A stretch of DNA of 64,000 nucleotides from Nitrososphaeraceae archaeon (GTDB lineage Archaea > Thermoproteota > Nitrososphaeria > Nitrososphaerales > Nitrososphaeraceae), in NCBI GenBank assembly GCA_044870765.1, contig JBIOZG010000012.1, positions 108,093 to 172,092 of the forward strand. Reading direction: 5' to 3'. The notes under the pieces were generated by a model. It did not search any database. It was not told the DNA's origin and was given only the letters and a program-made list of their open reading frames with translations. Made by a program: the position numbers and the translations under genes. Every line of letters starts with the position of its first letter. Within the stretch, counting starts at the first letter, position 1. Below, in pieces: positions 1-64,000 of the stretch.

Positions 1-555
1 GTTTTCCTGGATATACTTCCAAATTTCTTCATTCGTCCAATCTGCCAATGGATTTAACTTAATGATTTTGTTGTTCAATGTATCAATTTCAATCTTTGAT
101 ATACTGTTTCTAGTTAACGATTGTTCTCGACGCAGTCCGGTGATCCAACAATCGAATTGTTTAAGAGCTCTTTTTAAGGGTTCAATTTTTCTAATATTGC
201 AACATTGTTTTCTATTCTCTACGCTCTCGTACATTAGATTCATTCCCTTATTTGCGACCATCTCCTCAACATCACTTGATTTTGGGAAATATACATCAAC
301 TTTAATATCGTATTTTAGTCTTATTTTGTCAATAAGATCATAAGTTTCTTGATTAAGTCTACCCGTATCGAGGGTAAAGACTCTAGTCAGATTCCTGTTA
401 ATATTGCACATCATGTCAATTAATACAACATCTTCCGCACCAAAGCTTGATGCAAGCACCATTCTGTCACGGTATTTCTTAAATCCCCATTTTAGGATCT
501 CGTCTGCGGCTTTTGATTCCATTTCCTTTGCAATATTGTTTATTTCATTTACCAA
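1..555 (-). CDS. cysH: Phosphoadenosine phosphosulfate (PAPS/APS) reductase, 3' end runs off window
   Basis: Not in ORF track; manual translation gives ASSFGAEDVVL...FTLDTGRL...CCNIRKIEPL...WITGLRREQS...KLNPLADWT. TTG start at 555 preceded by GGGGAGG. The CC pair suggests the [4Fe-4S] APS-reductase type. Confidence 0.9.
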   Translation of the reverse strand, partial: MVNEINNIAKEMESKAADEILKWGFKKYRDRMVLASSFGAEDVVLIDMMCNINRNLTRVFTLDTGRLNQETYDLIDKIRLKYDIKVDVYFPKSSDVEEMVANKGMNLMYESVENRKQCCNIRKIEPLKRALKQFDCWITGLRREQSLTRNSISKIEIDTLNNKIIKLNPLADWTNEEIWKYIQEN

Positions 556-750
556 AGCATTCGGAGCCTCCCCATCATATTGTTTATCTGCACTATTTCT
601 AATTTGAGAAAAATAGGCTTATAATTATTATTCTTTTTGTCGGTTTAATATAATAAAGTTATCTAACGCAAATATACTCCAGGTGTTTTTATCCATTAGG
701 AAGATTCATTATTAGTGTTGTATATGAGTGATATGTGGAGGTTCTAGTTT

Positions 751-2124
751 TTGGCTCATGACTTTTGGCAAAGTATATTCAAATATCAGAATTTAGGCTT
801 TGATCCAATAGGATGGATATCGAATTGCTCCAACGAAGTTGATAATTTGACACTGGATAAATCATTTGAGAAGATAAAGCACAATTCATGGGCTGACCTG
901 TCGTGGTTTGATTCATTCCATTATAGTGGAAAAAGTCCAGACATTACACGCAGAATATACAAAGTGAATGAATCGATCACAGAAGATTTGAAAAATAAGA
1001 TACTAATTTCATTAATGAGGATTCACAATGAGGTCGCCGAAGATCAGCAAAGTCTTTCCCACCTCTTAGATGATTTTTATGGAAAGAAACCTCCCAAGCA
1101 TCCGTTAAGAAGACTTGTAGTGTCAACTACGTCCCAGTACGATTCACAATTTGCAGTGGTTGACTACATTGACACACATAGAGGAAATAAGTTAGGATAT
1201 ACTGCGATTAATATCTCATCTGGAAAACTAATTGATCCTGATGAAGAACCAGATTCAATCGTCAATACGTCAATTGCCTTAACTTCAGCTCTTGAAAATC
1301 TCCTATTGCTTGGTTGTACTTCAGGATTTAAGATAATACCAATATATGATGCTCCCGACGAAAGCTTGCTAGACAAAATAAGATCAAACATTGACATGTT
1401 TGCGGCAAAATATGATCTATTACTTGATGATTACAGTTCACTTAAATTAGGAAAACTTTTCTTTGGGGCAACAGCTTATGCTCACTCTACCAAAGAATTG
1501 CCAGTAAGATACGATCTGATTCAACCGGGCATGGTATTGATTTTGACAAATAAATTTGGATCCTTAACTCCGCTCAGTATTTATACAATAAATCAGATTG
1601 GTGAAATGAACTCAATCCTAGGCAAGCATCAATCAATTGATAAAAATATCAAGGATGAAATAATAAAATCTTTAACTCAACCGCGTTTTTCCTTGGGTAA
1701 GATAATTTCAAAATATTGTCCCGGTTTTGGAAAGGAATTTGATACAAATGCCAATATAGTCGGTGTATATCCGGTTGGTTCAGATGGCATTTTGGCTTTA
1801 CTCAATTTGGCCAAAATTTCAAACGCACACATTATAGTAAATGAACTTCCGATAATACATGAGGAATTGGCAAAGTTTGCCACTGACGAATTCCTTGTCT
1901 CAAATTCAACGGCATCCACCAATGGATGTCATCTTATAATTTCAAGCGAAGACCTCGCGCCGATAATTATGGAGGATTTGAAAAAACATAACTTTGAGCC
2001 GCAGATAATTGGATTTGTAAATGATAAGGAAAAACCGATGGTTACCATTAATAATAATATAAATAAGTATGTGGCAGCGAAACACATCACGTCTCTATTC
2101 AATATTTCAACACAGATAGCTTAA
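751..2124 (+). CDS. SelD/AIR-synthase (PurM-like) superfamily protein, SelD-related putative sulfur-metabolism type
   Basis: N-terminal GFDP..W...C, ALTSALENLLLLG, GATAY, GMVLILTNKFG, STASTNGCHLI resemble the archaeal SelD-related family; divergent from cysH. Confidence 0.6.
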   Translation: MAHDFWQSIFKYQNLGFDPIGWISNCSNEVDNLTLDKSFEKIKHNSWADLSWFDSFHYSGKSPDITRRIYKVNESITEDLKNKILISLMRIHNEVAEDQQSLSHLLDDFYGKKPPKHPLRRLVVSTTSQYDSQFAVVDYIDTHRGNKLGYTAINISSGKLIDPDEEPDSIVNTSIALTSALENLLLLGCTSGFKIIPIYDAPDESLLDKIRSNIDMFAAKYDLLLDDYSSLKLGKLFFGATAYAHSTKELPVRYDLIQPGMVLILTNKFGSLTPLSIYTINQIGEMNSILGKHQSIDKNIKDEIIKSLTQPRFSLGKIISKYCPGFGKEFDTNANIVGVYPVGSDGILALLNLAKISNAHIIVNELPIIHEELAKFATDEFLVSNSTASTNGCHLIISSEDLAPIIMEDLKKHNFEPQIIGFVNDKEKPMVTINNNINKYVAAKHITSLFNISTQIA

Positions 2125-2182
2125 TCCACAAGCAATTAAAAAATTGGAAATATTTTATTATTTGATAAACCAATAACTATGC

Positions 2183-2644
2183 ATGAGTTCAACAATTGAG
2201 GATAACTGCATTTTCTGTAAGATTGCTCAAAAGAAAATAGATGTGAAAATAATAGACGAAAATGAAAAAGCAATTGCATTTCTTGATGCCTTTCCATTGA
2301 CTTCCGGACACACCCTGGTCATTCCAAAAAGACATTATGAAAAATTACAAGAAGTTGAATTTGATCAGGTTACGCCTTTGTTTAGTTTGGTACATAAATT
2401 AACGGCTTACGTCGAAAGGGGAACAGATGCGCAAAGTACTCTAATAGCTATTCATAATGGTAAAGATGCAGGACAGGAAATACCACACTTACATGTGCAT
2501 ATTGTACCAAGAAAACATGGTGACGGAGGCGGCTCAATTCATTCCATGTTTCATTCGAGTCACAGATTAGACGACAATGAAATGAGCAAAGTGTTTGGGG
2601 ACATACGAGCAGGTATTGCTGGCGAAGAGGTCAAGGGCCATTGA
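2183..2644 (+). CDS. HIT family nucleotide hydrolase
   Basis: CIFCKI, GHTLVIPKRH, AGQEIPHLHVHIVPR histidine triad. Confidence 0.95.
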   Translation: MSSTIEDNCIFCKIAQKKIDVKIIDENEKAIAFLDAFPLTSGHTLVIPKRHYEKLQEVEFDQVTPLFSLVHKLTAYVERGTDAQSTLIAIHNGKDAGQEIPHLHVHIVPRKHGDGGGSIHSMFHSSHRLDDNEMSKVFGDIRAGIAGEEVKGH

Positions 2645-2648
2645 GCAT

Positions 2649-3341
2649 CTAGTTTTGTTTAATTGCTGAAATTGTGTCCGGAAGTTCAGACAATTTATTC
2701 AAAGTGAGTGTAGGTAGCTCATTTTGATTTCTAGGAACTTGTATATTGAATGGAGAGTGAGATAACAGAATGGTAATAATTTCCAACTTATTTGCCATCT
2801 TTATATGAGTATCTAATCTATCTCCAATTAATATGGCTTCTTTTGAATTAATTTTTAACATGTTTAGAATCAATTTAAAAGTTTTCTTATTGGGATCTCT
2901 TGCCATGTCAGGCAAAATACAACAATCAAAGTACTTGTCCAGATTATAAAATTTCAAAGTTCTTGATATTTTGTTGTCTTGGTTATCAATTAAGAGTAAC
3001 CTAAAAGTTTTGGACAGAATTTCTAACGTCGTTTTTGCATCGTCGAAAGGATACAGAAAATGTTTCTGTGCAAATTCTATCGATGGTAGAATATATTTTA
3101 GAACAATCTTTTCGTATCCTACAGGCATCAATGCCTTACTTATTTGTACAACTAATTCCTCAATGCCACCTATTTGCAATTTCCGGTTCCTTATGATATC
3201 ATTCTTGATGGTACAATAATTACGGATATCAATTCTAGATCCTAACTGATTTAATAGGTAGAGTAATCTAGAATCAATGAATGAATAGAAATTTTCTTCA
3301 TCCATTAATGTTCTTCCAACTAGGAAAATAGAATTTATCAC
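2649..3341 (-). CDS. HAD-superfamily hydrolase-like protein with degenerate motif I
   Basis: LDKYFD, ILIGDRLDTHI motif IV; N-terminus FLVGRTLMD lacks the nucleophile Asp. Confidence 0.65.
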   Translation of the reverse strand: MINSIFLVGRTLMDEENFYSFIDSRLLYLLNQLGSRIDIRNYCTIKNDIIRNRKLQIGGIEELVVQISKALMPVGYEKIVLKYILPSIEFAQKHFLYPFDDAKTTLEILSKTFRLLLIDNQDNKISRTLKFYNLDKYFDCCILPDMARDPNKKTFKLILNMLKINSKEAILIGDRLDTHIKMANKLEIITILLSHSPFNIQVPRNQNELPTLTLNKLSELPDTISAIKQN

Positions 3342-3437
3342 TAATATTCACTATTACTATTTGATATTGATGTTAAAGATGTATTGACATTGAAAATGAA
3401 GTTCTTATTATGGTAATAATACAAGATCGTTTTAGAT

Positions 3438-3893
3438 CTAAGATCCTTTTTTCTTGATTTCAACATAAGATTCTCTAAGCAGGAGAAAAGTAAGTGAAAA
3501 AATTGTTACTCCAATCGAGAGATGTATTGCAACTATATAAGGATTCAATTTGGTCGATACTACTAAAAATCCCATGACTATCTGTACACTGAGTAATGAC
3601 GTAAGAATTGCAACTATCAGTCTATTTAATTTCCATTTGCTTTTTCTAATAAAAATTAAAGTAATACCTGTAAAAATAGCAGCAATAATAGCCACAAGCC
3701 TATGAAAATGCTCATAGAAAAATTTATCCTGGGGGTATGCAAACCCATTCGGACACAGGGGCCAATCTGGACACGCAATTCCCTTGTTTAAAGACGAGAT
3801 ATATACACCAATTAGCATTGTCGTATAAATTAACCCCATTGATACAAATGGCAAAACTAGGTTCAGAAATTGGCTATTTTTCATATCTGCCAA
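3438..3893 (-). CDS. ctaA: Compact heme A synthase (COX15/CtaA family)
   Basis: CPDWPLC and EHFHR motifs, 4 TM helices, second His (AIHL). Confidence 0.75.
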   Translation of the reverse strand: MADMKNSQFLNLVLPFVSMGLIYTTMLIGVYISSLNKGIACPDWPLCPNGFAYPQDKFFYEHFHRLVAIIAAIFTGITLIFIRKSKWKLNRLIVAILTSLLSVQIVMGFLVVSTKLNPYIVAIHLSIGVTIFSLTFLLLRESYVEIKKKGS

Positions 3894-3981
3894 CTATTTT
3901 CTATTAATTCCGGTTTACTAAATCTTAGGACTTGATGTGGGAGTAAACAACTAAATTCATTTAAAGTCAAGTAAAATAAAC

Positions 3982-4191
3982 TCATAATAATTCTTCGTCA
4001 ATTTTTTCAATTTTGTCAACATAGCTGGTACAATTACATCCCATTATCAAACACTTTCCTACTTCGAATAAGGAGTTTAGTTTGTCTTTGTTCTTTTCTA
4101 ATTCATGAGCCACATAAACATGACCGCAGTAAAGGCAATTCACAAATATCGAAATCCAAGTGTCTATTATTAACTTTGTCAGCGATACCAT
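3982..4191 (-). CDS. Small Cys/His-rich hypothetical protein
   Basis: CxxCxH...H...CxxxxCxC; start uncertain. Confidence 0.5.
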   Translation of the reverse strand: MVSLTKLIIDTWISIFVNCLYCGHVYVAHELEKNKDKLNSLFEVGKCLIMGCNCTSYVDKIEKIDEELL

Positions 4192-4279
4192 AAAGAGCCG
4201 TGATAATTATGGAATGTTTTTGTCAGTTCCATTTTTATATAATACGTCAATATTCAAATCACGAATATAGCGATACATA

Positions 4280-5050
4280 ATGAACATTAATGAATTCTTA
4301 TCAACTCTGCCAAACTCGGTTATTGCAGGAAACAATGTCAGCTTACCAGATAATGTTATTAAAAGAATGCTAAGACTTGCGAGCCTAAACAAAAATGATG
4401 TTTTTTATGATCTTGGTTGTGGAAATAGTAATGCTGTCTACATTGCCTCCACTCACTACAAAGTGAAAAAGGCAATAGGTATCGAAAAGAGAAAAAAATC
4501 AGTAATTGAACTAATTAAGAAAACTCGAGATTTAGGAAACGTTAAAGTCATGGTCGATGACATAAGAAGAGTGGATATCTCTGACGGTAATGTGTTCCTT
4601 TTTTGGTTTCACAATGATACTGTCATAAAAAAGATGATACAAAAATTTTCTACAGAGTTAAAAAAAGGCAGCAGAATAATTTCGATTTGGTCCCCCCCAG
4701 ATATGATTTTACCGGACAAAGTTGATTTCCCATTTTTTGTATCTCGTACACCATTCAGGTTCGCAAATAGTATAGAAGAACAAATCAAGGCAATCTACGG
4801 TCAAAAATGTCTCGATTTTACCGCAGCATGGTTGTTGGGAGATAAATACCTGGAAAGTTTGGAAGTTGTTCCAGCTCGGTATAAACGATTTCTGAATATC
4901 CTATATTCGATGATAATCTGGATAAATGCTTGGAATATGAAAGTATCATGTGAAGATGAGATTCCACCTCCTGTCGATTCGTATTTAGGAATACTTCGTA
5001 CATTTTTCAGCCTAGACTTGAGTTCATTAATTCAAAATAAAGATAAGTGA
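4280..5050 (+). CDS. Class I SAM-dependent methyltransferase
   Basis: VFYDLGCG motif I, AIGIE motif II. Confidence 0.8.
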   Translation: MNINEFLSTLPNSVIAGNNVSLPDNVIKRMLRLASLNKNDVFYDLGCGNSNAVYIASTHYKVKKAIGIEKRKKSVIELIKKTRDLGNVKVMVDDIRRVDISDGNVFLFWFHNDTVIKKMIQKFSTELKKGSRIISIWSPPDMILPDKVDFPFFVSRTPFRFANSIEEQIKAIYGQKCLDFTAAWLLGDKYLESLEVVPARYKRFLNILYSMIIWINAWNMKVSCEDEIPPPVDSYLGILRTFFSLDLSSLIQNKDK

Positions 5051-5105
5051 TAACTGAAGACACGTTATGCAGTCATTTATTATGTAGTCATTTTTTAATA
5101 TTTCG

Positions 5106-6071
5106 TTACCTGCCAACCCAACCCAATCTTTTGAAATACCAAACCATTACCAGTGAAGGGATTATTGCAATCAAAAGTAAAATTATGAATGAAGTATATG
5201 GACCAAGAAAAACTGGACTTCCTGTGATAAGACCGCCTGGAAGATTAACATTCATACCATAGTAAGCCCCAACTACTGTTGCAGGTATGGAAAGTGTGAA
5301 TAGGATAGTAAGAGTTGCTAAAATCTTGTTTGATTTTTCCGTACTTAACATGAAATCTGTATCTTTGAAAATTTCTATAGTTTCTTTTGATTCCTCAAGA
5401 ACTTCAAGAACCTTTTCGGTATGATCCTTAACATCATCATAATAATCGGTCAAATCTTCCTCCGAAAATCTTTGCATCTCTTTGCTCAACTCCAATATTA
5501 CTCTTCTTAAGGGAACAACTACTCTTCGGAGAGTCGTTATCTCTCTTCGCAATAAAGAAATATCTTTTGCTACTGCGACTTTCTCATCAAATACGAGATC
5601 CTCAATATCATCCAGATTTCCTTCGAGCTTCATTAATACATGTAATAGATCATCGACCATAAGATCTATAATGCTATGTAATAGATACCCTGATGAAGAA
5701 CCCATGAAGGTTTCCTTCTGCCTTTCATTTTCCTTGCAAAGGTTGAACATTTCAGTGATTGGTTTTAGTTCGCCTTGCTGTACGGTAATGAGATAGTTAG
5801 GTCCCGCAAAGATTGCAAGCTGAGTTGAACGTGGAATACTCTTATCCTTATCCACAGTCGGGAAGTGTAAAATTACAAAAATTTGATCCTGATACCTGTC
5901 TATTTTTGGTATTTGTATTTTCGAAAGACAATCCTCAATATTTAGTTCGTGGAAAGGGTATTTACCTTCCAGCATTTTTAATTTTTTTCTAGTGGGTTTT
6001 TGAATATCTATCCATACCAGACTCTTATTAGTAATTGATTCAAGTTGACTAGAATATTCAATATTGGTCAT
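5106..6071 (-). CDS. corA: CorA Mg2+/Co2+ transporter
   Basis: YYGMN signature between two C-terminal TMs; FHEL.IED, PKID. Confidence 0.93.
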   Translation of the reverse strand: MTNIEYSSQLESITNKSLVWIDIQKPTRKKLKMLEGKYPFHELNIEDCLSKIQIPKIDRYQDQIFVILHFPTVDKDKSIPRSTQLAIFAGPNYLITVQQGELKPITEMFNLCKENERQKETFMGSSSGYLLHSIIDLMVDDLLHVLMKLEGNLDDIEDLVFDEKVAVAKDISLLRREITTLRRVVVPLRRVILELSKEMQRFSEEDLTDYYDDVKDHTEKVLEVLEESKETIEIFKDTDFMLSTEKSNKILATLTILFTLSIPATVVGAYYGMNVNLPGGLITGSPVFLGPYTSFIILLLIAIIPSLVMVWYFKRLGWVGR

Positions 6072-6166
6072 CTGGCCTCATTCTTGGTTAACTTTAAAGT
6101 TGAAATATTGTATATTAAGATATCTGATTAATTTCGCGATTTCGACAAATTAGGTTAAAATAATGC

Positions 6167-6493
6167 ATGATAATGCATGTTTATATGGCAAAAGTAGTTG
6201 TCGGAAAAACTGAAGATATTCAAGAAGGAAAATTGGAGCATATAACGGCTGGTGGAAAAGAAATAATGGTAACGAAATTGGATGGAAATTATTACGCAAT
6301 TGATAATATTTGTACTCACGCAGGAGCAGAACTTCATGAAGGTGAATTAAAAAACAATGAATTAACGTGTCCGTGGCATGGAGCAAAATGGGATGTCAAG
6401 ACTGGAGCATTAATCTCATTTCCACAAAAATTAAAACCACTACAAAGTCACAAAGTCTTGGTAGAAAATGATACCTTGTATGTTGAAACATAA
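6167..6493 (+). CDS. Rieske [2Fe-2S] ferredoxin (likely start ATG 6185)
   Basis: CTH...CPWH motifs. Confidence 0.92.
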   Translation: MIMHVYMAKVVVGKTEDIQEGKLEHITAGGKEIMVTKLDGNYYAIDNICTHAGAELHEGELKNNELTCPWHGAKWDVKTGALISFPQKLKPLQSHKVLVENDTLYVET

Positions 6494-6983
6494 ACTTCAA
6501 CAGTAGAAGTAGCAAGTTACTATTATTTTTTAGCGAATTAACTAATGTGTAAGTAACAAAATTGATTGATCCTTTACTAAATTGGAATACAGTAGTATTT
6601 TTAAATTAGTGATTTTTAACAGATTCAATTTATCGTATTTTTCATAATTGTTCCGTTTTGAAGAACATTATTAATTTGCCATCAGACAATCTTTTTTCGA
6701 ACACTGAAAGCTGTAATTTGATGAAATTCTAAATAATTGTACGACGAGTACTGATTTTAACCAAATTTACCAAATTTACGGAACTTACAAACGCACAATT
6801 TCTAAAGAAAGTTTAATGACCATAGTAGGCAATCTACACATATGGTGACTTTTACCTCGTATTTCCAAATATTCTTACCGGTTCGATGTAGCGCTTGTCA
6901 ATTTAGTTTGATTATAATATTTGCAGATAAAATTATTGATTTATATAGAATTGCAATAAATATGGCATAACTGAATTAAAGAT

Positions 6984-8174
6984 ATGAAGCTTGATGTCCC
7001 GAGATTCACAGAAAGATTCGGATCAGTAAGTCTACATGGAGTGCAACGTGTATACGAACTGGATTCTGGACACAAGAACAAGCATCCAAAGACCGAATCT
7101 GAAGTAATTCGCTCTATTGATGATGAAATAATATCTAAAATTGAATCTGAAATGGCGATTGTCATTCCTATAAAAGGAGAACGTTTAAAGCTCTTAGAAG
7201 GAGTACTAAGCGGCATCCCCCATGATTGCTTAACAATAATTGTATCTAATAGTCCTAGAGAACCGATTGACAGGTACAAACTAGAAAAACAGGCAATTGA
7301 GCAATTTAATAGATTCGCGGAAAAAAAATCAGTTATCATACATCAGAAAGATACGGGTCTTGTAAAGGCTTTAGAAGAAGTCGGCTATACTGATCTTTTT
7401 GACTCCGAAAATAAGATACGTAACGGAAAAGGAGAGGGGATGTTTATTGGCATGCTCCTTTCAAAAATGATGGGAAAAAAATACGTTGGATTCGTAGATT
7501 CTGACAACTATGTCCCTGGTGCGGTCAACGAATATACAAAAATATTTTCTTCTGGTATTGCGTTATCAACCACACCATACACAATGGTTCGTGTATCTTG
7601 GATATACAAGCCAAAGATTTCGGAGTCTGGTGTACGATTTTCCAAGCTTGGACGAGTTTCTGAAATGACGAATCAATTTCTAAATTTCATGATATCGTAT
7701 TACACTGGTTTTGAAACAGAAGTTATTAGAACAGGAAATTCTGGAGAACATTGCATGTCTATTCAACTAGCAGAGCTATTGACTTACTCGTCCGGTTTTT
7801 CGATAGAACCTTATGAAATAGTTAATTTATTGGAACAATTTGGTGGAATAACGCCTCCTGAACATAAGGATACCATGGAGAAAGGAGTAGAGGTTATGCA
7901 AATCGAAACACGCAATCCACATTTTCATGAAGAAAAGGGGGACCTGCATATAAAAGAGATGTTCTTACAAGGGTGGGGCAGTATTTTTCATAGCAAGTTA
8001 TGTCATCCAGAGCTTCGTGAAAAATTAAAGGCTGAGTTAATTTCAAGAGGAATATTAGAGAAAGTAAAAGAACCTCCACAATTACATAAAATGAGACCGT
8101 TCAAGGATATGGACATTCTGAAATTCGAAAAAATTTTGAAGGAACAATCCAATTCTCTTACAATTTTTGAATAA
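6984..8174 (+). CDS. mpgS: Mannosyl-3-phosphoglycerate synthase (GT55)
   Basis: ERFGSV, GVLSGIPHDC, RNGKGEGM, GFVDSDNY, GNSGEH, ETRNPHFHE. Confidence 0.92.
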   Translation: MKLDVPRFTERFGSVSLHGVQRVYELDSGHKNKHPKTESEVIRSIDDEIISKIESEMAIVIPIKGERLKLLEGVLSGIPHDCLTIIVSNSPREPIDRYKLEKQAIEQFNRFAEKKSVIIHQKDTGLVKALEEVGYTDLFDSENKIRNGKGEGMFIGMLLSKMMGKKYVGFVDSDNYVPGAVNEYTKIFSSGIALSTTPYTMVRVSWIYKPKISESGVRFSKLGRVSEMTNQFLNFMISYYTGFETEVIRTGNSGEHCMSIQLAELLTYSSGFSIEPYEIVNLLEQFGGITPPEHKDTMEKGVEVMQIETRNPHFHEEKGDLHIKEMFLQGWGSIFHSKLCHPELREKLKAELISRGILEKVKEPPQLHKMRPFKDMDILKFEKILKEQSNSLTIFE

Positions 8175-8232
8175 TTTTTGCCGATGATTTTTCCAGTGTT
8201 TTGACGAGAACATTTCCGTAAACTAGCAAAGT

Positions 8233-9066
8233 CTATTTGTTACCAATGATATCGCACGCTTCCTTGTTTACTATTTTACGTATTATCAAGAGCGGAGTCC
8301 CTAACAAAATCGGAATGCTTATTGCTATGAATAAACTTTGAAAAGGTGCTAATCCAGAGATAGCGGCACTTGTACCGAACCCTATTAGGAATGAAAATAG
8401 ACTACCTGCACAAGTAGGACAACCGATGAATAATCCACTGAATATGCCAAAAGTCGAAACGGCTGAGAATTTTCTTTGAGCCTGATACCTAAACATCCTA
8501 AGAAAGTGTAAATTTAGTGCAAAATTAAAGCCAACCATTGACGATACAGATATTGCGAGTATCAGATTCAGAGGGATTATCAATATCGAAAATGAGTCAC
8601 TCAGCAATAATGTTATCATCGGAACATAGCCAGGATAATTACAACAAACTGTGATAGAAATAGATGGAACAACATCACCTTCAATATCTTCATGATAGAT
8701 GAGAATTTGAGACAAGAAACCAAAGAAAATCCCGTAAACAACAGAAGAAATAACAAAAATTCTCCAGTAAGTCTTGTCTGTCAAAATCCTAGAAATGTAT
8801 GCAAGATAGCTCTTATTTGATTCGGACTTTATGGATTCAGAATGAAGTGCCAAATGTAATCCATAACCAATGGCAATTAACGAAACCAATATCAAGAAAA
8901 TATCGGCGATAGCCAAGTTGTATAGTCTTGAAACGTCCGCTGACGATTGATTTGAACTTAATAATGAGTATATTGAGATAGCGAAAATTATTGAAAATAC
9001 GCCGATTGTAATAATTCGAAAGCCTCTATTGTGAAGCAACTGGTAATTATCGAGCATGGCAAACAA
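8233..9066 (-). CDS. Multi-pass membrane protein with CC and CPTC motifs
   Basis: About 6 hydrophobic segments; VCCNYPG and GCPTCAGS. Confidence 0.7.
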   Translation of the reverse strand: MFAMLDNYQLLHNRGFRIITIGVFSIIFAISIYSLLSSNQSSADVSRLYNLAIADIFLILVSLIAIGYGLHLALHSESIKSESNKSYLAYISRILTDKTYWRIFVISSVVYGIFFGFLSQILIYHEDIEGDVVPSISITVCCNYPGYVPMITLLLSDSFSILIIPLNLILAISVSSMVGFNFALNLHFLRMFRYQAQRKFSAVSTFGIFSGLFIGCPTCAGSLFSFLIGFGTSAAISGLAPFQSLFIAISIPILLGTPLLIIRKIVNKEACDIIGNK

Positions 9067-9173
9067 CCAAGTGTAAATTAAGTTATCAAAAGGAATCCAA
9101 TCTATATTAAGTTAATTCAAACCAAGATTAGGTTTTGGATAAAGTCTAAATTTACCGCCGTATAAAAAAAGAC

Positions 9174-9599
9174 ATGGACGAAACTTTCACAAGTGATGGT
9201 TTTATTACAGCGTCGATAAGCTTTGTTGGTTTCGTTGATAAACTCGGCCTTGAAGGACTTTTGACTTTGAAATCAGATGATGGAAGAGAATTTCCAATAC
9301 GTGCGTTTTCAGGAGAAGTCGCAAGGCATATTCTAAGATTTAAAGAAGGAGACAAGAGTACTATACCCACAATCTATAACCTTATTGAAGATATATCATC
9401 CCTTCAGGATCTATTACTGATAGAGATAAGAATATACAGAAACGGTCCTGTTTTAAGATCTAATCTTTATTTCAAAACTCGTAAGGAGGTAATCACATTA
9501 AGAAATTACCGTGCGTCAGATTCTATAGCATTAGCTGCATTTTTTGATGTACCAATAAAAGTAAGAAAAAATCTGTTTGAAGAAACTATCGAACAGTAA
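9174..9599 (+). CDS. Bifunctional nuclease-like (DUF151) protein
   Basis: LKSDDGREFPI, PTIYNL, RASDSIALA. Confidence 0.75.
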   Translation: MDETFTSDGFITASISFVGFVDKLGLEGLLTLKSDDGREFPIRAFSGEVARHILRFKEGDKSTIPTIYNLIEDISSLQDLLLIEIRIYRNGPVLRSNLYFKTRKEVITLRNYRASDSIALAAFFDVPIKVRKNLFEETIEQ

Positions 9600-9608
9600 A
9601 TTGCTAAA

Positions 9609-10706
9609 TTAAGTAACTATTCTTGACAGCATGTTAGAGGCTAATGCCTCTTTAACTTCCATCGCGATCCTGCGGCCAATGCCAAATGTGTAGCCATGAG
9701 AATATTTGGTATAGGGCGATGTAGTTGCCATGATTGGGTTTCCAGGAACTCTGAGAGACACATCATATACGACTATCTCTAGTTCTGGTGTGACAATACT
9801 CTGTAAGGAAAAAGGTCCAATAATTCCGGGAGGATATTCCTTTCTCACAGCGGCTGTAAATTTATCGCCAAGCTCAAAGACCTTTTCTAGCATAGATTCC
9901 CTTATACTTGCAGGAGTATGGCCTATTTCAATATGTTTTACTTCTGTATCAAATTCCAATTGTTGCCTTGCAGGTATAGCATTCAGATCATTAAGATTAG
10001 TCTGAAGCCTTCTCTCAATGCCTAAGAATTCGGTTTCGGGAGTCAAGGGGGAGGAGAAAAAATTAAAATTAAAATATGTTCCAAGGACAAACTCTTCTAT
10101 TACAGAATTTTCGAGATCTTCGCTAGTGATAATTTTTTCACTTTTTTTCTTTTGAGATTTTGCCCTGTAGTCTTGAATTGAACTGACTATGAAAAAGGCC
10201 CTTTCCAGCTTTCTCGTGGATTCTTGAATTTTTACAATGGCGAGTTTGTCAATTTCGGTGTAATTTTTATAAATCTTTGGGTGAGCTATTTGAGCTTGTT
10301 CCAATAACAAGTACTGATTCTTAACATAATTTCTTTCTTCTGCGCGAAATAATAGTCTATTTCCAAGTATTGGCAACAATAGATCGTTTTCAATTGAGTC
10401 ATAACCAAGATAGGCTGTGAACGCCCTATGTGGTACTATAATACTATTCAATTCCCTGAGTTTATCTTGATTTTCTTTGAAAACCATGTCCGAAAATTTA
10501 TCTACCAAAATTATTTTGTCTGCTAACCTCTTGAATCTCACATATGGTAATTCCCTTCCTTTCTGACAAATGCAAACCGTTCTCAATCCTTCGTCCTTTG
10601 CACCATCCATTATTTCTAGTGCAGAATGACTACCGATTACTGCCATGTGTATATTCTTCAGATCATACTTCTCTATAACGTCAGATATCGCATCAGGATG
10701 AATCAT
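9609..10706 (-). CDS. purP: Formate--phosphoribosylaminoimidazolecarboxamide ligase family (ATP-grasp)
   Basis: IGSHSALEIMDGAKDEG, GHTPASIRES, GIIGPFSLQ, DVSLRVPG. Confidence 0.9.
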   Translation of the reverse strand: MIHPDAISDVIEKYDLKNIHMAVIGSHSALEIMDGAKDEGLRTVCICQKGRELPYVRFKRLADKIILVDKFSDMVFKENQDKLRELNSIIVPHRAFTAYLGYDSIENDLLLPILGNRLLFRAEERNYVKNQYLLLEQAQIAHPKIYKNYTEIDKLAIVKIQESTRKLERAFFIVSSIQDYRAKSQKKKSEKIITSEDLENSVIEEFVLGTYFNFNFFSSPLTPETEFLGIERRLQTNLNDLNAIPARQQLEFDTEVKHIEIGHTPASIRESMLEKVFELGDKFTAAVRKEYPPGIIGPFSLQSIVTPELEIVVYDVSLRVPGNPIMATTSPYTKYSHGYTFGIGRRIAMEVKEALASNMLSRIVT

Positions 10707-10801
10707 GTTTATGCAAGCAGAAGATTATGTTATAATTAAAATTTTCCAACAAAAGTCAACTAATATTTAATCACTTATTATTGAATGGCGTAAGGCGAGG
10801 A

Positions 10802-11119
10802 TTAACTTTTTTCCTTATTAACAGCACCTTCGATTGCCTTCCTAAGATCATCATCATTCTTATTTGTATAGTCTATTCCTAACGATTCTGCTATCTCTTC
10901 GAGTTTTTCTCGTCCGACCTTATCTTTTCCCCGAATTTGCTCCAGTTCTTTTTTAGCTTCAATTCTTGCCTTTTCATATTCCGCTGTTGCCTTTCCAAAA
11001 GACCTTGCTAATTCAGGAATTTTCTTGACACCGAAAAACAAAACTACGATAATAACTATGATTATTAGAAATTCATATCCAGTTGGCATTTGCAAAATAG
11101 CGTTATGGATACCATACAT
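10802..11119 (-). CDS. tatA: Twin-arginine translocase TatA/E subunit
   Basis: TM followed by FFGVKKIPELARSFGKA. Confidence 0.9.
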   Translation of the reverse strand: MYGIHNAILQMPTGYEFLIIIVIIVVLFFGVKKIPELARSFGKATAEYEKARIEAKKELEQIRGKDKVGREKLEEIAESLGIDYTNKNDDDLRKAIEGAVNKEKS

Positions 11120-11606
11120 AAGTACAAGGTAGACATGGTTGAGATTTAAATGTTGATGGTATTTTTTTAATCGCTCATATAATTATTACATCGATCATTT
11201 CCATTAATTCCCCAAAATACCTAAACTGCGAAGGGCAATTACAAGAATCATAATTACCTTAACTCGATCGAATCTGTTTGCGAGTATTATTATTACATCA
11301 TTTTTAGGGTGTTCGATGGGACACCAGGTTATTACTTGATTTCTTACCTGAAGAATATGATAAAAAACAAGCAAGTCAGGTGATCGTATTATTAATTGAA
11401 TTGGATTTATAGCATGAGTTACCCATTCCTTGATACCTCAAATACAAACTCGTTATAGTTACTATGTAATTCATAATGAATAAAAAATCCATTGATACTT
11501 GTTATAAAACATTTTAATAGAATTTACGATCATTGACATTTGTTAGTAGAATAAATAAAATGATTCAACTTTTATGGATATAACCGACTGCTTTACATAA
11601 TGATTC

Positions 11607-11966
11607 TTGGCACTTAAAGAAATATTACTCCCTCAAGAGAACATAATGTTCAGAAGCAAGACGAAGCTCAAATGTACAGAAAAGAAATACCATATCATCG
11701 TCACAAATCTAAGAATACTACTATATTCAGAAAGAGGACGTTTTTTTAAATCACCAGATGTAATAAGTGAAAGACTCGAGAGCATTTATGGTATAGAATA
11801 CAATGAAGAAGGGATGTTCTTCAAAACTTCTAAAATTCGAATACAGGGCGGCATAAGATTTGAAATAAGCGGTCATCTCTCTGATGTAAAACCTGTTTTT
11901 AATTTCATTCAATCAATAGTAAATAAATCTGAAAATCCACTAATTAGAAGATTGGATGAGTCTTAA
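11607..11966 (+). CDS. Hypothetical protein, bacterial PH-domain-like
   Basis: LLPQENI...IIVTNLRILLY...GRFF pattern typical of bPH domains. Confidence 0.55.
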   Translation: MALKEILLPQENIMFRSKTKLKCTEKKYHIIVTNLRILLYSERGRFFKSPDVISERLESIYGIEYNEEGMFFKTSKIRIQGGIRFEISGHLSDVKPVFNFIQSIVNKSENPLIRRLDES

Positions 11967-12038
11967 ACTCCTATATACCCCTCTCCCTCGTCCACAGGTA
12001 ATTCAATACTAATTTACTCTACTTCACTGAAAGTACTG

Positions 12039-12986
12039 TTGTGGTATTCTAACAAGGCACCTACAATTGAAAGAACATATTCAAAATCAATAATTCATCA
12101 TTTCAAGGTTGGGTCACATCTAGGGTTAACAATAAACCCATATCAAGGATGTCAGCACAGGTGCGGATATTGCTACGCAACGTACAAATGGTCGCCAAAT
12201 TTTTATGACAAGATTTATGGCAAAATAAATGCCGCTGAAATTCTGGAATCTGAATTGAACAGATGGAAAAATACTTCAATGTTACCTGTCATGATATCGT
12301 CAGCAACAGACGCCTATCAATCTGCAGAGGCGAAGTTTGGTATCACAAGGAAAAGTATCCAGGTATTGCAACAGTACCATATTCCATTTTACATTTTCAC
12401 AAAATCATCATTGATCGAACGAGACCTCGACCTGTTTAGTAAATACTCTGATGATTGTTTCATAGTTTGGTCTATAACAACTGTAGATGAAAAATTAAGA
12501 CGCATCATAGAACCAGGAACACCTCCAGCCTCAAGAATTTTTGAGACGATAAATAAGTTTGTTAAGTTTGGGATTAAGTGTTGTGTCAATATTGATCCCA
12601 TAATTCCATTCATTACTGATGGCGAGCAACAAATTAGGAATATTGTCAACAAATGTCAGCAATCAGGCCTAGGAAATATATCTGGATCGGTCCTTCGCCT
12701 GAGATATGATATTTGGTCTAGAATTAGAGAAGTTTTAGAACTAATTGATTTATCATGGGCGATTAAAGAGTACGAGCAAATATTTGGTTTTCAGGAACCC
12801 ATTCTACATGAGAATAATCTAACTGCAGATGAACGCTATACCGATAAAGTGATGAGCAACCTCAAATATGAGATTTTGAATAGGAATATTGAATTTGGTT
12901 TTGAGAATCTAATTGCACAAATCTCTAGAATGAAACAAGGATGCCCCGTTTCTTTACAGCAGTGCAGAATAAGCGAATTTCTTTAA
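12039..12986 (+). CDS. Radical SAM protein, spore-photoproduct-lyase-like/Rv2578c group
   Basis: INPYQGCQHRCGYCYA, SSATDAYQ, TKSSLIERD, IEPGTPP. Confidence 0.88.
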   Translation: MWYSNKAPTIERTYSKSIIHHFKVGSHLGLTINPYQGCQHRCGYCYATYKWSPNFYDKIYGKINAAEILESELNRWKNTSMLPVMISSATDAYQSAEAKFGITRKSIQVLQQYHIPFYIFTKSSLIERDLDLFSKYSDDCFIVWSITTVDEKLRRIIEPGTPPASRIFETINKFVKFGIKCCVNIDPIIPFITDGEQQIRNIVNKCQQSGLGNISGSVLRLRYDIWSRIREVLELIDLSWAIKEYEQIFGFQEPILHENNLTADERYTDKVMSNLKYEILNRNIEFGFENLIAQISRMKQGCPVSLQQCRISEFL

Positions 12987-13066
12987 CTAGTTTTCAGTTA
13001 CAAAATCTATCTACAAGATACTTGATTCAAGATATGGACATAATCTGGATAACAAAAAATTTGTAC

Positions 13067-13372
13067 TTAGCCGACTCTCTTCATCTTAGAGCCGCAACGC
13101 GGACATGCAGCTTCTCTATGCTTTGTGCCACAGCTCATACAGTAGTAATTTACCGAGTTACCCGAAAAAGGAGATGACAGAGAACCAAACATTCCCACTC
13201 CTGAGCCCATTTTATTCATCTTTCTAAATCGCCAGTAATTCCACGAAAGAAATATTCCTATTATAACAATCCAAGAATATGGAAATGGAATAAACATTGC
13301 TACTGTTATGCTTATGCCTATCGAAATGACAATCCACATTATGCTTTGGGTAAGAAAATCTCTATTTTCCAT
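13067..13372 (-). CDS. Small membrane protein with C-terminal zinc ribbon
   Basis: 2 TMs followed by CMSC...CPRC. Confidence 0.7.
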   Translation of the reverse strand: MENRDFLTQSIMWIVISIGISITVAMFIPFPYSWIVIIGIFLSWNYWRFRKMNKMGSGVGMFGSLSSPFSGNSVNYYCMSCGTKHREAACPRCGSKMKRVG

Positions 13373-13687
13373 GCTTTAATATAATAATTGATGAAACAAG
13401 ATTATTAAGGTTAACTATTTAGAAACTCATTTTTATCTACGCATTGCACTTTAACGTATTATTTTTTTGATCTTTATGAAATACTACAATTTTAGACATT
13501 CTAATTATCGACGCTTTCTCCTAATCTTTTAGGAATTTAACTCCGTCATTGTTAGATATTTCTCGGGTCTTTCCTACGAAAATATATTTTTGCTTTTTAC
13601 GATCAGATTGATATGTATGTTGTGGAGATGTGAGACAAGACAGACAATTTAATGTGGAATGGGTTGAATGTTGAGAAAGGTGCCAAA

Positions 13688-14809
13688 TTATCTAACAACG
13701 AGTTTAAAGACGTTGGTAAGCCTGCGCCATCTATAAAACTTCTTCCAAATCAATATTCCCGCGTAAGCCGAGACAAATGATACCGGCATCAAAATTGGTA
13801 TAATGAATTTCCAGAAAAGCTGATCAAAAATCGTTACGCTTTCAAATGTAATTAGATCAATTCCAAAGTAGGCTTTGAACATATTCACCGACCATGGGAA
13901 ATACAAAGTGATGAAGGAAAAAGAAATGGCAATTGAAAAGACTATACGTAAGAAGTCTTTAGATGGGCGAACGGCGAGTACTTTGTTATTATTTTTGGTA
14001 TAAGTTGCAATGATGTCTAATAACAAGGGAACTAGTATGTTTAGAAGATAAAGAGGAAATAGACCTGCAAAGTAAACATTGGAAATAATTGTAGAAGATG
14101 ACTGTAATGTCATTAAGGTTGCGGCTACAACAGTCATTCGAAAAGGAAAGGAAATGCCCTGCACTGAATAGAAAATAATGGCCGTGAATACAGCAGGCAA
14201 GGTTGATCCCAGGACCAACGCTATTGTAGGAGAGGGATTAAAATCAAAGTATTGACCTTCAGAAAAGGGAAGCGTGAACATGAAAACAAAATTGACTAGG
14301 ACCATCCAAAGAATTCCAAATGTGATCAATTCAGAAGCTAACCTGAATTTGGTTTTAAAGTCAGACAAATGTGTACCTATCAGTGCACCAATTATCGAAA
14401 GCAACATTCCACTAATCAGCATTAAATGTGGCGGACTAAGGAGGCCGTCAAATCCAAAATTAGAGTGCCACCAATTATCAAATTGACCTGAGAATACTTC
14501 AACCAGAGATCCCAAGATAATTAGCTTTAATGGAGTAGGAATTCTGTGGTGGATCGAAAAAATTGATCCAGTTGAGTGATTACCATGTTTTATTGAAAAT
14601 ATTATCCCTGCAAAAGTGGATACTAAAGATAAACCAACACCAGAGTACAATACTGTATGTGGTGGAGTAAAGAAAGATTCTACATTTACAACGCCATGCC
14701 AAATAATATCCCAATTTGCGGCGCCCACTTGAAGGGCCACGCCTATCGAGACGAGAAAATAAATCCAAAGCAAACTGTGCGATGATAATTCTTCCTTCGT
14801 ATAGTTCAA
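13688..14809 (-). CDS. Polytopic membrane protein with two D-x-x-W-H...P-P-H motifs
   Basis: About 9-10 TMs; WDIIWH..FFTPPH and FDNWWH..LLSPPH. Confidence 0.8.
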   Translation of the reverse strand: MNYTKEELSSHSLLWIYFLVSIGVALQVGAANWDIIWHGVVNVESFFTPPHTVLYSGVGLSLVSTFAGIIFSIKHGNHSTGSIFSIHHRIPTPLKLIILGSLVEVFSGQFDNWWHSNFGFDGLLSPPHLMLISGMLLSIIGALIGTHLSDFKTKFRLASELITFGILWMVLVNFVFMFTLPFSEGQYFDFNPSPTIALVLGSTLPAVFTAIIFYSVQGISFPFRMTVVAATLMTLQSSSTIISNVYFAGLFPLYLLNILVPLLLDIIATYTKNNNKVLAVRPSKDFLRIVFSIAISFSFITLYFPWSVNMFKAYFGIDLITFESVTIFDQLFWKFIIPILMPVSFVSAYAGILIWKKFYRWRRLTNVFKLVVR

Positions 14810-14936
14810 AATACAGAGTACCCTAGCCTTCGCACAAATTTATTCTTATCAGAGAATAATCATTTGATTTTGTTTTTATATGACTCTATAATCTTATACG
14901 ACTGGTTAGTCAAATAGTACAAAGGGGATATTTAGT

Positions 14937-15242
14937 ATGGATTTTTTTGAAATGGAAAAAGTACTTGAAGAGCTTGTACGTACTTTCGCGTCTCCAAGTG
15001 CAACAACCTGGTTTAAAGTAACTGGTGACAAGAGACCAACACTTGATGAATACAGAATGAAAGTAGCAGAATTTATGAACTTGTTTGAGTCTGCTCTGTC
15101 ATCTGGATTTCAAAGCGACCCAAATTCCAATGATATCTTAAATTTTATCAAAAAAGGTGTACAAAACCATACCACTTTTGTTTTATCCGGCAAAAATAAA
15201 GAAGTCGAAAAAAGATACAAGTATTACGTAGAGTATGGATAA
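14937..15242 (+). CDS. Hypothetical protein
   Basis: 101-aa ATG ORF with protein-like composition. Confidence 0.6.
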   Translation: MDFFEMEKVLEELVRTFASPSATTWFKVTGDKRPTLDEYRMKVAEFMNLFESALSSGFQSDPNSNDILNFIKKGVQNHTTFVLSGKNKEVEKRYKYYVEYG

Positions 15243-15374
15243 AATTAATCTGGTAAGCCTCCATTCACCAATCAAAGTTTTTGGCTCCACGATAAGGCGA
15301 ATGGGCCTAGCTAAGAGTCAGGGACAAATTATACGAGATTATTCTAATATGACGTCATCATATTATCGATTGGG

Positions 15375-15581
15375 ATGAATAAGAAACGTTCTGATAAGAG
15401 AAAAATTACTGGTAAAGAACTGTCATCAGAAGACGAGTTTGTTATAAAGTTAGAAACATTGATAGAGATTTTGGACAGTAAAGGGATTCTAGGCAAAAAA
15501 GAATTTGAAAGAACATTCACAATGCGACTGCATGAAATTTCAAAAGCAAGAGCATTTGAAGATCTGGATGAAGAAATTTAA
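15375..15581 (+). CDS. Hypothetical protein
   Basis: 68 aa; LETLIEILDSKGIL helical motif. Confidence 0.55.
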   Translation: MNKKRSDKRKITGKELSSEDEFVIKLETLIEILDSKGILGKKEFERTFTMRLHEISKARAFEDLDEEI

Positions 15582-15698
15582 AATCTATTGCAGCTCGATA
15601 CGACTTGTCTTAATTTGGTTTTATTAAACCGATTTGTAGAGTCCTTTCGCTTTGAAAAAATACAAATGTAAAAAAATGAACGATCGTAATTTCTACAA

Positions 15699-16478
15699 TT
15701 ACACGGCCTTCATTCTCTTAAAAGAAAAGATCCCAATCAGAGTAATGAGTAGTGTAAACAGTAGCAGTAATTGCAGATCTAATTCAAAAGAGTACGTTCC
15801 TAAATGTAAGATACTATTCCTAATAGCATCTACGGAATAGGTCGCAGGATCTATAAGAGTTATGAAACTAAGCCATGCAGGCAAGTTATCTATTGGATAC
15901 AATGCACCGCTGAGGAAGAATAAAGGAAATACAACAAAGCTAACAATTAATTGAAATCCTTCTAGGCTCTCAATATAACTCCCGAAAGTTAGACCCAATG
16001 ATGTCAAACCAAATGAGAGTATCAATGCAATTGATATTATTTGAAGTAATGAAAGTGCGTCATAATTAATTCCTAAAGGAACTCCAATTACCAATATGAT
16101 AGCCACCTGAAGAAGCGAAGTCGTCATTCCGCCGAGAGTTTTTCCAACGAATACTGTAGTTCTACTTGATGGCGCTACCATTACACTTTTTAGAAAATCA
16201 AATTTCCTATCCCAGATTATGTACGAACCAAAAAAAACAGAAGTAAAGATGACGGACATGCAGATGATACCAGGGAAGATAAATTTTTGATAATCTGTTC
16301 CTATTTGAAGGTTCGTTGATCCCAAACCAGATCCAATAACAAATAACCATAACAAAGGAGTGAAAGTGGAAGCGACAAGTCTACTCCTTTCACGTAGGAA
16401 TACCTTAAATTCTCTAAGCCATAAAGCATATAGCTGTCCCAATATTATTTTTAGTTCACGATTTCTTGTACTGAGCAT
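15699..16478 (-). CDS. ABC-2 type transporter permease
   Basis: LWLREFK, FIFPGI, PLFFLSGALYP; overlaps the ATPase gene. Confidence 0.92.
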   Translation of the reverse strand: MLSTRNRELKIILGQLYALWLREFKVFLRERSRLVASTFTPLLWLFVIGSGLGSTNLQIGTDYQKFIFPGIICMSVIFTSVFFGSYIIWDRKFDFLKSVMVAPSSRTTVFVGKTLGGMTTSLLQVAIILVIGVPLGINYDALSLLQIISIALILSFGLTSLGLTFGSYIESLEGFQLIVSFVVFPLFFLSGALYPIDNLPAWLSFITLIDPATYSVDAIRNSILHLGTYSFELDLQLLLLFTLLITLIGIFSFKRMKAV

Positions 16479-17421
16479 ACCTTTGCATAAATCCCCCTTC
16501 TGGACTATCTCCGGATAAAGAACCGCCAGAAAGTCTCAAGAATACGTCATTTAAAGTTGGTTTCTTATATTCTATCGTTCGAACTCCTTTCAAGTCTTTT
16601 ATCAGGCTGTGCATATTTGAATTTACCTCATCCATGTAGACAATCGCAGTGTTTTTCTCAAGCTCTACTTTGTGAACAAAATCGAAACGTGTAAAAGTTT
16701 CGGTGGAAGGAATATCACCAATAAAGTTTATTTTTACAATATCCCCGCCCATTTCCTGTTTTAAATTCGTCGGTGAGTTCAGGGCTATTATTTTTCCATT
16801 GCTAATAAAACCAATTCTATCACAAAGCAAATCTGCCTCTTCCATGTAATGTGTGGTTAAAATGATTGTTACTTTTTCTTCTGTTACTATTTCTTTGATA
16901 TATGTCCACATGCTTTCCCTACTTTGAGGGTCTAATCCGAGGGTGGGTTCATCTAAAAAAAGAACTTTTGGGTGATGTAAGAGTCCTCGTGCTATTTCTA
17001 ATCTTCTTCTCATGCCTCCAGAATATTTCTTTACCTGGTCGTTTTTTCTACCTTCCAACCCCACTAGTTTTAACACCTCTGAAATTCTTTTCTCCCTAGT
17101 CCCACGTGGTATACCGTAGAGTAGTGCGTGAATCTTTAGATTTTCATATCCTGTAAGGATATCATCACTACTTGGAGCTTGAAATACAACTCCTATACTT
17201 TTCCGCACTTTAGTGGCATTATGCAGCACGTCATATCCATTGACTACTGCCCCTCCTGTTGTTGGTTTCAGCAGTGTCGCTAATATATGTATGAGAGTAG
17301 TCTTGCCTGCACCATTCGGACCCAACAGTCCAAATATTTCATTTTCATTGACCTCAAAACTTAATCCATTTAACGCATAGAAATCTCCATACTTCTTGAC
17401 AAGATTTTTAACGATTATCAA
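16456..17421 (-). CDS. ABC transporter ATP-binding protein (DrrA-like)
   Basis: GPNGAGKT, YSGGM, LFLDEPT, TTHY. Confidence 0.95.
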   Translation of the reverse strand: MIIVKNLVKKYGDFYALNGLSFEVNENEIFGLLGPNGAGKTTLIHILATLLKPTTGGAVVNGYDVLHNATKVRKSIGVVFQAPSSDDILTGYENLKIHALLYGIPRGTREKRISEVLKLVGLEGRKNDQVKKYSGGMRRRLEIARGLLHHPKVLFLDEPTLGLDPQSRESMWTYIKEIVTEEKVTIILTTHYMEEADLLCDRIGFISNGKIIALNSPTNLKQEMGGDIVKINFIGDIPSTETFTRFDFVHKVELEKNTAIVYMDEVNSNMHSLIKDLKGVRTIEYKKPTLNDVFLRLSGGSLSGDSPEGGFMQRYAQYKKS

Positions 17422-18133
17422 TTTGTCTAATCCTCTTTTTGTGCCTCTCGAGAATAACTTTTGTAGTATTATCCATAGTTTGATAAATGGTGTCCATATA
17501 ATAACTGTAAGATTCTAATTATAAAGTAGAGTTGGAGTCAGATCCTCAAGGAAAATAATTACTCTTTCTAGCATCTTCAAAGCTTTCAGCGTTTGTTCTG
17601 AATATGTCGTTTTCTGGCATGCCAGGAATGTTCTGATAAGGTAATCGGCAATAATGCTTTTTAATGTACTTCATCCAAGCTTACATGTAATAATTAATTA
17701 TTATATGTTTCTAACATCAGGGATACAAAGTGATTTCGAATAAAAATCTACTTATAGATATTGCTGCATTTTAGTGCTCCGCGATTTCATCAGGGTCTAA
17801 CAGAAATTCATATAGTTATTTAGTATTACGACAAATTGAATTCAAATAATATTTCTTCTAAACGTATTGTCGCAGCTATAATATTACTATACGCATGTTA
17901 CTGCATTAAGAATCACCTATTCAATATTTTATCAGAGTTAAAACACAGCATTAGATAAAAATAGATGATATTCGTTTGATTATTGATATATAGTATTTCT
18001 ATCTTCATTAGGGATAAATGATCTCATTTCCATGTCCAATGTTCTTTTGCGAAAGATCCTTTATTTTCCACCTTTTCAATAGACCCTCTAAATACGAGAA
18101 GTATGCCCAATAGTTAATTTTAATACTGGGAAT

Positions 18134-18568
18134 ATGGTGTTAATTACTGTGTTTTTTAAAAGAAAAAAAGAACTAGCTGAAGTAAAAAGAAAAGTCGTTT
18201 TGACAAAACACATTACAGACAGTATCATTACTTATGCAAAGTCATGGCATCCCAACGAGGGAATATTGATTTTGCAGGGTAAGAAAGATAAACATGTTAT
18301 CAATGTAACAGGCTTAATTATTCCACCCTTTTCAACTCATGGACCATATTATTCGGGTTTTCCTGTCTATGAACTTCCATTCGATTTATCATATATTGGA
18401 ACGATTCATTCACATCCTAGCGGATCGAACAAGCCATCCTTAGAAGACTTGAATCATTTTTTCGGTCTTGTTTCAATAATAATTTGTTTTCCGTATGAAG
18501 CTCAAAATATAGGGGCGTACGATCGTAATGGAAACAGGCTGGATGTTGAAACTGGATACTACCTTTGA
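18134..18568 (+). CDS. JAMM/MPN+ metalloprotease
   Basis: PNE...IHSHPSGSNKPSLED (E-x-H-x-H-x7-S-x2-D). Confidence 0.88.
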   Translation: MVLITVFFKRKKELAEVKRKVVLTKHITDSIITYAKSWHPNEGILILQGKKDKHVINVTGLIIPPFSTHGPYYSGFPVYELPFDLSYIGTIHSHPSGSNKPSLEDLNHFFGLVSIIICFPYEAQNIGAYDRNGNRLDVETGYYL

Positions 18569-18807
18569 CATATTTTACGACATGTCAAAATCGATTTGGA
18601 AATTGAACGGAGAATAGAAATTTTGGATTAGAACTAAAAATCAAAGATGCATGGCTGATGAGATCTAGGGTTTGGCGATATATTCTAAGAATTTATTAGC
18701 CCATCACGGAAATCTTTCCAAAGCGGTATACAATACGTGTAACTTAGTTAAGGCACGTTCTTATATCAAGATGAATAAATTTATGGTTAATCTTTTAACA
18801 CCATCAA

Positions 18808-18853
18808 CACTGGTGGGTCGTCCCATTGTCAACTCCACCAACGCCCACCAGTG
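18808..18853. repeat. GC-rich palindrome (member of CYGGTGGG...CCCACCRG family)
   Basis: CACTGGTGGG (18808-18817) and CCCACCAGTG (18844-18853) form a perfect 10-bp inverted repeat. Confidence 0.75.
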
Positions 18854-19025
18854 AACTAATTTTCCAATTTGTTGTGTAACCCGGAGATTCCGACTATTAC
18901 TACGATTAGTACGATTATCGCTTTCAGTACAGTCGAATACATGTTGCATTCTCCTATAATTTTTTAAAGCCAATTATCAACCTAAATATATATTTAATTT
19001 GATTCATATTAAGAAAGTGTAAAAC

Positions 19026-19346
19026 ATGTTGCTTGAACAATTAAGAGATAGGGCATTCTTTCAAAATACTATTGATGTGTGGATAGCCTACTGTGAAGAA
19101 AGAGAGATTGATTGGTATGATGTCGAAGGATATCGACGTTTCATAAATTATTTGAATTCAAATGGTCTTAAAATGCAAAAATTCCCATTATGTGTTAAAG
19201 AGTCAGGAGGTCTTTATGAGAGAGGGAAAGACAAGACCAAGTTTCTAGACGAATTATCTCACTATTCTGATGATGACTCCTCTGCATATACTCTAAAACT
19301 GAGCGGCGACGCCATAGATAAGATCCGTAGTTTCAAGAATTCATAA
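19026..19346 (+). CDS. Hypothetical protein
   Basis: 106-aa ATG ORF with AT-rich promoter-like sequence upstream. Confidence 0.65.
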   Translation: MLLEQLRDRAFFQNTIDVWIAYCEEREIDWYDVEGYRRFINYLNSNGLKMQKFPLCVKESGGLYERGKDKTKFLDELSHYSDDDSSAYTLKLSGDAIDKIRSFKNS

Positions 19347-19551
19347 ATGCAAGCTTGGGTACGCTTACAAACATGACAATATCCCAATCCGTTAAACTTT
19401 AATTTACGTTACTATAAACACTGTTACTACGGAGAGTATTTCACCTACACAGTATCTGAATAGATTAAAGTTTCATATATCTATTTTATTATGTATGCTT
19501 TGAAAATGATGTTTATCCCTCAAGTATTATTTTTTTTAGAATCTATCTTTC

Positions 19552-20943
19552 TTACTTTTCAACCTTAAAGTTTGTCTCCATATTTGAGGTGATGTAACCG
19601 GGTGCGCTGCCATTAACTTTCACTACAAAAATTCCTACTTTTGCATTTTCTGGTATATCTAAAGTCAAGTTTCCTGTGTCATTTTTCATTGTAAATTTCT
19701 TTATAATCTTTTTTGATGAATCTAAAATTTGTCCACTTATTGTTGCATTTTTTATCTTATCATCTGAGTCGGCGTCAAAAAGATCTATCCTTATCAGTTG
19801 TTCCTCTCCTTTGGCAACATGATTTTTATCAATCAAAGTTTGAATTACAATCTTTCTCTGTTTATGATCATTATTATTACTAATATTTTGTCCATTATCC
19901 GCAATCTGATTGGTCTTGTTTTGCTCGTTTATAATATTGCCTCTATCTCTAACAATAATATCTACATCATCTGTAGAAATTTTTCCCTTACTATCAGTGA
20001 CAGTAAGTTCAAATGTAAACGTAGTATCGGTCGAAACAGTAGGAGAGATAAATGACCATATCATAGTATTTGCACTACCTATCGTAATATTGGGATTGGG
20101 AATTTGTTTCCACGAGTAAGACAAGATAACACTATCATTACTCAGACTCAAACTGCCATTAAGTGTGACAGGTGAATCCTCATAGACTGTTTGATCTTTC
20201 CCTGCGTCTGCAGATAATCCAGTATCGTTGGATCTTGACAAAAGTCCAAGAGAATTTTGATTTGATTCTATTTCAAGGATCGAGGGTGGTACGCCACCGT
20301 TCATTAGAGTGTCATTGGGATTAAATGTTCTATTGTTATCTGTTCCGTAAACTCCTCTGAATTCGTCTGAATTGGTAACTTGAAACTTTGAATTATTTTC
20401 ATTGATTGTTGGAATAGCAAAATCGAAATTATTAGTTGAGAATACATCGCCATTCTTTTCTTGTTCATTTGATTTCATGTTTGGATCTGCATCGGGTAAA
20501 CCTGAGCTTATGGCAGGAGAATATGTTTTCGACTTTGTAACGCCATGAACATTTATTGAATATTGAGACGTCATGTTTTCATCTGGTGAATTTAGACAGG
20601 ACAACATCGCCGTGAGTTTGTTTGGACCTTCAGTTATTGCATGAAATGAAGAATCATAATTGAAATTCCACATGGAATAATTATCGCCGTTTGTCGCCTT
20701 CGCTGCATGTGGAATGGATGACTTATCATTCCATAAAGCGTAAACATCACAGTGTTGACTAGAATTATATGATGCTGTTCCCGTCATAGTCAGATTACCA
20801 GCCTGAACGTAACTGTTGTTAGCGGGATATACAATTGCAATTTCATAATTTTCTAATTTGGCGTGAGAGTGTTCCATAAAAATAATGGTAAATATAGGTA
20901 TTAGGGATAATAGAATTAGTTTAACATATTTTGTCTGAAGCAA
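19552..20943 (-). CDS. Secreted/surface protein with PKD-like (Ig-like) domain
   Basis: Signal peptide; ADAGKDQTV...VTLNGS.S...SYSWKQ...FELTVTD. Confidence 0.8.
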   Translation of the reverse strand: MLQTKYVKLILLSLIPIFTIIFMEHSHAKLENYEIAIVYPANNSYVQAGNLTMTGTASYNSSQHCDVYALWNDKSSIPHAAKATNGDNYSMWNFNYDSSFHAITEGPNKLTAMLSCLNSPDENMTSQYSINVHGVTKSKTYSPAISSGLPDADPNMKSNEQEKNGDVFSTNNFDFAIPTINENNSKFQVTNSDEFRGVYGTDNNRTFNPNDTLMNGGVPPSILEIESNQNSLGLLSRSNDTGLSADAGKDQTVYEDSPVTLNGSLSLSNDSVILSYSWKQIPNPNITIGSANTMIWSFISPTVSTDTTFTFELTVTDSKGKISTDDVDIIVRDRGNIINEQNKTNQIADNGQNISNNNDHKQRKIVIQTLIDKNHVAKGEEQLIRIDLFDADSDDKIKNATISGQILDSSKKIIKKFTMKNDTGNLTLDIPENAKVGIFVVKVNGSAPGYITSNMETNFKVEK

Positions 20944-21066
20944 CTGGTCATCTAATATGTCTAAAAAATTCTATAAAAGGTTCGGCTTTAATTCTAGTTA
21001 ACTCATGCGTAAATATGATTTAATCAAAAATATTAGTTCTAAAAATGCAGTTCCAAGCAAAAGAGT

Positions 21067-21255
21067 ATGCAAGTGTTGGATGAACAAAGCAAAGCATACT
21101 TTAATTTCATAAACACACTGCATTCTGAATCTACGAGAGAATTATATAAGTTCTGTCTAGAAAAATTCCTGGGTCATTACAAACTTGATCTAACCTCACT
21201 GCTAGAACTACCACAAGATTTCCATAGATTCGAGGAAAAGTCTCAACCAAATTAA
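21067..21255 (+). pseudogene. Truncated tyrosine-recombinase/integrase N-terminal fragment
   Basis: YFNFINTLHSESTRELYKFCLEKFL resembles the N-terminal SAM-like domain of integrases; stops after 62 aa with no catalytic domain. Confidence 0.55.
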
Positions 21256-21441
21256 AGAAGAGGCCTTGAAAGACAAGAACGGAAATTTTGCTTAGAATAA
21301 AATTAAAATGGCAAATGTTAGATTTGGAAGATCCAAAAAATCTTACAGACCCAAGCCTCCACGAACTGGATTACATTCTAACCATTCCTTAAATCGGATG
21401 TCGAAGTATTAAATAATTTATTATATCTTATTTATAATTGG

Positions 21442-21500
21442 AGATACAGTCGAAGAAGTGAAAGATACCGTAGAAGATACAGTCGAAGAAGTGAAAGATA
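21442..21500 (+). repeat. 33-bp-period coding direct repeat
   Basis: AGATACAGTCGAAGAAGTGAAAGATA at 21442 and 21475. Confidence 0.85.
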
Positions 21501-21685
21501 AGGTTAAACAGGCCGCGAAGAAAGTTACAGATTCTGATACATATCTGGGTTCAGATGATGAGAGGGAAAATAGAGATAATGAAGTGGGCGGAAATGATCC
21601 AATAAATCCAGAGGACATAGCAAAACATGAACCGACTGCGGTCAAGAGAGATAAGAATCAGGGAAGTTCAAGCGACCCGGTTTAA
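21458..21685 (+). CDS. Small hydrophilic protein with 11-aa repeat (LEA-like)
   Basis: DTVEEVKDTVE periodicity; frame open upstream to about 21437. Confidence 0.6.
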   Translation: MKDTVEDTVEEVKDKVKQAAKKVTDSDTYLGSDDERENRDNEVGGNDPINPEDIAKHEPTAVKRDKNQGSSSDPV

Positions 21686-21730
21686 ATCATCCCTTTTTTA
21701 GGTATTGTACAAACTGATTCAAGAAAAAAT

Positions 21731-21982
21731 TTACTCTTCGTCTCCAACGGATTTTCTTAATAACTCTAGTTGCTTATAATGTTCAAATATTATAGAAATT
21801 AGTATTGGTTGTATTAAGACAGGCTTGCAAGCAATCACTCCAGCGGCATTATACAGGCGCGAATAAGACATCATTTCCTCAAACATCTTTCTTTCGCTTT
21901 TATCCAATTCTTGTCTAAATATTTTCCACTTTCTTCTTTCTCTTTCTGATGCAAGTCTATACGAAGGAATAGTTCGACCCAT
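21731..21982 (-). CDS. Conserved archaeal small protein (MGRT.P.(Y/F)R family)
   Basis: MGRTIPSYR...W..FR..L...ERKMF N-terminus. Confidence 0.75.
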   Translation of the reverse strand: MGRTIPSYRLASERERRKWKIFRQELDKSERKMFEEMMSYSRLYNAAGVIACKPVLIQPILISIIFEHYKQLELLRKSVGDEE

Positions 21983-22097
21983 AATTTATTGTCATGAATT
22001 ATTCAATTTAATATCTAAATCACTAAATGGGGGAGGAGAGCATGGTATGATTCTAGCCGATAGAAACAAATTCAACACACATGATTTGTCTTGACGT

Positions 22098-22280
22098 TTA
22101 TAGTCTGATTTCCCAAAATGCGCCAGTTTTGCAGTGTCTGCAAGGTGGAAAAGTTTCTCCCGCAGTTATTGGTATTCTTTTTTCGTTTTCTGTGGGTTGA
22201 CATGCGCTATTTTCCATATGTCCAGCAAAATGGTACGTGCCTGTAGAAGGTGCGGATTGGCCCGTATGAAATTTTCCCAT
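22098..22280 (-). CDS. YjzC-like protein
   Basis: TGQSAPSTGTY...GETFPPC..C...W. Confidence 0.75.
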   Translation of the reverse strand: MGKFHTGQSAPSTGTYHFAGHMENSACQPTENEKRIPITAGETFPPCRHCKTGAFWEIRL

Positions 22281-22427
22281 TACACCAAATATTATTTTGT
22301 TTGATATAAGGTTTAAAACTATAATTAGAACTGATGGGCTTTAGAACAGCAGGCACACCATTTAATTTAATAGATTTTATCTTGGTAAACTCTAAAGGTA
22401 TAAGCATCATTAAGTCAATATTCTATT

Positions 22428-22655
22428 ATGTCTGAAGAAAGAATAGGAGATAAGTTTCTTCGGAAACTCTATGAAAAGACGGTAAATAATGGGATAGAAA
22501 ATATTGATAGAGAGGAGATTGGAAAAGAAATCGGAATTATAGATGTACTAATGGATAATCTGGTTGACGAATTGACTTCTGAGGGTTATATAAAAAAACT
22601 AGGAAGGACAAACATTTACCTAACCGATGATGGAAGAAAAAGAGTCGAAATATAA
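22428..22655 (+). CDS. Winged-helix protein
   Basis: IDREEIGKEIG...LVDELTSEGYI...IYLTDDG. Confidence 0.7.
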   Translation: MSEERIGDKFLRKLYEKTVNNGIENIDREEIGKEIGIIDVLMDNLVDELTSEGYIKKLGRTNIYLTDDGRKRVEI

Positions 22656-22720
22656 TATTTTAAATACATTTTGCTTGTGTTGAAATACTATAATATTAGA
22701 TAATCTAGTATTCCTTAGAA

Positions 22721-23197
22721 TTGAAAGGTTTAGAAGATGAACTAGGTCCACTGATTCATAACCTAGAGAAAAAACTGAAACGACAAAGGATAGAAAACAA
22801 AAAAAGAAAAAATGTAAAGTTAGATTCTGATGAATGGTTCAGTGATACAAGGGAAAAAATAATTCTACCGGTAATGATTAAGTATAAAAAATTCATGGAA
22901 AGTAAAAGTGAGAGTGTCTCATTGAATTGTACCATAGAAAAATCATATCAATTACCTGAAGGTATAACATTTCAAATAAAGGACTCTATACCGTTATCAA
23001 AACACGACGCTGTAAGAAGGATTACCTTCTTCCCAAAGAAAGATAGAGTTCACATTTTTGAGGAGGGGACGCTAGGTGATGCTCATCCAGTGGAACTTAG
23101 CTACACTGAAGAAGAAATAACAGAGGAATTCGTAAGAAAAAAATTAACTGCTTTGATAAAAGAATATGTTGACAAATTATTGATCAGTTTTGAATAA
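22721..23197 (+). CDS. Hypothetical protein
   Basis: 158-aa ORF. Confidence 0.6.
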   Translation: MKGLEDELGPLIHNLEKKLKRQRIENKKRKNVKLDSDEWFSDTREKIILPVMIKYKKFMESKSESVSLNCTIEKSYQLPEGITFQIKDSIPLSKHDAVRRITFFPKKDRVHIFEEGTLGDAHPVELSYTEEEITEEFVRKKLTALIKEYVDKLLISFE

Positions 23198-23284
23198 AAA
23201 CATATGGCAAAATCCATACGAAATTTATACTTTCTCCAAGGTATATTGTTTGCTTATTAGAATGAGTAAAGAAAAAGGTGTTGT

Positions 23285-23306
23285 AGGTAACGACACATCG
23301 TTACCT
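23285..23306. terminator. Hairpin between convergent genes
   Basis: AGGTAACGA-CACA-TCGTTACCT perfect 9-bp stem; T-tract follows on the minus strand. Confidence 0.5.
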
Positions 23307-23320
23307 GTTACTATTTAAGG

Positions 23321-23659
23321 CTATGGTATATTTGGAATTAATGAAGTAGGTCCGAATACCTCGTCTATGAATTCATTGTCATCGCCGTTAGCCGGAGACG
23401 TAAGGTCGTTGTCGCAACTGAATTGGTTGTTGTTGACGGGGCTGCCCATGGTGTCTATGTGCTCATATTCATTCTTTGCCTTACAATCGTTATCCTGTAT
23501 TATTTTGTGGGTCCTCTCGTTACAGTTGTCGTCATCATTGTCTTCACACTCTTCCTTGTCGGCAAATGCTGGTACTACCTGTGATATTCCTGTTCCGGTT
23601 AGTGCTGTCAATATTCCGATAGACAGTGTTACGAACATTAACACTTTTTTTGTGTTCAA
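23321..23659 (-). CDS. Secreted acidic Cys-containing protein
   Basis: Signal peptide ending PAFA; D/E/N-rich with 4 Cys. Confidence 0.65.
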   Translation of the reverse strand: MNTKKVLMFVTLSIGILTALTGTGISQVVPAFADKEECEDNDDDNCNERTHKIIQDNDCKAKNEYEHIDTMGSPVNNNQFSCDNDLTSPANGDDNEFIDEVFGPTSLIPNIP

Positions 23660-24328
23660 GTTTGTTATCGTGAAGTGATACTAAACAAAGTATAAGTGGA
23701 GTCAGTAAGAACAAGTACTAAAAAAAGGAGAGAGTCTTCTTTACTATGTTAAATCTGAATTTAAGAATAGAATATTATTCATTCACGTTAATCAGATTGC
23801 TATACCAGAAAACTATGTCCATGAATTCTGGTAAATTCTTCCAAAAGTTGTATATAGTGCGTCGAATTATTAATTCGGGTTCATTATTCGCAGATTGGTG
23901 GGCGGCTAACCGGCTTCAAATCTGGCTTAGATTCATCAGCCACCATTTAATTATCTAGATTTTAATATACACTGGGGGATGAGCATTCAGCCATGAGGCC
24001 CAGCCCACCAGCAGTCAGATTGCTTTCTGGACTTAACCTAATCCGTAATAAATTATCATATACTACAAATTATAAAATAATTTAATACCGGTCGGACTGA
24101 AAGATTTTGATAAGTGAATCCCACCGGCTTTTGTCTTAAAATGTCTTCAGAAGTAATCAAACTAACTAATACAAAATATTAGTTGTCTTACCTAAGTTTA
24201 CTTGCCAAAATTAGACACTCGTATTAGAAGTTTTAAATAAAGTTTTGGCGTTTTATGATACTGCCTATCTTGAATTCATTGTTGGGATAGTCAATTGGTT
24301 GATGCTTTCTTCACCGGATACGCACCAA

Positions 24329-24562
24329 TCAATTTACTTTATTGACAAGCATCATGGCCTCTGCATATAATTCTCTTGCTTCTTTACCGTATGCTTGTAC
24401 TAAGTAGTTACTCCCTTCATTGGATTTTAATCCCACACAACAATAATCTATTCCGTTACTCAGTGCATAATCTTTAGGGGAAATTTTTACTATATCTCTA
24501 TCTTTAGATAGCATTAGTTGTCTAAGCGCATCAATACTGCTGGTATACGTCATGCTGTACAC
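24329..24562 (-). CDS. Hypothetical protein
   Basis: 77-aa ORF ending YLVQAYGKEARELY. Confidence 0.55.
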   Translation of the reverse strand: MYSMTYTSSIDALRQLMLSKDRDIVKISPKDYALSNGIDYCCVGLKSNEGSNYLVQAYGKEARELYAEAMMLVNKVN

Positions 24563-24747
24563 TCCATTCTTTCAAACCAACTCTAGATGTAGGCAAAAAT
24601 TATGTAGAGCAGTGTATTAAAATTTGCTTATAACTCGAGCACTTATTATCCGATCAGTATCTGCCAACAGCAATAAACATGGACTATAAGATTATAGATT
24701 ATACCATAAAATAAAAGACTTAAAAGATATTCCTTTCTAAGAGAAAC

Positions 24748-25002
24748 ATGATGTCCATTTATATCGTAATGGCAATACTAGCCTCAGTAACCATTGTCAC
24801 AATAGTAACAACGAGCACTCAGCAAGTGTATGCACCTAAAAGTTGTGCAGGTTGTGCAGAATTCCAAAAACTGACAGATGAATTTGAAAATAAAGTATTA
24901 AACACAGCCCTAGCTAGCCCTGAAGAAATGCCAGCATTGGTTGATGAATACAGCACCGATGTCAAGGCGTTATTTGAAAATCCTTCACCATCGCCTAGTT
25001 AA
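24748..25002 (+). CDS. Small secreted/membrane-anchored protein with CxxC
   Basis: Hydrophobic N-terminus, QQVYA cleavage-like site, CAGC. Confidence 0.6.
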   Translation: MMSIYIVMAILASVTIVTIVTTSTQQVYAPKSCAGCAEFQKLTDEFENKVLNTALASPEEMPALVDEYSTDVKALFENPSPSPS

Positions 25003-25320
25003 ATTATAACTGATGGGCCAATTTGTTAAAAGGACCACCAGCCACGCGTATTCTTGGCGCTTGTCGACACTTGTAACGTTATGATCAACAAACAATAATA
25101 AAGTTAAATCTTAATGAGGCCGGTGGGAAGCCTCAATGGGTTATGAGCAAGTCTTTCTCCCCTATATGATAAGAGTTCAGGCCTATAGTTTCTAAAGTAT
25201 AATAACAAGTTAAGCCGGTGGGATGAGCAGAAGGTTCCAGAAAAACAGACCGACTATCGTATGATGGTTGCGTTAATTTCACATAGCTGACATGTCATAA
25301 AATAGTTAAACCTATGTGAT

Positions 25321-25785
25321 TCAAGTTAAATTTGATTTCTTTACACCTTGTTGGTAAGCCTGTATTTCATCACCTACCTTTTGGCATAATCTGTTTATTT
25401 TTATAGGCTTTTCCGTAAAGGAATCTATGATCCCTTTTTGGAGATACTTTTCAAAAATAGGATTATTATGAAAATCGTATGCACTTACTAACATTGTTCT
25501 TACCTTGGGATTGAGTTCTTTAATTTTATTTAATAACGCCAAACCATCCATATTAGGCATCCTCATATCAGAAATGACCAGCGCATATGCGTGTTTATTT
25601 TTTGAAAAGTGTTCTAAAGCGGTACCAGGATCGTTAAAACTAACAACAGAGATGCCAGTAATATCAGCACATATTGCGTTCTCGAAAAGTACAGTGATAT
25701 CTATCTCATCGTCCACTATACTAACAATTTTCTTGTTAGTAGCAATTCTCTCATGAACGCTAACCAGATCATACAGTAAGACCAT
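25321..25785 (-). CDS. Stand-alone response-regulator receiver protein
   Basis: IVDDE, ISDMRMPNMDG, VSAY, KP. Confidence 0.9.
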   Translation of the reverse strand: MVLLYDLVSVHERIATNKKIVSIVDDEIDITVLFENAICADITGISVVSFNDPGTALEHFSKNKHAYALVISDMRMPNMDGLALLNKIKELNPKVRTMLVSAYDFHNNPIFEKYLQKGIIDSFTEKPIKINRLCQKVGDEIQAYQQGVKKSNLT

Positions 25786-25914
25786 GAACTAGATAAGGTT
25801 TTTTGATTTTATTGGATTTTAATGATTTATTTACATCATAGTCTAGATATGCTTCAATTATCTTTGCATATATACCGAAAAACATCTATTCTTACCCGGA
25901 GATAGAATACTATT

Positions 25915-25955
25915 ATTGATTGGTGCCACCGTCTCACCGATAGGCGCCAATCAAT
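25915..25955. other. 13-bp-stem hairpin upstream of DUF72 gene
   Basis: ATTGATTGGTGCC...GGCGCCAATCAAT (one G-T pair on the + strand). Confidence 0.65.
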
Positions 25956-26014
25956 TTTCAGGAAGTTAGTTAGAACAAAGCAACTTTATTTGACGTAGAC
26001 GTATCAAGCATTAA

Positions 26015-26902
26015 TTGCAACTCTATATTGGTTGTTCAGGATGGAGTTATTCTTCGTGGCAAGGACATTTTTATCCTTCCAGTATGGACAATAGGGCGTG
26101 GTTGCCATATTACTCTCAGATTTTCGACTATGTAGAGATCGATTCAACTTTTTACAATGTCCCAAGTGAGTTAATGGTAAAAAACTGGGCTAGAAGAACT
26201 CCAGATAATTTTAGATTTACAGCAAAGTTTCCTAAGATAATAACACATGAAAAAAGATTTAGGAATGTAACAAAGGATTTAGAATTATTCTACCGAAGAA
26301 TGGAACCACTTAAAGAAAAGATATTAGCGCTACTAATACAGTTACCTCCTTCCTACCAACTTAAGGAAGGATTGGAAGATTTCAGTAGTCATGATTTTTT
26401 CTTTGAAGGAGATTTTAGATATTCAGTGGAAGTGAGACATCCATCATGGTTTAGTGATTTAGCATACAACTTTTTTAAAAATAATAATATTGCGATGGTA
26501 TGGAGTCAGATGGATAGATTACAAACTCCTCCAGTAGTAACATCTGATTTTGTCTATCTTAGATTGATAGGAGATAGAAGATTGGCTGAAGATCAATTTG
26601 GTAAAATACAAATTGATAGAACAGAAGAGATCAGAAATTGGGCTAATAAAATGAAAGAAGTTAATCAGAGTGAAAAAGATATCAAAGCGGCAATAGTGGC
26701 AGCAAATAACCATTATGGCGGTTATGGACCAGGAACTGTCAATATATTTCGTCAGAATATGGATATGGAAAAATTATATTTTGAAAATGTAGATATTGCT
26801 AAAATAAACAGAGAGATGGAATTAGAAACTAGGTTTACCTTCAGTGATACAAAACAAATCAAGAAGGGCAAACAGACAAGCATATCCGATTTTGTTAATT
26901 GA
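26015..26902 (+). CDS. DUF72 (YecE-like) protein
   Basis: IGCSGWSY, VEIDSTFY, LIQLPPS, EVRHPSW, YLRLIG, NNHY. Confidence 0.92.
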   Translation: MQLYIGCSGWSYSSWQGHFYPSSMDNRAWLPYYSQIFDYVEIDSTFYNVPSELMVKNWARRTPDNFRFTAKFPKIITHEKRFRNVTKDLELFYRRMEPLKEKILALLIQLPPSYQLKEGLEDFSSHDFFFEGDFRYSVEVRHPSWFSDLAYNFFKNNNIAMVWSQMDRLQTPPVVTSDFVYLRLIGDRRLAEDQFGKIQIDRTEEIRNWANKMKEVNQSEKDIKAAIVAANNHYGGYGPGTVNIFRQNMDMEKLYFENVDIAKINREMELETRFTFSDTKQIKKGKQTSISDFVN

Positions 26903-27220
26903 TTCAACCCTATGAAGTAATTCAAGTTCATTTCAGCATAAGCGATTTAAATATCCGTTAAATAGAAATTAATTCTAGACATAACCATTGCGAAATTATG
27001 CAGAATTTTGAATTTATTCTGATTTCCATTTTAGTGGTCTTGGAATTATTTGAAACTCCATTAAACATCACCATAGTTAACTGAGATACTTAGTCAAAAA
27101 AAATAAAAATGATAGATGATTACTGGTCAGTAAATCTCTCATTTTCTAGTTTTTTCAATTGCTTATAACCAAGAATGCTCTCATCAAGAAATGGGCAATC
27201 ACAACTAATACTTGAATTTC

Positions 27221-28087
27221 CTAATTGGTAAAATAATGCGATCGAATTTTTTGCCACTTTGCTATCAAAGCCTCAGGTCTAATATGCAGTGCTTCATTAT
27301 TTATTCGCGACTTGGCCAATACAACATATTCATTCATTAATTCTATTCCGATATAGCGTCTAGAGAAATTATGCGCTACTTTCGTGGTTTGCCCGCTACC
27401 ATTAAAAGGATCAAGTATGATATCGCCCTCATATGAGTAGAGCTTCATAAGGCGATATGGAATCTCTTCTGGAAATGGACACGGGTGATTTATGTGTCCA
27501 GGTGGAACAGGTGCAATATGCCAAACTGAATTTGCGATCTCTTTTGTAAACTCTTCATGTTTCGCAGGAAGAATATCACGCCTGTTTGTTCTCCCACTAT
27601 TTACATCTCCTTTTCTCAAGACTAGTATGAATTCATGCATAATATTGGCTCTAAAATATTTTGGGTATGGATTAATTACAAAAGATCCATATCTATTGGT
27701 ACCGCCAGTAACTTTGTGCCATATGATCTCTTCATGAAGGTTCCAATTTCCAAAAGGTTGAACCAACTTTGATAATAACATATGAGGAAGCGGGATAATG
27801 GTACCGTTTACAACTTCATTTCCAATTACTATACAACAGTAACCTCCATCTTTAGTGACTCTGTAAACGCTATTGTTAAAGATATCAACCATCTCTTCGA
27901 GATATTCACCTGTTTCTTTTCTCGTTTTTCCCCGATAATATCCATTTTTCTCAACGTGCGCTTCATAATCTATGGCATTTCTATAAGGAGGAGAAGTTAT
28001 TGTAAGCTGAATGAAATTTGCAGTCAATTCTGAAAGAATTTTTCTACAATTACCCTGGGTTATGGAATTTTGAAATTCAAGTAACAT
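27221..28087 (-). CDS. Site-specific DNA methyltransferase, beta class (N4-C/N6-A)
   Basis: ITSPPY (motif IV) precedes HPCPFP and LDPFNGSGQT (motif I). Confidence 0.9.
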   Translation of the reverse strand: MLLEFQNSITQGNCRKILSELTANFIQLTITSPPYRNAIDYEAHVEKNGYYRGKTRKETGEYLEEMVDIFNNSVYRVTKDGGYCCIVIGNEVVNGTIIPLPHMLLSKLVQPFGNWNLHEEIIWHKVTGGTNRYGSFVINPYPKYFRANIMHEFILVLRKGDVNSGRTNRRDILPAKHEEFTKEIANSVWHIAPVPPGHINHPCPFPEEIPYRLMKLYSYEGDIILDPFNGSGQTTKVAHNFSRRYIGIELMNEYVVLAKSRINNEALHIRPEALIAKWQKIRSHYFTN

Positions 28088-28412
28088 GGAATTGATTTTT
28101 CTTTAAGTATCAATCCATATTCCGCATACTTAAAAAAAATAAACTGGATGATAAATAAAATTAATTAAATCACTTACTAAAAAGATGAACTTGAAGGTTG
28201 ACATGAGACGTATTAGTGAATTCATTAGGTAACAAAAAAATTTCACAGGAATTCAAAGTGCGATTACGAGAATGGCCTCCAATCCCCTGAGAATATCCAG
28301 AGCAGACGTGAGAAGGTGGTTTGAAAAAAACGAAGAGTCAATTTCATATTTTAAGCCATTGCAAAAGAGACGATCTTGAAATCTAGTTTAGAAACGTAGT
28401 AGGTTCGCTGCT

Positions 28413-29477
28413 TTACTTTTCTAGTATGAATTCATCGACCGGCATACCAAAATGTCTTCCGGATGAAGATTTGGTATAGGCCAAGACCTCATCACCGACT
28501 TTTAAATCAGTGACAGAAACCAATCTATTGTCTTTTATAATTAGCCTTATTGTTTCAGCATTTTGCAAGATTACAGTGCCCCAAGAATCTCCGATTTGAG
28601 CTTTTATTAATTTCATTGGTCTAGATTCAATCTTCGATCGTCCTACGGTAGACTTTCTACTAGTACCATCTTTGCTCACAACGAGGATCTCCACGCCTGC
28701 CTCTAACTCAGATAAGTATTTTGTGGTCCCATCGGACATTGCAGTATAGCAATGAACGGCACCTGCATTAACCCTAAACGGTCGAGGTGAGGTGAATGAG
28801 GAGCCTACTGATTCATTGTGCACCAGAAACAAGAAATTTGATTTACTACCGATGAGCATTCCCTCGCCCATGGTCATCATCGATACCGTATCAACGCATA
28901 CCCTCTCGCCCATGCCAACATCCTTTAATTCTAAAATCTTCGCGTATTCTAAATTAAAAGCTGGGTTATCAAGCAACTCATGTGAGTTCTCAACCTGGGC
29001 AACATCGTCTGTTTCCAATATAACTCCATCAACTCCAAGTTCTAGAACAGAGAACATCGTTCTAATTTCTTCTGAATTTTTAGTTGTTGTGTAAATTTTT
29101 GTTCCAGTTTTCTGAAGTTTAGCAATAAGATTCTCTAGCGGAATTATCTTCCAATCAGTAACTTCAACAATAACGAAATCTGCTCCATATTTAGAAGCAA
29201 GAACAATATCCTCCAGATCCTCATTGTTTGTAATTTTCTTTGTGTACCCTACACTTTTGTCCAAAATTTCCTTATTTTTCTTTAACAGATCCAAACTATT
29301 GCACACAACAAGATCCGCATTATCAGAGTGGAATATCGTTTTGAATTTCTTGTCTGTTATAACTGTAGGATCCCCGTATACTAGTGATACATTCGATACC
29401 TTGGATAGAAAGTCATCAAGTTTTTCTCTTTTCACTAGGGGTTTTAATATGAATTCCTTATTTTTTTGGACTGACAA
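28413..29477 (-). CDS. aroB': 3-dehydroquinate synthase II (archaeal AroB')
   Basis: DWKIIPLENLIA, LELGVDG, GERVCVDT, RPFRVNAGAVH, LQNAETIRL, GRHFG. Confidence 0.93.
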   Translation of the reverse strand: MSVQKNKEFILKPLVKREKLDDFLSKVSNVSLVYGDPTVITDKKFKTIFHSDNADLVVCNSLDLLKKNKEILDKSVGYTKKITNNEDLEDIVLASKYGADFVIVEVTDWKIIPLENLIAKLQKTGTKIYTTTKNSEEIRTMFSVLELGVDGVILETDDVAQVENSHELLDNPAFNLEYAKILELKDVGMGERVCVDTVSMMTMGEGMLIGSKSNFLFLVHNESVGSSFTSPRPFRVNAGAVHCYTAMSDGTTKYLSELEAGVEILVVSKDGTSRKSTVGRSKIESRPMKLIKAQIGDSWGTVILQNAETIRLIIKDNRLVSVTDLKVGDEVLAYTKSSSGRHFGMPVDEFILEK

Positions 29478-30252
29478 TATTTCTTAATACCTCTTTTGGC
29501 TTTTCTTTGTTAAAAATAATCCTTGATAACGCAGTCAGAATCTGAGGAGGGTTTTTGTGTTGGAATATGTTTCGCCCAAAGGTAACACCAACAGCTCCTG
29601 CATGCATGGCCCCGTCGCACATTTCTAGGATATCTTCGTCGGTGGTGGCTTTTGGTCCTCCTGCAATAACTATGGGAACTGGGCATGTTCTTACAACCCG
29701 TTTAAAGGAATCCCTATCACCTGTATAAACAGTCTTAACAATATCAGCTCCGGCCTCCGCACCAATCCGAGCTACGTGGGAGACTATGTCAACATTATAC
29801 GGATCCTTAATGTTTTCACCCCGAGGGTACATCATAGCAATTAAGGGAACATTCCATTCATTACAATTGTCAGAAATTGTACCCAACTTTTGAAGCATTT
29901 CAGGTTCTTCTTTGGCACCTATGTTTATGTGAACTGAAATCCCATCGGCGCCAAGTCTTATTGCATCTTCGACGCTCCCCATCTGAACTTTCTTGTTTGG
30001 CGAAAGGCCAAGTGAAGTACTAGCAGATAAGTGTGCGATTAATCCCACTGTTGGAGGTCGTGGCAGGGCCTTGATAATTCCTTTGTTTATAATAATACTT
30101 GTAACTCCTGATTTTTCACATTTGTAAATGAAATCATAAACGTTTTCCAATCCAGGTATTGGACCATTTGTTATTCCGTGATCCATAGGAATACAGAGCA
30201 TTTTACCATCATTTAGAATTCTCGAAAGTCGTATCTGTCTGCCTATAGCCAT
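29458..30252 (-). CDS. aroA': 2-amino-3,7-dideoxy-D-threo-hept-6-ulosonate synthase (AroA')
   Basis: PMDHG, HLSAST, MMYPRG, GADIVKT, AGGPK, GRNIFQ; overlaps aroB'. Confidence 0.9.
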   Translation of the reverse strand: MAIGRQIRLSRILNDGKMLCIPMDHGITNGPIPGLENVYDFIYKCEKSGVTSIIINKGIIKALPRPPTVGLIAHLSASTSLGLSPNKKVQMGSVEDAIRLGADGISVHINIGAKEEPEMLQKLGTISDNCNEWNVPLIAMMYPRGENIKDPYNVDIVSHVARIGAEAGADIVKTVYTGDRDSFKRVVRTCPVPIVIAGGPKATTDEDILEMCDGAMHAGAVGVTFGRNIFQHKNPPQILTALSRIIFNKEKPKEVLRNIVSPKK

Positions 30253-30438
30253 TAATAAGTAAATAATTTTGATATCTGACTTAAAAGTATGTTTCTTTTT
30301 ATCTTCGATTTGAAAATGGATTATCGAATTGACGCTATAATGTTAATTACTCTCTTATCGAAAAATTATCAAATGGATGGATTGCAACTAGGATGTTTCA
30401 CAGTACATAATCAAAAATGACTAATCAGGAAATATATG

Positions 30439-30786
30439 TTATTTAAGAGCTTCGTTTCCTCTTTTTTGGGTTCCTATATCTATTGCCTCAGAAATTGCAG
30501 ATACGAAAATTTTTCCATCCCCTGGAGAGCCAGTGCTTACAGTATCTAAAATGGTCTGTACTACATTATCAACTTCCGAATCATCCACTACTGTAGACAA
30601 ATTTGCTCTAGCAGAAAATTCCGAAACATATTTTCCTGTACCGCGCCCGGATTGGACCATAGGTTTTTCACCTTTGCCTCTGCCCTTTCCATCCGTAATT
30701 GTAAATCCACCAACTCCTATTGCTTTAAGCTTCTCGTTTAATTCTGGAATCTTTTCACTATGAACTATCGCGTCAATCCGCTTCAT
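30439..30786 (-). CDS. glnB: P-II family nitrogen regulator
   Basis: MKRIDAIV, GKGRG, TGSPGDGKIFVS. Confidence 0.92.
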   Translation of the reverse strand: MKRIDAIVHSEKIPELNEKLKAIGVGGFTITDGKGRGKGEKPMVQSGRGTGKYVSEFSARANLSTVVDDSEVDNVVQTILDTVSTGSPGDGKIFVSAISEAIDIGTQKRGNEALK

Positions 30787-31106
30787 ATTTTCACTTAAAT
30801 ATATAAAGAATATAAGGTTTTCAAATATCTTTAATTAAATTAAGAATATAACACAATATGTCAATTCTTTGATATTATCACATGATATACGTTTTAAATT
30901 ACTATAGCCGAATATTACTGCCCAAATGGCGATCTACTAAAGTTCAAAGAATTCAGACGAGCCCGATTGTGGTGTAATCAGAATGGTTGTAGTTGGTTAC
31001 AAACTTATCCTGATACTGTTTTTAATATCGATGGAGTGAATAAGACACCACACTTAACCTTTCAAATCAATTCTTCGAATGGTTCACCTGGTAAAGAAGT
31101 TTAGAA

Positions 31107-31772
31107 TTATTTGAAAAGATCTATATCTAGAATATTTTCCATTTTGTAAACAAATTGATCAAGAGTATTTTGATCCACTATTTTAGTAAAGCTGTTATTG
31201 TCGAAACTCTGTACAATTGAAGAGTTATACATGGATTTTTGAAGTGACTGTTTGATTTCGTCTACAGAATCGGAAGTACTTCCGTTATCAGCCGGAATTA
31301 TCTTACTATTGTTTAAAACTCCGCTGGTAGTATTCCCCTCTATTCTTGTTTGCAGAGTATCTTGCACAGCACTCTGATTGTTTTTGTCTAGAGTAAGACT
31401 TGAAGGCAGTTCGTTTTCGAGGCTACTTGTTGATGAGTCATCACCCACCTTGGCAGTATCACTGCTTAGCATGTCAACAGTCTCTCCAATCATTCCATCA
31501 ATCGATCCAGATAGGACGTCATTTAGGGTCTCAGATATAGAAGAGGAAGTATTTGGAATATCCACAGTAGGCGATCCATTAGGCGTAGTTAAGTTTGGCT
31601 GTATACTGGGTGCGGTTAAGTTTGGCTGTATACTGGGTGCGGTTAAGTTTTGTGCAGTTGTCAAGTTTGATTGCGCGTTTGATAGATCATAGTTGGGAAA
31701 CATGACAAAACCTATGAGAGTTAGGACAGAAACAAAGTATAACCTGAAATTTCTCGACACTCGAAAGGTCAA
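31107..31772 (-). CDS. Secreted Ser/Thr/Asn-rich protein
   Basis: N-terminal TM/signal; QPNLTAPSI repeats containing N-x-T sequons. Confidence 0.65.
   Translation of the reverse strand: MTFRVSRNFRLYFVSVLTLIGFVMFPNYDLSNAQSNLTTAQNLTAPSIQPNLTAPSIQPNLTTPNGSPTVDIPNTSSSISETLNDVLSGSIDGMIGETVDMLSSDTAKVGDDSSTSSLENELPSSLTLDKNNQSAVQDTLQTRIEGNTTSGVLNNSKIIPADNGSTSDSVDEIKQSLQKSMYNSSIVQSFDNNSFTKIVDQNTLDQFVYKMENILDIDLFK
31588..31650. repeat. 27-bp coding tandem repeat (about 2.3 units)
   Basis: GTTAAGTTTGGCTGTATACTGGGTGCG twice plus a partial third unit. Confidence 0.85.
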
Positions 31773-32154
31773 GAAAATTCCTAATAAATCATCAGGTTCA
31801 CATGTTCTGTCTTCAGGGTAAATAATAGTGATCCTTGTATCTAAGAATTTCCAGATACTCGTTATTACTTTTCACTTTTTTCCAACAATGTACTTGAGAT
31901 TTTAGTAATTTTCTAGCATTTGCAAAGACATAAGGACATAACTATAGCAAAAACTAAATTTCTGTACGTTTTTTTAATTTCTCTAAAGCCTTAATCAAAT
32001 TAGTTCGCCAATATTGGATTAATTATCATCAGATTAAAAGTACAAAAAAAGTATTAAATTAGTATCAATTCGAAAACTGGAAAAAAGACTGCAAGATACT
32101 AATTATGAATATCGATCACAGAACAATGGATGTAACAAAAGAAATAAATAATTA

Positions 32155-32787
32155 TCAGTCCATTAAATGCCTGACATCTCCTTCCAAGATACCAGATTCA
32201 TTATGAAGTCTATCAATGTGTTTTGAAAGCCCTTCTTTTGTATCAAAAGGAGAACCGCAATATGCACAGCTGAAATTTGCCTTACTAGAGTCCTTAACAT
32301 ATTCTATGGACTTTGTATCAATAATGCATACTGGTGTTCCATGTAGAACTTCATCTATGGATGAAAGGGCGATAGATTCCATTTTCCTCGAAATATCTTC
32401 ACGTGATATTATTCCAAGAACTGCAGAATACGCGTGTACCATTAATTGTCTTACATTGCGTTTGTTCATGATAGTAAGAGCATCTTTTATTGTATTTTGA
32501 GGATTTACTGCTAGAACTGGAGACGTCATTATTTCCCTAAGTTTAATCTTGGAAGGATTTTTTCCCTCAGATGTTACCTTATAAAGTATATCTGTCTTGC
32601 TCACCATACCTACTACTTCTCCAAGGTGCGTTGCAAGAACACTGCGCTGATTTCTTTCCTTCATCTTCTTTATTGCTTCATCTAAATTCCTATCTGCCTC
32701 AAGTATAATTGCATCATTATTCATTAGATTTCCAACTGGCCACGAAAGGAGTGACGAAATGCTTTCAGAAACTAACGCGCTTGTCAT
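32155..32787 (-). CDS. CBS-pair protein with C-terminal C2H2 zinc finger
   Basis: Two CBS repeats; CAYC...LSKHIDRLH. Confidence 0.88.
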   Translation of the reverse strand: MTSALVSESISSLLSWPVGNLMNNDAIILEADRNLDEAIKKMKERNQRSVLATHLGEVVGMVSKTDILYKVTSEGKNPSKIKLREIMTSPVLAVNPQNTIKDALTIMNKRNVRQLMVHAYSAVLGIISREDISRKMESIALSSIDEVLHGTPVCIIDTKSIEYVKDSSKANFSCAYCGSPFDTKEGLSKHIDRLHNESGILEGDVRHLMD

Positions 32788-32883
32788 GAATATATTATTG
32801 GGAGGATATATTTATATATATCCACAATCATGGGCACTGAATAGTAGTCACAACCTGTAACATTGGCACCACAACAAATGATC

Positions 32884-33159
32884 TTATGTTCTTATTTCGT
32901 TGGCTTTGACCCTTTTTGGTTTAACCTTTGCGGTGTTCTTTGGGGTCACTGTTTTTAAGAAAGCCTTAAGTTGGTCAACATTTCCTTCATGACTACTTTT
33001 TCTAAAAGGATCAATTGGTATGTTTATTTTTCGAGCTATACGGATATCCGTTACCCCTGATTGTATTAATTCATTCTTAGAATATCCTCTCGCATCTCTG
33101 GAAAATACCTTTCCATTGCTTACTGTTTTTACGATTCCACGCTTTATGGCATCCTTCAT
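32884..33159 (-). CDS. rpl13e: 50S ribosomal protein L13e
   Basis: RGYSKNEL..SG...ARK..IPIDPFRKS.HEGNV..L. Confidence 0.75.
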   Translation of the reverse strand: MKDAIKRGIVKTVSNGKVFSRDARGYSKNELIQSGVTDIRIARKINIPIDPFRKSSHEGNVDQLKAFLKTVTPKNTAKVKPKRVKANEIRT

Positions 33160-33343
33160 AATCTACGAAATTCAGAGATCTAGATTAAAAGGTTCCTGTA
33201 AAAAAAAATCTACCTACTCTATCGACTCAATTTCACAGCTTTCTCTGATGCCTCAGACTACGATTAATCTCAAATCGATGATGACGACTTTTTGAATAAA
33301 ATATATTATGTTTCCAAAAATCATTTTGGTCAAGGAGCTGAGC

Positions 33344-33418
33344 GCCGGGGTAGCTCAGCTTGGTCAGAGCGTTCGACTCATAATCGAAAGGCCGCGGGCT
33401 CAAGTCCCGCCTCCGGCA
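33344..33418 (+). tRNA. tRNA-Met (CAT), elongator type, no intron
   Basis: Cloverleaf: GCCGGGG/CTCCGGC acceptor, GCTC/GAGC D-stem, TTCGA/TCGAA anticodon stem with CT-CAT-AA loop, GCGGG/CCCGC T-stem, A73; G1-C72 rules out the archaeal initiator. Confidence 0.93.
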
Positions 33419-33496
33419 CGTAATATAGAAATTACAAATCCGCATTACACTGCAAAAATAAACAGATATTTATGCCATCTATTTTTTAAAAGTTAG

Positions 33497-34141
33497 TTGT
33501 CAATTACATTTGAAATTCTCAAGCCAATTATTGATTTTGTAATTTCAATTATCTCGGGTCTGGGATACCCAGGAATTTTTCTGTTGATGATCTTGGAGAG
33601 CGCCCTAATTCCTATACCAAGTGAAATTATTATGCCTTTTTCAGGTTTTCTCGTTAGCAAAGGGACATTTGATCCCATAAGTGTGGTACTAGCTGGAACA
33701 TTCGGAAATCTGGTTGGGTCTATTCTGACGTATTACTTGGGAATAAAGGCAGGAAGGGCGTTCATATTAAAATATGGAAAATATATACTGTTTAAGAAAA
33801 GCCATCTTGAATTTACCGAGGAATTGTTTGAAAAATATGGCGATAAAATTTCATTCTTTTGTAGGTTGTTACCCGCAGTAAGAACTTATATTTCTCTACC
33901 GTGTGGTGTTGGTAAAGCAAACTTTGTTAAATTCTCGATTTATACATTTTTAGGATCCCTTATTTGGAATTCAATGTTAACTTATGTAGGCATATTATTG
34001 GGAAATAACTGGAAGAATATTGACAAATATGCAATATACCTAGATATAGTAGCAGCCTGTATAATAGTAGGTTTTATCATATGGTTCGTAGTAATGGTTC
34101 GAAGAAGAAATAAAAGTCGCCAGGAAAATGAAATTTCATGA
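33497..34141 (+). CDS. dedA: DedA family membrane protein
   Basis: LESALIPIPSEIIMPFSG, RLLPAVRTYISLPCG. Confidence 0.92.
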   Translation: MSITFEILKPIIDFVISIISGLGYPGIFLLMILESALIPIPSEIIMPFSGFLVSKGTFDPISVVLAGTFGNLVGSILTYYLGIKAGRAFILKYGKYILFKKSHLEFTEELFEKYGDKISFFCRLLPAVRTYISLPCGVGKANFVKFSIYTFLGSLIWNSMLTYVGILLGNNWKNIDKYAIYLDIVAACIIVGFIIWFVVMVRRRNKSRQENEIS

Positions 34142-34244
34142 ATATCAGCATATAATTAAATCCATGTTTCAAGAACCGTGTCCATTATTTTCTACAGATT
34201 GATTTATGTGCAATTATATTATTATCATATATTGTAAATAATTA

Positions 34245-34760
34245 ATGAATATAGGCATAATATCCGATACGCATGATGACTTGTCAAGTCTAAAAAACGC
34301 AATAAAGTCCTTTAATGAAAGAAGGGCAGATTATGTAATCCATGCGGGAGATTATGTTTTCCCAGGTGTAGTAAAGCAATTCAAGAACTTCAATGGAAAA
34401 CTTGTAGGAGTACTCGGAAACAATGATGGTGAAAAATTGGGATTATTGAGAAATTTTCAAGAAATAGGAGGAGAACTATACGGAGAATTTGGCGATCTTC
34501 GATTAGATGGACTGAGAATTGCGATATATCATGGTACAAATGACAAGGTTACTGAAGCCTTAATCACATGTCAATTGTATGATTTGGTCATTTATGGGCA
34601 TACCCATAAGAAACGGGAAGATAAAATACAGAATACATTAGTATTGAACCCGGGTTGCGCACACAAAGACTTTCCAAATATAGATGGAAATATTGAAGCA
34701 GAACCGTCTATTATAATATTCAATACTTTTGATAAATCTTATCAATTTGTCCATTTGTAA
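34245..34760 (+). CDS. Metallophosphoesterase (YfcE/MJ0936 family)
   Basis: SDTH, HAGD, GNND, HG, GHTH, LNPG. Confidence 0.92.
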   Translation: MNIGIISDTHDDLSSLKNAIKSFNERRADYVIHAGDYVFPGVVKQFKNFNGKLVGVLGNNDGEKLGLLRNFQEIGGELYGEFGDLRLDGLRIAIYHGTNDKVTEALITCQLYDLVIYGHTHKKREDKIQNTLVLNPGCAHKDFPNIDGNIEAEPSIIIFNTFDKSYQFVHL

Positions 34761-34830
34761 TTCTTCAATGTACGATATCTTTCTTAGTAAAGTTTGTTTA
34801 AAGTTCGTTAAAAATTTTTGGTATCTAAAT

Positions 34831-35223
34831 CTATCCCTTAATTCGGGTTATTTTTACCCTTTCAAGTACCTTCCAATATTCAACTTCTGCCCCTTGAACA
34901 ATTTTTTCTCTGATTTCATCTTCTACAGATGAAGTTTCGAACATTTCAAATGTTTCGAGATCCATGACTTGATAAATCTGTCCAGAAATGGAAATAATTT
35001 GACCGTTTCTCTTGTCTATCAACGGGACATCCACACCGGCTGAAACAGGTGAGACCAAGCTATGCTTTGAGCCATCGAAAACTGAAATGGCAGAAACCCT
35101 TGCTTTTGCTGAACCATGTTTCCCGGGTTTACTATGATCGTATGACACTATTCTACACGGTTCATTATCAATAATAATGTAGGAACCTACTTTCAGACTC
35201 CCTAAATCCATTGGTTTGCTCAA
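34831..35223 (-). CDS. eif5a: Translation initiation/elongation factor aIF5A
   Basis: SKPGKHGSAK hypusine motif. Confidence 0.96.
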   Translation of the reverse strand: MSKPMDLGSLKVGSYIIIDNEPCRIVSYDHSKPGKHGSAKARVSAISVFDGSKHSLVSPVSAGVDVPLIDKRNGQIISISGQIYQVMDLETFEMFETSSVEDEIREKIVQGAEVEYWKVLERVKITRIKG

Positions 35224-35280
35224 TATTGGTCGAAAAAATAGAAAATAACTTCATATTTAACGGTTCTGATCGGAACTATA

Positions 35281-35886
35281 CTATCGTAGTTTTTCCAAAA
35301 TAGAGAAGCTTACAAGATTAATGAGGGGAATCCCTTTTCTTGCAACATCCTTTCGTGTCTTTTCGCAATAATTCTGATCACTTTGGTGACTCTTCTTACC
35401 TTCAACTTCCAAAATAATAATGTTATCTGAATGTGGGAAAATAAAAGGTAATTTTTTGTTAAGTATAAATTTTAGATTTCCCAAATTTGCGCTCACGACC
35501 ATATCCCTTCTTGCCAGAATACCCGCAATATCTCTTACCTCCTGATTGTCTTGGTCGTACCTTGTATAATAAATTGAAAGGTAACTAACTTTTTCATGAT
35601 ATTTTTCGAATAGTTCTGTTTCATTACTGAATAGAAAGAGGGAGCTGTTGGGACTCTGATATTTTGAAATCCCTTGTACTATTTTGTCCAGTCCATCATA
35701 TTTTACGAGTATATAGTGATTTGAATTATTAGGAAAATACGGTTTACTTTCAAATGCAAATGTGGCTGTAGCAAAGTACAAATCTATGACGACGTCGCAA
35801 TCCTTCCAGTACTCAATTAAACTTTGAGCATTGTTATCTCTAGGGTAGCATATATAGCCACGAGAAGCAATTGTAATATCACTCAA
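35281..35886 (-). CDS. Hypothetical protein
   Basis: 201-aa ORF within a housekeeping block. Confidence 0.65.
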   Translation of the reverse strand: MSDITIASRGYICYPRDNNAQSLIEYWKDCDVVIDLYFATATFAFESKPYFPNNSNHYILVKYDGLDKIVQGISKYQSPNSSLFLFSNETELFEKYHEKVSYLSIYYTRYDQDNQEVRDIAGILARRDMVVSANLGNLKFILNKKLPFIFPHSDNIIILEVEGKKSHQSDQNYCEKTRKDVARKGIPLINLVSFSILEKLR

Positions 35887-35998
35887 TTCTACAATCGTAA
35901 TTGGAGAGGAGTATTTATACCATTTTTTTATTATTCTAGATTATTCTAGTTGAACATTTTCTAGTTCAAAATGTAGAAATTCGAGTACTAATCCGTAA

Positions 35999-36868
35999 TT
36001 ATTTTGTACTTTGTGCCGTATGCCATAAGGCAGAATCAAGGTTTTTAATTCTCAACAAATAGAATGGCATAACAAGATAGCAAATGCAGGCAGAAATTGC
36101 TCCAATTGGATTTCTCAAAGCTGTGTGAATAAATTCAATAACAGATGTCTTTAGTGTTAGTCCGTACTTTGCTTCGTAACCAAGCTTTTTTATCTGACTA
36201 TGTCCTTTTATGGCCCTTAACACCTGAGAACAAAAATCAATAAAAGTCCTTGCTGGTTTGAACATGACAATTGCGTTGGGATTAAAGACTACTTCATAAC
36301 CCATGTTCGTTACTTGACTTTGTATGTAAAGATCTATTGCTATGAGGTTCTCAGGTATCGTTATTTTTTTAGCAATATCAGATCGTATCGACAATCCTCT
36401 TCCCATTACAGTGTATTCGGATAGTTGCTTTTTTCTTATTGAGGCCAACCAATCGCTGATAAAAATCGTGCCTTTCGCTGGAATTCCAATATTTCGAATA
36501 GGTCTCGGATTGGAAGCGCATATTCCAATATTATTGTTGATCTTGTTAACCAGTTCAGAGATACAATTTGGATTTGGTACGACATCTGCATCATATAGCA
36601 CAATTATTTCGCCCTTTGCATTTTGTATAATATTGTTCCAGGCACTTGCTGCTCCTCTCCTACTATCGTTATGAAGAAAGATTATCTTTTCAGTATTATT
36701 CTCCATGAATTTTTTTACAATATTTGGAGTCTCATCTGTTGAATCATCAGATACAATAATTTCGCAGAGTTCAACTGAATCTAGCATTGAGTTGATTACA
36801 CTTTCCAATATTGTGACAATATTTTTTCCTTCGTTGTACGATGGAATCCCAACAGATACCGTTTTCAA
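35999..36868 (-). CDS. Glycosyltransferase family 2
   Basis: VGIPSYNE, VSDDSTD, LYDAD. Confidence 0.9.
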   Translation of the reverse strand: MKTVSVGIPSYNEGKNIVTILESVINSMLDSVELCEIIVSDDSTDETPNIVKKFMENNTEKIIFLHNDSRRGAASAWNNIIQNAKGEIIVLYDADVVPNPNCISELVNKINNNIGICASNPRPIRNIGIPAKGTIFISDWLASIRKKQLSEYTVMGRGLSIRSDIAKKITIPENLIAIDLYIQSQVTNMGYEVVFNPNAIVMFKPARTFIDFCSQVLRAIKGHSQIKKLGYEAKYGLTLKTSVIEFIHTALRNPIGAISACICYLVMPFYLLRIKNLDSALWHTAQSTK

Positions 36869-36998
36869 ACTTCCTTAGTTTAGGATGCAACATATTTTAT
36901 TCTTCAGATGCGCGAAGCATAAGGAATCAGAGAATACACTTGTAATGCCTTAATCAATCAAATATGAATATATTTACAAAAAAATCATAAGGTAATAT

Positions 36999-37922
36999 TT
37001 GACAATTCAAGACGCCTATAGCAAGTCTCTTATCAAAACGAGTAATCTCATTACTCCAATTATCATAGGAACAAACTCGTCTTCTAGTAACGCTGGACTT
37101 CAGGTTATGACTGATAGAGACCTGATAAATCGACTTGAAAGAATTCTGTCTCTCAACATTGACAAGATAATCATATTTGGCGTGCCCCCTTTAGATGATT
37201 CAAATGGAACACAAGCATTGCAGAAAAACGGTGTAATTCAAAACAGCCTGAAAATAATACGAGACAGCTTTGATAAGAAAATTCAAGTAATAGCTGATGT
37301 CTGTATTTGTCAGTATAACTTATCAGGTCACTGTGGAATTGTTAATCAAAATAACTATCCAGATAACGATAAGACCTTGAAACTGATGTCAAGGATTGCC
37401 CTAAGTTACGCTGAATCTGGTGCGGATATGCTTGCACCCTCTTCGATGATGGATGGATTGGTGTTATCAATTAGGAACAAACTAAACTTAAAGGGATATA
37501 GAGAAACCAAAATAATGTCATTCTCAAAACAATTTTCTAGTCTTTACTCGCCGTTTAGATTGACTGCATACAAGAAAGTTTCCAAAATTGACAAATCCAA
37601 TTATCAAATAGGTTATGCTAATTCAAGAGAAATTTTAAGAAAAGTAGAATTGGATTATAGCGAAGGAGCCGATGTTATAACCATAAAGCCTTCCATGGCT
37701 AATCTGGATATAATAAGTAGAATTCGTGAAAGAGTGGGTTGCAGGATAGCTGTTCAACATGTATCTGGCGAATACGCCATGCTAAAAGCCGCGTCACGCA
37801 ATAACCTGATTAATGAGTATGATTGGCTTTTGGGATATTTTGCTTGTATGGCTAGATCAGGAGCAGATTTTATTATAACCTATGAATCCGAGGATATAGC
37901 TGAACTCCTCAGTGAACAGTAA
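36999..37922 (+). CDS. hemB: Porphobilinogen synthase (ALA dehydratase)
   Basis: DVCICQY..SGHCG Zn site, APSSMMDG, PFR, IKP, VSGEYAM. Confidence 0.88.
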   Translation: MTIQDAYSKSLIKTSNLITPIIIGTNSSSSNAGLQVMTDRDLINRLERILSLNIDKIIIFGVPPLDDSNGTQALQKNGVIQNSLKIIRDSFDKKIQVIADVCICQYNLSGHCGIVNQNNYPDNDKTLKLMSRIALSYAESGADMLAPSSMMDGLVLSIRNKLNLKGYRETKIMSFSKQFSSLYSPFRLTAYKKVSKIDKSNYQIGYANSREILRKVELDYSEGADVITIKPSMANLDIISRIRERVGCRIAVQHVSGEYAMLKAASRNNLINEYDWLLGYFACMARSGADFIITYESEDIAELLSEQ

Positions 37923-38015
37923 AACTCGATATTTTTAGTTCCTGTCGACCTATAGGACTAGATTACATCTTAATGTAATTTCTAATGTTAGTTCTTGATC
38001 GTTTTTTTTTGGCTT

Positions 38016-38402
38016 TTATCTTTTCAACTGGACTGCATTGACAAGACCGACCTGTCCTGGTCTTGATATTACTCTTGCTAATCCTAATTCGGTTTCAATT
38101 ATGGTCCCCTTAGTAATTACTCCCCTTCTTTCGTAGTCTTTGTTAGCCGTATTCTTGATTACTCTCAATATTTTTGACTTTGTAGTTTTCTTTTCTTCGG
38201 AATTTGATACATTTGCAAATTCAACAGTTTTTAACGCAGTCTTGTTGTTATCTCCACGTACTCTTCTGGTCACCTTGATATTACTTCCAATAACCGCCTC
38301 ATTTGGATACCTATCTATTTCAAATTTGCGTCTACTGCGCATTGGTATTATTCTTCCGCCGGTGTACTTGCGACCGGATAAATTCTCAATAGATTTTTTC
38401 AT
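38016..38402 (-). CDS. rps8e: 30S ribosomal protein S8e
   Basis: RKYTGG, RVRGDN.K, ITKGTIIETELG.A.V.SRPGQ.G.VNA. Confidence 0.96.
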   Translation of the reverse strand: MKKSIENLSGRKYTGGRIIPMRSRRKFEIDRYPNEAVIGSNIKVTRRVRGDNNKTALKTVEFANVSNSEEKKTTKSKILRVIKNTANKDYERRGVITKGTIIETELGLARVISRPGQVGLVNAVQLKR

Positions 38403-38472
38403 GTTTGCAAGATAAGTGAAATTGATCCATATTATGAGGTTTTCTATTGGGCAAACACAAGACTGGAGGCAA

Positions 38473-38985
38473 TCATTTTAGAATCATTTTATTTTTCAGC
38501 ACATTGAGATCGTTTATTCCAAAATATTCTTGAAATTTTCTGCTTGTTCTATATATTTTCATCCTTCCCAATCTCTCTGACTCTATAAAAGAGTGAGCTC
38601 TAAGCTCTTTGAGATGGGTATAAACCTGACTTCCACGAATTTGGACCAGCCTCTTTGAAGTAATCGGCTGTTCGTAGGCAATAAACGATAATGTTTTCAA
38701 TGCACCCACCGGAATAAGAGGCTGTTGAGCGAACCGTCTTATTAAGGGCATATAGACAGGTTTTACTTGAAATACAAATTTATCATCATCAAGTTGTGCA
38801 ATCTCTAAAGCAGTCAAAACGTTTTGCGTTTTCTTTATTAGTTCATCTAATATTTTGACCACTTTCTCTCTCGATGTTATTCCTGCAGCTCTCATCAAAT
38901 CATTAATGGATAATGGTCTGCCCGCAGCATAGAGAGCTGCTTCAATTCTGGCAGTAATTTCACCGTCCGGAAGCGATTGAGGCAC
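38473..38985 (-). CDS. scpB: SMC-Scp complex subunit ScpB
   Basis: IEAALYAAGRPL, LKTLSFIAYEQPIT, IRG, YRTS.KF.EYFG. Confidence 0.92.
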   Translation of the reverse strand: MPQSLPDGEITARIEAALYAAGRPLSINDLMRAAGITSREKVVKILDELIKKTQNVLTALEIAQLDDDKFVFQVKPVYMPLIRRFAQQPLIPVGALKTLSFIAYEQPITSKRLVQIRGSQVYTHLKELRAHSFIESERLGRMKIYRTSRKFQEYFGINDLNVLKNKMILK

Positions 38986-39009
38986 TTGTCTGTTACTAAC
39001 TAGTCAATG

Positions 39010-39702
39010 TTAATCAATGTTTTCGTTAAGATAAATCAATATTTCATCATCTTTTTGCTCGAGAAATATTTTTTTCTTCATGGCAAGATAAAGCATCGCA
39101 ATAAAGCATCTGACTGTTTCAACTGAGCCCATTTTAAGTGTAAGATTTTTAAATTCGATACGTTTGTCGGCAGTAACAATATCAAAAATCATATCCTCAT
39201 AAGACTGCAGAATTTTCTCGAATTTTACTAAATACTCATCAAAGTTGAAAGTCTCGACAGATTCCAGATTTAGTTGATTTCTCTTAGGTTTCGGATTTGC
39301 CAGTCCATTGATCATATTTTCAAGTACATGCAATAGTTCTTCCAACGTAACAGGATAAGTAGGTTCGATTCTAAATGGAATTTCAAGTGGCTTGAGATTT
39401 GGAATTGGTTGGATATCAACAACCTCGACACCTTTCTTTGTTTTAGAGATTTTTTCCAAACGCAAGATACTTTCTACTTTTAGCCGATAAATTAATGAAG
39501 AAGACAAGGCAGCAATTCCACACATTCTAAGGTCTTTTTTGCCACTTTTGTTGATCAATTTTAACAACATTTCCAATAGCAAGGAAACATCTATTTCCCA
39601 AACATCTTTTTTTGATAACACTGATGGGTTGAAAAGCAAATCAAGTGGCGGTTGAGAAATGCTTTTCTTTGTTGTCATATCCGCCTCATCAGCCTCAGAC
39701 AT
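39010..39702 (-). CDS. scpA: Segregation/condensation protein A (kleisin)
   Basis: PLDLL...WEID, VTLEEL, FIAMLYL; adjacent to scpB. Confidence 0.85.
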   Translation of the reverse strand: MSEADEADMTTKKSISQPPLDLLFNPSVLSKKDVWEIDVSLLLEMLLKLINKSGKKDLRMCGIAALSSSLIYRLKVESILRLEKISKTKKGVEVVDIQPIPNLKPLEIPFRIEPTYPVTLEELLHVLENMINGLANPKPKRNQLNLESVETFNFDEYLVKFEKILQSYEDMIFDIVTADKRIEFKNLTLKMGSVETVRCFIAMLYLAMKKKIFLEQKDDEILIYLNENID

Positions 39703-39835
39703 TTATGAGAATAACCCCGTTTAGATTATATTAATTGGTATTGTATAATAAATTTTAGACTTGCTGTAAAATAAAGCTAGGATTATTGGAACAACATTCA
39801 AAAGTCACTGTTTTGTAAGATAAAAAAAGTGGAGA

Positions 39836-40135
39836 GTGTTATCGTCATTGGCTTCGAAGAAAGAGATAAGGGACAAAGAAAATCAAGAACGTCTTGCAAA
39901 TGCTATCAATACTTTAGATAGTATAGCGAGAAATAACAATATTCAAAAAAATATTCGAAACATAGTGAGGGAAATCTTGACGGGAATAAAGGATGAAAAA
40001 AATGGGTCTATTTCTGTCAGAGCGGCAAATACCATAAGTATGCTAGATAATGTGACTCAGAATCCGCAGATGCAATCTCACATACGAACGCTGCTGTGGC
40101 AAGTTGTTTCGACCCTGGAGAGCATAAGAGAATAG
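39836..40135 (+). CDS. UPF0147 family protein
   Basis: KNIR...VRAANTISMLD....P.M..H.RT.LW...S.LES. Confidence 0.85.
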   Translation: MLSSLASKKEIRDKENQERLANAINTLDSIARNNNIQKNIRNIVREILTGIKDEKNGSISVRAANTISMLDNVTQNPQMQSHIRTLLWQVVSTLESIRE

Positions 40136-40151
40136 AAACTGGTTACTCAAA

Positions 40152-40295
40152 TCAAGAGGAATCAACATTCTTGGCCTGTTTTAACTGAGGCGGAAGTTTT
40201 TCAAGTTTATGAGTTGGGTTAGCAAGATAGTGTCTAGACGCGCCTTCTCCGCTAAGGACGATATTACAATTAATACATTTGTATCTTATAGCCAA
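40152..40295 (-). CDS. Unannotated 47-aa zinc-finger microprotein
   Basis: TTG start; MAIRYKCINCNIVLSGEGASRHYLANPTHKLEK... (CxxC...H...H); below the ORF-track cutoff. Confidence 0.55.
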   Translation of the reverse strand: MAIRYKCINCNIVLSGEGASRHYLANPTHKLEKLPPQLKQAKNVDSS

Positions 40296-40690
40296 TTACA
40301 ATATACTTTATACGCACATATCTAAAAAGATACTGAAGCGAATTGACTCCTATTCTCTAATCAATCTCACTATTTTATATGCCGTCGCACTATTCTGCTT
40401 TATTACCCATTCATCAAGGGACATGGCTAAGCGACAGTTGAAATAAGCTGGTCAACAATAGAATTTGTGTGCGTCTGAATTAGAATCAATCAAGCAGTAA
40501 TGTTATGCACTAACAAGCTACTTTAGAATGGTTAATTACACAATATGGTTGAATTAGATATTTATCAGATAAATGATGTAAACTATATAGTTCAATTTTA
40601 CCAAAACGAGGATTTTAATATCAATTGAATCAAGTATTGGTCTTGAACTAGTATTGTTTCAATAGAACTACGAAGCGAATTGGATCTAAT

Positions 40691-42790
40691 TTATCTGAGT
40701 TTGATTATTTCTCGGTTATCTGGAACAACAGATCTTATTTTTAATCTAGAAAAAATATTGCTGGCCACATTTTCCGACTTGGACTTTTCCCCGTGATTAA
40801 CAAGTACTCTTTTGGGCTTAACCCTAGCCGTAAAATTCATGATCTGATTGAAATCACTATGTCCACTAAATCCATCGATTTTTTGACTCTCACATTTTAT
40901 TGGAATAACTTTAACCTTGCCTTTTTCATCCATCATGCTTATCTCCATCAAACCTCCATCTATGACCCGTCTTCCCAGTGTGCCATTTATCTGATAAGAA
41001 ACAAACATAATTTTGTTTCTCTTGTCTGGTGCGATTTTCTTAAAGTATTCAACTGATGGACCTCCTTCTAACATACCGGAGGTGGCCATTATGACGCTTG
41101 GATTTTCGTCGTTAAATACATCTTCCCTTCTTTCATATCCATTAATGAGCGTGAAGTATTCTGATTGAAATGGATTAACGCCGTTTGACACTGATTTTCT
41201 AACATCAAAACCAAGGTAGTGTGCATAGGACATGTGTATAGCACTAGCTTCAGATATCATACCTTCAATGAAAACTGGTGCCTCCATTAAACGTCCTTCT
41301 CTCATTTCCTTATCTAGGACCAACATTATTTCCTGCGCCCTTCCAACGGCTGGAACTGGAATCAATACCTTTCCTCCCGCCGACATTGTCTTGTTGATAG
41401 CATCAGTGAAAGTTTTGTATACTACAGACTGATCCGGCATTATGTCAGCAGAATTGCCGTAAGTACTTTCTGTAATTAGTGTCTCGACTCTAGGGTAAAC
41501 TGAAACGGCACTATCAAGTAATTGTGTCCTGGCATATTTGTAATCACCAGAATAAAGAATATTATGAGTTCCAAATACATTGATGTGTACTGTAGCGCTT
41601 CCCATTATGTGCCCAGCGTTATTGAAGGTTATTGTGACATCCGGTGAAATATCTGTTGGTTTCCCATAAGGTAAGGTTATACAATGCTTTATGACTTCGT
41701 TTACATCTCTTGTTTCATAGGGCAAAAAAGTGCCATTGCTTTTGGATATCTTGACTGAATCGTACTGGAGAAGTGTCATTAAAGGAAGAGTTGGTTCGGT
41801 ACAATAAACTGGCCCCTTGTATCCAAATTTGAATAATGCGGGTAAAAATCCTTGATGATCTATATGAGCATGGCTTATGATTACTGCATCTATTTCATCA
41901 AGGTCAAAATTAAACCAGTCCAATCGCGGATAAGCGGATATACCTAATGGTTCTCCAGGATTAATGCCACAATCAAGCATTATTTTGCTTTCAGAAGTTA
42001 CGACAATGAAACATGATCTACCTACTTGTTTAACCCCGCCAAGACAGAAAATGGCTATTTCCTCCTTGCTTCTCAACTTCGATTTGAATTCAGTTAACTC
42101 TGATCTTTTTTCACTTGAATGATTTGTCAAATTTAGATTAAAATCATTACTTTGGAGAACAAGCGGAGGTCTAAAGACTCTTTTGCCTAGCGATTGTAGG
42201 AAAAGACTTCTTTCCTTTGTAGAGCTCTTCTGTGTAGAGTGTATCATGTTCATGCTACTTGACTGTATATGAGGAGACCTTAACGTATGTGCTATCCAAC
42301 CCGTGGCTTGAGCTATATTGATTACCATGTTGGCATCTATTGACTCTGGACGGTTTACCTCTAGAACCACTTCGCCTGTGGCGTCATCGCAAAATACAGC
42401 AGATATTGTAACCTCATTCGGTAACATCTTGATGACAGCTGCTCTTGTTTCTTCTTCAGACAGTCTGATCGACGTATCGGTTCTTACTACAAATCTTTTT
42501 TTAACATTTTTCGACAGAGATGAAAGATAGTAGGTCAATTCGGTCAAGGAAAATTTAGGATTTAGTGTGTAAAGCGCAACATATGGGCCCTCAAACCGTA
42601 TGTTTGTAATCTGCGATTCTTTTGGAATAGATTTGAGTATTATATCTTTGAAAAAATCTTCATCAACTTTTTTTGTACGTTGAATTTGATTTTGGGAAAC
42701 AGTATCATTTCGTTCTTTAACTTTGTCACTGTTCTCTAGTGTAGGAATACGCTCATCCACAGAATTTTTACTTAAATTTTCATTGGTCAC
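40691..42790 (-). CDS. fttA: aCPSF1/FttA beta-CASP ribonuclease (transcription termination factor)
   Basis: N-terminal KH region, VGRSC, SHAHIDH, AGHIMGS, ESTYG, FSGHSD, HGE. Confidence 0.93.
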   Translation of the reverse strand: MTNENLSKNSVDERIPTLENSDKVKERNDTVSQNQIQRTKKVDEDFFKDIILKSIPKESQITNIRFEGPYVALYTLNPKFSLTELTYYLSSLSKNVKKRFVVRTDTSIRLSEEETRAAVIKMLPNEVTISAVFCDDATGEVVLEVNRPESIDANMVINIAQATGWIAHTLRSPHIQSSSMNMIHSTQKSSTKERSLFLQSLGKRVFRPPLVLQSNDFNLNLTNHSSEKRSELTEFKSKLRSKEEIAIFCLGGVKQVGRSCFIVVTSESKIMLDCGINPGEPLGISAYPRLDWFNFDLDEIDAVIISHAHIDHQGFLPALFKFGYKGPVYCTEPTLPLMTLLQYDSVKISKSNGTFLPYETRDVNEVIKHCITLPYGKPTDISPDVTITFNNAGHIMGSATVHINVFGTHNILYSGDYKYARTQLLDSAVSVYPRVETLITESTYGNSADIMPDQSVVYKTFTDAINKTMSAGGKVLIPVPAVGRAQEIMLVLDKEMREGRLMEAPVFIEGMISEASAIHMSYAHYLGFDVRKSVSNGVNPFQSEYFTLINGYERREDVFNDENPSVIMATSGMLEGGPSVEYFKKIAPDKRNKIMFVSYQINGTLGRRVIDGGLMEISMMDEKGKVKVIPIKCESQKIDGFSGHSDFNQIMNFTARVKPKRVLVNHGEKSKSENVASNIFSRLKIRSVVPDNREIIKLR

Positions 42791-42975
42791 TTTAACATTC
42801 TTCTAGATACTCGGTCTCATTTTCCATTATCCTTACACTAATAGTGATAATCAATTACTATCACAACACGATATAGCAAGGTCATTAAAGTTCTTACCGG
42901 TTGTATCCATATTGAAATTGAACTTCTCTCTTAATATATATTTTGGAAATTAATTGCTTTAAACTATTCTTTATT

Positions 42976-44166
42976 CTAGAAAGGTGCGTAAGGAAGAATA
43001 AAAGTCATAATAATAATAATAACCATGATTATGGAAACTGCTGAAGAGATTTGTTTGAGACGATTCTTATCAATCCCGGATCTGCTCTCTATAAGAGAGC
43101 CATACAACTGACCTCCGTCCAAAAATGCAATAGGAAGCGCATTAAATATTCCCAAATTAAAATTTATGAACCAAAGCCAGAAGAGGGTATTTGCAATTAT
43201 GGGAAATGTTGGACCAAATATACTTGAATTGTATTTTGGAGCCATGGTATCTGAAAATGGTATAAATTGTCCACTTAACGTTGGCAAAGGGAGCATAGGC
43301 ACTGGGCGATTGATATCAAAGGTAAAAGCAAATTGACTCTTGTACAATTCTAGCGTCACATTGGGATCAATGGGTAATGCTACTACACCAAGAATAGGTT
43401 TGGTTGGATCGGCGTCCGCTGGAATTGATAGTGTATCCGTTGTTTGTTTACCCTCTCTGTCAGTCCATACGATTTGAAATTGTTTGCCTATATTTGATTT
43501 TAAAACTCTAGATAAATCCTCTTGACTACGTACTTCAGTTTGCGCAATAGTTAGTATGCTGGAACCTCGTGTTAGACCAATATTGTCAGCAAGAGACCCG
43601 TCAGTTACACTAATTATTTGCAATCCGCTCTTCTCGGTATCTTGTGTAGGAATTGGCGTCAAGGTGGATATTAATATAAAGAGCAAGGCCATAGAGACTG
43701 CAGCAAGTATCATATTGTTAAGCGGACCTGCAGTTAGAACCGCACTCTTCTCCTTCAATGTTGCCTTTTCTAATCCAGTTTTATCAAGATTAACAAAAGC
43801 CCCAATTGGAACAAAGAGAACAAAAGCAATTCCGGTTGATTCCACCTTTATTCCATATACCCTTGCAACGACGCCATGACCTGCTTCGTGTATAAAGACG
43901 CTGATTACAAGAGCAACCAAAGTGTAGGTGATTGGAAGAAGAGGGTTAAGTATGGGTATAAGAAAATTACCTCTGGGACCTATCGCCCTGACATCCTCTC
44001 TCAGAGAAACATTGGTAATGAGAGTGGATATTCCACCTATGATTAATAAGATAGCAATGGCGGTTATAACCGGCATTAAATAAGTATTTGCTCTAGCATA
44101 GGCCTTTGCGATTCTTGTCTTTGCTATATAATCAAAGAATTTTAGTCCAAATGGGGTATGAAGCAA
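42976..44166 (-). CDS. Site-2 protease (M50) with PDZ domain
   Basis: HEAGH, AGPLNN, FNALPIAFLDGG; frame open further upstream to about 44244. Confidence 0.9.
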   Translation of the reverse strand: MLHTPFGLKFFDYIAKTRIAKAYARANTYLMPVITAIAILLIIGGISTLITNVSLREDVRAIGPRGNFLIPILNPLLPITYTLVALVISVFIHEAGHGVVARVYGIKVESTGIAFVLFVPIGAFVNLDKTGLEKATLKEKSAVLTAGPLNNMILAAVSMALLFILISTLTPIPTQDTEKSGLQIISVTDGSLADNIGLTRGSSILTIAQTEVRSQEDLSRVLKSNIGKQFQIVWTDREGKQTTDTLSIPADADPTKPILGVVALPIDPNVTLELYKSQFAFTFDINRPVPMLPLPTLSGQFIPFSDTMAPKYNSSIFGPTFPIIANTLFWLWFINFNLGIFNALPIAFLDGGQLYGSLIESRSGIDKNRLKQISSAVSIIMVIIIIMTFILPYAPF

Positions 44167-44373
44167 AATCAGGGGAAATGGGTGAAAGATGTCGGCATGA
44201 ACGCCTTTTTGTTTTTGTTTTTCCAGATCTTTAACTAAAATAATTTACATATTTAAATCAACGCATCGAATTTGAACTAAAAGGTATCAGTAGATAATCA
44301 CACGAATTTAATTGATATAGTAAAATATCACTTTAAATGCATGAAAATATATTATTATAAATCGTTACCAATA

Positions 44374-44550
44374 TCAGTCGTTTTTCCACAATTCCACAAC
44401 AGACAATTTTGATTTTTCGGATTCCTTATTTGTTTCTAGATCTCTTTCCAATTTTCTTTTGCGTTTAACATGATCAGATTCTTTAACGTGGTTTTCCAGG
44501 GATGATGACTCTATCGCCCTCTGACAAATATTGCAGTAAAACTCCTCCAT
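44374..44550 (-). CDS. Unannotated 58-aa C2H2 (U1/matrin-like) zinc-finger protein
   Basis: MEEFYCNICQRAIESSSLENHVKESDHVKRK...LWKND*; ATG start; below the ORF-track cutoff. Confidence 0.65.
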   Translation of the reverse strand: MEEFYCNICQRAIESSSLENHVKESDHVKRKRKLERDLETNKESEKSKLSVVELWKND

Positions 44551-44696
44551 TTATTAAGACTATAATATCAGCCAAATTTAATTTAATTCCTAACATTGAT
44601 GCGCGATAGAGTTCCCTTAATCATTCGAATCGAAATTTGCAAACAATTTATTAACTTACGACGATCGTACTAGAAGTAATAGGTATTAGATCTGAT

Positions 44697-45467
44697 TTGC
44701 AAGACTTTTTGCTTTTCCCTTTTTTTGTATTAGTTGGATTGATTGCAGGTATATTGGGGTCGATGATTGGGGTTGGTGGAGGAATAATAATATCTCCCGC
44801 TCTGACATTCCTTGGTCTCTCTCCGCCACAGGTAGCAAGCACAAGTCTGTTTGCAGTTTCTTCAACTAGCATTTCCTCGACTCTTGCTTACAGTAAGTCA
44901 AAGAAGATTCAATATATGCTCGGAATTAAGATGGCACTGTTATCAATACCAGGTGCAATAATAGGATCTTTTTTTTCAGTTAGAATAGACCCTGGTTCTT
45001 TCAAGATACTTCTTGCAATAGTACTAATCGGTACAGGAGTTTATCTAATTTATAAAAAATCAATACTCGCCGGAAATTCCTTGTCATTTCAAAACCTGTG
45101 GGTAAGGATTCTTTTTTTCTCCAGTACATTTGTTGCGGGAATTATTTCTAGTTTATTTGGGATAGGAGGAGGAGTTGTATTTGTTCCCTTAATGATATTG
45201 ATTCTAGGATTAACAATGTATTTGGCTGCTCCGACTTCACAATTTATTCTCATGATTACATCCTTGGTAGGATTATCCGCTCACATAATACTAGGAAATC
45301 CTCAATACATACCTGCCATATTGCTATCAATAGGGGCATTTGCAGGTGCTCAAATAGGATCAAGATTATCAACCAAATTGAGTGAGCAAAAACTAAGATT
45401 ACTTCTTGGCATTACTTTTATCGGCATTGCGCTTAGATTGATACTCGATTTTTACCAAATTGCCTAA
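44697..45467 (+). CDS. TauE/SafE sulfite exporter family protein
   Basis: Duplicated G(V/I)GGG..(I/V)..P motif; about 8 TMs. Confidence 0.9.
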   Translation: MQDFLLFPFFVLVGLIAGILGSMIGVGGGIIISPALTFLGLSPPQVASTSLFAVSSTSISSTLAYSKSKKIQYMLGIKMALLSIPGAIIGSFFSVRIDPGSFKILLAIVLIGTGVYLIYKKSILAGNSLSFQNLWVRILFFSSTFVAGIISSLFGIGGGVVFVPLMILILGLTMYLAAPTSQFILMITSLVGLSAHIILGNPQYIPAILLSIGAFAGAQIGSRLSTKLSEQKLRLLLGITFIGIALRLILDFYQIA

Positions 45468-45662
45468 TTGATAAACATCAAAAAAATGGATGGATTATCA
45501 TGAACCAAGATAACAATTGATTTTTAAAGAACAGAAAGTGGTGACTCAGATTGTGAGTTCTAATAAAGTCGCGGGTTGAGCTGGGTTATTATATCATACA
45601 AAAAGGCGTATATGATAAAAGTAATAAAGTGGACCTAGAGATATCTATCAGACTGCAGACTA

Positions 45663-46469
45663 TTGTCCATTCAAATTCCAGTGAGAAATATACGGGTTCA
45701 TGGAAACAAGATTCGCTATCTTGATTATGATAATGTCGATACAAAGAAAAAAGAAACCTTAGTCTTATTGCACGGTATAGGCGCATCTGCCGAAAGGTGG
45801 GCTAAAGTGATTCCATTCTTATATGATCATTTTAGGGTAATTGCCCCAGATATAGTTGGCTTTGGTTATAGCGACAAACCAACGGTTGAGTACAACATAC
45901 CCTTCTTTGTAAAATTTCTGGAAGATTTCCTGAACAGTTTGGGAATCAAGAAAACAAGCATTGCAGGCTCATCTTTTGGTGGGTTAGTTGCAGCAGAATT
46001 TGCAATTAAGAATAGCCAAATGGTAAACAAACTAGTTTTAGTTTCTCCAGCTGGGACCATGAAAAGCTCGACGAGAAAACTGGAGGAGTATATTCTCGCG
46101 TCTCTTTATCCAACACATGATAATGCTTGGAGAGCCTTCATCAATATGGCATTTGACCCCCGAACAGTTACAGAACAAACTGTAGAAGATTTTATCGATA
46201 GAATGAAACTTCCGAATGCAAAATACGCATTTATGTCTACCATGCTTGGAATCAGGAATACTCCAAACTTGTCTTCTCGACTCGACAAGATACTTTCACC
46301 TACGATAATAGTATGGGGAGAACAGGACGAAATGATACCGGTCAAATATGCAGACGATTATAGGAAAATTCCCAAATCTAATTTGATAGTAATACCAAAG
46401 TGTGGTCATACACCCTTTACTGAAAAACCAGAAATATTTTCTAAAATAGCAATCGATTTCTTGAGATGA
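45663..46469 (+). CDS. Alpha/beta hydrolase
   Basis: LHGIG, PDIVGFGYS, GSSFG nucleophile elbow, GEQD, GHTP. Confidence 0.92.
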   Translation: MSIQIPVRNIRVHGNKIRYLDYDNVDTKKKETLVLLHGIGASAERWAKVIPFLYDHFRVIAPDIVGFGYSDKPTVEYNIPFFVKFLEDFLNSLGIKKTSIAGSSFGGLVAAEFAIKNSQMVNKLVLVSPAGTMKSSTRKLEEYILASLYPTHDNAWRAFINMAFDPRTVTEQTVEDFIDRMKLPNAKYAFMSTMLGIRNTPNLSSRLDKILSPTIIVWGEQDEMIPVKYADDYRKIPKSNLIVIPKCGHTPFTEKPEIFSKIAIDFLR

Positions 46470-46509
46470 TTCAATAGTATTAAATAAACGTATCCTAGAA
46501 ATTAGGAGT

Positions 46510-46821
46510 ATGGGTGAAGATAAGCCTGAAGTTAATGAAGACATGGAATCATACAAGAAGGCAATAGATAATACGACACAGGCACAACAAGATTTCTTTA
46601 AGAAATTTTCAAATATTCAATTGGACGCGATGCAAAATTTCTTTTCAATGCTACAGGGCCTGACATTTCATCATGCAATGTTCAAGACTACTATTCAAAG
46701 CGGCGGCAGAATTTCAATACCAGAGGCTGAAAGGCAGGCATTGAAAATTGATGATGGAGACCTTGTCCAAGTCATAGTAATCCCGATCGAAAGAAAACAT
46801 AAGAATAGTTCAGACAAATGA
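46510..46821 (+). CDS. phaR: AbrB-like PHA regulator (haloarchaeal PhaR type)
   Basis: FKTTIQSGGRISIPEAERQALKIDDGDLVQV AbrB domain with amphipathic N-terminus; next to phaC. Confidence 0.7.
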   Translation: MGEDKPEVNEDMESYKKAIDNTTQAQQDFFKKFSNIQLDAMQNFFSMLQGLTFHHAMFKTTIQSGGRISIPEAERQALKIDDGDLVQVIVIPIERKHKNSSDK

Positions 46822-46866
46822 CATTGATTTAATTAATACTTACCTATTATAGTTAAATCGATTTAC

Positions 46867-47925
46867 TTAGGTTGACCGTGATTTGATCCATTGTCCTACT
46901 TTTGGTAAAACGTTGTTCTGAGAATAGCTACTTGCAATTAATCCCACATGACCGGTGTGGAATCGTATTAGTCGTTTATCTTCACTCGATACTACTTCGT
47001 TTAAGGGAACGCTGCATTCAGGAGAGACTAGATGATCCTCCTCTGCAACGATATTTAGAAGAGGAACGTTAATCTTCTTCAGGTTTACGATGGCAGTTCC
47101 TAATCTAAATTGGTTTTTAACTAGGAGATTTTTTTTGTAAATATCGTTTATCCATTGTTTGATAGTCTCACCGGCAATCGGTGGTGTATCATATAACCAC
47201 TTTTCGATACGTAAGAAATTCTGTACAAATGATTCATTGTCAATATTTTCAACAAGATTATAGTACTTGTTAACTCCCTGCTTGAACGGTTTCAGAATAG
47301 AGTAACATTCGTAGAGCTTTTCTGGTGGCAGATAACCTATGTAGGATACCAACTTATCAATATCCATCTGCTTAGAAATATTTGCAATTACTGTCGTATC
47401 TTTACTTGTATCAATCACTGGCGCAATTGTAACCAAATTCTTGATCTTTTCTTGATGTAAGGATGTATACATAGCCGACATAGAAGATCCCATACAGTAT
47501 CCATGAAGAGTAATTTTGTCTGAAGAATTATTATTTTGAACTATCTCCACGCAATCATCAATATAAGAATTTACATAATCATCAAATGAGACATACTTGT
47601 CCATTCTAGTAGGAGACTTCCAATCAAGTAGGTAGACGTCAAATCCTTGCATCAAAAGATGGCGAATCCAACTTTTGTTAGGTTGAAGATCAAGTACATA
47701 TGACCTGTTAACTAATGCATATACGACCAATATTGGAGTAGAAGAAACCCTCTTCACAAGGCTGCGATAATGCAAGAGTCTGTATAGCCTTGTCTCACAT
47801 ACAATATCATTTGGAGTATCACCGACTGAAATATGATTTCCCCTGGATAGTAGCTCAACTGTTTTGGCTACTTTTGAGAGATCAAATCCACTGCGTTCTG
47901 GGGTTTTACGTTCTTGGCTAGTCAT
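46867..47925 (-). CDS. phaC: Class III PHA synthase subunit PhaC
   Basis: PILVVYALVNRSYVLDLQP, GYCMG lipase box, DHLV, GHVG. Confidence 0.93.
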   Translation of the reverse strand: MTSQERKTPERSGFDLSKVAKTVELLSRGNHISVGDTPNDIVCETRLYRLLHYRSLVKRVSSTPILVVYALVNRSYVLDLQPNKSWIRHLLMQGFDVYLLDWKSPTRMDKYVSFDDYVNSYIDDCVEIVQNNNSSDKITLHGYCMGSSMSAMYTSLHQEKIKNLVTIAPVIDTSKDTTVIANISKQMDIDKLVSYIGYLPPEKLYECYSILKPFKQGVNKYYNLVENIDNESFVQNFLRIEKWLYDTPPIAGETIKQWINDIYKKNLLVKNQFRLGTAIVNLKKINVPLLNIVAEEDHLVSPECSVPLNEVVSSEDKRLIRFHTGHVGLIASSYSQNNVLPKVGQWIKSRST

Positions 47926-47945
47926 TTCTAAATCAAATCAATAGT

Positions 47946-48491
47946 TTACTTTTTTTCCCGTTTTTCGTATCCATTTTTTAGAGTTCTTAGAGTCTTTTTA
48001 ATTTCTTGTAGGTCCTTTAGAACCGTATCTAACTCCGACCGAGTAGGTATATTTAACAAACTAAGATTTCTTTCCACTATTTTGTTAACATGATTTACAA
48101 GGTCAAGCTGCTTTGAGTAGACTTCGTTGTATGATATTGCAAACTCTTTTGAGGAAAAAAGGGAACTATAGGCTTCCTCAAATGCGTCAATTACAAGAAG
48201 TCTAAATTTTTCAGAATTCGGATCATTCACATTTGGATCCGACTTTGATCTCAGAATAAGATTCCCAATGGCTTGGAATTGAGTTTTGGACATTTGCAAC
48301 CAGTAATTGGAAAAATATTTCTGAAGATCCATTAGGATCTTGTTCAACGTTATCAAATCTTCCATGTATTCGTTGTAATCTTTATTTATAAGACTGAACA
48401 TACCAAGGGTTGGAAAATTCTGTAATTTCTTCCATTTTTCAAAAATATCATATTTATTGAAATCGTTCAAAGTATTATTTTCATCTTTCAA
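47946..48491 (-). CDS. phaE: PHA synthase subunit PhaE
   Basis: C-terminal LNIPTRSELD..L..LKK.LR; directly upstream of phaC. Confidence 0.85.
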   Translation of the reverse strand: MKDENNTLNDFNKYDIFEKWKKLQNFPTLGMFSLINKDYNEYMEDLITLNKILMDLQKYFSNYWLQMSKTQFQAIGNLILRSKSDPNVNDPNSEKFRLLVIDAFEEAYSSLFSSKEFAISYNEVYSKQLDLVNHVNKIVERNLSLLNIPTRSELDTVLKDLQEIKKTLRTLKNGYEKREKK

Positions 48492-48710
48492 TTTCCTAGT
48501 ACCTATTTAATATCTTGATTATTTAGTATATTTACTTTAAATAAAAATTGCACTAATTAATCTCAAATTCCACCTAGCTTTGAATAAGATACCCATTAAT
48601 GTATGTGGAAGGGGTTCTTTGTAGTGTTATATTTCGTGTAGACATCTTATCAATCAAATTTAAGTGCCTTTCCGAGTCCAACTTGCACAAATGTAGATTA
48701 ATAAAGTCTT

Positions 48711-48989
48711 TTGATGCCATTATTCAATATGGGATTTATCGACGTATTTAAGAAATGGAGACCTAAAGGGAAGATGTACAGTTTTAGATGCAATCAATGT
48801 GGAAAAGGTTTTCTATCAAGCTATGCTCTCGAAGCCCCCGTATGCGGTAAATGTATGCAAAAGATAAAATCCTCAGATTCTACAATTGACTATGACAAAA
48901 AATGTATTACGTGCGGTAACAATGGAGTCATATATGCTAAATCTCAATGTCATTCATGTTATTTTGGCCTTAAAAGTAATATGAAATAG
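48711..48989 (+). CDS. Small protein with four CxxC motifs
   Basis: CNQC, CGKC, CITC, CHSC. Confidence 0.65.
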   Translation: MMPLFNMGFIDVFKKWRPKGKMYSFRCNQCGKGFLSSYALEAPVCGKCMQKIKSSDSTIDYDKKCITCGNNGVIYAKSQCHSCYFGLKSNMK

Positions 48990-49092
48990 AAAAAAATTCG
49001 AGCTGAAATAACATTCTTCCTTAGAACCTCCAAAAGCATGGTAACAATTTTCTCTCATAAAGGAGATCATCGATTTCTCAGATAAGACAATC

Positions 49093-49362
49093 CTAATGTG
49101 GGATTGTGGATGGGATTAACTTCATCTTCCTACCAAACCAGAGGTACGAGACACCATTGAATGACTTCATCTGCAGCAGCTTCATACCTGTAATTTTTTC
49201 TATTTTTGTTAATCCTGTCAAGTCGATAAAATAGTTTTTTGCTTCAACAACTATGAATTCCAAGTTTTCTTCTCTTACCGTAACGTGATTATATTTTAGC
49301 AGATCATTTGATACAACAGTATGAAGTATCCAATAGACACATTCGTCTATTTCTATTTGCAT
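49093..49362 (-). CDS. Hypothetical protein
   Basis: 89-aa ATG ORF. Confidence 0.5.
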   Translation of the reverse strand: MQIEIDECVYWILHTVVSNDLLKYNHVTVREENLEFIVVEAKNYFIDLTGLTKIEKITGMKLLQMKSFNGVSYLWFGRKMKLIPSTIPH

Positions 49363-50186
49363 TTATTGATCTATATGATAAGATTTTGATTTCTATTAAG
49401 AAATTAGATAATATCATTTAGAAAAAACCATAGGAAAAATTTCTTTTAAAAAACTATCAAAAGCATCGTAGTGTGAAATAATAAACTCATAAGTTGCAAT
49501 TTGATTTGTGGAAATTATTAATCCTACTGAAGACCTGAGATTAGGTTACTGAAACATTTTTGCTAGTAAATTGCGCTCCACAAATACACTATCTTCTTTT
49601 TGAATTGGCGTTTCTTTTGGCCTTGTTTAGTTTTAGTAGTATTAATCCCGCAGCACCCCATAGCAACATGGAGACAAGATATTGATGGAGAAACCAGGTG
49701 ATACCTCCTCCTATTGCAAAAACCGCTCCTACTATTCCGAGAAATTTTTTCTGTTTTACCATGATTATCCCCTTTTTGAAATCCTGACTTTTACATATTT
49801 GATCAATTTAACTACCGATTAAACAATTAATTGAAAAACAATTCATTGCTGCTGTTACTATTGATTTCGTCGAATCTTAAATATATTTAGGATAAGTTAA
49901 AGAAATGTGAGAACTGCCCTAATTCTTTACTGCTCTATTTTCGAGTTCATGATGGTGGCTTTAATAATCTCTATTAGTCGCGTTCATACTTACGGAGAGT
50001 CATCGATGGAGGTATGCATCAATGGAAAATGTGAAATGGTTTAAAACCCTATAGATATCGTGTCGAAAATACATGCGAAAAGACGAATGCAATATAAGCA
50101 ATCAACTTATTAATTCTACGAAAAGGTAAATTAAATTTCACAAGAAGACAATATTAGCTACGCTAATCTGGGTATTGCATTTTAGT

Positions 50187-50459
50187 TTAATGCATCTTTT
50201 TACAAGATGCTGAAATGTCATTTTCTTTAGCATTCTTTTCGCATTTTTCCTCATCTACACTACAAATTTTGACCTTAATTCCGTCCTTACCTTCACCGTT
50301 TGCACAGTACGAAAGCTCCGAGGAATCAGCATGAACCAATATAATATTCAATTGCATAATTGTTAACAGAATTAGCGTTGAGACGATAACAATACTTGGA
50401 ATGCTAGCCATCGTTAGTATGTAATAGCTGCAATATTTAAGCCAAACTCTGCCGGACAT
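50187..50459 (-). CDS. Small secreted Cys-containing protein
   Basis: Signal peptide ending VHA, then 4 Cys; real start probably MASIPS. Confidence 0.55.
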   Translation of the reverse strand: MSGRVWLKYCSYYILTMASIPSIVIVSTLILLTIMQLNIILVHADSSELSYCANGEGKDGIKVKICSVDEEKCEKNAKENDISASCKKMH

Positions 50460-51266
50460 GTCTCGTTTTATTATCCCCGCCAGATAGTCCTAATTGAAAA
50501 TCGCATATCCCCGTAAAAACTAGCAACTGAACCAACATTCATAATTGTTTCAATTTATGTCTCAATTTATGTCTCAATTGTCCCTCATCGGTCTCTTAAG
50601 TAGAGATTCAGTTCTACAGTGAATCCCATTGCCTTCAGACACGAACCCTACATTTACTGCGGGCAAGCAAATGGTTACAGAATTTACGAACGGAATGTTG
50701 GGTATTCACAGCAAGAGAGATTCCACACTTATCACCACTTCTCGCATATAGACTAATCCTATACATCGTTTTATTTTCATATATCCACATGAGAGATCCA
50801 ATCGTAGAGTGGAAACAAAGGGGTTCCAATTTTTAGTAAGATTCTTACGCAAGAATCGTTCCTACCCTCTATTTTTTGTAATTATCAATTGAGGTTACTG
50901 TATCTTAATTTAATGTTGAGTTCCGGAATTATCTAATATTTCTAATCAACGTGAACTATTGGTCGCATTGATGAGTACCCATATGTGCCTAATCTAGTAA
51001 GTGACCTCAGATAAAAATATGTTTAAACGCTGCGTCTATAAGCGGTTTGGCATGCATCAGAATCTTGTTATACTCGCTAGCACGTAGTTGACTCTTAAGA
51101 CAATTCTAGTAATTGACTAGAGGAACGGATAAAAACTGCAATATGGTAATGATTCTATTCATTTAGACGTTGGCACTTTGAAACTTAGGGATATTATTCG
51201 CGTTGCCTAGTACAAGTGACTTAGTGATAAGATAAGATTTATTAAGTGTAGTTTTCTAGAATTCTT

Positions 51267-51665
51267 GTGCTTCGACTCTTTTCAGTTTTGTTTCTCGCAA
51301 CTATTGCAGTAACAGCATTTTTATCAGCTCAGTTCTCCTTTGCGAAACAGGTCAAATGTGAGGATGGCTATGCTGAAATGAAATGGGATCCAAAAAATCA
51401 TGATGTCAATCATCAATCATCCAAAGAATTTGATTTATTGGCCTATCAGGGTTCTCTATGCGAACTTTCAAAGTGCATAGACCACGAGGAATGCACAAAT
51501 CATGATGAAGTCAATTGGAATAAATTCCAGGATTCACCCGCATACAAATTGACCTCAGAGGATCAGCAGAAATGTTTGGATACTGCACATAAAAATGGTA
51601 ACGGACAGGATGGTTTGGTTGGCTATGAAATCCTTGATTGCGGGTTAAATGAAGGTTACAATTAA
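51267..51665 (+). CDS. Secreted Cys-rich hypothetical protein
   Basis: Signal peptide ending SFA; 6 Cys. Confidence 0.65.
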   Translation: MLRLFSVLFLATIAVTAFLSAQFSFAKQVKCEDGYAEMKWDPKNHDVNHQSSKEFDLLAYQGSLCELSKCIDHEECTNHDEVNWNKFQDSPAYKLTSEDQQKCLDTAHKNGNGQDGLVGYEILDCGLNEGYN

Positions 51666-51951
51666 TTTCAAATTACTTGTAATGCCACAACGGACCTCAA
51701 TACTTAGATCATAATTAAAGAACAGACTTTACGTGCAAGGTAAATCCTCCACGAAAATAGGACCCTATTTGGGTGTAACACATTCATCCAAACCGATAAA
51801 GTAAAAGACGGTTAGTCAAAAATAAATGAGTTTAACTTGCAAAAGGAGTTTGATTTGCTTTCTCTTATTTGCTCCTTTCATGATGAATACTTGGTATCTT
51901 TAAGATAAAAGTGGACAAACTATATTTCCATTCGTTTCATATTAATTTCTA

Positions 51952-52833
51952 TTGAAGTTACTCATAGGTTGTTCGGGCTGGAGTTATTCTGATTCATTTG
52001 AAAAGGGAGGATGGCTCAAGGTATTTTATCCCAGTAGCCAAACTAAAAAGCTAGAGTACTATGCTCAATTTTTCGATACAGTAGAATTGGATGCAACTTT
52101 TTATGAAAAATTCTACAAATATATGACTAAGGACACCTTTAGAACAATGACTAAAGTAACTCCGGATAATTTTCAATTTTCAATTAAAGTTCCTGAAATA
52201 GTAACACATGATAGACGTTTAGATGTGAAGAGCGGAGCAGTAACATATCTCGAGGAGTTTCTCTCAAAGATATCCCCTCTAAAAACTTGTGATAAACTTG
52301 GAGCAGTGCTTATCCAATTGCCCCCGAGTTTTACAGTTAAGGAATTCAGAAATACTGAACAATTTCTTGATAGACTTCCTAGCGGATACGATTACGCCCT
52401 TGAATTTAGAAATCCTTCGTGGAATACTGAAGGTCCATGGGAGCTGTTGAAACATTACAATATAGCAGCAGTCATGACAGATTCTCCTAAACAAGATAAT
52501 CTGCAATTTTTGTCAGAGTCTATTATAACAGCAAATCATTCTTTTATTAGATGGCATGGTAAACGCGTAAAACCCAGATACAATTATCTTTACTCAAAGG
52601 AAGAATTAAAACCCTGGGTTGATAAGGTCAAAATGATTATCTCTGAAACAGCAGTTGTGAGAGGTTATTTTAACAACCATTATGGTGCTCGAGCTGTAGT
52701 GAATGCAATCGAATTCAAAGTAATGTCCGGCACAATTTTATCTGTCAAGGAAAAAGATATCCTTAACCATGCTCGAAATTTCATTTTTCAAGATTCAAGA
52801 CAATCCACATTAGATGATAGCCTAGCATCATAA
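51952..52833 (+). CDS. DUF72 (YecE-like) protein, second paralog
   Basis: IGCSGWSY, VELDATFY, LIQLPPSF, EFRNPSW, IRWHG, FNNHY. Confidence 0.92.
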   Translation: MKLLIGCSGWSYSDSFEKGGWLKVFYPSSQTKKLEYYAQFFDTVELDATFYEKFYKYMTKDTFRTMTKVTPDNFQFSIKVPEIVTHDRRLDVKSGAVTYLEEFLSKISPLKTCDKLGAVLIQLPPSFTVKEFRNTEQFLDRLPSGYDYALEFRNPSWNTEGPWELLKHYNIAAVMTDSPKQDNLQFLSESIITANHSFIRWHGKRVKPRYNYLYSKEELKPWVDKVKMIISETAVVRGYFNNHYGARAVVNAIEFKVMSGTILSVKEKDILNHARNFIFQDSRQSTLDDSLAS

Positions 52834-53091
52834 ACACTTCTGTTGTGTCAGGGAAATAAAGTTGATTGCCACTTTCTTGTCATATAGCTTGTTATTTTTA
52901 TCAATATCCAACTTATGCAGTATATCTACTAAAAAGATTACATCTGTATTGAATGTCCAAAGTATTATTCTGCTATCAATGAACTTTCAACTGACAATGG
53001 CCATCTTCGGCTTTTGAACCCAGGCATCATAAGAGCCTCAGAATAGCAAAAAAAAGCAAAGCATTTTATTTATATAACTCGATGCTTTACT

Positions 53092-53274
53092 TTGGTTATG
53101 GCAAGAGTTGTAATCAAATGTGCTGCAAATGGTCCTAATTTAATAGAACTAGACGGAACCGTGTTTGCTGCTATGTGCAGATGTGGTGCAACTAATACAA
53201 AACCTTATTGCGATGGCTCTCATGCAAAAATTGGATTCAAGGCAGAAACTAAAGAGATCGTAGTTTCAGAATAA
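53092..53274 (+). CDS. CDGSH iron-sulfur domain protein
   Basis: NGP...MCRCGATNTKPYCDGSH. Confidence 0.92.
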   Translation: MVMARVVIKCAANGPNLIELDGTVFAAMCRCGATNTKPYCDGSHAKIGFKAETKEIVVSE

Positions 53275-53671
53275 CCACATCAATTTACTAATGTTACCTC
53301 ATGATGGCCAGTATGCTCTTACTTTTAGACCTTATTAACTAGATTAGCGTCCTTCAAAACCTAGCGTTAGCTGCCTCTTTCAGTTTAGATTGGTGAATTC
53401 CAGGTAGTTTCTATCGCTATATGGTCGCTATATGGTACAGATATTGAAGATTAGCAAGCCATGTCGTATCCAATTCTTGGACTCAGATCCGTAATTATCG
53501 AGTGCAATGCTTATGTCTGATTTGTATCAAACCATAACTAGTACCCGCAATAGGAACCTGGCCCTACCACGTTATTTATTCACACTCTAGTTACCAATTA
53601 ATGGTTAATTAAGATAACTTAACAATTGTAAGCAAGAGACTTATAGATTTCAGGTATATTATTAACTTACA

Positions 53672-54217
53672 ATGATTGTAATAATAAGAGTATTGACAAA
53701 GTTACCTATTAAAAGATACACTCCATTAATATCGCTCGGTATCTTGGTCGTATCGTTAATATCAATGCCTGCATTTGCGCAACAAAGTTTTAATGCCAAC
53801 TTGTCAGTTGGCCCTTTATCTCCTTCGGTCAATACTGTCGCAACAGGAACAGCCAAATTTAATTTAGACTCAAATGGGAATATGGCTTACAATATAGACG
53901 TTAAAAACCTTAAAGGAGTGATCGGTGCTCATATTAGTCTTCAGAACGGAACCGACCTTGCGCAAGTATTTAATCCTTATGTGCAGGTAAATGGCAGATC
54001 TGAAATTCCAACAGGTCAGGTGAATGGCCAACTATCCAAAGGAATAATTACAGAAAGTGATCTTGGTGGCCCATTGAGTGGCAAGAACGTTACAGATCTA
54101 GCTACTTTAATGAAAAATAATTCAGTGTATGTTGTAGTTCGCACCGTAGGTCATGAGAACGGGGAAATTCAAGGGGTTATAACTCCTTCAACTACTTCTC
54201 AGAACGGTGCAATATAG
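53672..54217 (+). CDS. Secreted CHRD-domain protein
   Basis: Signal peptide; F.ANLS...V.T.ATG.A.F, GAHI, VYV.V.T..H..GEI.G. Confidence 0.8.
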   Translation: MIVIIRVLTKLPIKRYTPLISLGILVVSLISMPAFAQQSFNANLSVGPLSPSVNTVATGTAKFNLDSNGNMAYNIDVKNLKGVIGAHISLQNGTDLAQVFNPYVQVNGRSEIPTGQVNGQLSKGIITESDLGGPLSGKNVTDLATLMKNNSVYVVVRTVGHENGEIQGVITPSTTSQNGAI

Positions 54218-54288
54218 AAATTACGCTAGGGATTAGATAACAATGTTAATCAGAATATATATTCTCCTTCAAAGAAGATATTGATACA

Positions 54289-54510
54289 ATGTTACAGAAA
54301 AACTTGAATCTAGATAATATGCTTGAAAAGAAGGTCAGGGCAAAAAAAACATTAGTAGGTTCAATAGAAGCGATTTCGGATAGCTTCATATTGGTTGCAT
54401 CGCCTTCAGGTGTAAAATACAATATCCCAAAATCTCATATTGAGCGTAGAATTGGTAACGAATTTATGCTGGATGTATCGATTAAAGATTTACAGAGTTA
54501 TAGATTCTGA
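54289..54510 (+). CDS. Small beta-barrel (PRC/DUF2171-like) hypothetical protein
   Basis: VGSIEAI....I.V...Y.IPKS.I....G....L. Confidence 0.5.
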   Translation: MLQKNLNLDNMLEKKVRAKKTLVGSIEAISDSFILVASPSGVKYNIPKSHIERRIGNEFMLDVSIKDLQSYRF

Positions 54511-54568
54511 TAAGTAAATACTGTAATAATAAAATAAGTTAATTTCACTAATAACTAGGTCAAAGATA

Positions 54569-55372
54569 TTGAATGGTAACAAAACTAAAAAGTTAGGTTC
54601 TGATTTTGAAAAAAAGTATTGGATACTTAGATATTCAATATTCGTCGGCAGGATTGCAGAAGTACCTGTTTACATAAATTTTAGTTTTGCTTTTGTATTT
54701 ATTCTCATTACATTGTCACTTTCTATTACGATTTTACCAAACCTTAATCCTGGTTTAGTACAATCAAACTATGTAATTGCAGGAGTAGTATGTGCATTTA
54801 TATCACTTTTTTCCATTTTGTTTCACGAAGTCGCACATTCAGTTATAGCAAAAAAATACGGAATCAAATTTCAAAAGATTATTCTATTTGCCTTTGGAGG
54901 AATTGCATTGCAACCTATTGAATTAATTGATCCTAAAAAGGAAATTTATATGGCATTTGCTGGTCCCCTAATAAGTTTCATTACTTCTTGTCTTTCCTTC
55001 CTAATTTGGTTTGAGTTGCATCAGAGTAGTATTCTAATTATACAAGGTTATCCTATATCTAGTATCGTTTTCTATAGTGCAATGATTAATCTCGTCATTG
55101 GACTTTTCAACCTTTTACCCGTATTCCCAAGTGATGGGGGAAGAATATTGAGGTCATTTTTGTCCTACCGCACTCACGATCAATTCAAGGCTACTATAAA
55201 CGCCATAAAAATTGGGTGGATTCTTTCTATTAGTATTCTTATAATTGGGGCAGCGGTCGGCTTGAAGCTATCTCCAATAGGTGGTGTCTGGTTAATGCTT
55301 GTGGCCTTGTTCTTGATGAGAGCATCCAAATCATACTATAACTTGTATCAAACCATGCGTCCTAGTAATTAA
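54569..55372 (+). CDS. Site-2 protease (M50, SpoIVFB-like)
   Basis: FHEVAHS, FAFGG, AGP, FNLLPVFPSDGGR. Confidence 0.9.
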   Translation: MNGNKTKKLGSDFEKKYWILRYSIFVGRIAEVPVYINFSFAFVFILITLSLSITILPNLNPGLVQSNYVIAGVVCAFISLFSILFHEVAHSVIAKKYGIKFQKIILFAFGGIALQPIELIDPKKEIYMAFAGPLISFITSCLSFLIWFELHQSSILIIQGYPISSIVFYSAMINLVIGLFNLLPVFPSDGGRILRSFLSYRTHDQFKATINAIKIGWILSISILIIGAAVGLKLSPIGGVWLMLVALFLMRASKSYYNLYQTMRPSN

Positions 55373-55580
55373 TCAAGTAATGAAAATAGTACCAACAATA
55401 TCGGGGCCCTGAAAAAATGAACTTAAATTTTAGGTGATCGACATTAGAATTTAGATCAAGTAATTGCACCTAATTTTGCTAAAATTGTGAACCCGAGGCA
55501 TTGACATACACATTGTTCATCTAGATAAGAAATAATTAAAACATCTCAATTTGAAATTCTACTCAGTTTTGCAAGTTATG

Positions 55581-55745
55581 CTATTTCGTAAATCTATGTT
55601 GCTTCATAAACTCGTCCAGACATTCGTTGCAAAGTCTAAAACCTTCTTTCTCAAACACAATTTCTTTTTTCTCATCGCAGGAATTACATCTCGAATCTTT
55701 GTTTCCTGCTTGGACTTCACTATCCTTGGTTACCTTAGCGTCCAC
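55581..55745 (-). CDS. Unannotated 54-aa zinc-finger protein
   Basis: GTG start; ...SRCNSCDEKKEIVFEKEGFRLCNECLDEFMKQHRFTK*. Confidence 0.55.
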   Translation of the reverse strand: MDAKVTKDSEVQAGNKDSRCNSCDEKKEIVFEKEGFRLCNECLDEFMKQHRFTK

Positions 55746-55820
55746 TCTAACAATATGAGTTACTGCACCTTTTAAAAAGATTGATTGATATTTTGTTTCG
55801 AAGAATTCATTGAATAACGC

Positions 55821-55979
55821 TCATTTTAATTTTTTTCTCAGTGCAAGATCTTTCTTTTTTTCTATTTCTTTCCATTTTCGTATTATTTCATCCCAATTAC
55901 TTATTTCTCCTTCTGATTGCTTTATAGCCTCTAGAATATAATTCGCAAATTCTTCAATGTCATGTTCGATATCATCCAT
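55821..55979 (-). CDS. Unannotated 52-aa helical protein
   Basis: MDDIEHDIEEFANYILEAIKQSEGEISNWDEIIRKWKE...; GGAGAGGT upstream. Confidence 0.45.
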   Translation of the reverse strand: MDDIEHDIEEFANYILEAIKQSEGEISNWDEIIRKWKEIEKKKDLALRKKLK

Positions 55980-56149
55980 CTCCCTATTCAATTACCTCTC
56001 CGCTATTATCCTAATCTTGCCTAATAAAGTAAATTCTACCATTTAGAACTTCCTTTGCTTGTCGATTCTGGGTTTATTCCTACTACTGCTAATTGTAACA
56101 TTGTTACACCTAATTGTAACGCGAATTATTTTCTTAATTCTTCAAAGAC

Positions 56150-56243
56150 TGAAAATTGAGGTCAAAATATGGTGGGCCGGAGGGATTTAATTTGATTAGA
56201 ATGTGAATCCTTGTACGAGTACTGCTTAGTGGGCCGGAAGGGA
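56150..56243 (-). repeat. tRNA-3'-end-like att repeat, copy A (two cores)
   Basis: TGGTGGGCCGGAGGGATT (56170) and GTGGGCCGGAAGGGA (56229); reverse complement reads AATCCCT(T)CCGGCCCACCA. Confidence 0.75.
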
Positions 56244-56300
56244 CTATTCTGAAATTATGTAAGGTAATGTGAGATCACTTCAGTACTAGAGGACGAGTAC

Positions 56301-56825
56301 CTAACTAAGATTGACTTTTGTAATGTAATATTTTACATAATCATTAAAGTAGGCCACCAAAACAAGCATGTACTCTGTTGGTTGTTTTCTGTAGGGGAAT
56401 TCCCCATAGAACGTATGACAACCCTCATCAGTACTATTGAAATTACATTCCAAATTTATTAGGTGATGTTGATTGTTAAATCCAATCGTGCCATTTTCAT
56501 AATTTACCATTATTCTATGTTCCTTAATCAAGAAGGCATCAAAATCTAATATTGAATCCTGATCGGGAGAATTAAAAACTCCACGAATTGGAGTGCGTCT
56601 ACTTGCGTTTACTACGTCTTCTTCTGCACTCTGGTTTTTGATTATTTGATTATTCTTTGGTAAAACAGTGTAATCGAGTGCAAATGAGTATGATTTGCCC
56701 AAAGTCTCAACGGTGGCGAAATCGATAGTGGTTTTATTATTTAATGCATAAGTCTGTGTCGATCCACTTTCTACACCGATAATTATAAGGATGGGAATTA
56801 ACACGACGGATAAAATAAGTCTCAT
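56301..56825 (-). CDS. Secreted hypothetical protein
   Basis: Signal peptide ending TYA. Confidence 0.65.
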   Translation of the reverse strand: MRLILSVVLIPILIIIGVESGSTQTYALNNKTTIDFATVETLGKSYSFALDYTVLPKNNQIIKNQSAEEDVVNASRRTPIRGVFNSPDQDSILDFDAFLIKEHRIMVNYENGTIGFNNQHHLINLECNFNSTDEGCHTFYGEFPYRKQPTEYMLVLVAYFNDYVKYYITKVNLS

Positions 56826-56975
56826 TTCTTTTTCGTCAATTAAATGCCTTTACACTTACCCTAATATTATATATTACAAACATTATGCCATATGACTCTC
56901 AAAAGTAAAAGATATACAAATATCTAATTATGTGTAAAAACCTAACCACCCGCAATTCTTGTGTCTTTGTCTTTC

Positions 56976-58625
56976 TTAATAATTCGCATGAATCTCAATT
57001 CTGGTTACGGGATTGGGGGTCAAACTAGTCAAACTATTAAATGGATATTTGTTCTTCTGAAGTGTATTTGATTGATTGTCTCTTATCTCATACAGTAAAA
57101 CCGACTTGGTTAGTAATTGTCTTAATTTCTCTTTGCTATGTTTATCAGTAGTCATCTCAGGGATAAAGTCTTCGTCGACCACTAAAATGACCTTTTTTGT
57201 CATGTTGTCTTCGGCGTTGTAATAGTTTCTAAATTCATTGACACCATCTCTATCGAATATGTACTTTGGAATCCAAAGCCAATAGTTATTCCCAAGAACG
57301 GTTACTCCATTCTTGTTTATGTTTCCTCTACTATCATGGCTTATAGATGTGGTATTTGCATTTTGAATCTGATATGCGATATCGGATATAACCTGGTAGT
57401 GAAATGACGTGAGATTGAGTGTGATGAGCATAATCGTGACAATGAATCCATAGGTCCCAATTACTACCATGAATGCATAAGGTAACATTATCCGAATCTT
57501 TTTGTTAGGTAACAGTTTAGAAATATCTTTAATTAATATCGCAGAACCTATACAAAATGCAGGTAATAGTGGTATGAAATGCCAATATGATACATATCCG
57601 CTAATAAGGCTAAAGAGGATGAACGGTATAAACCATAATATAATAAATAAATCCCTTTTCTTCACTACTGCATACAGAGTGCCAACAAGTGCAAGAGATA
57701 CTAGAACTGGATCTATGGCAAATAACTTTCCAATTGCGCCAGTAATTAGCTTATCTCCTCTCTCTGATTGCCACAACAGACCGTCAATCCATTGATCATA
57801 TTGCCCATTCAATATTGCAAAAAGTGGCCACAATAGAGGTATCAATAATACAGGAAGAAGCCAAGTACCAACTAATTTCCAATTCTTAGAGTTGGAATAA
57901 ATAACATATATACCCAAAGGAATTAGCGTGAAAATTGGAAGCTTTGTGAATATTGTTAAACCAAAAAGTATTCCAGACACTGTTCCTAAAATAGAAACTA
58001 TTCTCCCTTTTGATTCGTAATTCTTTAAGTACATTGCTACAAGTATCGAAGCAAGTAGAAAAGGCAGTTGAATAGGTTCTAGCCATATTCTTCTAATGAT
58101 CCATGTAAGTGGCATTACTGCAAAAAGAACAGAAGCAATAGCAGCGGTTGTGGTTCCATAGCGACGTTCAGTTATCATAAATAAGAAAAAGGTATCTAGT
58201 ATTGCGAGCATTCCCATTAGCATCCTTGGAACCAAGTAGATTTCTTTAATTGAGGAGGGTTCTATCGATGGATTAATCGAATCTGGATAACCAATTCCAC
58301 CTAATATTGCCGCAAGAAACAGCTGTCCAAAGTAAGGATGAGTATAAGGATGCGATGGGTTACTCAACAGTTCATCAGATTTTTCCTGTGGGCCCAGACC
58401 GCTTAGAAGATGCAATGTTTTCCTAAGATAATGGTCTTCATCCCTATAGATACTTGGAAATCCGTCTATATTCCATAGATGAGTAAAAGCAGAAAGTCCA
58501 ATTGGGACAAGTAATAATACAAATCTAAAACTTGGTCGATGGATATATCTAGCCACGAATTGTATCAAAGAATCTATAAGGATTCGACCAGTATAAAACC
58601 TGTAACATTCAGTGTAAAATGACAC
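56976..58625 (-). CDS. GT-C fold glycosyltransferase (ArnT/PMT, GT39/83-like)
   Basis: RDEDHY, HPYFG, about 11 TMs, FTK.P. Confidence 0.82.
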   Translation of the reverse strand: MSFYTECYRFYTGRILIDSLIQFVARYIHRPSFRFVLLLVPIGLSAFTHLWNIDGFPSIYRDEDHYLRKTLHLLSGLGPQEKSDELLSNPSHPYTHPYFGQLFLAAILGGIGYPDSINPSIEPSSIKEIYLVPRMLMGMLAILDTFFLFMITERRYGTTTAAIASVLFAVMPLTWIIRRIWLEPIQLPFLLASILVAMYLKNYESKGRIVSILGTVSGILFGLTIFTKLPIFTLIPLGIYVIYSNSKNWKLVGTWLLPVLLIPLLWPLFAILNGQYDQWIDGLLWQSERGDKLITGAIGKLFAIDPVLVSLALVGTLYAVVKKRDLFIILWFIPFILFSLISGYVSYWHFIPLLPAFCIGSAILIKDISKLLPNKKIRIMLPYAFMVVIGTYGFIVTIMLITLNLTSFHYQVISDIAYQIQNANTTSISHDSRGNINKNGVTVLGNNYWLWIPKYIFDRDGVNEFRNYYNAEDNMTKKVILVVDEDFIPEMTTDKHSKEKLRQLLTKSVLLYEIRDNQSNTLQKNKYPFNSLTSLTPNPVTRIEIHANY

Positions 58626-58674
58626 TGATGTATAAATTAAGTCATTATCTACAAGCTATTTTACAAGATTGAAC

Positions 58675-60312
58675 TTAACTATCTTCTGACAGTATTGTTT
58701 CATTTTCAAAATCTGTTAGGTCCATCTCACTATCATTTTTAATAGGATTACTTTTGATAACTAGGGGATTCTTTGTACCTTTCACTTCATTTGATATATT
58801 TGCCTGATCTAAAAAGTATGCATTAGAATTACTATTGATTGAATCATTACTGTTTGATGCATGTGTAAATACGATTCCATTAATAGAATTGTAAATTTTA
58901 TTATTAATTATTTTATTGGTAATGTCCTGAACTATTAATGCCTCTTGTGCCCCAATTATCTTATTGTCAGATACTATATTATTTGAAGTATCAGTGAGAT
59001 CTATCCCTATATTACAATTTGAAAGAGTGTTGTTATATATCTTGTTATAATCTGACAATCTGTTTAATCCTATGCATATATCTTGATCGTGAACATAATT
59101 ATTTTGTACTATTGAATGATCTGAATTAATGCTGTACGCAATACCGCGATGACCATCCATATTATTATAAACCTCGTTTTCCTCAATTAATATGTTATAA
59201 CAATCCTTTGAACATACTACAGCCGTTGCATTATTATGATGGACCTTGTTACTGCGTATTATCATATCATGTGTTCCGGTATGTGGATCTATCCCATATA
59301 GATAATTCTCATGGAAATTATTATTCTCAACAATCATATATCCCATTTTTTTGGAATAAAATCCCTTTAAGAGATGGTGAATATCATTTCCCATTATAAC
59401 AGAGCCAATCCCTCCATAATAACTTAAGCCCGAGCACTTGCTGCATGAATAACCAAGGTAAGCTAACTCAGAATTGGTGATATTAGTAGTTCCGGATGCT
59501 TTATCGGATACTCTTATGAAGGGCCTAGGCTCAACAGTATCATATTCTGATTTAGTGTCTTCCTCTCCAGGTCTTTTACCTAGACTAAATTTAACAACAT
59601 CATTTTTCTTTAGATCCCATGAAGTTATTTTTACAGAATCTATTATCAGCGAGCCAAGTACGTGAATTCCATTCGGATTATTATTATTATTCTTACTTGT
59701 CACTATCATATTTCTGACTTCTTCGTTACTACTTTTGTTCTCATTATCAATAAAGTTAACTACTTTACCATTCTGATTACTGTCAACAGAGACCGTTGTT
59801 AAATTACTCTCCAAAGAAATTTGATCATTTTGTTCTTGCTCTTTTGTAGTTTTTGATTCTGATGATAACTGTACAGTATCTACTGGAACTATCTTTAGCC
59901 AACCGGTATCGATAGAATCTATTATAAGGGTAGCATTCTTACCAACAGTAATTCCCGCGTTTAATAACCATCCCTTGTTTTGCTTAATACTACCTGTAGA
60001 ACTAAATTCATCAGAATCAGAATTAAAACTTTCTCTTTTTAAAATACTTGAATTGTTTAATTGCTTATCAATATCAGAAAGTCTTGCTGATGTGCAGAAA
60101 ATAGAAATTAATCGTGTTTTAGAGTCAAATTTTATACACGAATCATCACTACCATAAACTTTCTCAAAAAAACCTACCATTGATCCAACTACATATAAAT
60201 TAACATAAATAACGAAAGTTACCATTAAAAGGAGCGTAATTGGATGCAATAATCTTGATTTTATATAATTATTCCAAGTATATTCTTTTCGATGTGTATC
60301 AGGGAAATACAT
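58675..60312 (-). CDS. Membrane-anchored right-handed beta-helix protein (NosD/AlgG-like)
   Basis: N-terminal TM; Asn-ladder repeats; NSELAYLGY and YGIDPH motifs. Confidence 0.8.
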   Translation of the reverse strand: MYFPDTHRKEYTWNNYIKSRLLHPITLLLMVTFVIYVNLYVVGSMVGFFEKVYGSDDSCIKFDSKTRLISIFCTSARLSDIDKQLNNSSILKRESFNSDSDEFSSTGSIKQNKGWLLNAGITVGKNATLIIDSIDTGWLKIVPVDTVQLSSESKTTKEQEQNDQISLESNLTTVSVDSNQNGKVVNFIDNENKSSNEEVRNMIVTSKNNNNNPNGIHVLGSLIIDSVKITSWDLKKNDVVKFSLGKRPGEEDTKSEYDTVEPRPFIRVSDKASGTTNITNSELAYLGYSCSKCSGLSYYGGIGSVIMGNDIHHLLKGFYSKKMGYMIVENNNFHENYLYGIDPHTGTHDMIIRSNKVHHNNATAVVCSKDCYNILIEENEVYNNMDGHRGIAYSINSDHSIVQNNYVHDQDICIGLNRLSDYNKIYNNTLSNCNIGIDLTDTSNNIVSDNKIIGAQEALIVQDITNKIINNKIYNSINGIVFTHASNSNDSINSNSNAYFLDQANISNEVKGTKNPLVIKSNPIKNDSEMDLTDFENETILSEDS

Positions 60313-60330
60313 AGTATCAATATCTATTTT

Positions 60331-60394
60331 TGAAATTTGCTCATGATTTCAGGTGCGCTGGAAGGGATTGAATTTGTTTACAGTGTGGGTCTTT
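60331..60394 (-). repeat. tRNA-3'-end-like att repeat, copy B
   Basis: TGAAATTTGCTCA...GGTGCGCTGGAAGGGATTGAATTTGTTTACAGTGTGGGTC aligns with copies A, C and D. Confidence 0.6.
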
Positions 60395-60472
60395 ATTTAC
60401 ATTGTTAGGACCTAGTTGCAGGTTTCTCACTCTGTTAGTTTTTAGTTACTACAACCTATAAATAAAACGCGT

Positions 60473-60892
60473 ATGTATACAAGAACAATGACTCAAAACC
60501 AAGGTTACGTTGAGGTAGGAAAAGTAAGCGAAATTACTAATGGTCAAATGAAACATCTAGACATAAATGGAAAAGAAATAGTAATAGCCAATTTTTATGG
60601 AAAGTTTTATGCTTTTGACGAAAGATGTGGACATATGAATGCCAGACTTTCAAATGGGAATATAAATCAAAATATAGTAACGTGCCCTTTCCATGCGGCA
60701 AAGTTTGATATTACCACGGGAAAGAAAGTAGGAGAACCGGTTTTAGAAATACCTCCTGATATGGAACCCCTACCTCCAAAGTGGCAAAAATATATGGAAA
60801 ATGTTGGTAAAGAGATGTCATTTATTAAAACATATGACCAGAATACATATGAAGTTACCATTGAAGGAGATATTATAAGTATCAAAACATGA
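60473..60892 (+). CDS. Rieske [2Fe-2S] ferredoxin with Pro-rich insertion
   Basis: CGH...CPFH. Confidence 0.9.
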   Translation: MYTRTMTQNQGYVEVGKVSEITNGQMKHLDINGKEIVIANFYGKFYAFDERCGHMNARLSNGNINQNIVTCPFHAAKFDITTGKKVGEPVLEIPPDMEPLPPKWQKYMENVGKEMSFIKTYDQNTYEVTIEGDIISIKT

Positions 60893-60930
60893 CAGTTATT
60901 TTTTTATTTACATAGTCAGAATATTAAGTG

Positions 60931-60993
60931 TGAAAATTTGCTCAAAATATGGTGAGCGGAGAGAGATTTAATTTGTTAACAATGTGAGTCGTT
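60931..60993 (-). repeat. tRNA-3'-end-like att repeat, copy C
   Basis: TGAAAATTTGCTCAAAATATGGTGAGCGGAGAGAGATTTAATTTGTTAACAATGTGAGTC. Confidence 0.65.
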
Positions 60994-61206
60994 ATCAGAA
61001 GTTGTTTTTTTCAGTTACTATTTACCTTTCACGCAGATGGATGGAATAACATTTTTACATCTATGCACTTTTCAACGATATCTAATTTTATTTCGCTAGT
61101 CATTTTAGAGGTGGCCACTGAAATATCCGTCTGAAAATAGTTTCAATTAATGTTATAAATAAATCTCTTCATCTTAAAATGAGAACTGTCGTTATTTTAC
61201 CCGATT

Positions 61207-61548
61207 ATGATCAAAACCTTCTTTAACGTAAATATCATATCATTGTTAGTGTCAGAAGGTTATTACGATACAGGCTCTATTGACGGTTTTCTACAAGAAT
61301 TGGATAGAGAGAAAGCCAAGGTGGTCATCGCGAAAGAATTTAGGAAATTTAAGAAACCAACAACAGTCATAAAAGGCCTTGAGAGTATGACTGATGTTGC
61401 TTCAATAACTAAAGAATTGAAAATCAAACTTGGAGCAGGAGGTACCTATAAAAATGGATTAGTCATTTTGCAGGGTGATCATAGAAGTGCAGCCAAGGAC
61501 TTTCTCATTACAAAAGGAATTAAGGAAGACCTAATAGAAGTCAGATAA
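61207..61548 (+). CDS. sui1: Translation initiation factor SUI1/aIF1 (likely start GTG about 61249)
   Basis: RKFKKPTTVIKGL...KELKIKLGAGGTYK...LQGDHR. Confidence 0.88.
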   Translation: MIKTFFNVNIISLLVSEGYYDTGSIDGFLQELDREKAKVVIAKEFRKFKKPTTVIKGLESMTDVASITKELKIKLGAGGTYKNGLVILQGDHRSAAKDFLITKGIKEDLIEVR

Positions 61549-61811
61549 TGTCAAATTTTTGTTTTTATCTTCAATTCTTTGTTTCTGGAAATTTATGAAT
61601 TTGATTAGATATGATTGAATTGAATCATTATTTTTCTTTGTAAATTCATATGGTTTGGTACATTTTTCTTCAATGGTTCCCTCAAAACCCATGAACACCA
61701 AGAATTGCCCTCTAGCTCCATTAAATAAATAAAACTTAATTATATTCAATCCCTGTTTAAATGGCTACATGAAGCAGTGTCCAAGTTTAGATAGAGAGGC
61801 TGCAGGCGAAC

Positions 61812-62225
61812 GTGGTTGCTAACAAGAAAATTGTTAGTGTAGTAGATGACGATCTAAACACTACTGAGCTCTTTCATATTGCTTTGTCTGAAAATATTGA
61901 TGGCATTTCTGTTGTTTCTTTTAATGATCCTATCATTGCTCTAGAACACTTTGCCGCTAACAAAGATGCCTACGTCTTGGTAATTGCTGATTTGAGAATG
62001 CCTAATCTTAATGGATTAGAGCTACTGAAAAAGGTAAAGAGCTCAAATCCTAAGGTGAGGACAATATTGATGAGCGCCTATAACTTCGATGAGGATTTAT
62101 TATTCCTAAAATATATGGAAGAAGGAATAATAGATTCATCAATTGACAAACCTGTTACCATGAACAGGTTATACCAAAGGGTACTGGAACAACTGAATGC
62201 ATACGAAAAAACGGAAAGTCGTTAA
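61812..62225 (+). CDS. Stand-alone response-regulator receiver protein (paralog of 25321-25785)
   Basis: VVDDD, ADLRMPNLNG, MSAY, KP. Confidence 0.9.
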   Translation: MVANKKIVSVVDDDLNTTELFHIALSENIDGISVVSFNDPIIALEHFAANKDAYVLVIADLRMPNLNGLELLKKVKSSNPKVRTILMSAYNFDEDLLFLKYMEEGIIDSSIDKPVTMNRLYQRVLEQLNAYEKTESR

Positions 62226-62438
62226 GTGAACTGTGAGGAATGATTCTGTTTTTTTGGACGCGACATCTCGAGTGTTTCTGAATTATTCTGCATGGCCTGC
62301 GGTATTCACAATCCAGATATACGGCGCAGAAGCCATGTCCTGATTCTACTTTGTAAATTTAAAATCTCAAAATAAAGATATAACTTCTGTTATCGTATGG
62401 TTTTAGGAAGAGAACTTTTTGAAGAACGCTCATTGAAA

Positions 62439-62532
62439 CGGAAGGGATTGATATTGTTTACAATGTGAATTCTTGTACGAGTACTAAGTTTAGTGGGCCG
62501 GAAGGGATGGATGTGGAATTTCAGATGGGTCC
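62439..62532 (-). repeat. tRNA-3'-end-like att repeat, copy D (two cores)
   Basis: CGGAAGGGATT...CAATGTGAATTCTTGTACGAGTACT...TTAGTGGGCCGGAAGGGATGGATGTGGAATTTCAGATGGGTCC. Confidence 0.75.
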
Positions 62533-62601
62533 TAGTTGGAATATCTAAATTGCCTAATCCCTATTTGATCAAACGGTTAAAAATTTCTAAAATCCAGATT
62601 C

Positions 62602-62829
62602 TCAAGGGTAAGGCTGATTTTTCGTTTCAGGCAGCTCATAGGTGCTGTAATAATCCTCAAAGGTTGCCTTTACAATTTTAAATGCCAGACCTTCTTCATA
62701 CGGTCCCTTGGATATAGCTTTCAGAATACCCCGCTGAACTGATTTTAGTCTTTTCTTATCCAACATTATGTCTTGTGGAATATCGATCTTTAATTCCATT
62801 TTTAATAATATCCCTTTAGTCTTAACCAA
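62602..62829 (-). CDS. Hypothetical protein
   Basis: 75-aa ORF between repeat copies D and E. Confidence 0.5.
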   Translation of the reverse strand: MVKTKGILLKMELKIDIPQDIMLDKKRLKSVQRGILKAISKGPYEEGLAFKIVKATFEDYYSTYELPETKNQPYP

Positions 62830-63285
62830 TAATTAAATAATAAAATTGATATTTAAAAAGATGGATCTAATTTCTTTGATAATATAAGCACCGAATACGA
62901 ATCTTGTTCAGAAAAGGATTAGAGAGTAAAAAGCTGGTGAACGAGCTTCTTGCAGTCCCGAAATAAGCGCGAAAAGTGAGGCAAAAATCACAATAGAAGC
63001 TGCTCATCTTCTCCAAGACGACTAAAGTTTTTTGTCCAAAACACTTTATACAAAAGGGAACAACCTAGGTAGTATAACCATACTCCGGGAGAAATTGTAT
63101 TAAATAAAGTCTATCTAAAGCTGTGAATATCGAGTACTACCCGACCAAAAATAATATTTTTCCTAAAAATTAACTCATATAACGTGTAGCTGTTAGATGT
63201 AGACTTCAGCATACATATTGATGTGATTAGAGCGAGGATTTTTATCAACTGGTGCTATAATGTCAAGGTTGGATCTGTGATTTTG

Positions 63286-63430
63286 GCTAAAAGTCGTCAT
63301 AAAGTAATCCCTGATAAGCATTGGTAGTAACTAAAGTCGTCATAAACAGATGCGTTTATAGCTAAAAGTCGTCATAAAGTAATCCCTGATAAGCATTGGT
63401 AGTAACTAAAGTCGTCATAAACAGATGCGT
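63286..63430. repeat. Perfect 70-bp tandem duplication (75-bp period) with four internal 14-mers
   Basis: 63286-63355 is identical to 63361-63430; AAAGTCGTCATAAA at 63290, 63333, 63365, 63408. Confidence 0.9.
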
Positions 63431-63478
63431 CTATTAATTTATAATTGCCATAATTGCGATCAGATATACTAATTCACT

Positions 63479-63529
63479 CTCAAAATACGGTGGGCAGGGA
63501 GGGATGAATCTGGAATTTCAGATGGGTCC
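63479..63529 (-). repeat. tRNA-3'-end-like att repeat, copy E
   Basis: CTCAAAATACGGTGGGCAGGGAGGGATGAATCTGGAATTTCAGATGGGTCC. Confidence 0.7.
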
Positions 63530-63607
63530 AAATTATAATTTCATTTTTATGTAGAACTTTAACAGGATCTGAGACTGGACATTATTATGTTTACATCAAT
63601 CGTAGAC

Positions 63608-64000
63608 TTAGGGCTCTTGCCTTGTTTGATTAGTTACCGGCGCTCCTGTTTGATTATCTACAAGTCCATCTGTTTGATTGTCCATGGGTGGTATTCCTCC
63701 AGGTGGTATTCCTCCAGGTGGTATTCCACCTCCACTTGTTTGATTGTCTGTGGCCCCACTTGTTTGATTGTCTAGGGGCGGTATTCCTCCTCCACCTGTT
63801 TGTTCATCTCCAGGCGGCATTCCTCCTCCACCTGTTTGTTCATCTCCAGGCGGTATTCCTCCTCCAGGTATTCCTCCAGGCGGTATTCCTCCTCCACCTG
63901 TTTGTTCATCTCCAGGCGGTATTCCTCCTCCAGGTATTCCTCCTCCTGGAAGAGTTCCACCATAAGTCAAGGAATCTTCGGAAGGTGTAAATGTTAAACT
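63608..64000 (-). CDS. C-terminus of a Gly/Pro-rich repeat protein (5' end beyond window)
   Basis: Frame open to window edge; GGGIPPG(G/DEQT) and DNQT repeats. Confidence 0.65.
   Translation of the reverse strand, partial: SLTFTPSEDSLTYGGTLPGGGIPGGGIPPGDEQTGGGGIPPGGIPGGGIPPGDEQTGGGGMPPGDEQTGGGGIPPLDNQTSGATDNQTSGGGIPPGGIPPGGIPPMDNQTDGLVDNQTGAPVTNQTRQEP

What the first reader, a model, noticed from the sequence alone, without database searches (positions are those of the whole stretch)
56150..63529. Cassette-like array delimited by tRNA-3'-end-derived direct repeats (candidate archaeal gene-capture system)
Seen: seven same-orientation cores (56170, 56229, 60352, 60950, 62439 partial, 62493, 63489) with consensus TGGTGGGCCGGAAGGGATT. 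The reverse complement AAT-CCCTT-CCGGCCC-A-CCA-TATTTTG matches a tRNA T-loop end, T-stem 3' arm, acceptor 3' arm, A73, CCA and a T-rich tail (acceptor GGGCCGG/CCGGCCC, Val- or Ile-like; C70 argues against Ala). The repeat loci separate unrelated gene sets: [secreted protein, GT-C, beta-helix] / [Rieske] / [SUI1, receiver] / [hypothetical, tandem repeat] / [Gly-Pro protein]. Known: tyrosine integrases target tRNA 3' ends and duplicate them as att sites, usually around 10s-of-kb elements. Here units are only about 0.5-4 kb with no integrase of their own. Inference: iterative, integron-like accretion of small cargo cassettes by an integrase acting in trans. An alternative is a dispersed tRNA-derived repeat or relics of SSV-type split integrase genes.
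Basis: partly seen in the sequence, partly recalled or inferred. Interest (0 to 1): 0.85.

Follow-up and report, generated by a model that had tools for sequence, protein, structure and literature searches.

The report
tRNA-anchored gene cassette array in archaeon
The last 8.6 kb of this soil ammonia-oxidising archaeon's contig is a string of small gene packets separated by same-direction copies of the 3' end of a valine tRNA gene, the signature of repeated site-specific insertion at that tRNA, but with no integrase gene in the array.

Summary
All seven cores lie on the + strand at the stated places, and there is an eighth, degenerate copy at 55398. No other significant copy occurs in the other 55 kb of the window.

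- **Origin of the core.** It is the reverse complement of the 3' end of tRNA-Val(GAC), a gene missing from this assembly but present in genus relatives (uncultured Nitrososphaeraceae).
- **Repeat anatomy.** Each core is followed by one of two conserved, palindrome-bearing arms: X (about 45 nt) or Y (about 60 nt).
- **Anchoring.** In relatives, such arrays end at the intact tRNA-Val on the predicted strand. Other arrays end at tRNA-Glu or an Arg-like tRNA, and cores matching that tRNA lie in the array. This genome has a tRNA-Glu-anchored array on another contig, with a third arm, Z.
- **Orientation.** It is concordant in 40 of 40 sources holding two or more copies.
- **Cassette turnover.** Gains and losses between species and between soil samples break at the repeats.
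- **Content.** Cargo is ordinary accessory genes. No contig with a listed X or Y copy also carries a tyrosine integrase in any of the 40 genus genomes.

Best reading: serial site-specific accretion of small integrase-less cassettes at tRNA genes. The recombinase is unidentified. This is a new variant of a known kind.

The parts
55398..55452 (+). Degenerate Y-type copy (eighth junction) just after the M50 peptidase gene. It is the probable left-most recognisable junction of the array.
   Evidence: R1 hit with E=0.24. The sequence was read. The orthologous place in G005 (L012, from position 50) scores 20 bits.
55551..55775 (+). 74-aa ORF with no Pfam family (family F7). It is a cassette in its own right: it sits between repeats in G005 and G010.
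56157..56223 (+). Junction 1: tRNA trailer (CAAAATA), CCA complement, tRNA-Val core and X arm.
   Evidence: R2, 56164-56219, E=1.9e-13. One search gives 30/33 identities to the tRNA-Val 3' end plus trailer.
56226..56256 (+). Junction 2: tRNA-Val core with a truncated Y-like arm. The 57 nt between junctions 1 and 2 are missing in a contig of sample X19.
   Evidence: E=4.8e-6; 15/15; joint 56171->56229.
56301..60312 (-). Cassette A with three minus-strand genes: a 174-aa protein with a hydrophobic N-terminus (signal-like by eye; no Pfam hit), a 549-aa membrane protein (no Pfam hit; paralog on C43) and a 545-aa right-handed beta-helix/NosD-like protein (two paralogs on C28). G005 has a different 1.15-kb cassette here; other relatives have none.
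60338..60400 (+). Junction 3: diverged core (GTGCGCTGG) with X arm.
   Evidence: (E=6.2e-15).
60473..60892 (+). Cassette B: Rieske [2Fe-2S] ferredoxin, 139 aa.
   Evidence: PF00355, 1.2e-18.
60939..61000 (+). Junction 4: trailer, CCA complement, diverged core and X arm.
   Evidence: E=6e-14; 28/32.
61207..62225 (+). Cassette C: SUI1/eIF1 paralog (61207-61548) and a receiver-only response regulator (61812-62225). In close relatives, an X (or, in L059, a Y) copy lies upstream of the SUI1 gene in 8 of the 9 loci with 91-98% identity; the ninth (L057) starts about 300 nt before the gene. The gene's other neighbours vary.
62432..62480 (+). Junction 5: partial core (CGGAAGGGATT) with X arm.
   Evidence: (E=3.6e-14).
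62486..62551 (+). Junction 6: tRNA-Val core with a full Y arm.
   Evidence: E=5.7e-19.
62602..63425 (.). Cassette D: 75-aa ORF on the minus strand (62602-62829; 85% paralog on C49) and a 2 x 75-nt tandem repeat (63276-63425).
63479..63549 (+). Junction 7: trailer, core and full Y arm.
   Evidence: E=7.7e-20; 32/40.
63608..64000 (-). Start of the next cassette: a Gly/Pro-rich repeat protein cut by the contig end. The array continues beyond the assembly.

Best explanation
The region is the tRNA-distal part of a tandem array. It was built by repeated conservative site-specific recombination at the 3' end of tRNA-Val(GAC).

Inferred mechanism:
- Each inserted unit brought its own att site. That site has a left arm ending in the tRNA trailer, a 15-17-nt core identical to tRNA positions from the T-loop/T-stem to the discriminator base (some copies also carry CCA), and a right arm (X or Y) that starts at GGAAGGGAT and contains a 16-bp palindrome.
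- Integration restores the tRNA and leaves a displaced core-plus-arm copy. Repeats therefore pile up in one orientation, with the intact tRNA at one end.
- The units are miniature (median spacing 1.3 kb). They carry ordinary accessory genes and no recombinase.
- They must therefore be moved in trans, in the manner of cis-mobilizable elements or integron cassettes. The enzyme is unidentified. The roughly 350-390-aa tyrosine integrases that sit next to other tRNAs in these genomes are the obvious candidates.
- Excision between any two direct repeats, followed by re-insertion at another repeat, would shuffle cassettes without breaking co-orientation.

Shown: the tRNA origin, the anchoring, the co-orientation, the breakpoints at the repeats and the absence of integrases. 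Inferred: the recombinase, circular intermediates and present-day activity.
For: **tRNA origin.** An exact 22-nt core-plus-T-loop pattern is found in tRNA-Val(GAC) genes of genus relatives. The same CCA-TATTTTGAG trailer follows the tRNA in G025 and G038.

**Anchoring at tRNA-Val.**
- G010:C44 has a + array that ends in the tRNA at the contig end.
- G038:C120 has copies at 1965, 5976 and 6667, then the tRNA at c6769-6846.
- G021:C87 has the tRNA on + at 456-530, then minus-strand copies at 3098-7388.
- G022:C76 shows the same arrangement.

**Anchoring at other tRNAs, with cores of that tRNA's type in the array.**
- G010:C9 has Arg-type cores CGGGCCCGGAGGGAT and a tRNA-like gene with that 3' end at the contig end.
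- G010:C22 has tRNA-Glu(UUC) at about 52.7 kb and a minus-strand array at 58-92 kb with Glu-type cores nearest the tRNA.
- Own C43 has tRNA-Glu on + at 64720-64818 and five Z copies, all on the minus strand, at 67363-100732.

**Orientation.** 31 of 31 contigs with two or more listed Y hits are concordant. So are 40 of 40 sources with two or more X/Y/Z hits.

**Clustering.** No significant copy lies in the first 55 kb of the window.

**Cassette polymorphism at the repeats.**
- F7-[X]-SUI1 in two relatives.
- F7-[X]-256aa-[X]-Rieske-[X]-SUI1 in G005.
- F7-[X]-three genes-[X]-Rieske-[X]-SUI1-RR here.
- Sample X19 holds one contig lacking the 57-nt unit. A second contig joins 56188 to 61114.

**Arm conservation.** Among 30 Y copies from many contexts, 6 columns are invariant and 19 are at least 90% conserved.
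Against: - **No recombinase is linked to the arrays.** No contig with a listed X or Y hit also carries a PF00589 hit in the 40 genus genomes (60 further Y matches were not listed). G021 (94% complete, 14 Y copies) and G037 (95%, 8 Y copies) show no PF00589 hit at all.
- **The window's own tRNA-Val is not assembled**, so anchoring of this particular array is inferred from relatives. The link of its far side to contig C15 rests on weak matches to a repeat protein.
- **The contig evidence cannot settle activity.** Logan contigs cannot show circles or rare excision. The X19 variants may be separate strains.
- **Homologous recombination between the 45-65-nt repeats could produce the deletions.**
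- **Some cargo may be ancestral.** Genus species without X/Y carry the SUI1 paralog in ordinary conserved synteny, so some cassette genes may be ancestral chromosomal genes rather than imports.
- **Not every array is anchored.** Several arrays in this genome (C10, C52, C54) have no tRNA on the assembled proximal side.
Confidence: 0.68

Rival explanations
1. Fossil record only. Ordinary full-size integrative elements (proviruses or cryptic elements with their own integrase) integrated serially at tRNA-Val and were then whittled down by deletion. On this view the repeats are dead att scars and nothing moves today.
For: - Arrays made by re-use of one tRNA site are known for thaumarchaeal and other elements (passages of PMC6563490).
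- Some cores are badly decayed (60950, 62439, 55398).
- No integrase is present.
- Parts of the array are inherited vertically at 93-97% identity.
Against: - Across the X/Y/Z junctions on record (159 hits; 150 listed Y and 88 listed X hits), none has an integrase on its contig.
- No hallmark gene of a mobile element was found in the 28 array proteins scanned against Pfam (two integrases from other contigs were also scanned).
- The arms are conserved far better than their surroundings, in unrelated contexts and across species.
- Different cassettes occupy the same slot in close relatives, and two arrangements co-occur in one soil sample.
- Val-type cores occur inside a Glu-anchored array, which implies exchange between arrays.
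Confidence: 0.2
2. A tRNA-derived miniature transposable or dispersed repeat (MITE/SINE/REP-like). It inserted between resident genes; the genes were never mobile.
For: - The units are short (45-65 nt) and contain palindromes.
- Orthologues of cassette genes (SUI1, F36, F58) sit in normal synteny in species that lack the repeats.
- Isolated single copies exist (C36, C16).
Against: - Orientation is 100% concordant within arrays.
- The copies cluster next to tRNA genes.
- Cores matching the anchoring tRNA (Val, Arg-like, Glu) lie in each array.
- No terminal inverted repeats or target-site duplications were seen in the alignments.
- Whole multi-gene segments differ between the same pair of repeats.
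Confidence: 0.07
3. A cis-regulatory or small-RNA element (promoter/operator, terminator or sRNA) kept in intergenic regions for gene expression.
For: The copies are always intergenic, have strongly conserved palindromes typical of protein-binding sites, and some Y copies are followed by a TATA-like stretch.
Against: - There is no fixed relation to the direction of neighbouring genes. Copies lie after stops, before starts and between convergent genes, and ORFs run 77 same versus 83 opposite.
- No Rfam family scores with E below 2.
- RNAalifold predicts no consensus structure for Y.
- A regulatory role does not explain the tRNA cores or the anchoring.
Confidence: 0.05

Closest known systems
Tandem ssrA-specific genomic islands of Dehalococcoides (McMurdie et al. 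2011, PMC3146451; passages read)
   Same: - Many co-oriented direct repeats of the 3' end of a tRNA-like gene lie downstream of that gene.
- Extra conserved bases surround the repeat.
- Insertion is in the T-loop region.
- Strain-specific accessory genes lie between the repeats.
- Some units lack an integrase and are read as cis-mobilizable elements.
   Different: There, 16 islands carry a serine-recombinase integration module and the units are of phage-genome size. Here there is no recombinase in any array, the median unit is 1.3 kb, several tRNA anchors are used (Val, Glu, Arg-like, probably Ile), there are three arm families, and the host is an archaeon.
Integrated mobile elements of Thaumarchaeota at tRNA 3' ends (Krupovic et al. 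2019, PMC6563490; passages read)
   Same: Same phylum. Integration is into the 3'-distal part of tRNA genes, att sites are short (median 17 bp), and arrays formed by site re-use are mentioned.
   Different: Those are multigene elements identified through their integrases or other hallmark genes. The arrays here have neither, and they carry long conserved arms. The paper's Table S2 (its list of att sites) is a supplement I could not open, so it may or may not include tRNA-Val cases.
Cis-mobilizable elements and accretion-mobilization of streptococcal ICEs/IMEs (mentioned in PMC3146451 passages; PMC5704250 seen only in a search listing; the rest recalled)
   Same: [quoted passage not shown] They are thought to move with, or by means of, a neighbour's integrase, and they build tandem arrays.
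   Different: CIMEs are few per site and are recognisably decayed relatives of a resident ICE. Here there are dozens of tiny units per genome, and no parent element has been identified.
Integrons and integrase-less attC clusters (CALINs), including archaeal ones (Ghaly et al., bioRxiv 10.1101/2022.02.06.479319; passages read)
   Same: Arrays of co-oriented recombination sites separate one- to few-gene cassettes of accessory function. Most arrays are found without an adjacent integrase. The sites are more alike within a lineage.
   Different: There is no IntI and no attC-type folded site (no consensus structure). Insertion is at tRNA genes rather than at attI, cassette genes show no polarity, and the sites carry a tRNA fragment. 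The words Thaumarchaeota and Nitrososphaer- do not occur in the main text of that preprint.
SSV-type 'gene capture' by integrase partition in Crenarchaeota (She et al.; recalled, not read here)
   Same: Partial tRNA copies border captured DNA in archaeal chromosomes.
   Different: That mechanism leaves integrase gene halves next to the att copies. The ORFs next to the cores here are unrelated genes or nothing at all.

Membership tests
Tandem tRNA/tmRNA-targeting integrative elements | Direct repeats identical to the 3' end of the target tRNA gene | tested here: met
   The cores match tRNA-Val(GAC) from the T-loop to the discriminator (some copies also carry CCA) plus trailer: 15/15 to 30/33 identities. 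An exact 22-mer is present in tRNA-Val genes of relatives.
Tandem tRNA/tmRNA-targeting integrative elements | Intact target tRNA at one end of the array, on the strand predicted by the repeat orientation | tested here: met
   Met in G010:C44, G038:C120, G021:C87 and G022:C76 (Val), in G010:C9 (Arg-like), and in G010:C22 and own C43 (Glu). For the window's own array the tRNA lies beyond the contig end and is not assembled.
Tandem tRNA/tmRNA-targeting integrative elements | Each element encodes its own integrase | tested here: not met
   No PF00589 hit lies on any contig with a listed X or Y hit in the 40 genus genomes. None was found among the 28 array proteins scanned. The genome's single PF00239 hit is on C5.
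Cis-mobilizable elements (CIME-like) | Bounded by att sites; no integration or transfer genes | tested here: met
Cis-mobilizable elements (CIME-like) | Mobilised by the integrase of a related element that uses the same att site | not testable with these tools
   Integrases of one family (36-69% identical) occur next to tRNA-Pro and tRNA-Leu in relatives. None was found with X/Y/Z arms.
Integron | IntI integrase and attI next to the array | tested here: not met
   A tRNA gene takes the place of attI.
Integron | attC sites: imperfect inverted repeats that fold, conserved in structure more than in sequence | tested here: not met
   X, Y and Z are conserved in sequence. Each has a short internal palindrome, but RNAalifold gives no consensus structure for Y. 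No Rfam family scores with E below 2.
Integron | Cassette genes mostly in one orientation | tested here: not met
   77 ORFs run with the repeats and 83 against them.
MITE | Terminal inverted repeats and target-site duplication; insertion in either orientation | tested here: not met
   The alignments show neither. Orientation is 40 of 40 concordant.
SSV-type partitioned integrase capture | N- and C-terminal integrase gene halves flanking the att copies | tested here: inconclusive
   ORFs next to the cores have other Pfam families or none. No dedicated search with SSV-type integrase profiles was run.

The most novel reading that the evidence does not exclude
Soil ammonia-oxidising archaea of this genus may run a dedicated gene-cassette platform that works like an integron but is built from different parts. 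On this reading:
- tRNA genes (Val-GAC, Glu-UUC, an Arg-like tRNA and probably Ile-GAU) serve as the insertion points.
- The 45-65-bp palindrome-bearing X/Y/Z sites serve as the cassette recombination sites.
- A recombinase encoded elsewhere, possibly of a type not recognised by PF00589, excises, shuffles and exchanges one- to three-gene cassettes. Exchange would occur between arrays and between strains.
Probability: 0.3. Interest if true: 0.85.

Novelty: new variant of a known kind. Interest (0 to 1): 0.66.

Why it matters
Nitrososphaeraceae are major soil nitrifiers, and how they acquire and reshuffle accessory genes is poorly known. The cargo in these arrays includes multicopper oxidases, metal transporters and regulators, Rieske ferredoxins, two-component proteins and surface proteins.

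These arrays mark hypervariable loci in 30 of 38 published genus genomes. If the cassettes are mobile in trans, this would be a second route to integron-like gene capture, independent of IntI. It would have defined DNA sites that can be tested directly.

Practically, the repeats explain why these metagenome-assembled genomes break at these loci and lose tRNA-Val.

Tried and rejected
**Searches that found nothing useful**
- Rfam at gathering threshold on the whole window returned only tRNA-Met. At E<=5 on 55300-64000 it returned three chance-level hits.
- Two degenerate X and Y patterns found nothing in IMG/VR viral contigs.
- RNAalifold on 30 Y copies predicted no structure.
- Direct-repeat scans around this genome's two intact integrases (C59, C11) showed no att-like pair. 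The integrase family shows no conserved synteny that would suggest a domesticated enzyme. A weak Y-like stretch about 360 nt downstream of the C59 integrase (E=0.019-0.45) was not pursued as evidence.
- I looked for the window's tRNA-Val in the assembly with ARAGORN, with and without introns, and with a 5'-half pattern. It is absent.
- The flank upstream of tRNA-Val in relatives hits only a repeat-domain protein at the end of C15, at 72-76% identity. That link is too weak to use.

**Ideas considered and dropped**
- Split or permuted tRNA genes, or T-loop-intron tRNA genes. The units lack the 5' strand of the T-stem and the rest of a tRNA (read).
- Origin-recognition boxes and IS200/IS605-type ends. 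Neither explains the duplicated tRNA cores or the anchoring.

**Other notes**
- Read laying covered contigs only. It showed no circular joints and cannot show them. Parts without cover in X19 (62575-63447) mean nothing.
- Supplementary tables of PMC6563490 could not be opened.
- Literature searches turned up no description of these arrays in Nitrososphaeraceae. That is all 'not in print' rests on.

**Unpublished genomes G029 and G030** are included in the tallies. Without them the counts are:
- Y in 30 of 38 genomes.
- X in 23 of 38.
- tRNA pattern in 36 of 38.
- PF00589 in 29 of 38.
- Orientation concordant in 30 of 30 contigs.

Full report
**Setting.** The window is the last 64 kb of contig C12 of a 2.0-Mb, 59-contig, 96.7%-complete genome with 36% G+C. 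Proteins from the region find their closest relatives in MAGs titled Nitrososphaeraceae or Thaumarchaeota archaeon. The organism is therefore an uncultured soil ammonia-oxidising archaeon. The finding lies against the contig end, so 'beyond 64000' is not assembled.

**The observation.** The three other copies are more diverged but plain in the sequence. Profiles and covariance models recover them. With filters off, the only matches with E<=0.06 in the 64 kb lie between 56164 and 63549, all on the + strand. A borderline eighth copy sits at 55398-55452, right after the M50 peptidase gene.

The repeat is longer than a core. Every core is followed by one of two conserved arms:
- X has the consensus GGAAGGGATTtAATTTGTTTACAATGTGAATCC.
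- Y has the consensus GGAAGGGATGAATCTGGAATTTCAGATGGGTC..AATTAGAATTTCTA.

Both arms start at GGAAGGGAT and contain a roughly 16-bp palindrome. In many copies elsewhere the acceptor-stem part to the left (TGGGCC) is replaced by other sequence, while the arm stays intact. This places the likely crossover at or just left of GGAAGGGAT.

**Which tRNA.** In this assembly the only real tRNA resembling the core is tRNA-Ile(GAU) on C38, with one mismatch. I searched the genus with the core continued into a T-loop. That gave exact matches in many genomes, and ARAGORN calls them tRNA-Val(GAC), ending ...GGGTTCAAATCCCTTCCGGCCCA.

In G025 and G038 the gene is followed by CCA-TATTTTGAG. This is the exact reverse complement of the CTCAAAATATGG that precedes three of the window cores. 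tRNA-Val(GAC) is absent from this assembly.

**Arrays are anchored.** If the repeats are displaced copies made by integration into the tRNA's 3' end, a + oriented array must end on its right in a minus-strand tRNA. That is what relatives show:
- G010:C44 (Y at 366 and 966; X at 4783 and 5422) ends 26 nt into tRNA-Val at the contig end.
- G038:C120 has copies at 1965, 5976 and 6667, then the tRNA at c6769-6846.
- G021:C87 and G022:C76 show the mirror image.

Other arrays hold other cores, of the type of their own anchoring tRNA:
- G010:C9 (about 168-198 kb) has CGGGCCCGGAGGGAT cores and ends at a tRNA-like gene with that 3' end. I read it by eye as intron-bearing and Arg-CCU-like; ARAGORN did not call it cleanly.
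- G010:C22 has tRNA-Glu(UUC) at about 52.7 kb and a minus-strand array from 58 to 92 kb. Its Glu-type cores lie nearest the tRNA, and a Val-type core lies at the far end.
- This genome's own C43 has tRNA-Glu(UUC) on + at 64720-64818. It is followed by five minus-strand copies of a third arm family, Z, at 67363-100732.
- One short contig start (G023) suggests tRNA-Ile(GAU) is used too.

Several genus genomes have a naive tRNA-Val with no copies within about 10 kb.

**Distribution.**
- Y occurs in 31 of 40 genus genomes, with up to 17 copies per genome.
- X occurs in 24 of 40.
- In an even sample of the family, Y occurs in 18 of 151 genomes (own genome included): 15 of the 21 other genus genomes and only two genomes of other genera, one of them 6% contaminated.
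- All 31 contigs with two or more listed Y hits are concordant in orientation.
- Over the own genome plus the fetched loci, 40 of 40 sources with two or more X/Y/Z hits are concordant, from 159 hits. I chose those loci for holding repeats or tRNAs, not for orientation.
- One contig, G010:C22, has a lone + copy at 654-715, 85 kb from its minus-strand array.
- This genome has 29 hits on 12 contigs.

**Cassettes.** The spacing between successive copies has a median of 1330 nt and a range of 42-11237 (n=56). ORFs inside arrays run 77 with the repeats and 83 against them.

Cargo identified by Pfam is ordinary:
- redox and metal genes: Rieske ferredoxin, multicopper oxidase, ZIP transporter, DtxR-type repressor;
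- regulators and stress genes: receiver domains, histidine kinase, universal stress protein;
- enzymes: methyltransferase, luciferase-like monooxygenase, alpha/beta hydrolase;
- surface or repeat proteins: NosD-like beta-helix, NHL, RTX, Ig/PKD;
- a SUI1 paralog.

No recombinase, replication or virion gene was seen. The window's genes are paralogs of genes elsewhere in the genome. For example, a second SUI1 lies on C28 at 48% identity.

**Gain and loss at the repeats.** The 74-aa ORF F7 is followed by an X junction in four genomes. What comes next differs:
- SUI1 directly in L052 and L056;
- a 256-aa gene, then Rieske, then SUI1 in G005;
- the three-gene cassette A, then Rieske, then SUI1 here.

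Homology between this genome and G005 stops at 56213 and resumes at 60316, 36 nt before the core. That 36-nt stretch is itself repeated before the next core (D11).

I laid Logan contigs of four soil or rhizosphere runs from four studies on the region. An independent sample (X19) holds a 5.7-kb contig that lacks exactly the 57 nt between cores 1 and 2, with 10 shared letters at the joint. It also holds a second contig joining 56188, the end of core 1, to 61114 just upstream of SUI1, through 138 other letters. Contigs of cassette A in X5 and X10 stop at the flanking repeats. The Y units at 62493 and 63489 continue into other sequence in other samples. These are contigs, so they show presence, not rates or circles.

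**Recombinase.** PF00589 hits in this genome lie on C11, C59 and C29, and one resolvase lies on C5. None is on an array contig. Across the genus, no contig with a listed X or Y hit also has a PF00589 hit. Two good MAGs with many copies have no hit at all (G021 and G037).

The C11/C59 proteins belong to a 350-390-aa family that is 36-69% identical. In relatives its members sit beside tRNA-Pro and tRNA-Leu, and the genes share no flanking synteny. They are therefore carried on ordinary mobile elements. They are candidates for action in trans and nothing more.

**Against a pure import model.** Species of the genus without X/Y carry the SUI1 paralog (63-80% identical) in a conserved neighbourhood. 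Several of those neighbours (F36, F58, F40, F127, F164) are scattered through arrays in the repeat-bearing species. Some cassette genes may therefore be old residents that became bracketed and shuffled.

**Comparison with known systems.**
- The closest described case I could read is the set of tandem ssrA islands of Dehalococcoides. These have direct repeats of the tmRNA 3' end, conserved flanks, T-loop insertion and some integrase-less units read as cis-mobilizable elements. There, however, most units carry a serine recombinase module and are large.
- Thaumarchaeal integrated elements target tRNA 3' ends with short att sites and can form arrays. They are defined by their integrases.
- Integrons, including archaeal ones, share the cassette-array logic and the frequent lack of an adjacent integrase. 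They differ in every tested part.

My searches found no description of these arrays.

**Verdict.** The feature is real and its tRNA origin is proven. The best reading is site-specific tandem accretion of miniature, integrase-less cassettes at tRNA genes. The enzyme is unknown and present activity is unshown. It is a new variant of a known kind. There is a fair chance (about 0.3) that it is a dedicated integron-like platform.

Noticed in passing
G000 contig C43 64720-100732 (outside the window); also C10, C52, C54, C33, C49, C4, C24: A third arm family, Z (CgTCGGGATTnGAACCnTGCATGTAnTAGGGTTCTAcTA...TATTTAGCTTTTT). Its core is the 3' part of tRNA-Glu(UUC). On C43, five minus-strand copies follow the + strand tRNA-Glu. 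In some copies Z lies about 90-130 nt after a Y unit.
   Followed up: partly
G000 contig C29, around position 7219, minus strand (outside the window): A tRNA-like 3' end whose T-loop is interrupted by about 29 nt. It looks like a non-canonical T-loop intron. ARAGORN does not call it.
   Followed up: no
window 63276-63425: A 2 x 75-nt tandem repeat (95% identical) inside the cassette between the two Y junctions. Its function is unknown.
   Followed up: no
window 63608-64000 and G000 contig C13 1-195: A Gly/Pro-rich repeat protein (motifs GGIPPG and DNQT/DEQT) cut by the contig end. A similar gene end lies at the start of C13. Related large repeat proteins (family F3) recur next to repeats in other arrays.
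   Followed up: partly
window 61207-61548 and G000 contig C28 41579-41830: The genome has two SUI1/eIF1 genes that are only 48% identical. The one in the array is 91-98% identical in close relatives' arrays and 63-80% identical in species without arrays.
   Followed up: partly
L026 (G021:C87) 456-530: This tRNA-Val(GAC) copy has an aberrant 5' end: the acceptor 5' strand appears displaced by a short insertion. The array is attached to its 3' side.
   Followed up: no
L016/L075/L103 (G010:C22 52-92 kb): One array mixes core types. Glu-type cores lie near the tRNA-Glu anchor and a Val-type core lies at the distal end. Similarly, the window's degenerate copy at 55398 and a loose end in sample X19 before 63498 carry Arg-type cores in a Val-type array.
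   Followed up: partly
window 56090-56125 and 63445-63470: Short direct repeats (TAATTGTAAC / ATAATTGC) lie 50-80 nt left of two cores. They may be arm-type binding sites in the left arm.
   Followed up: no
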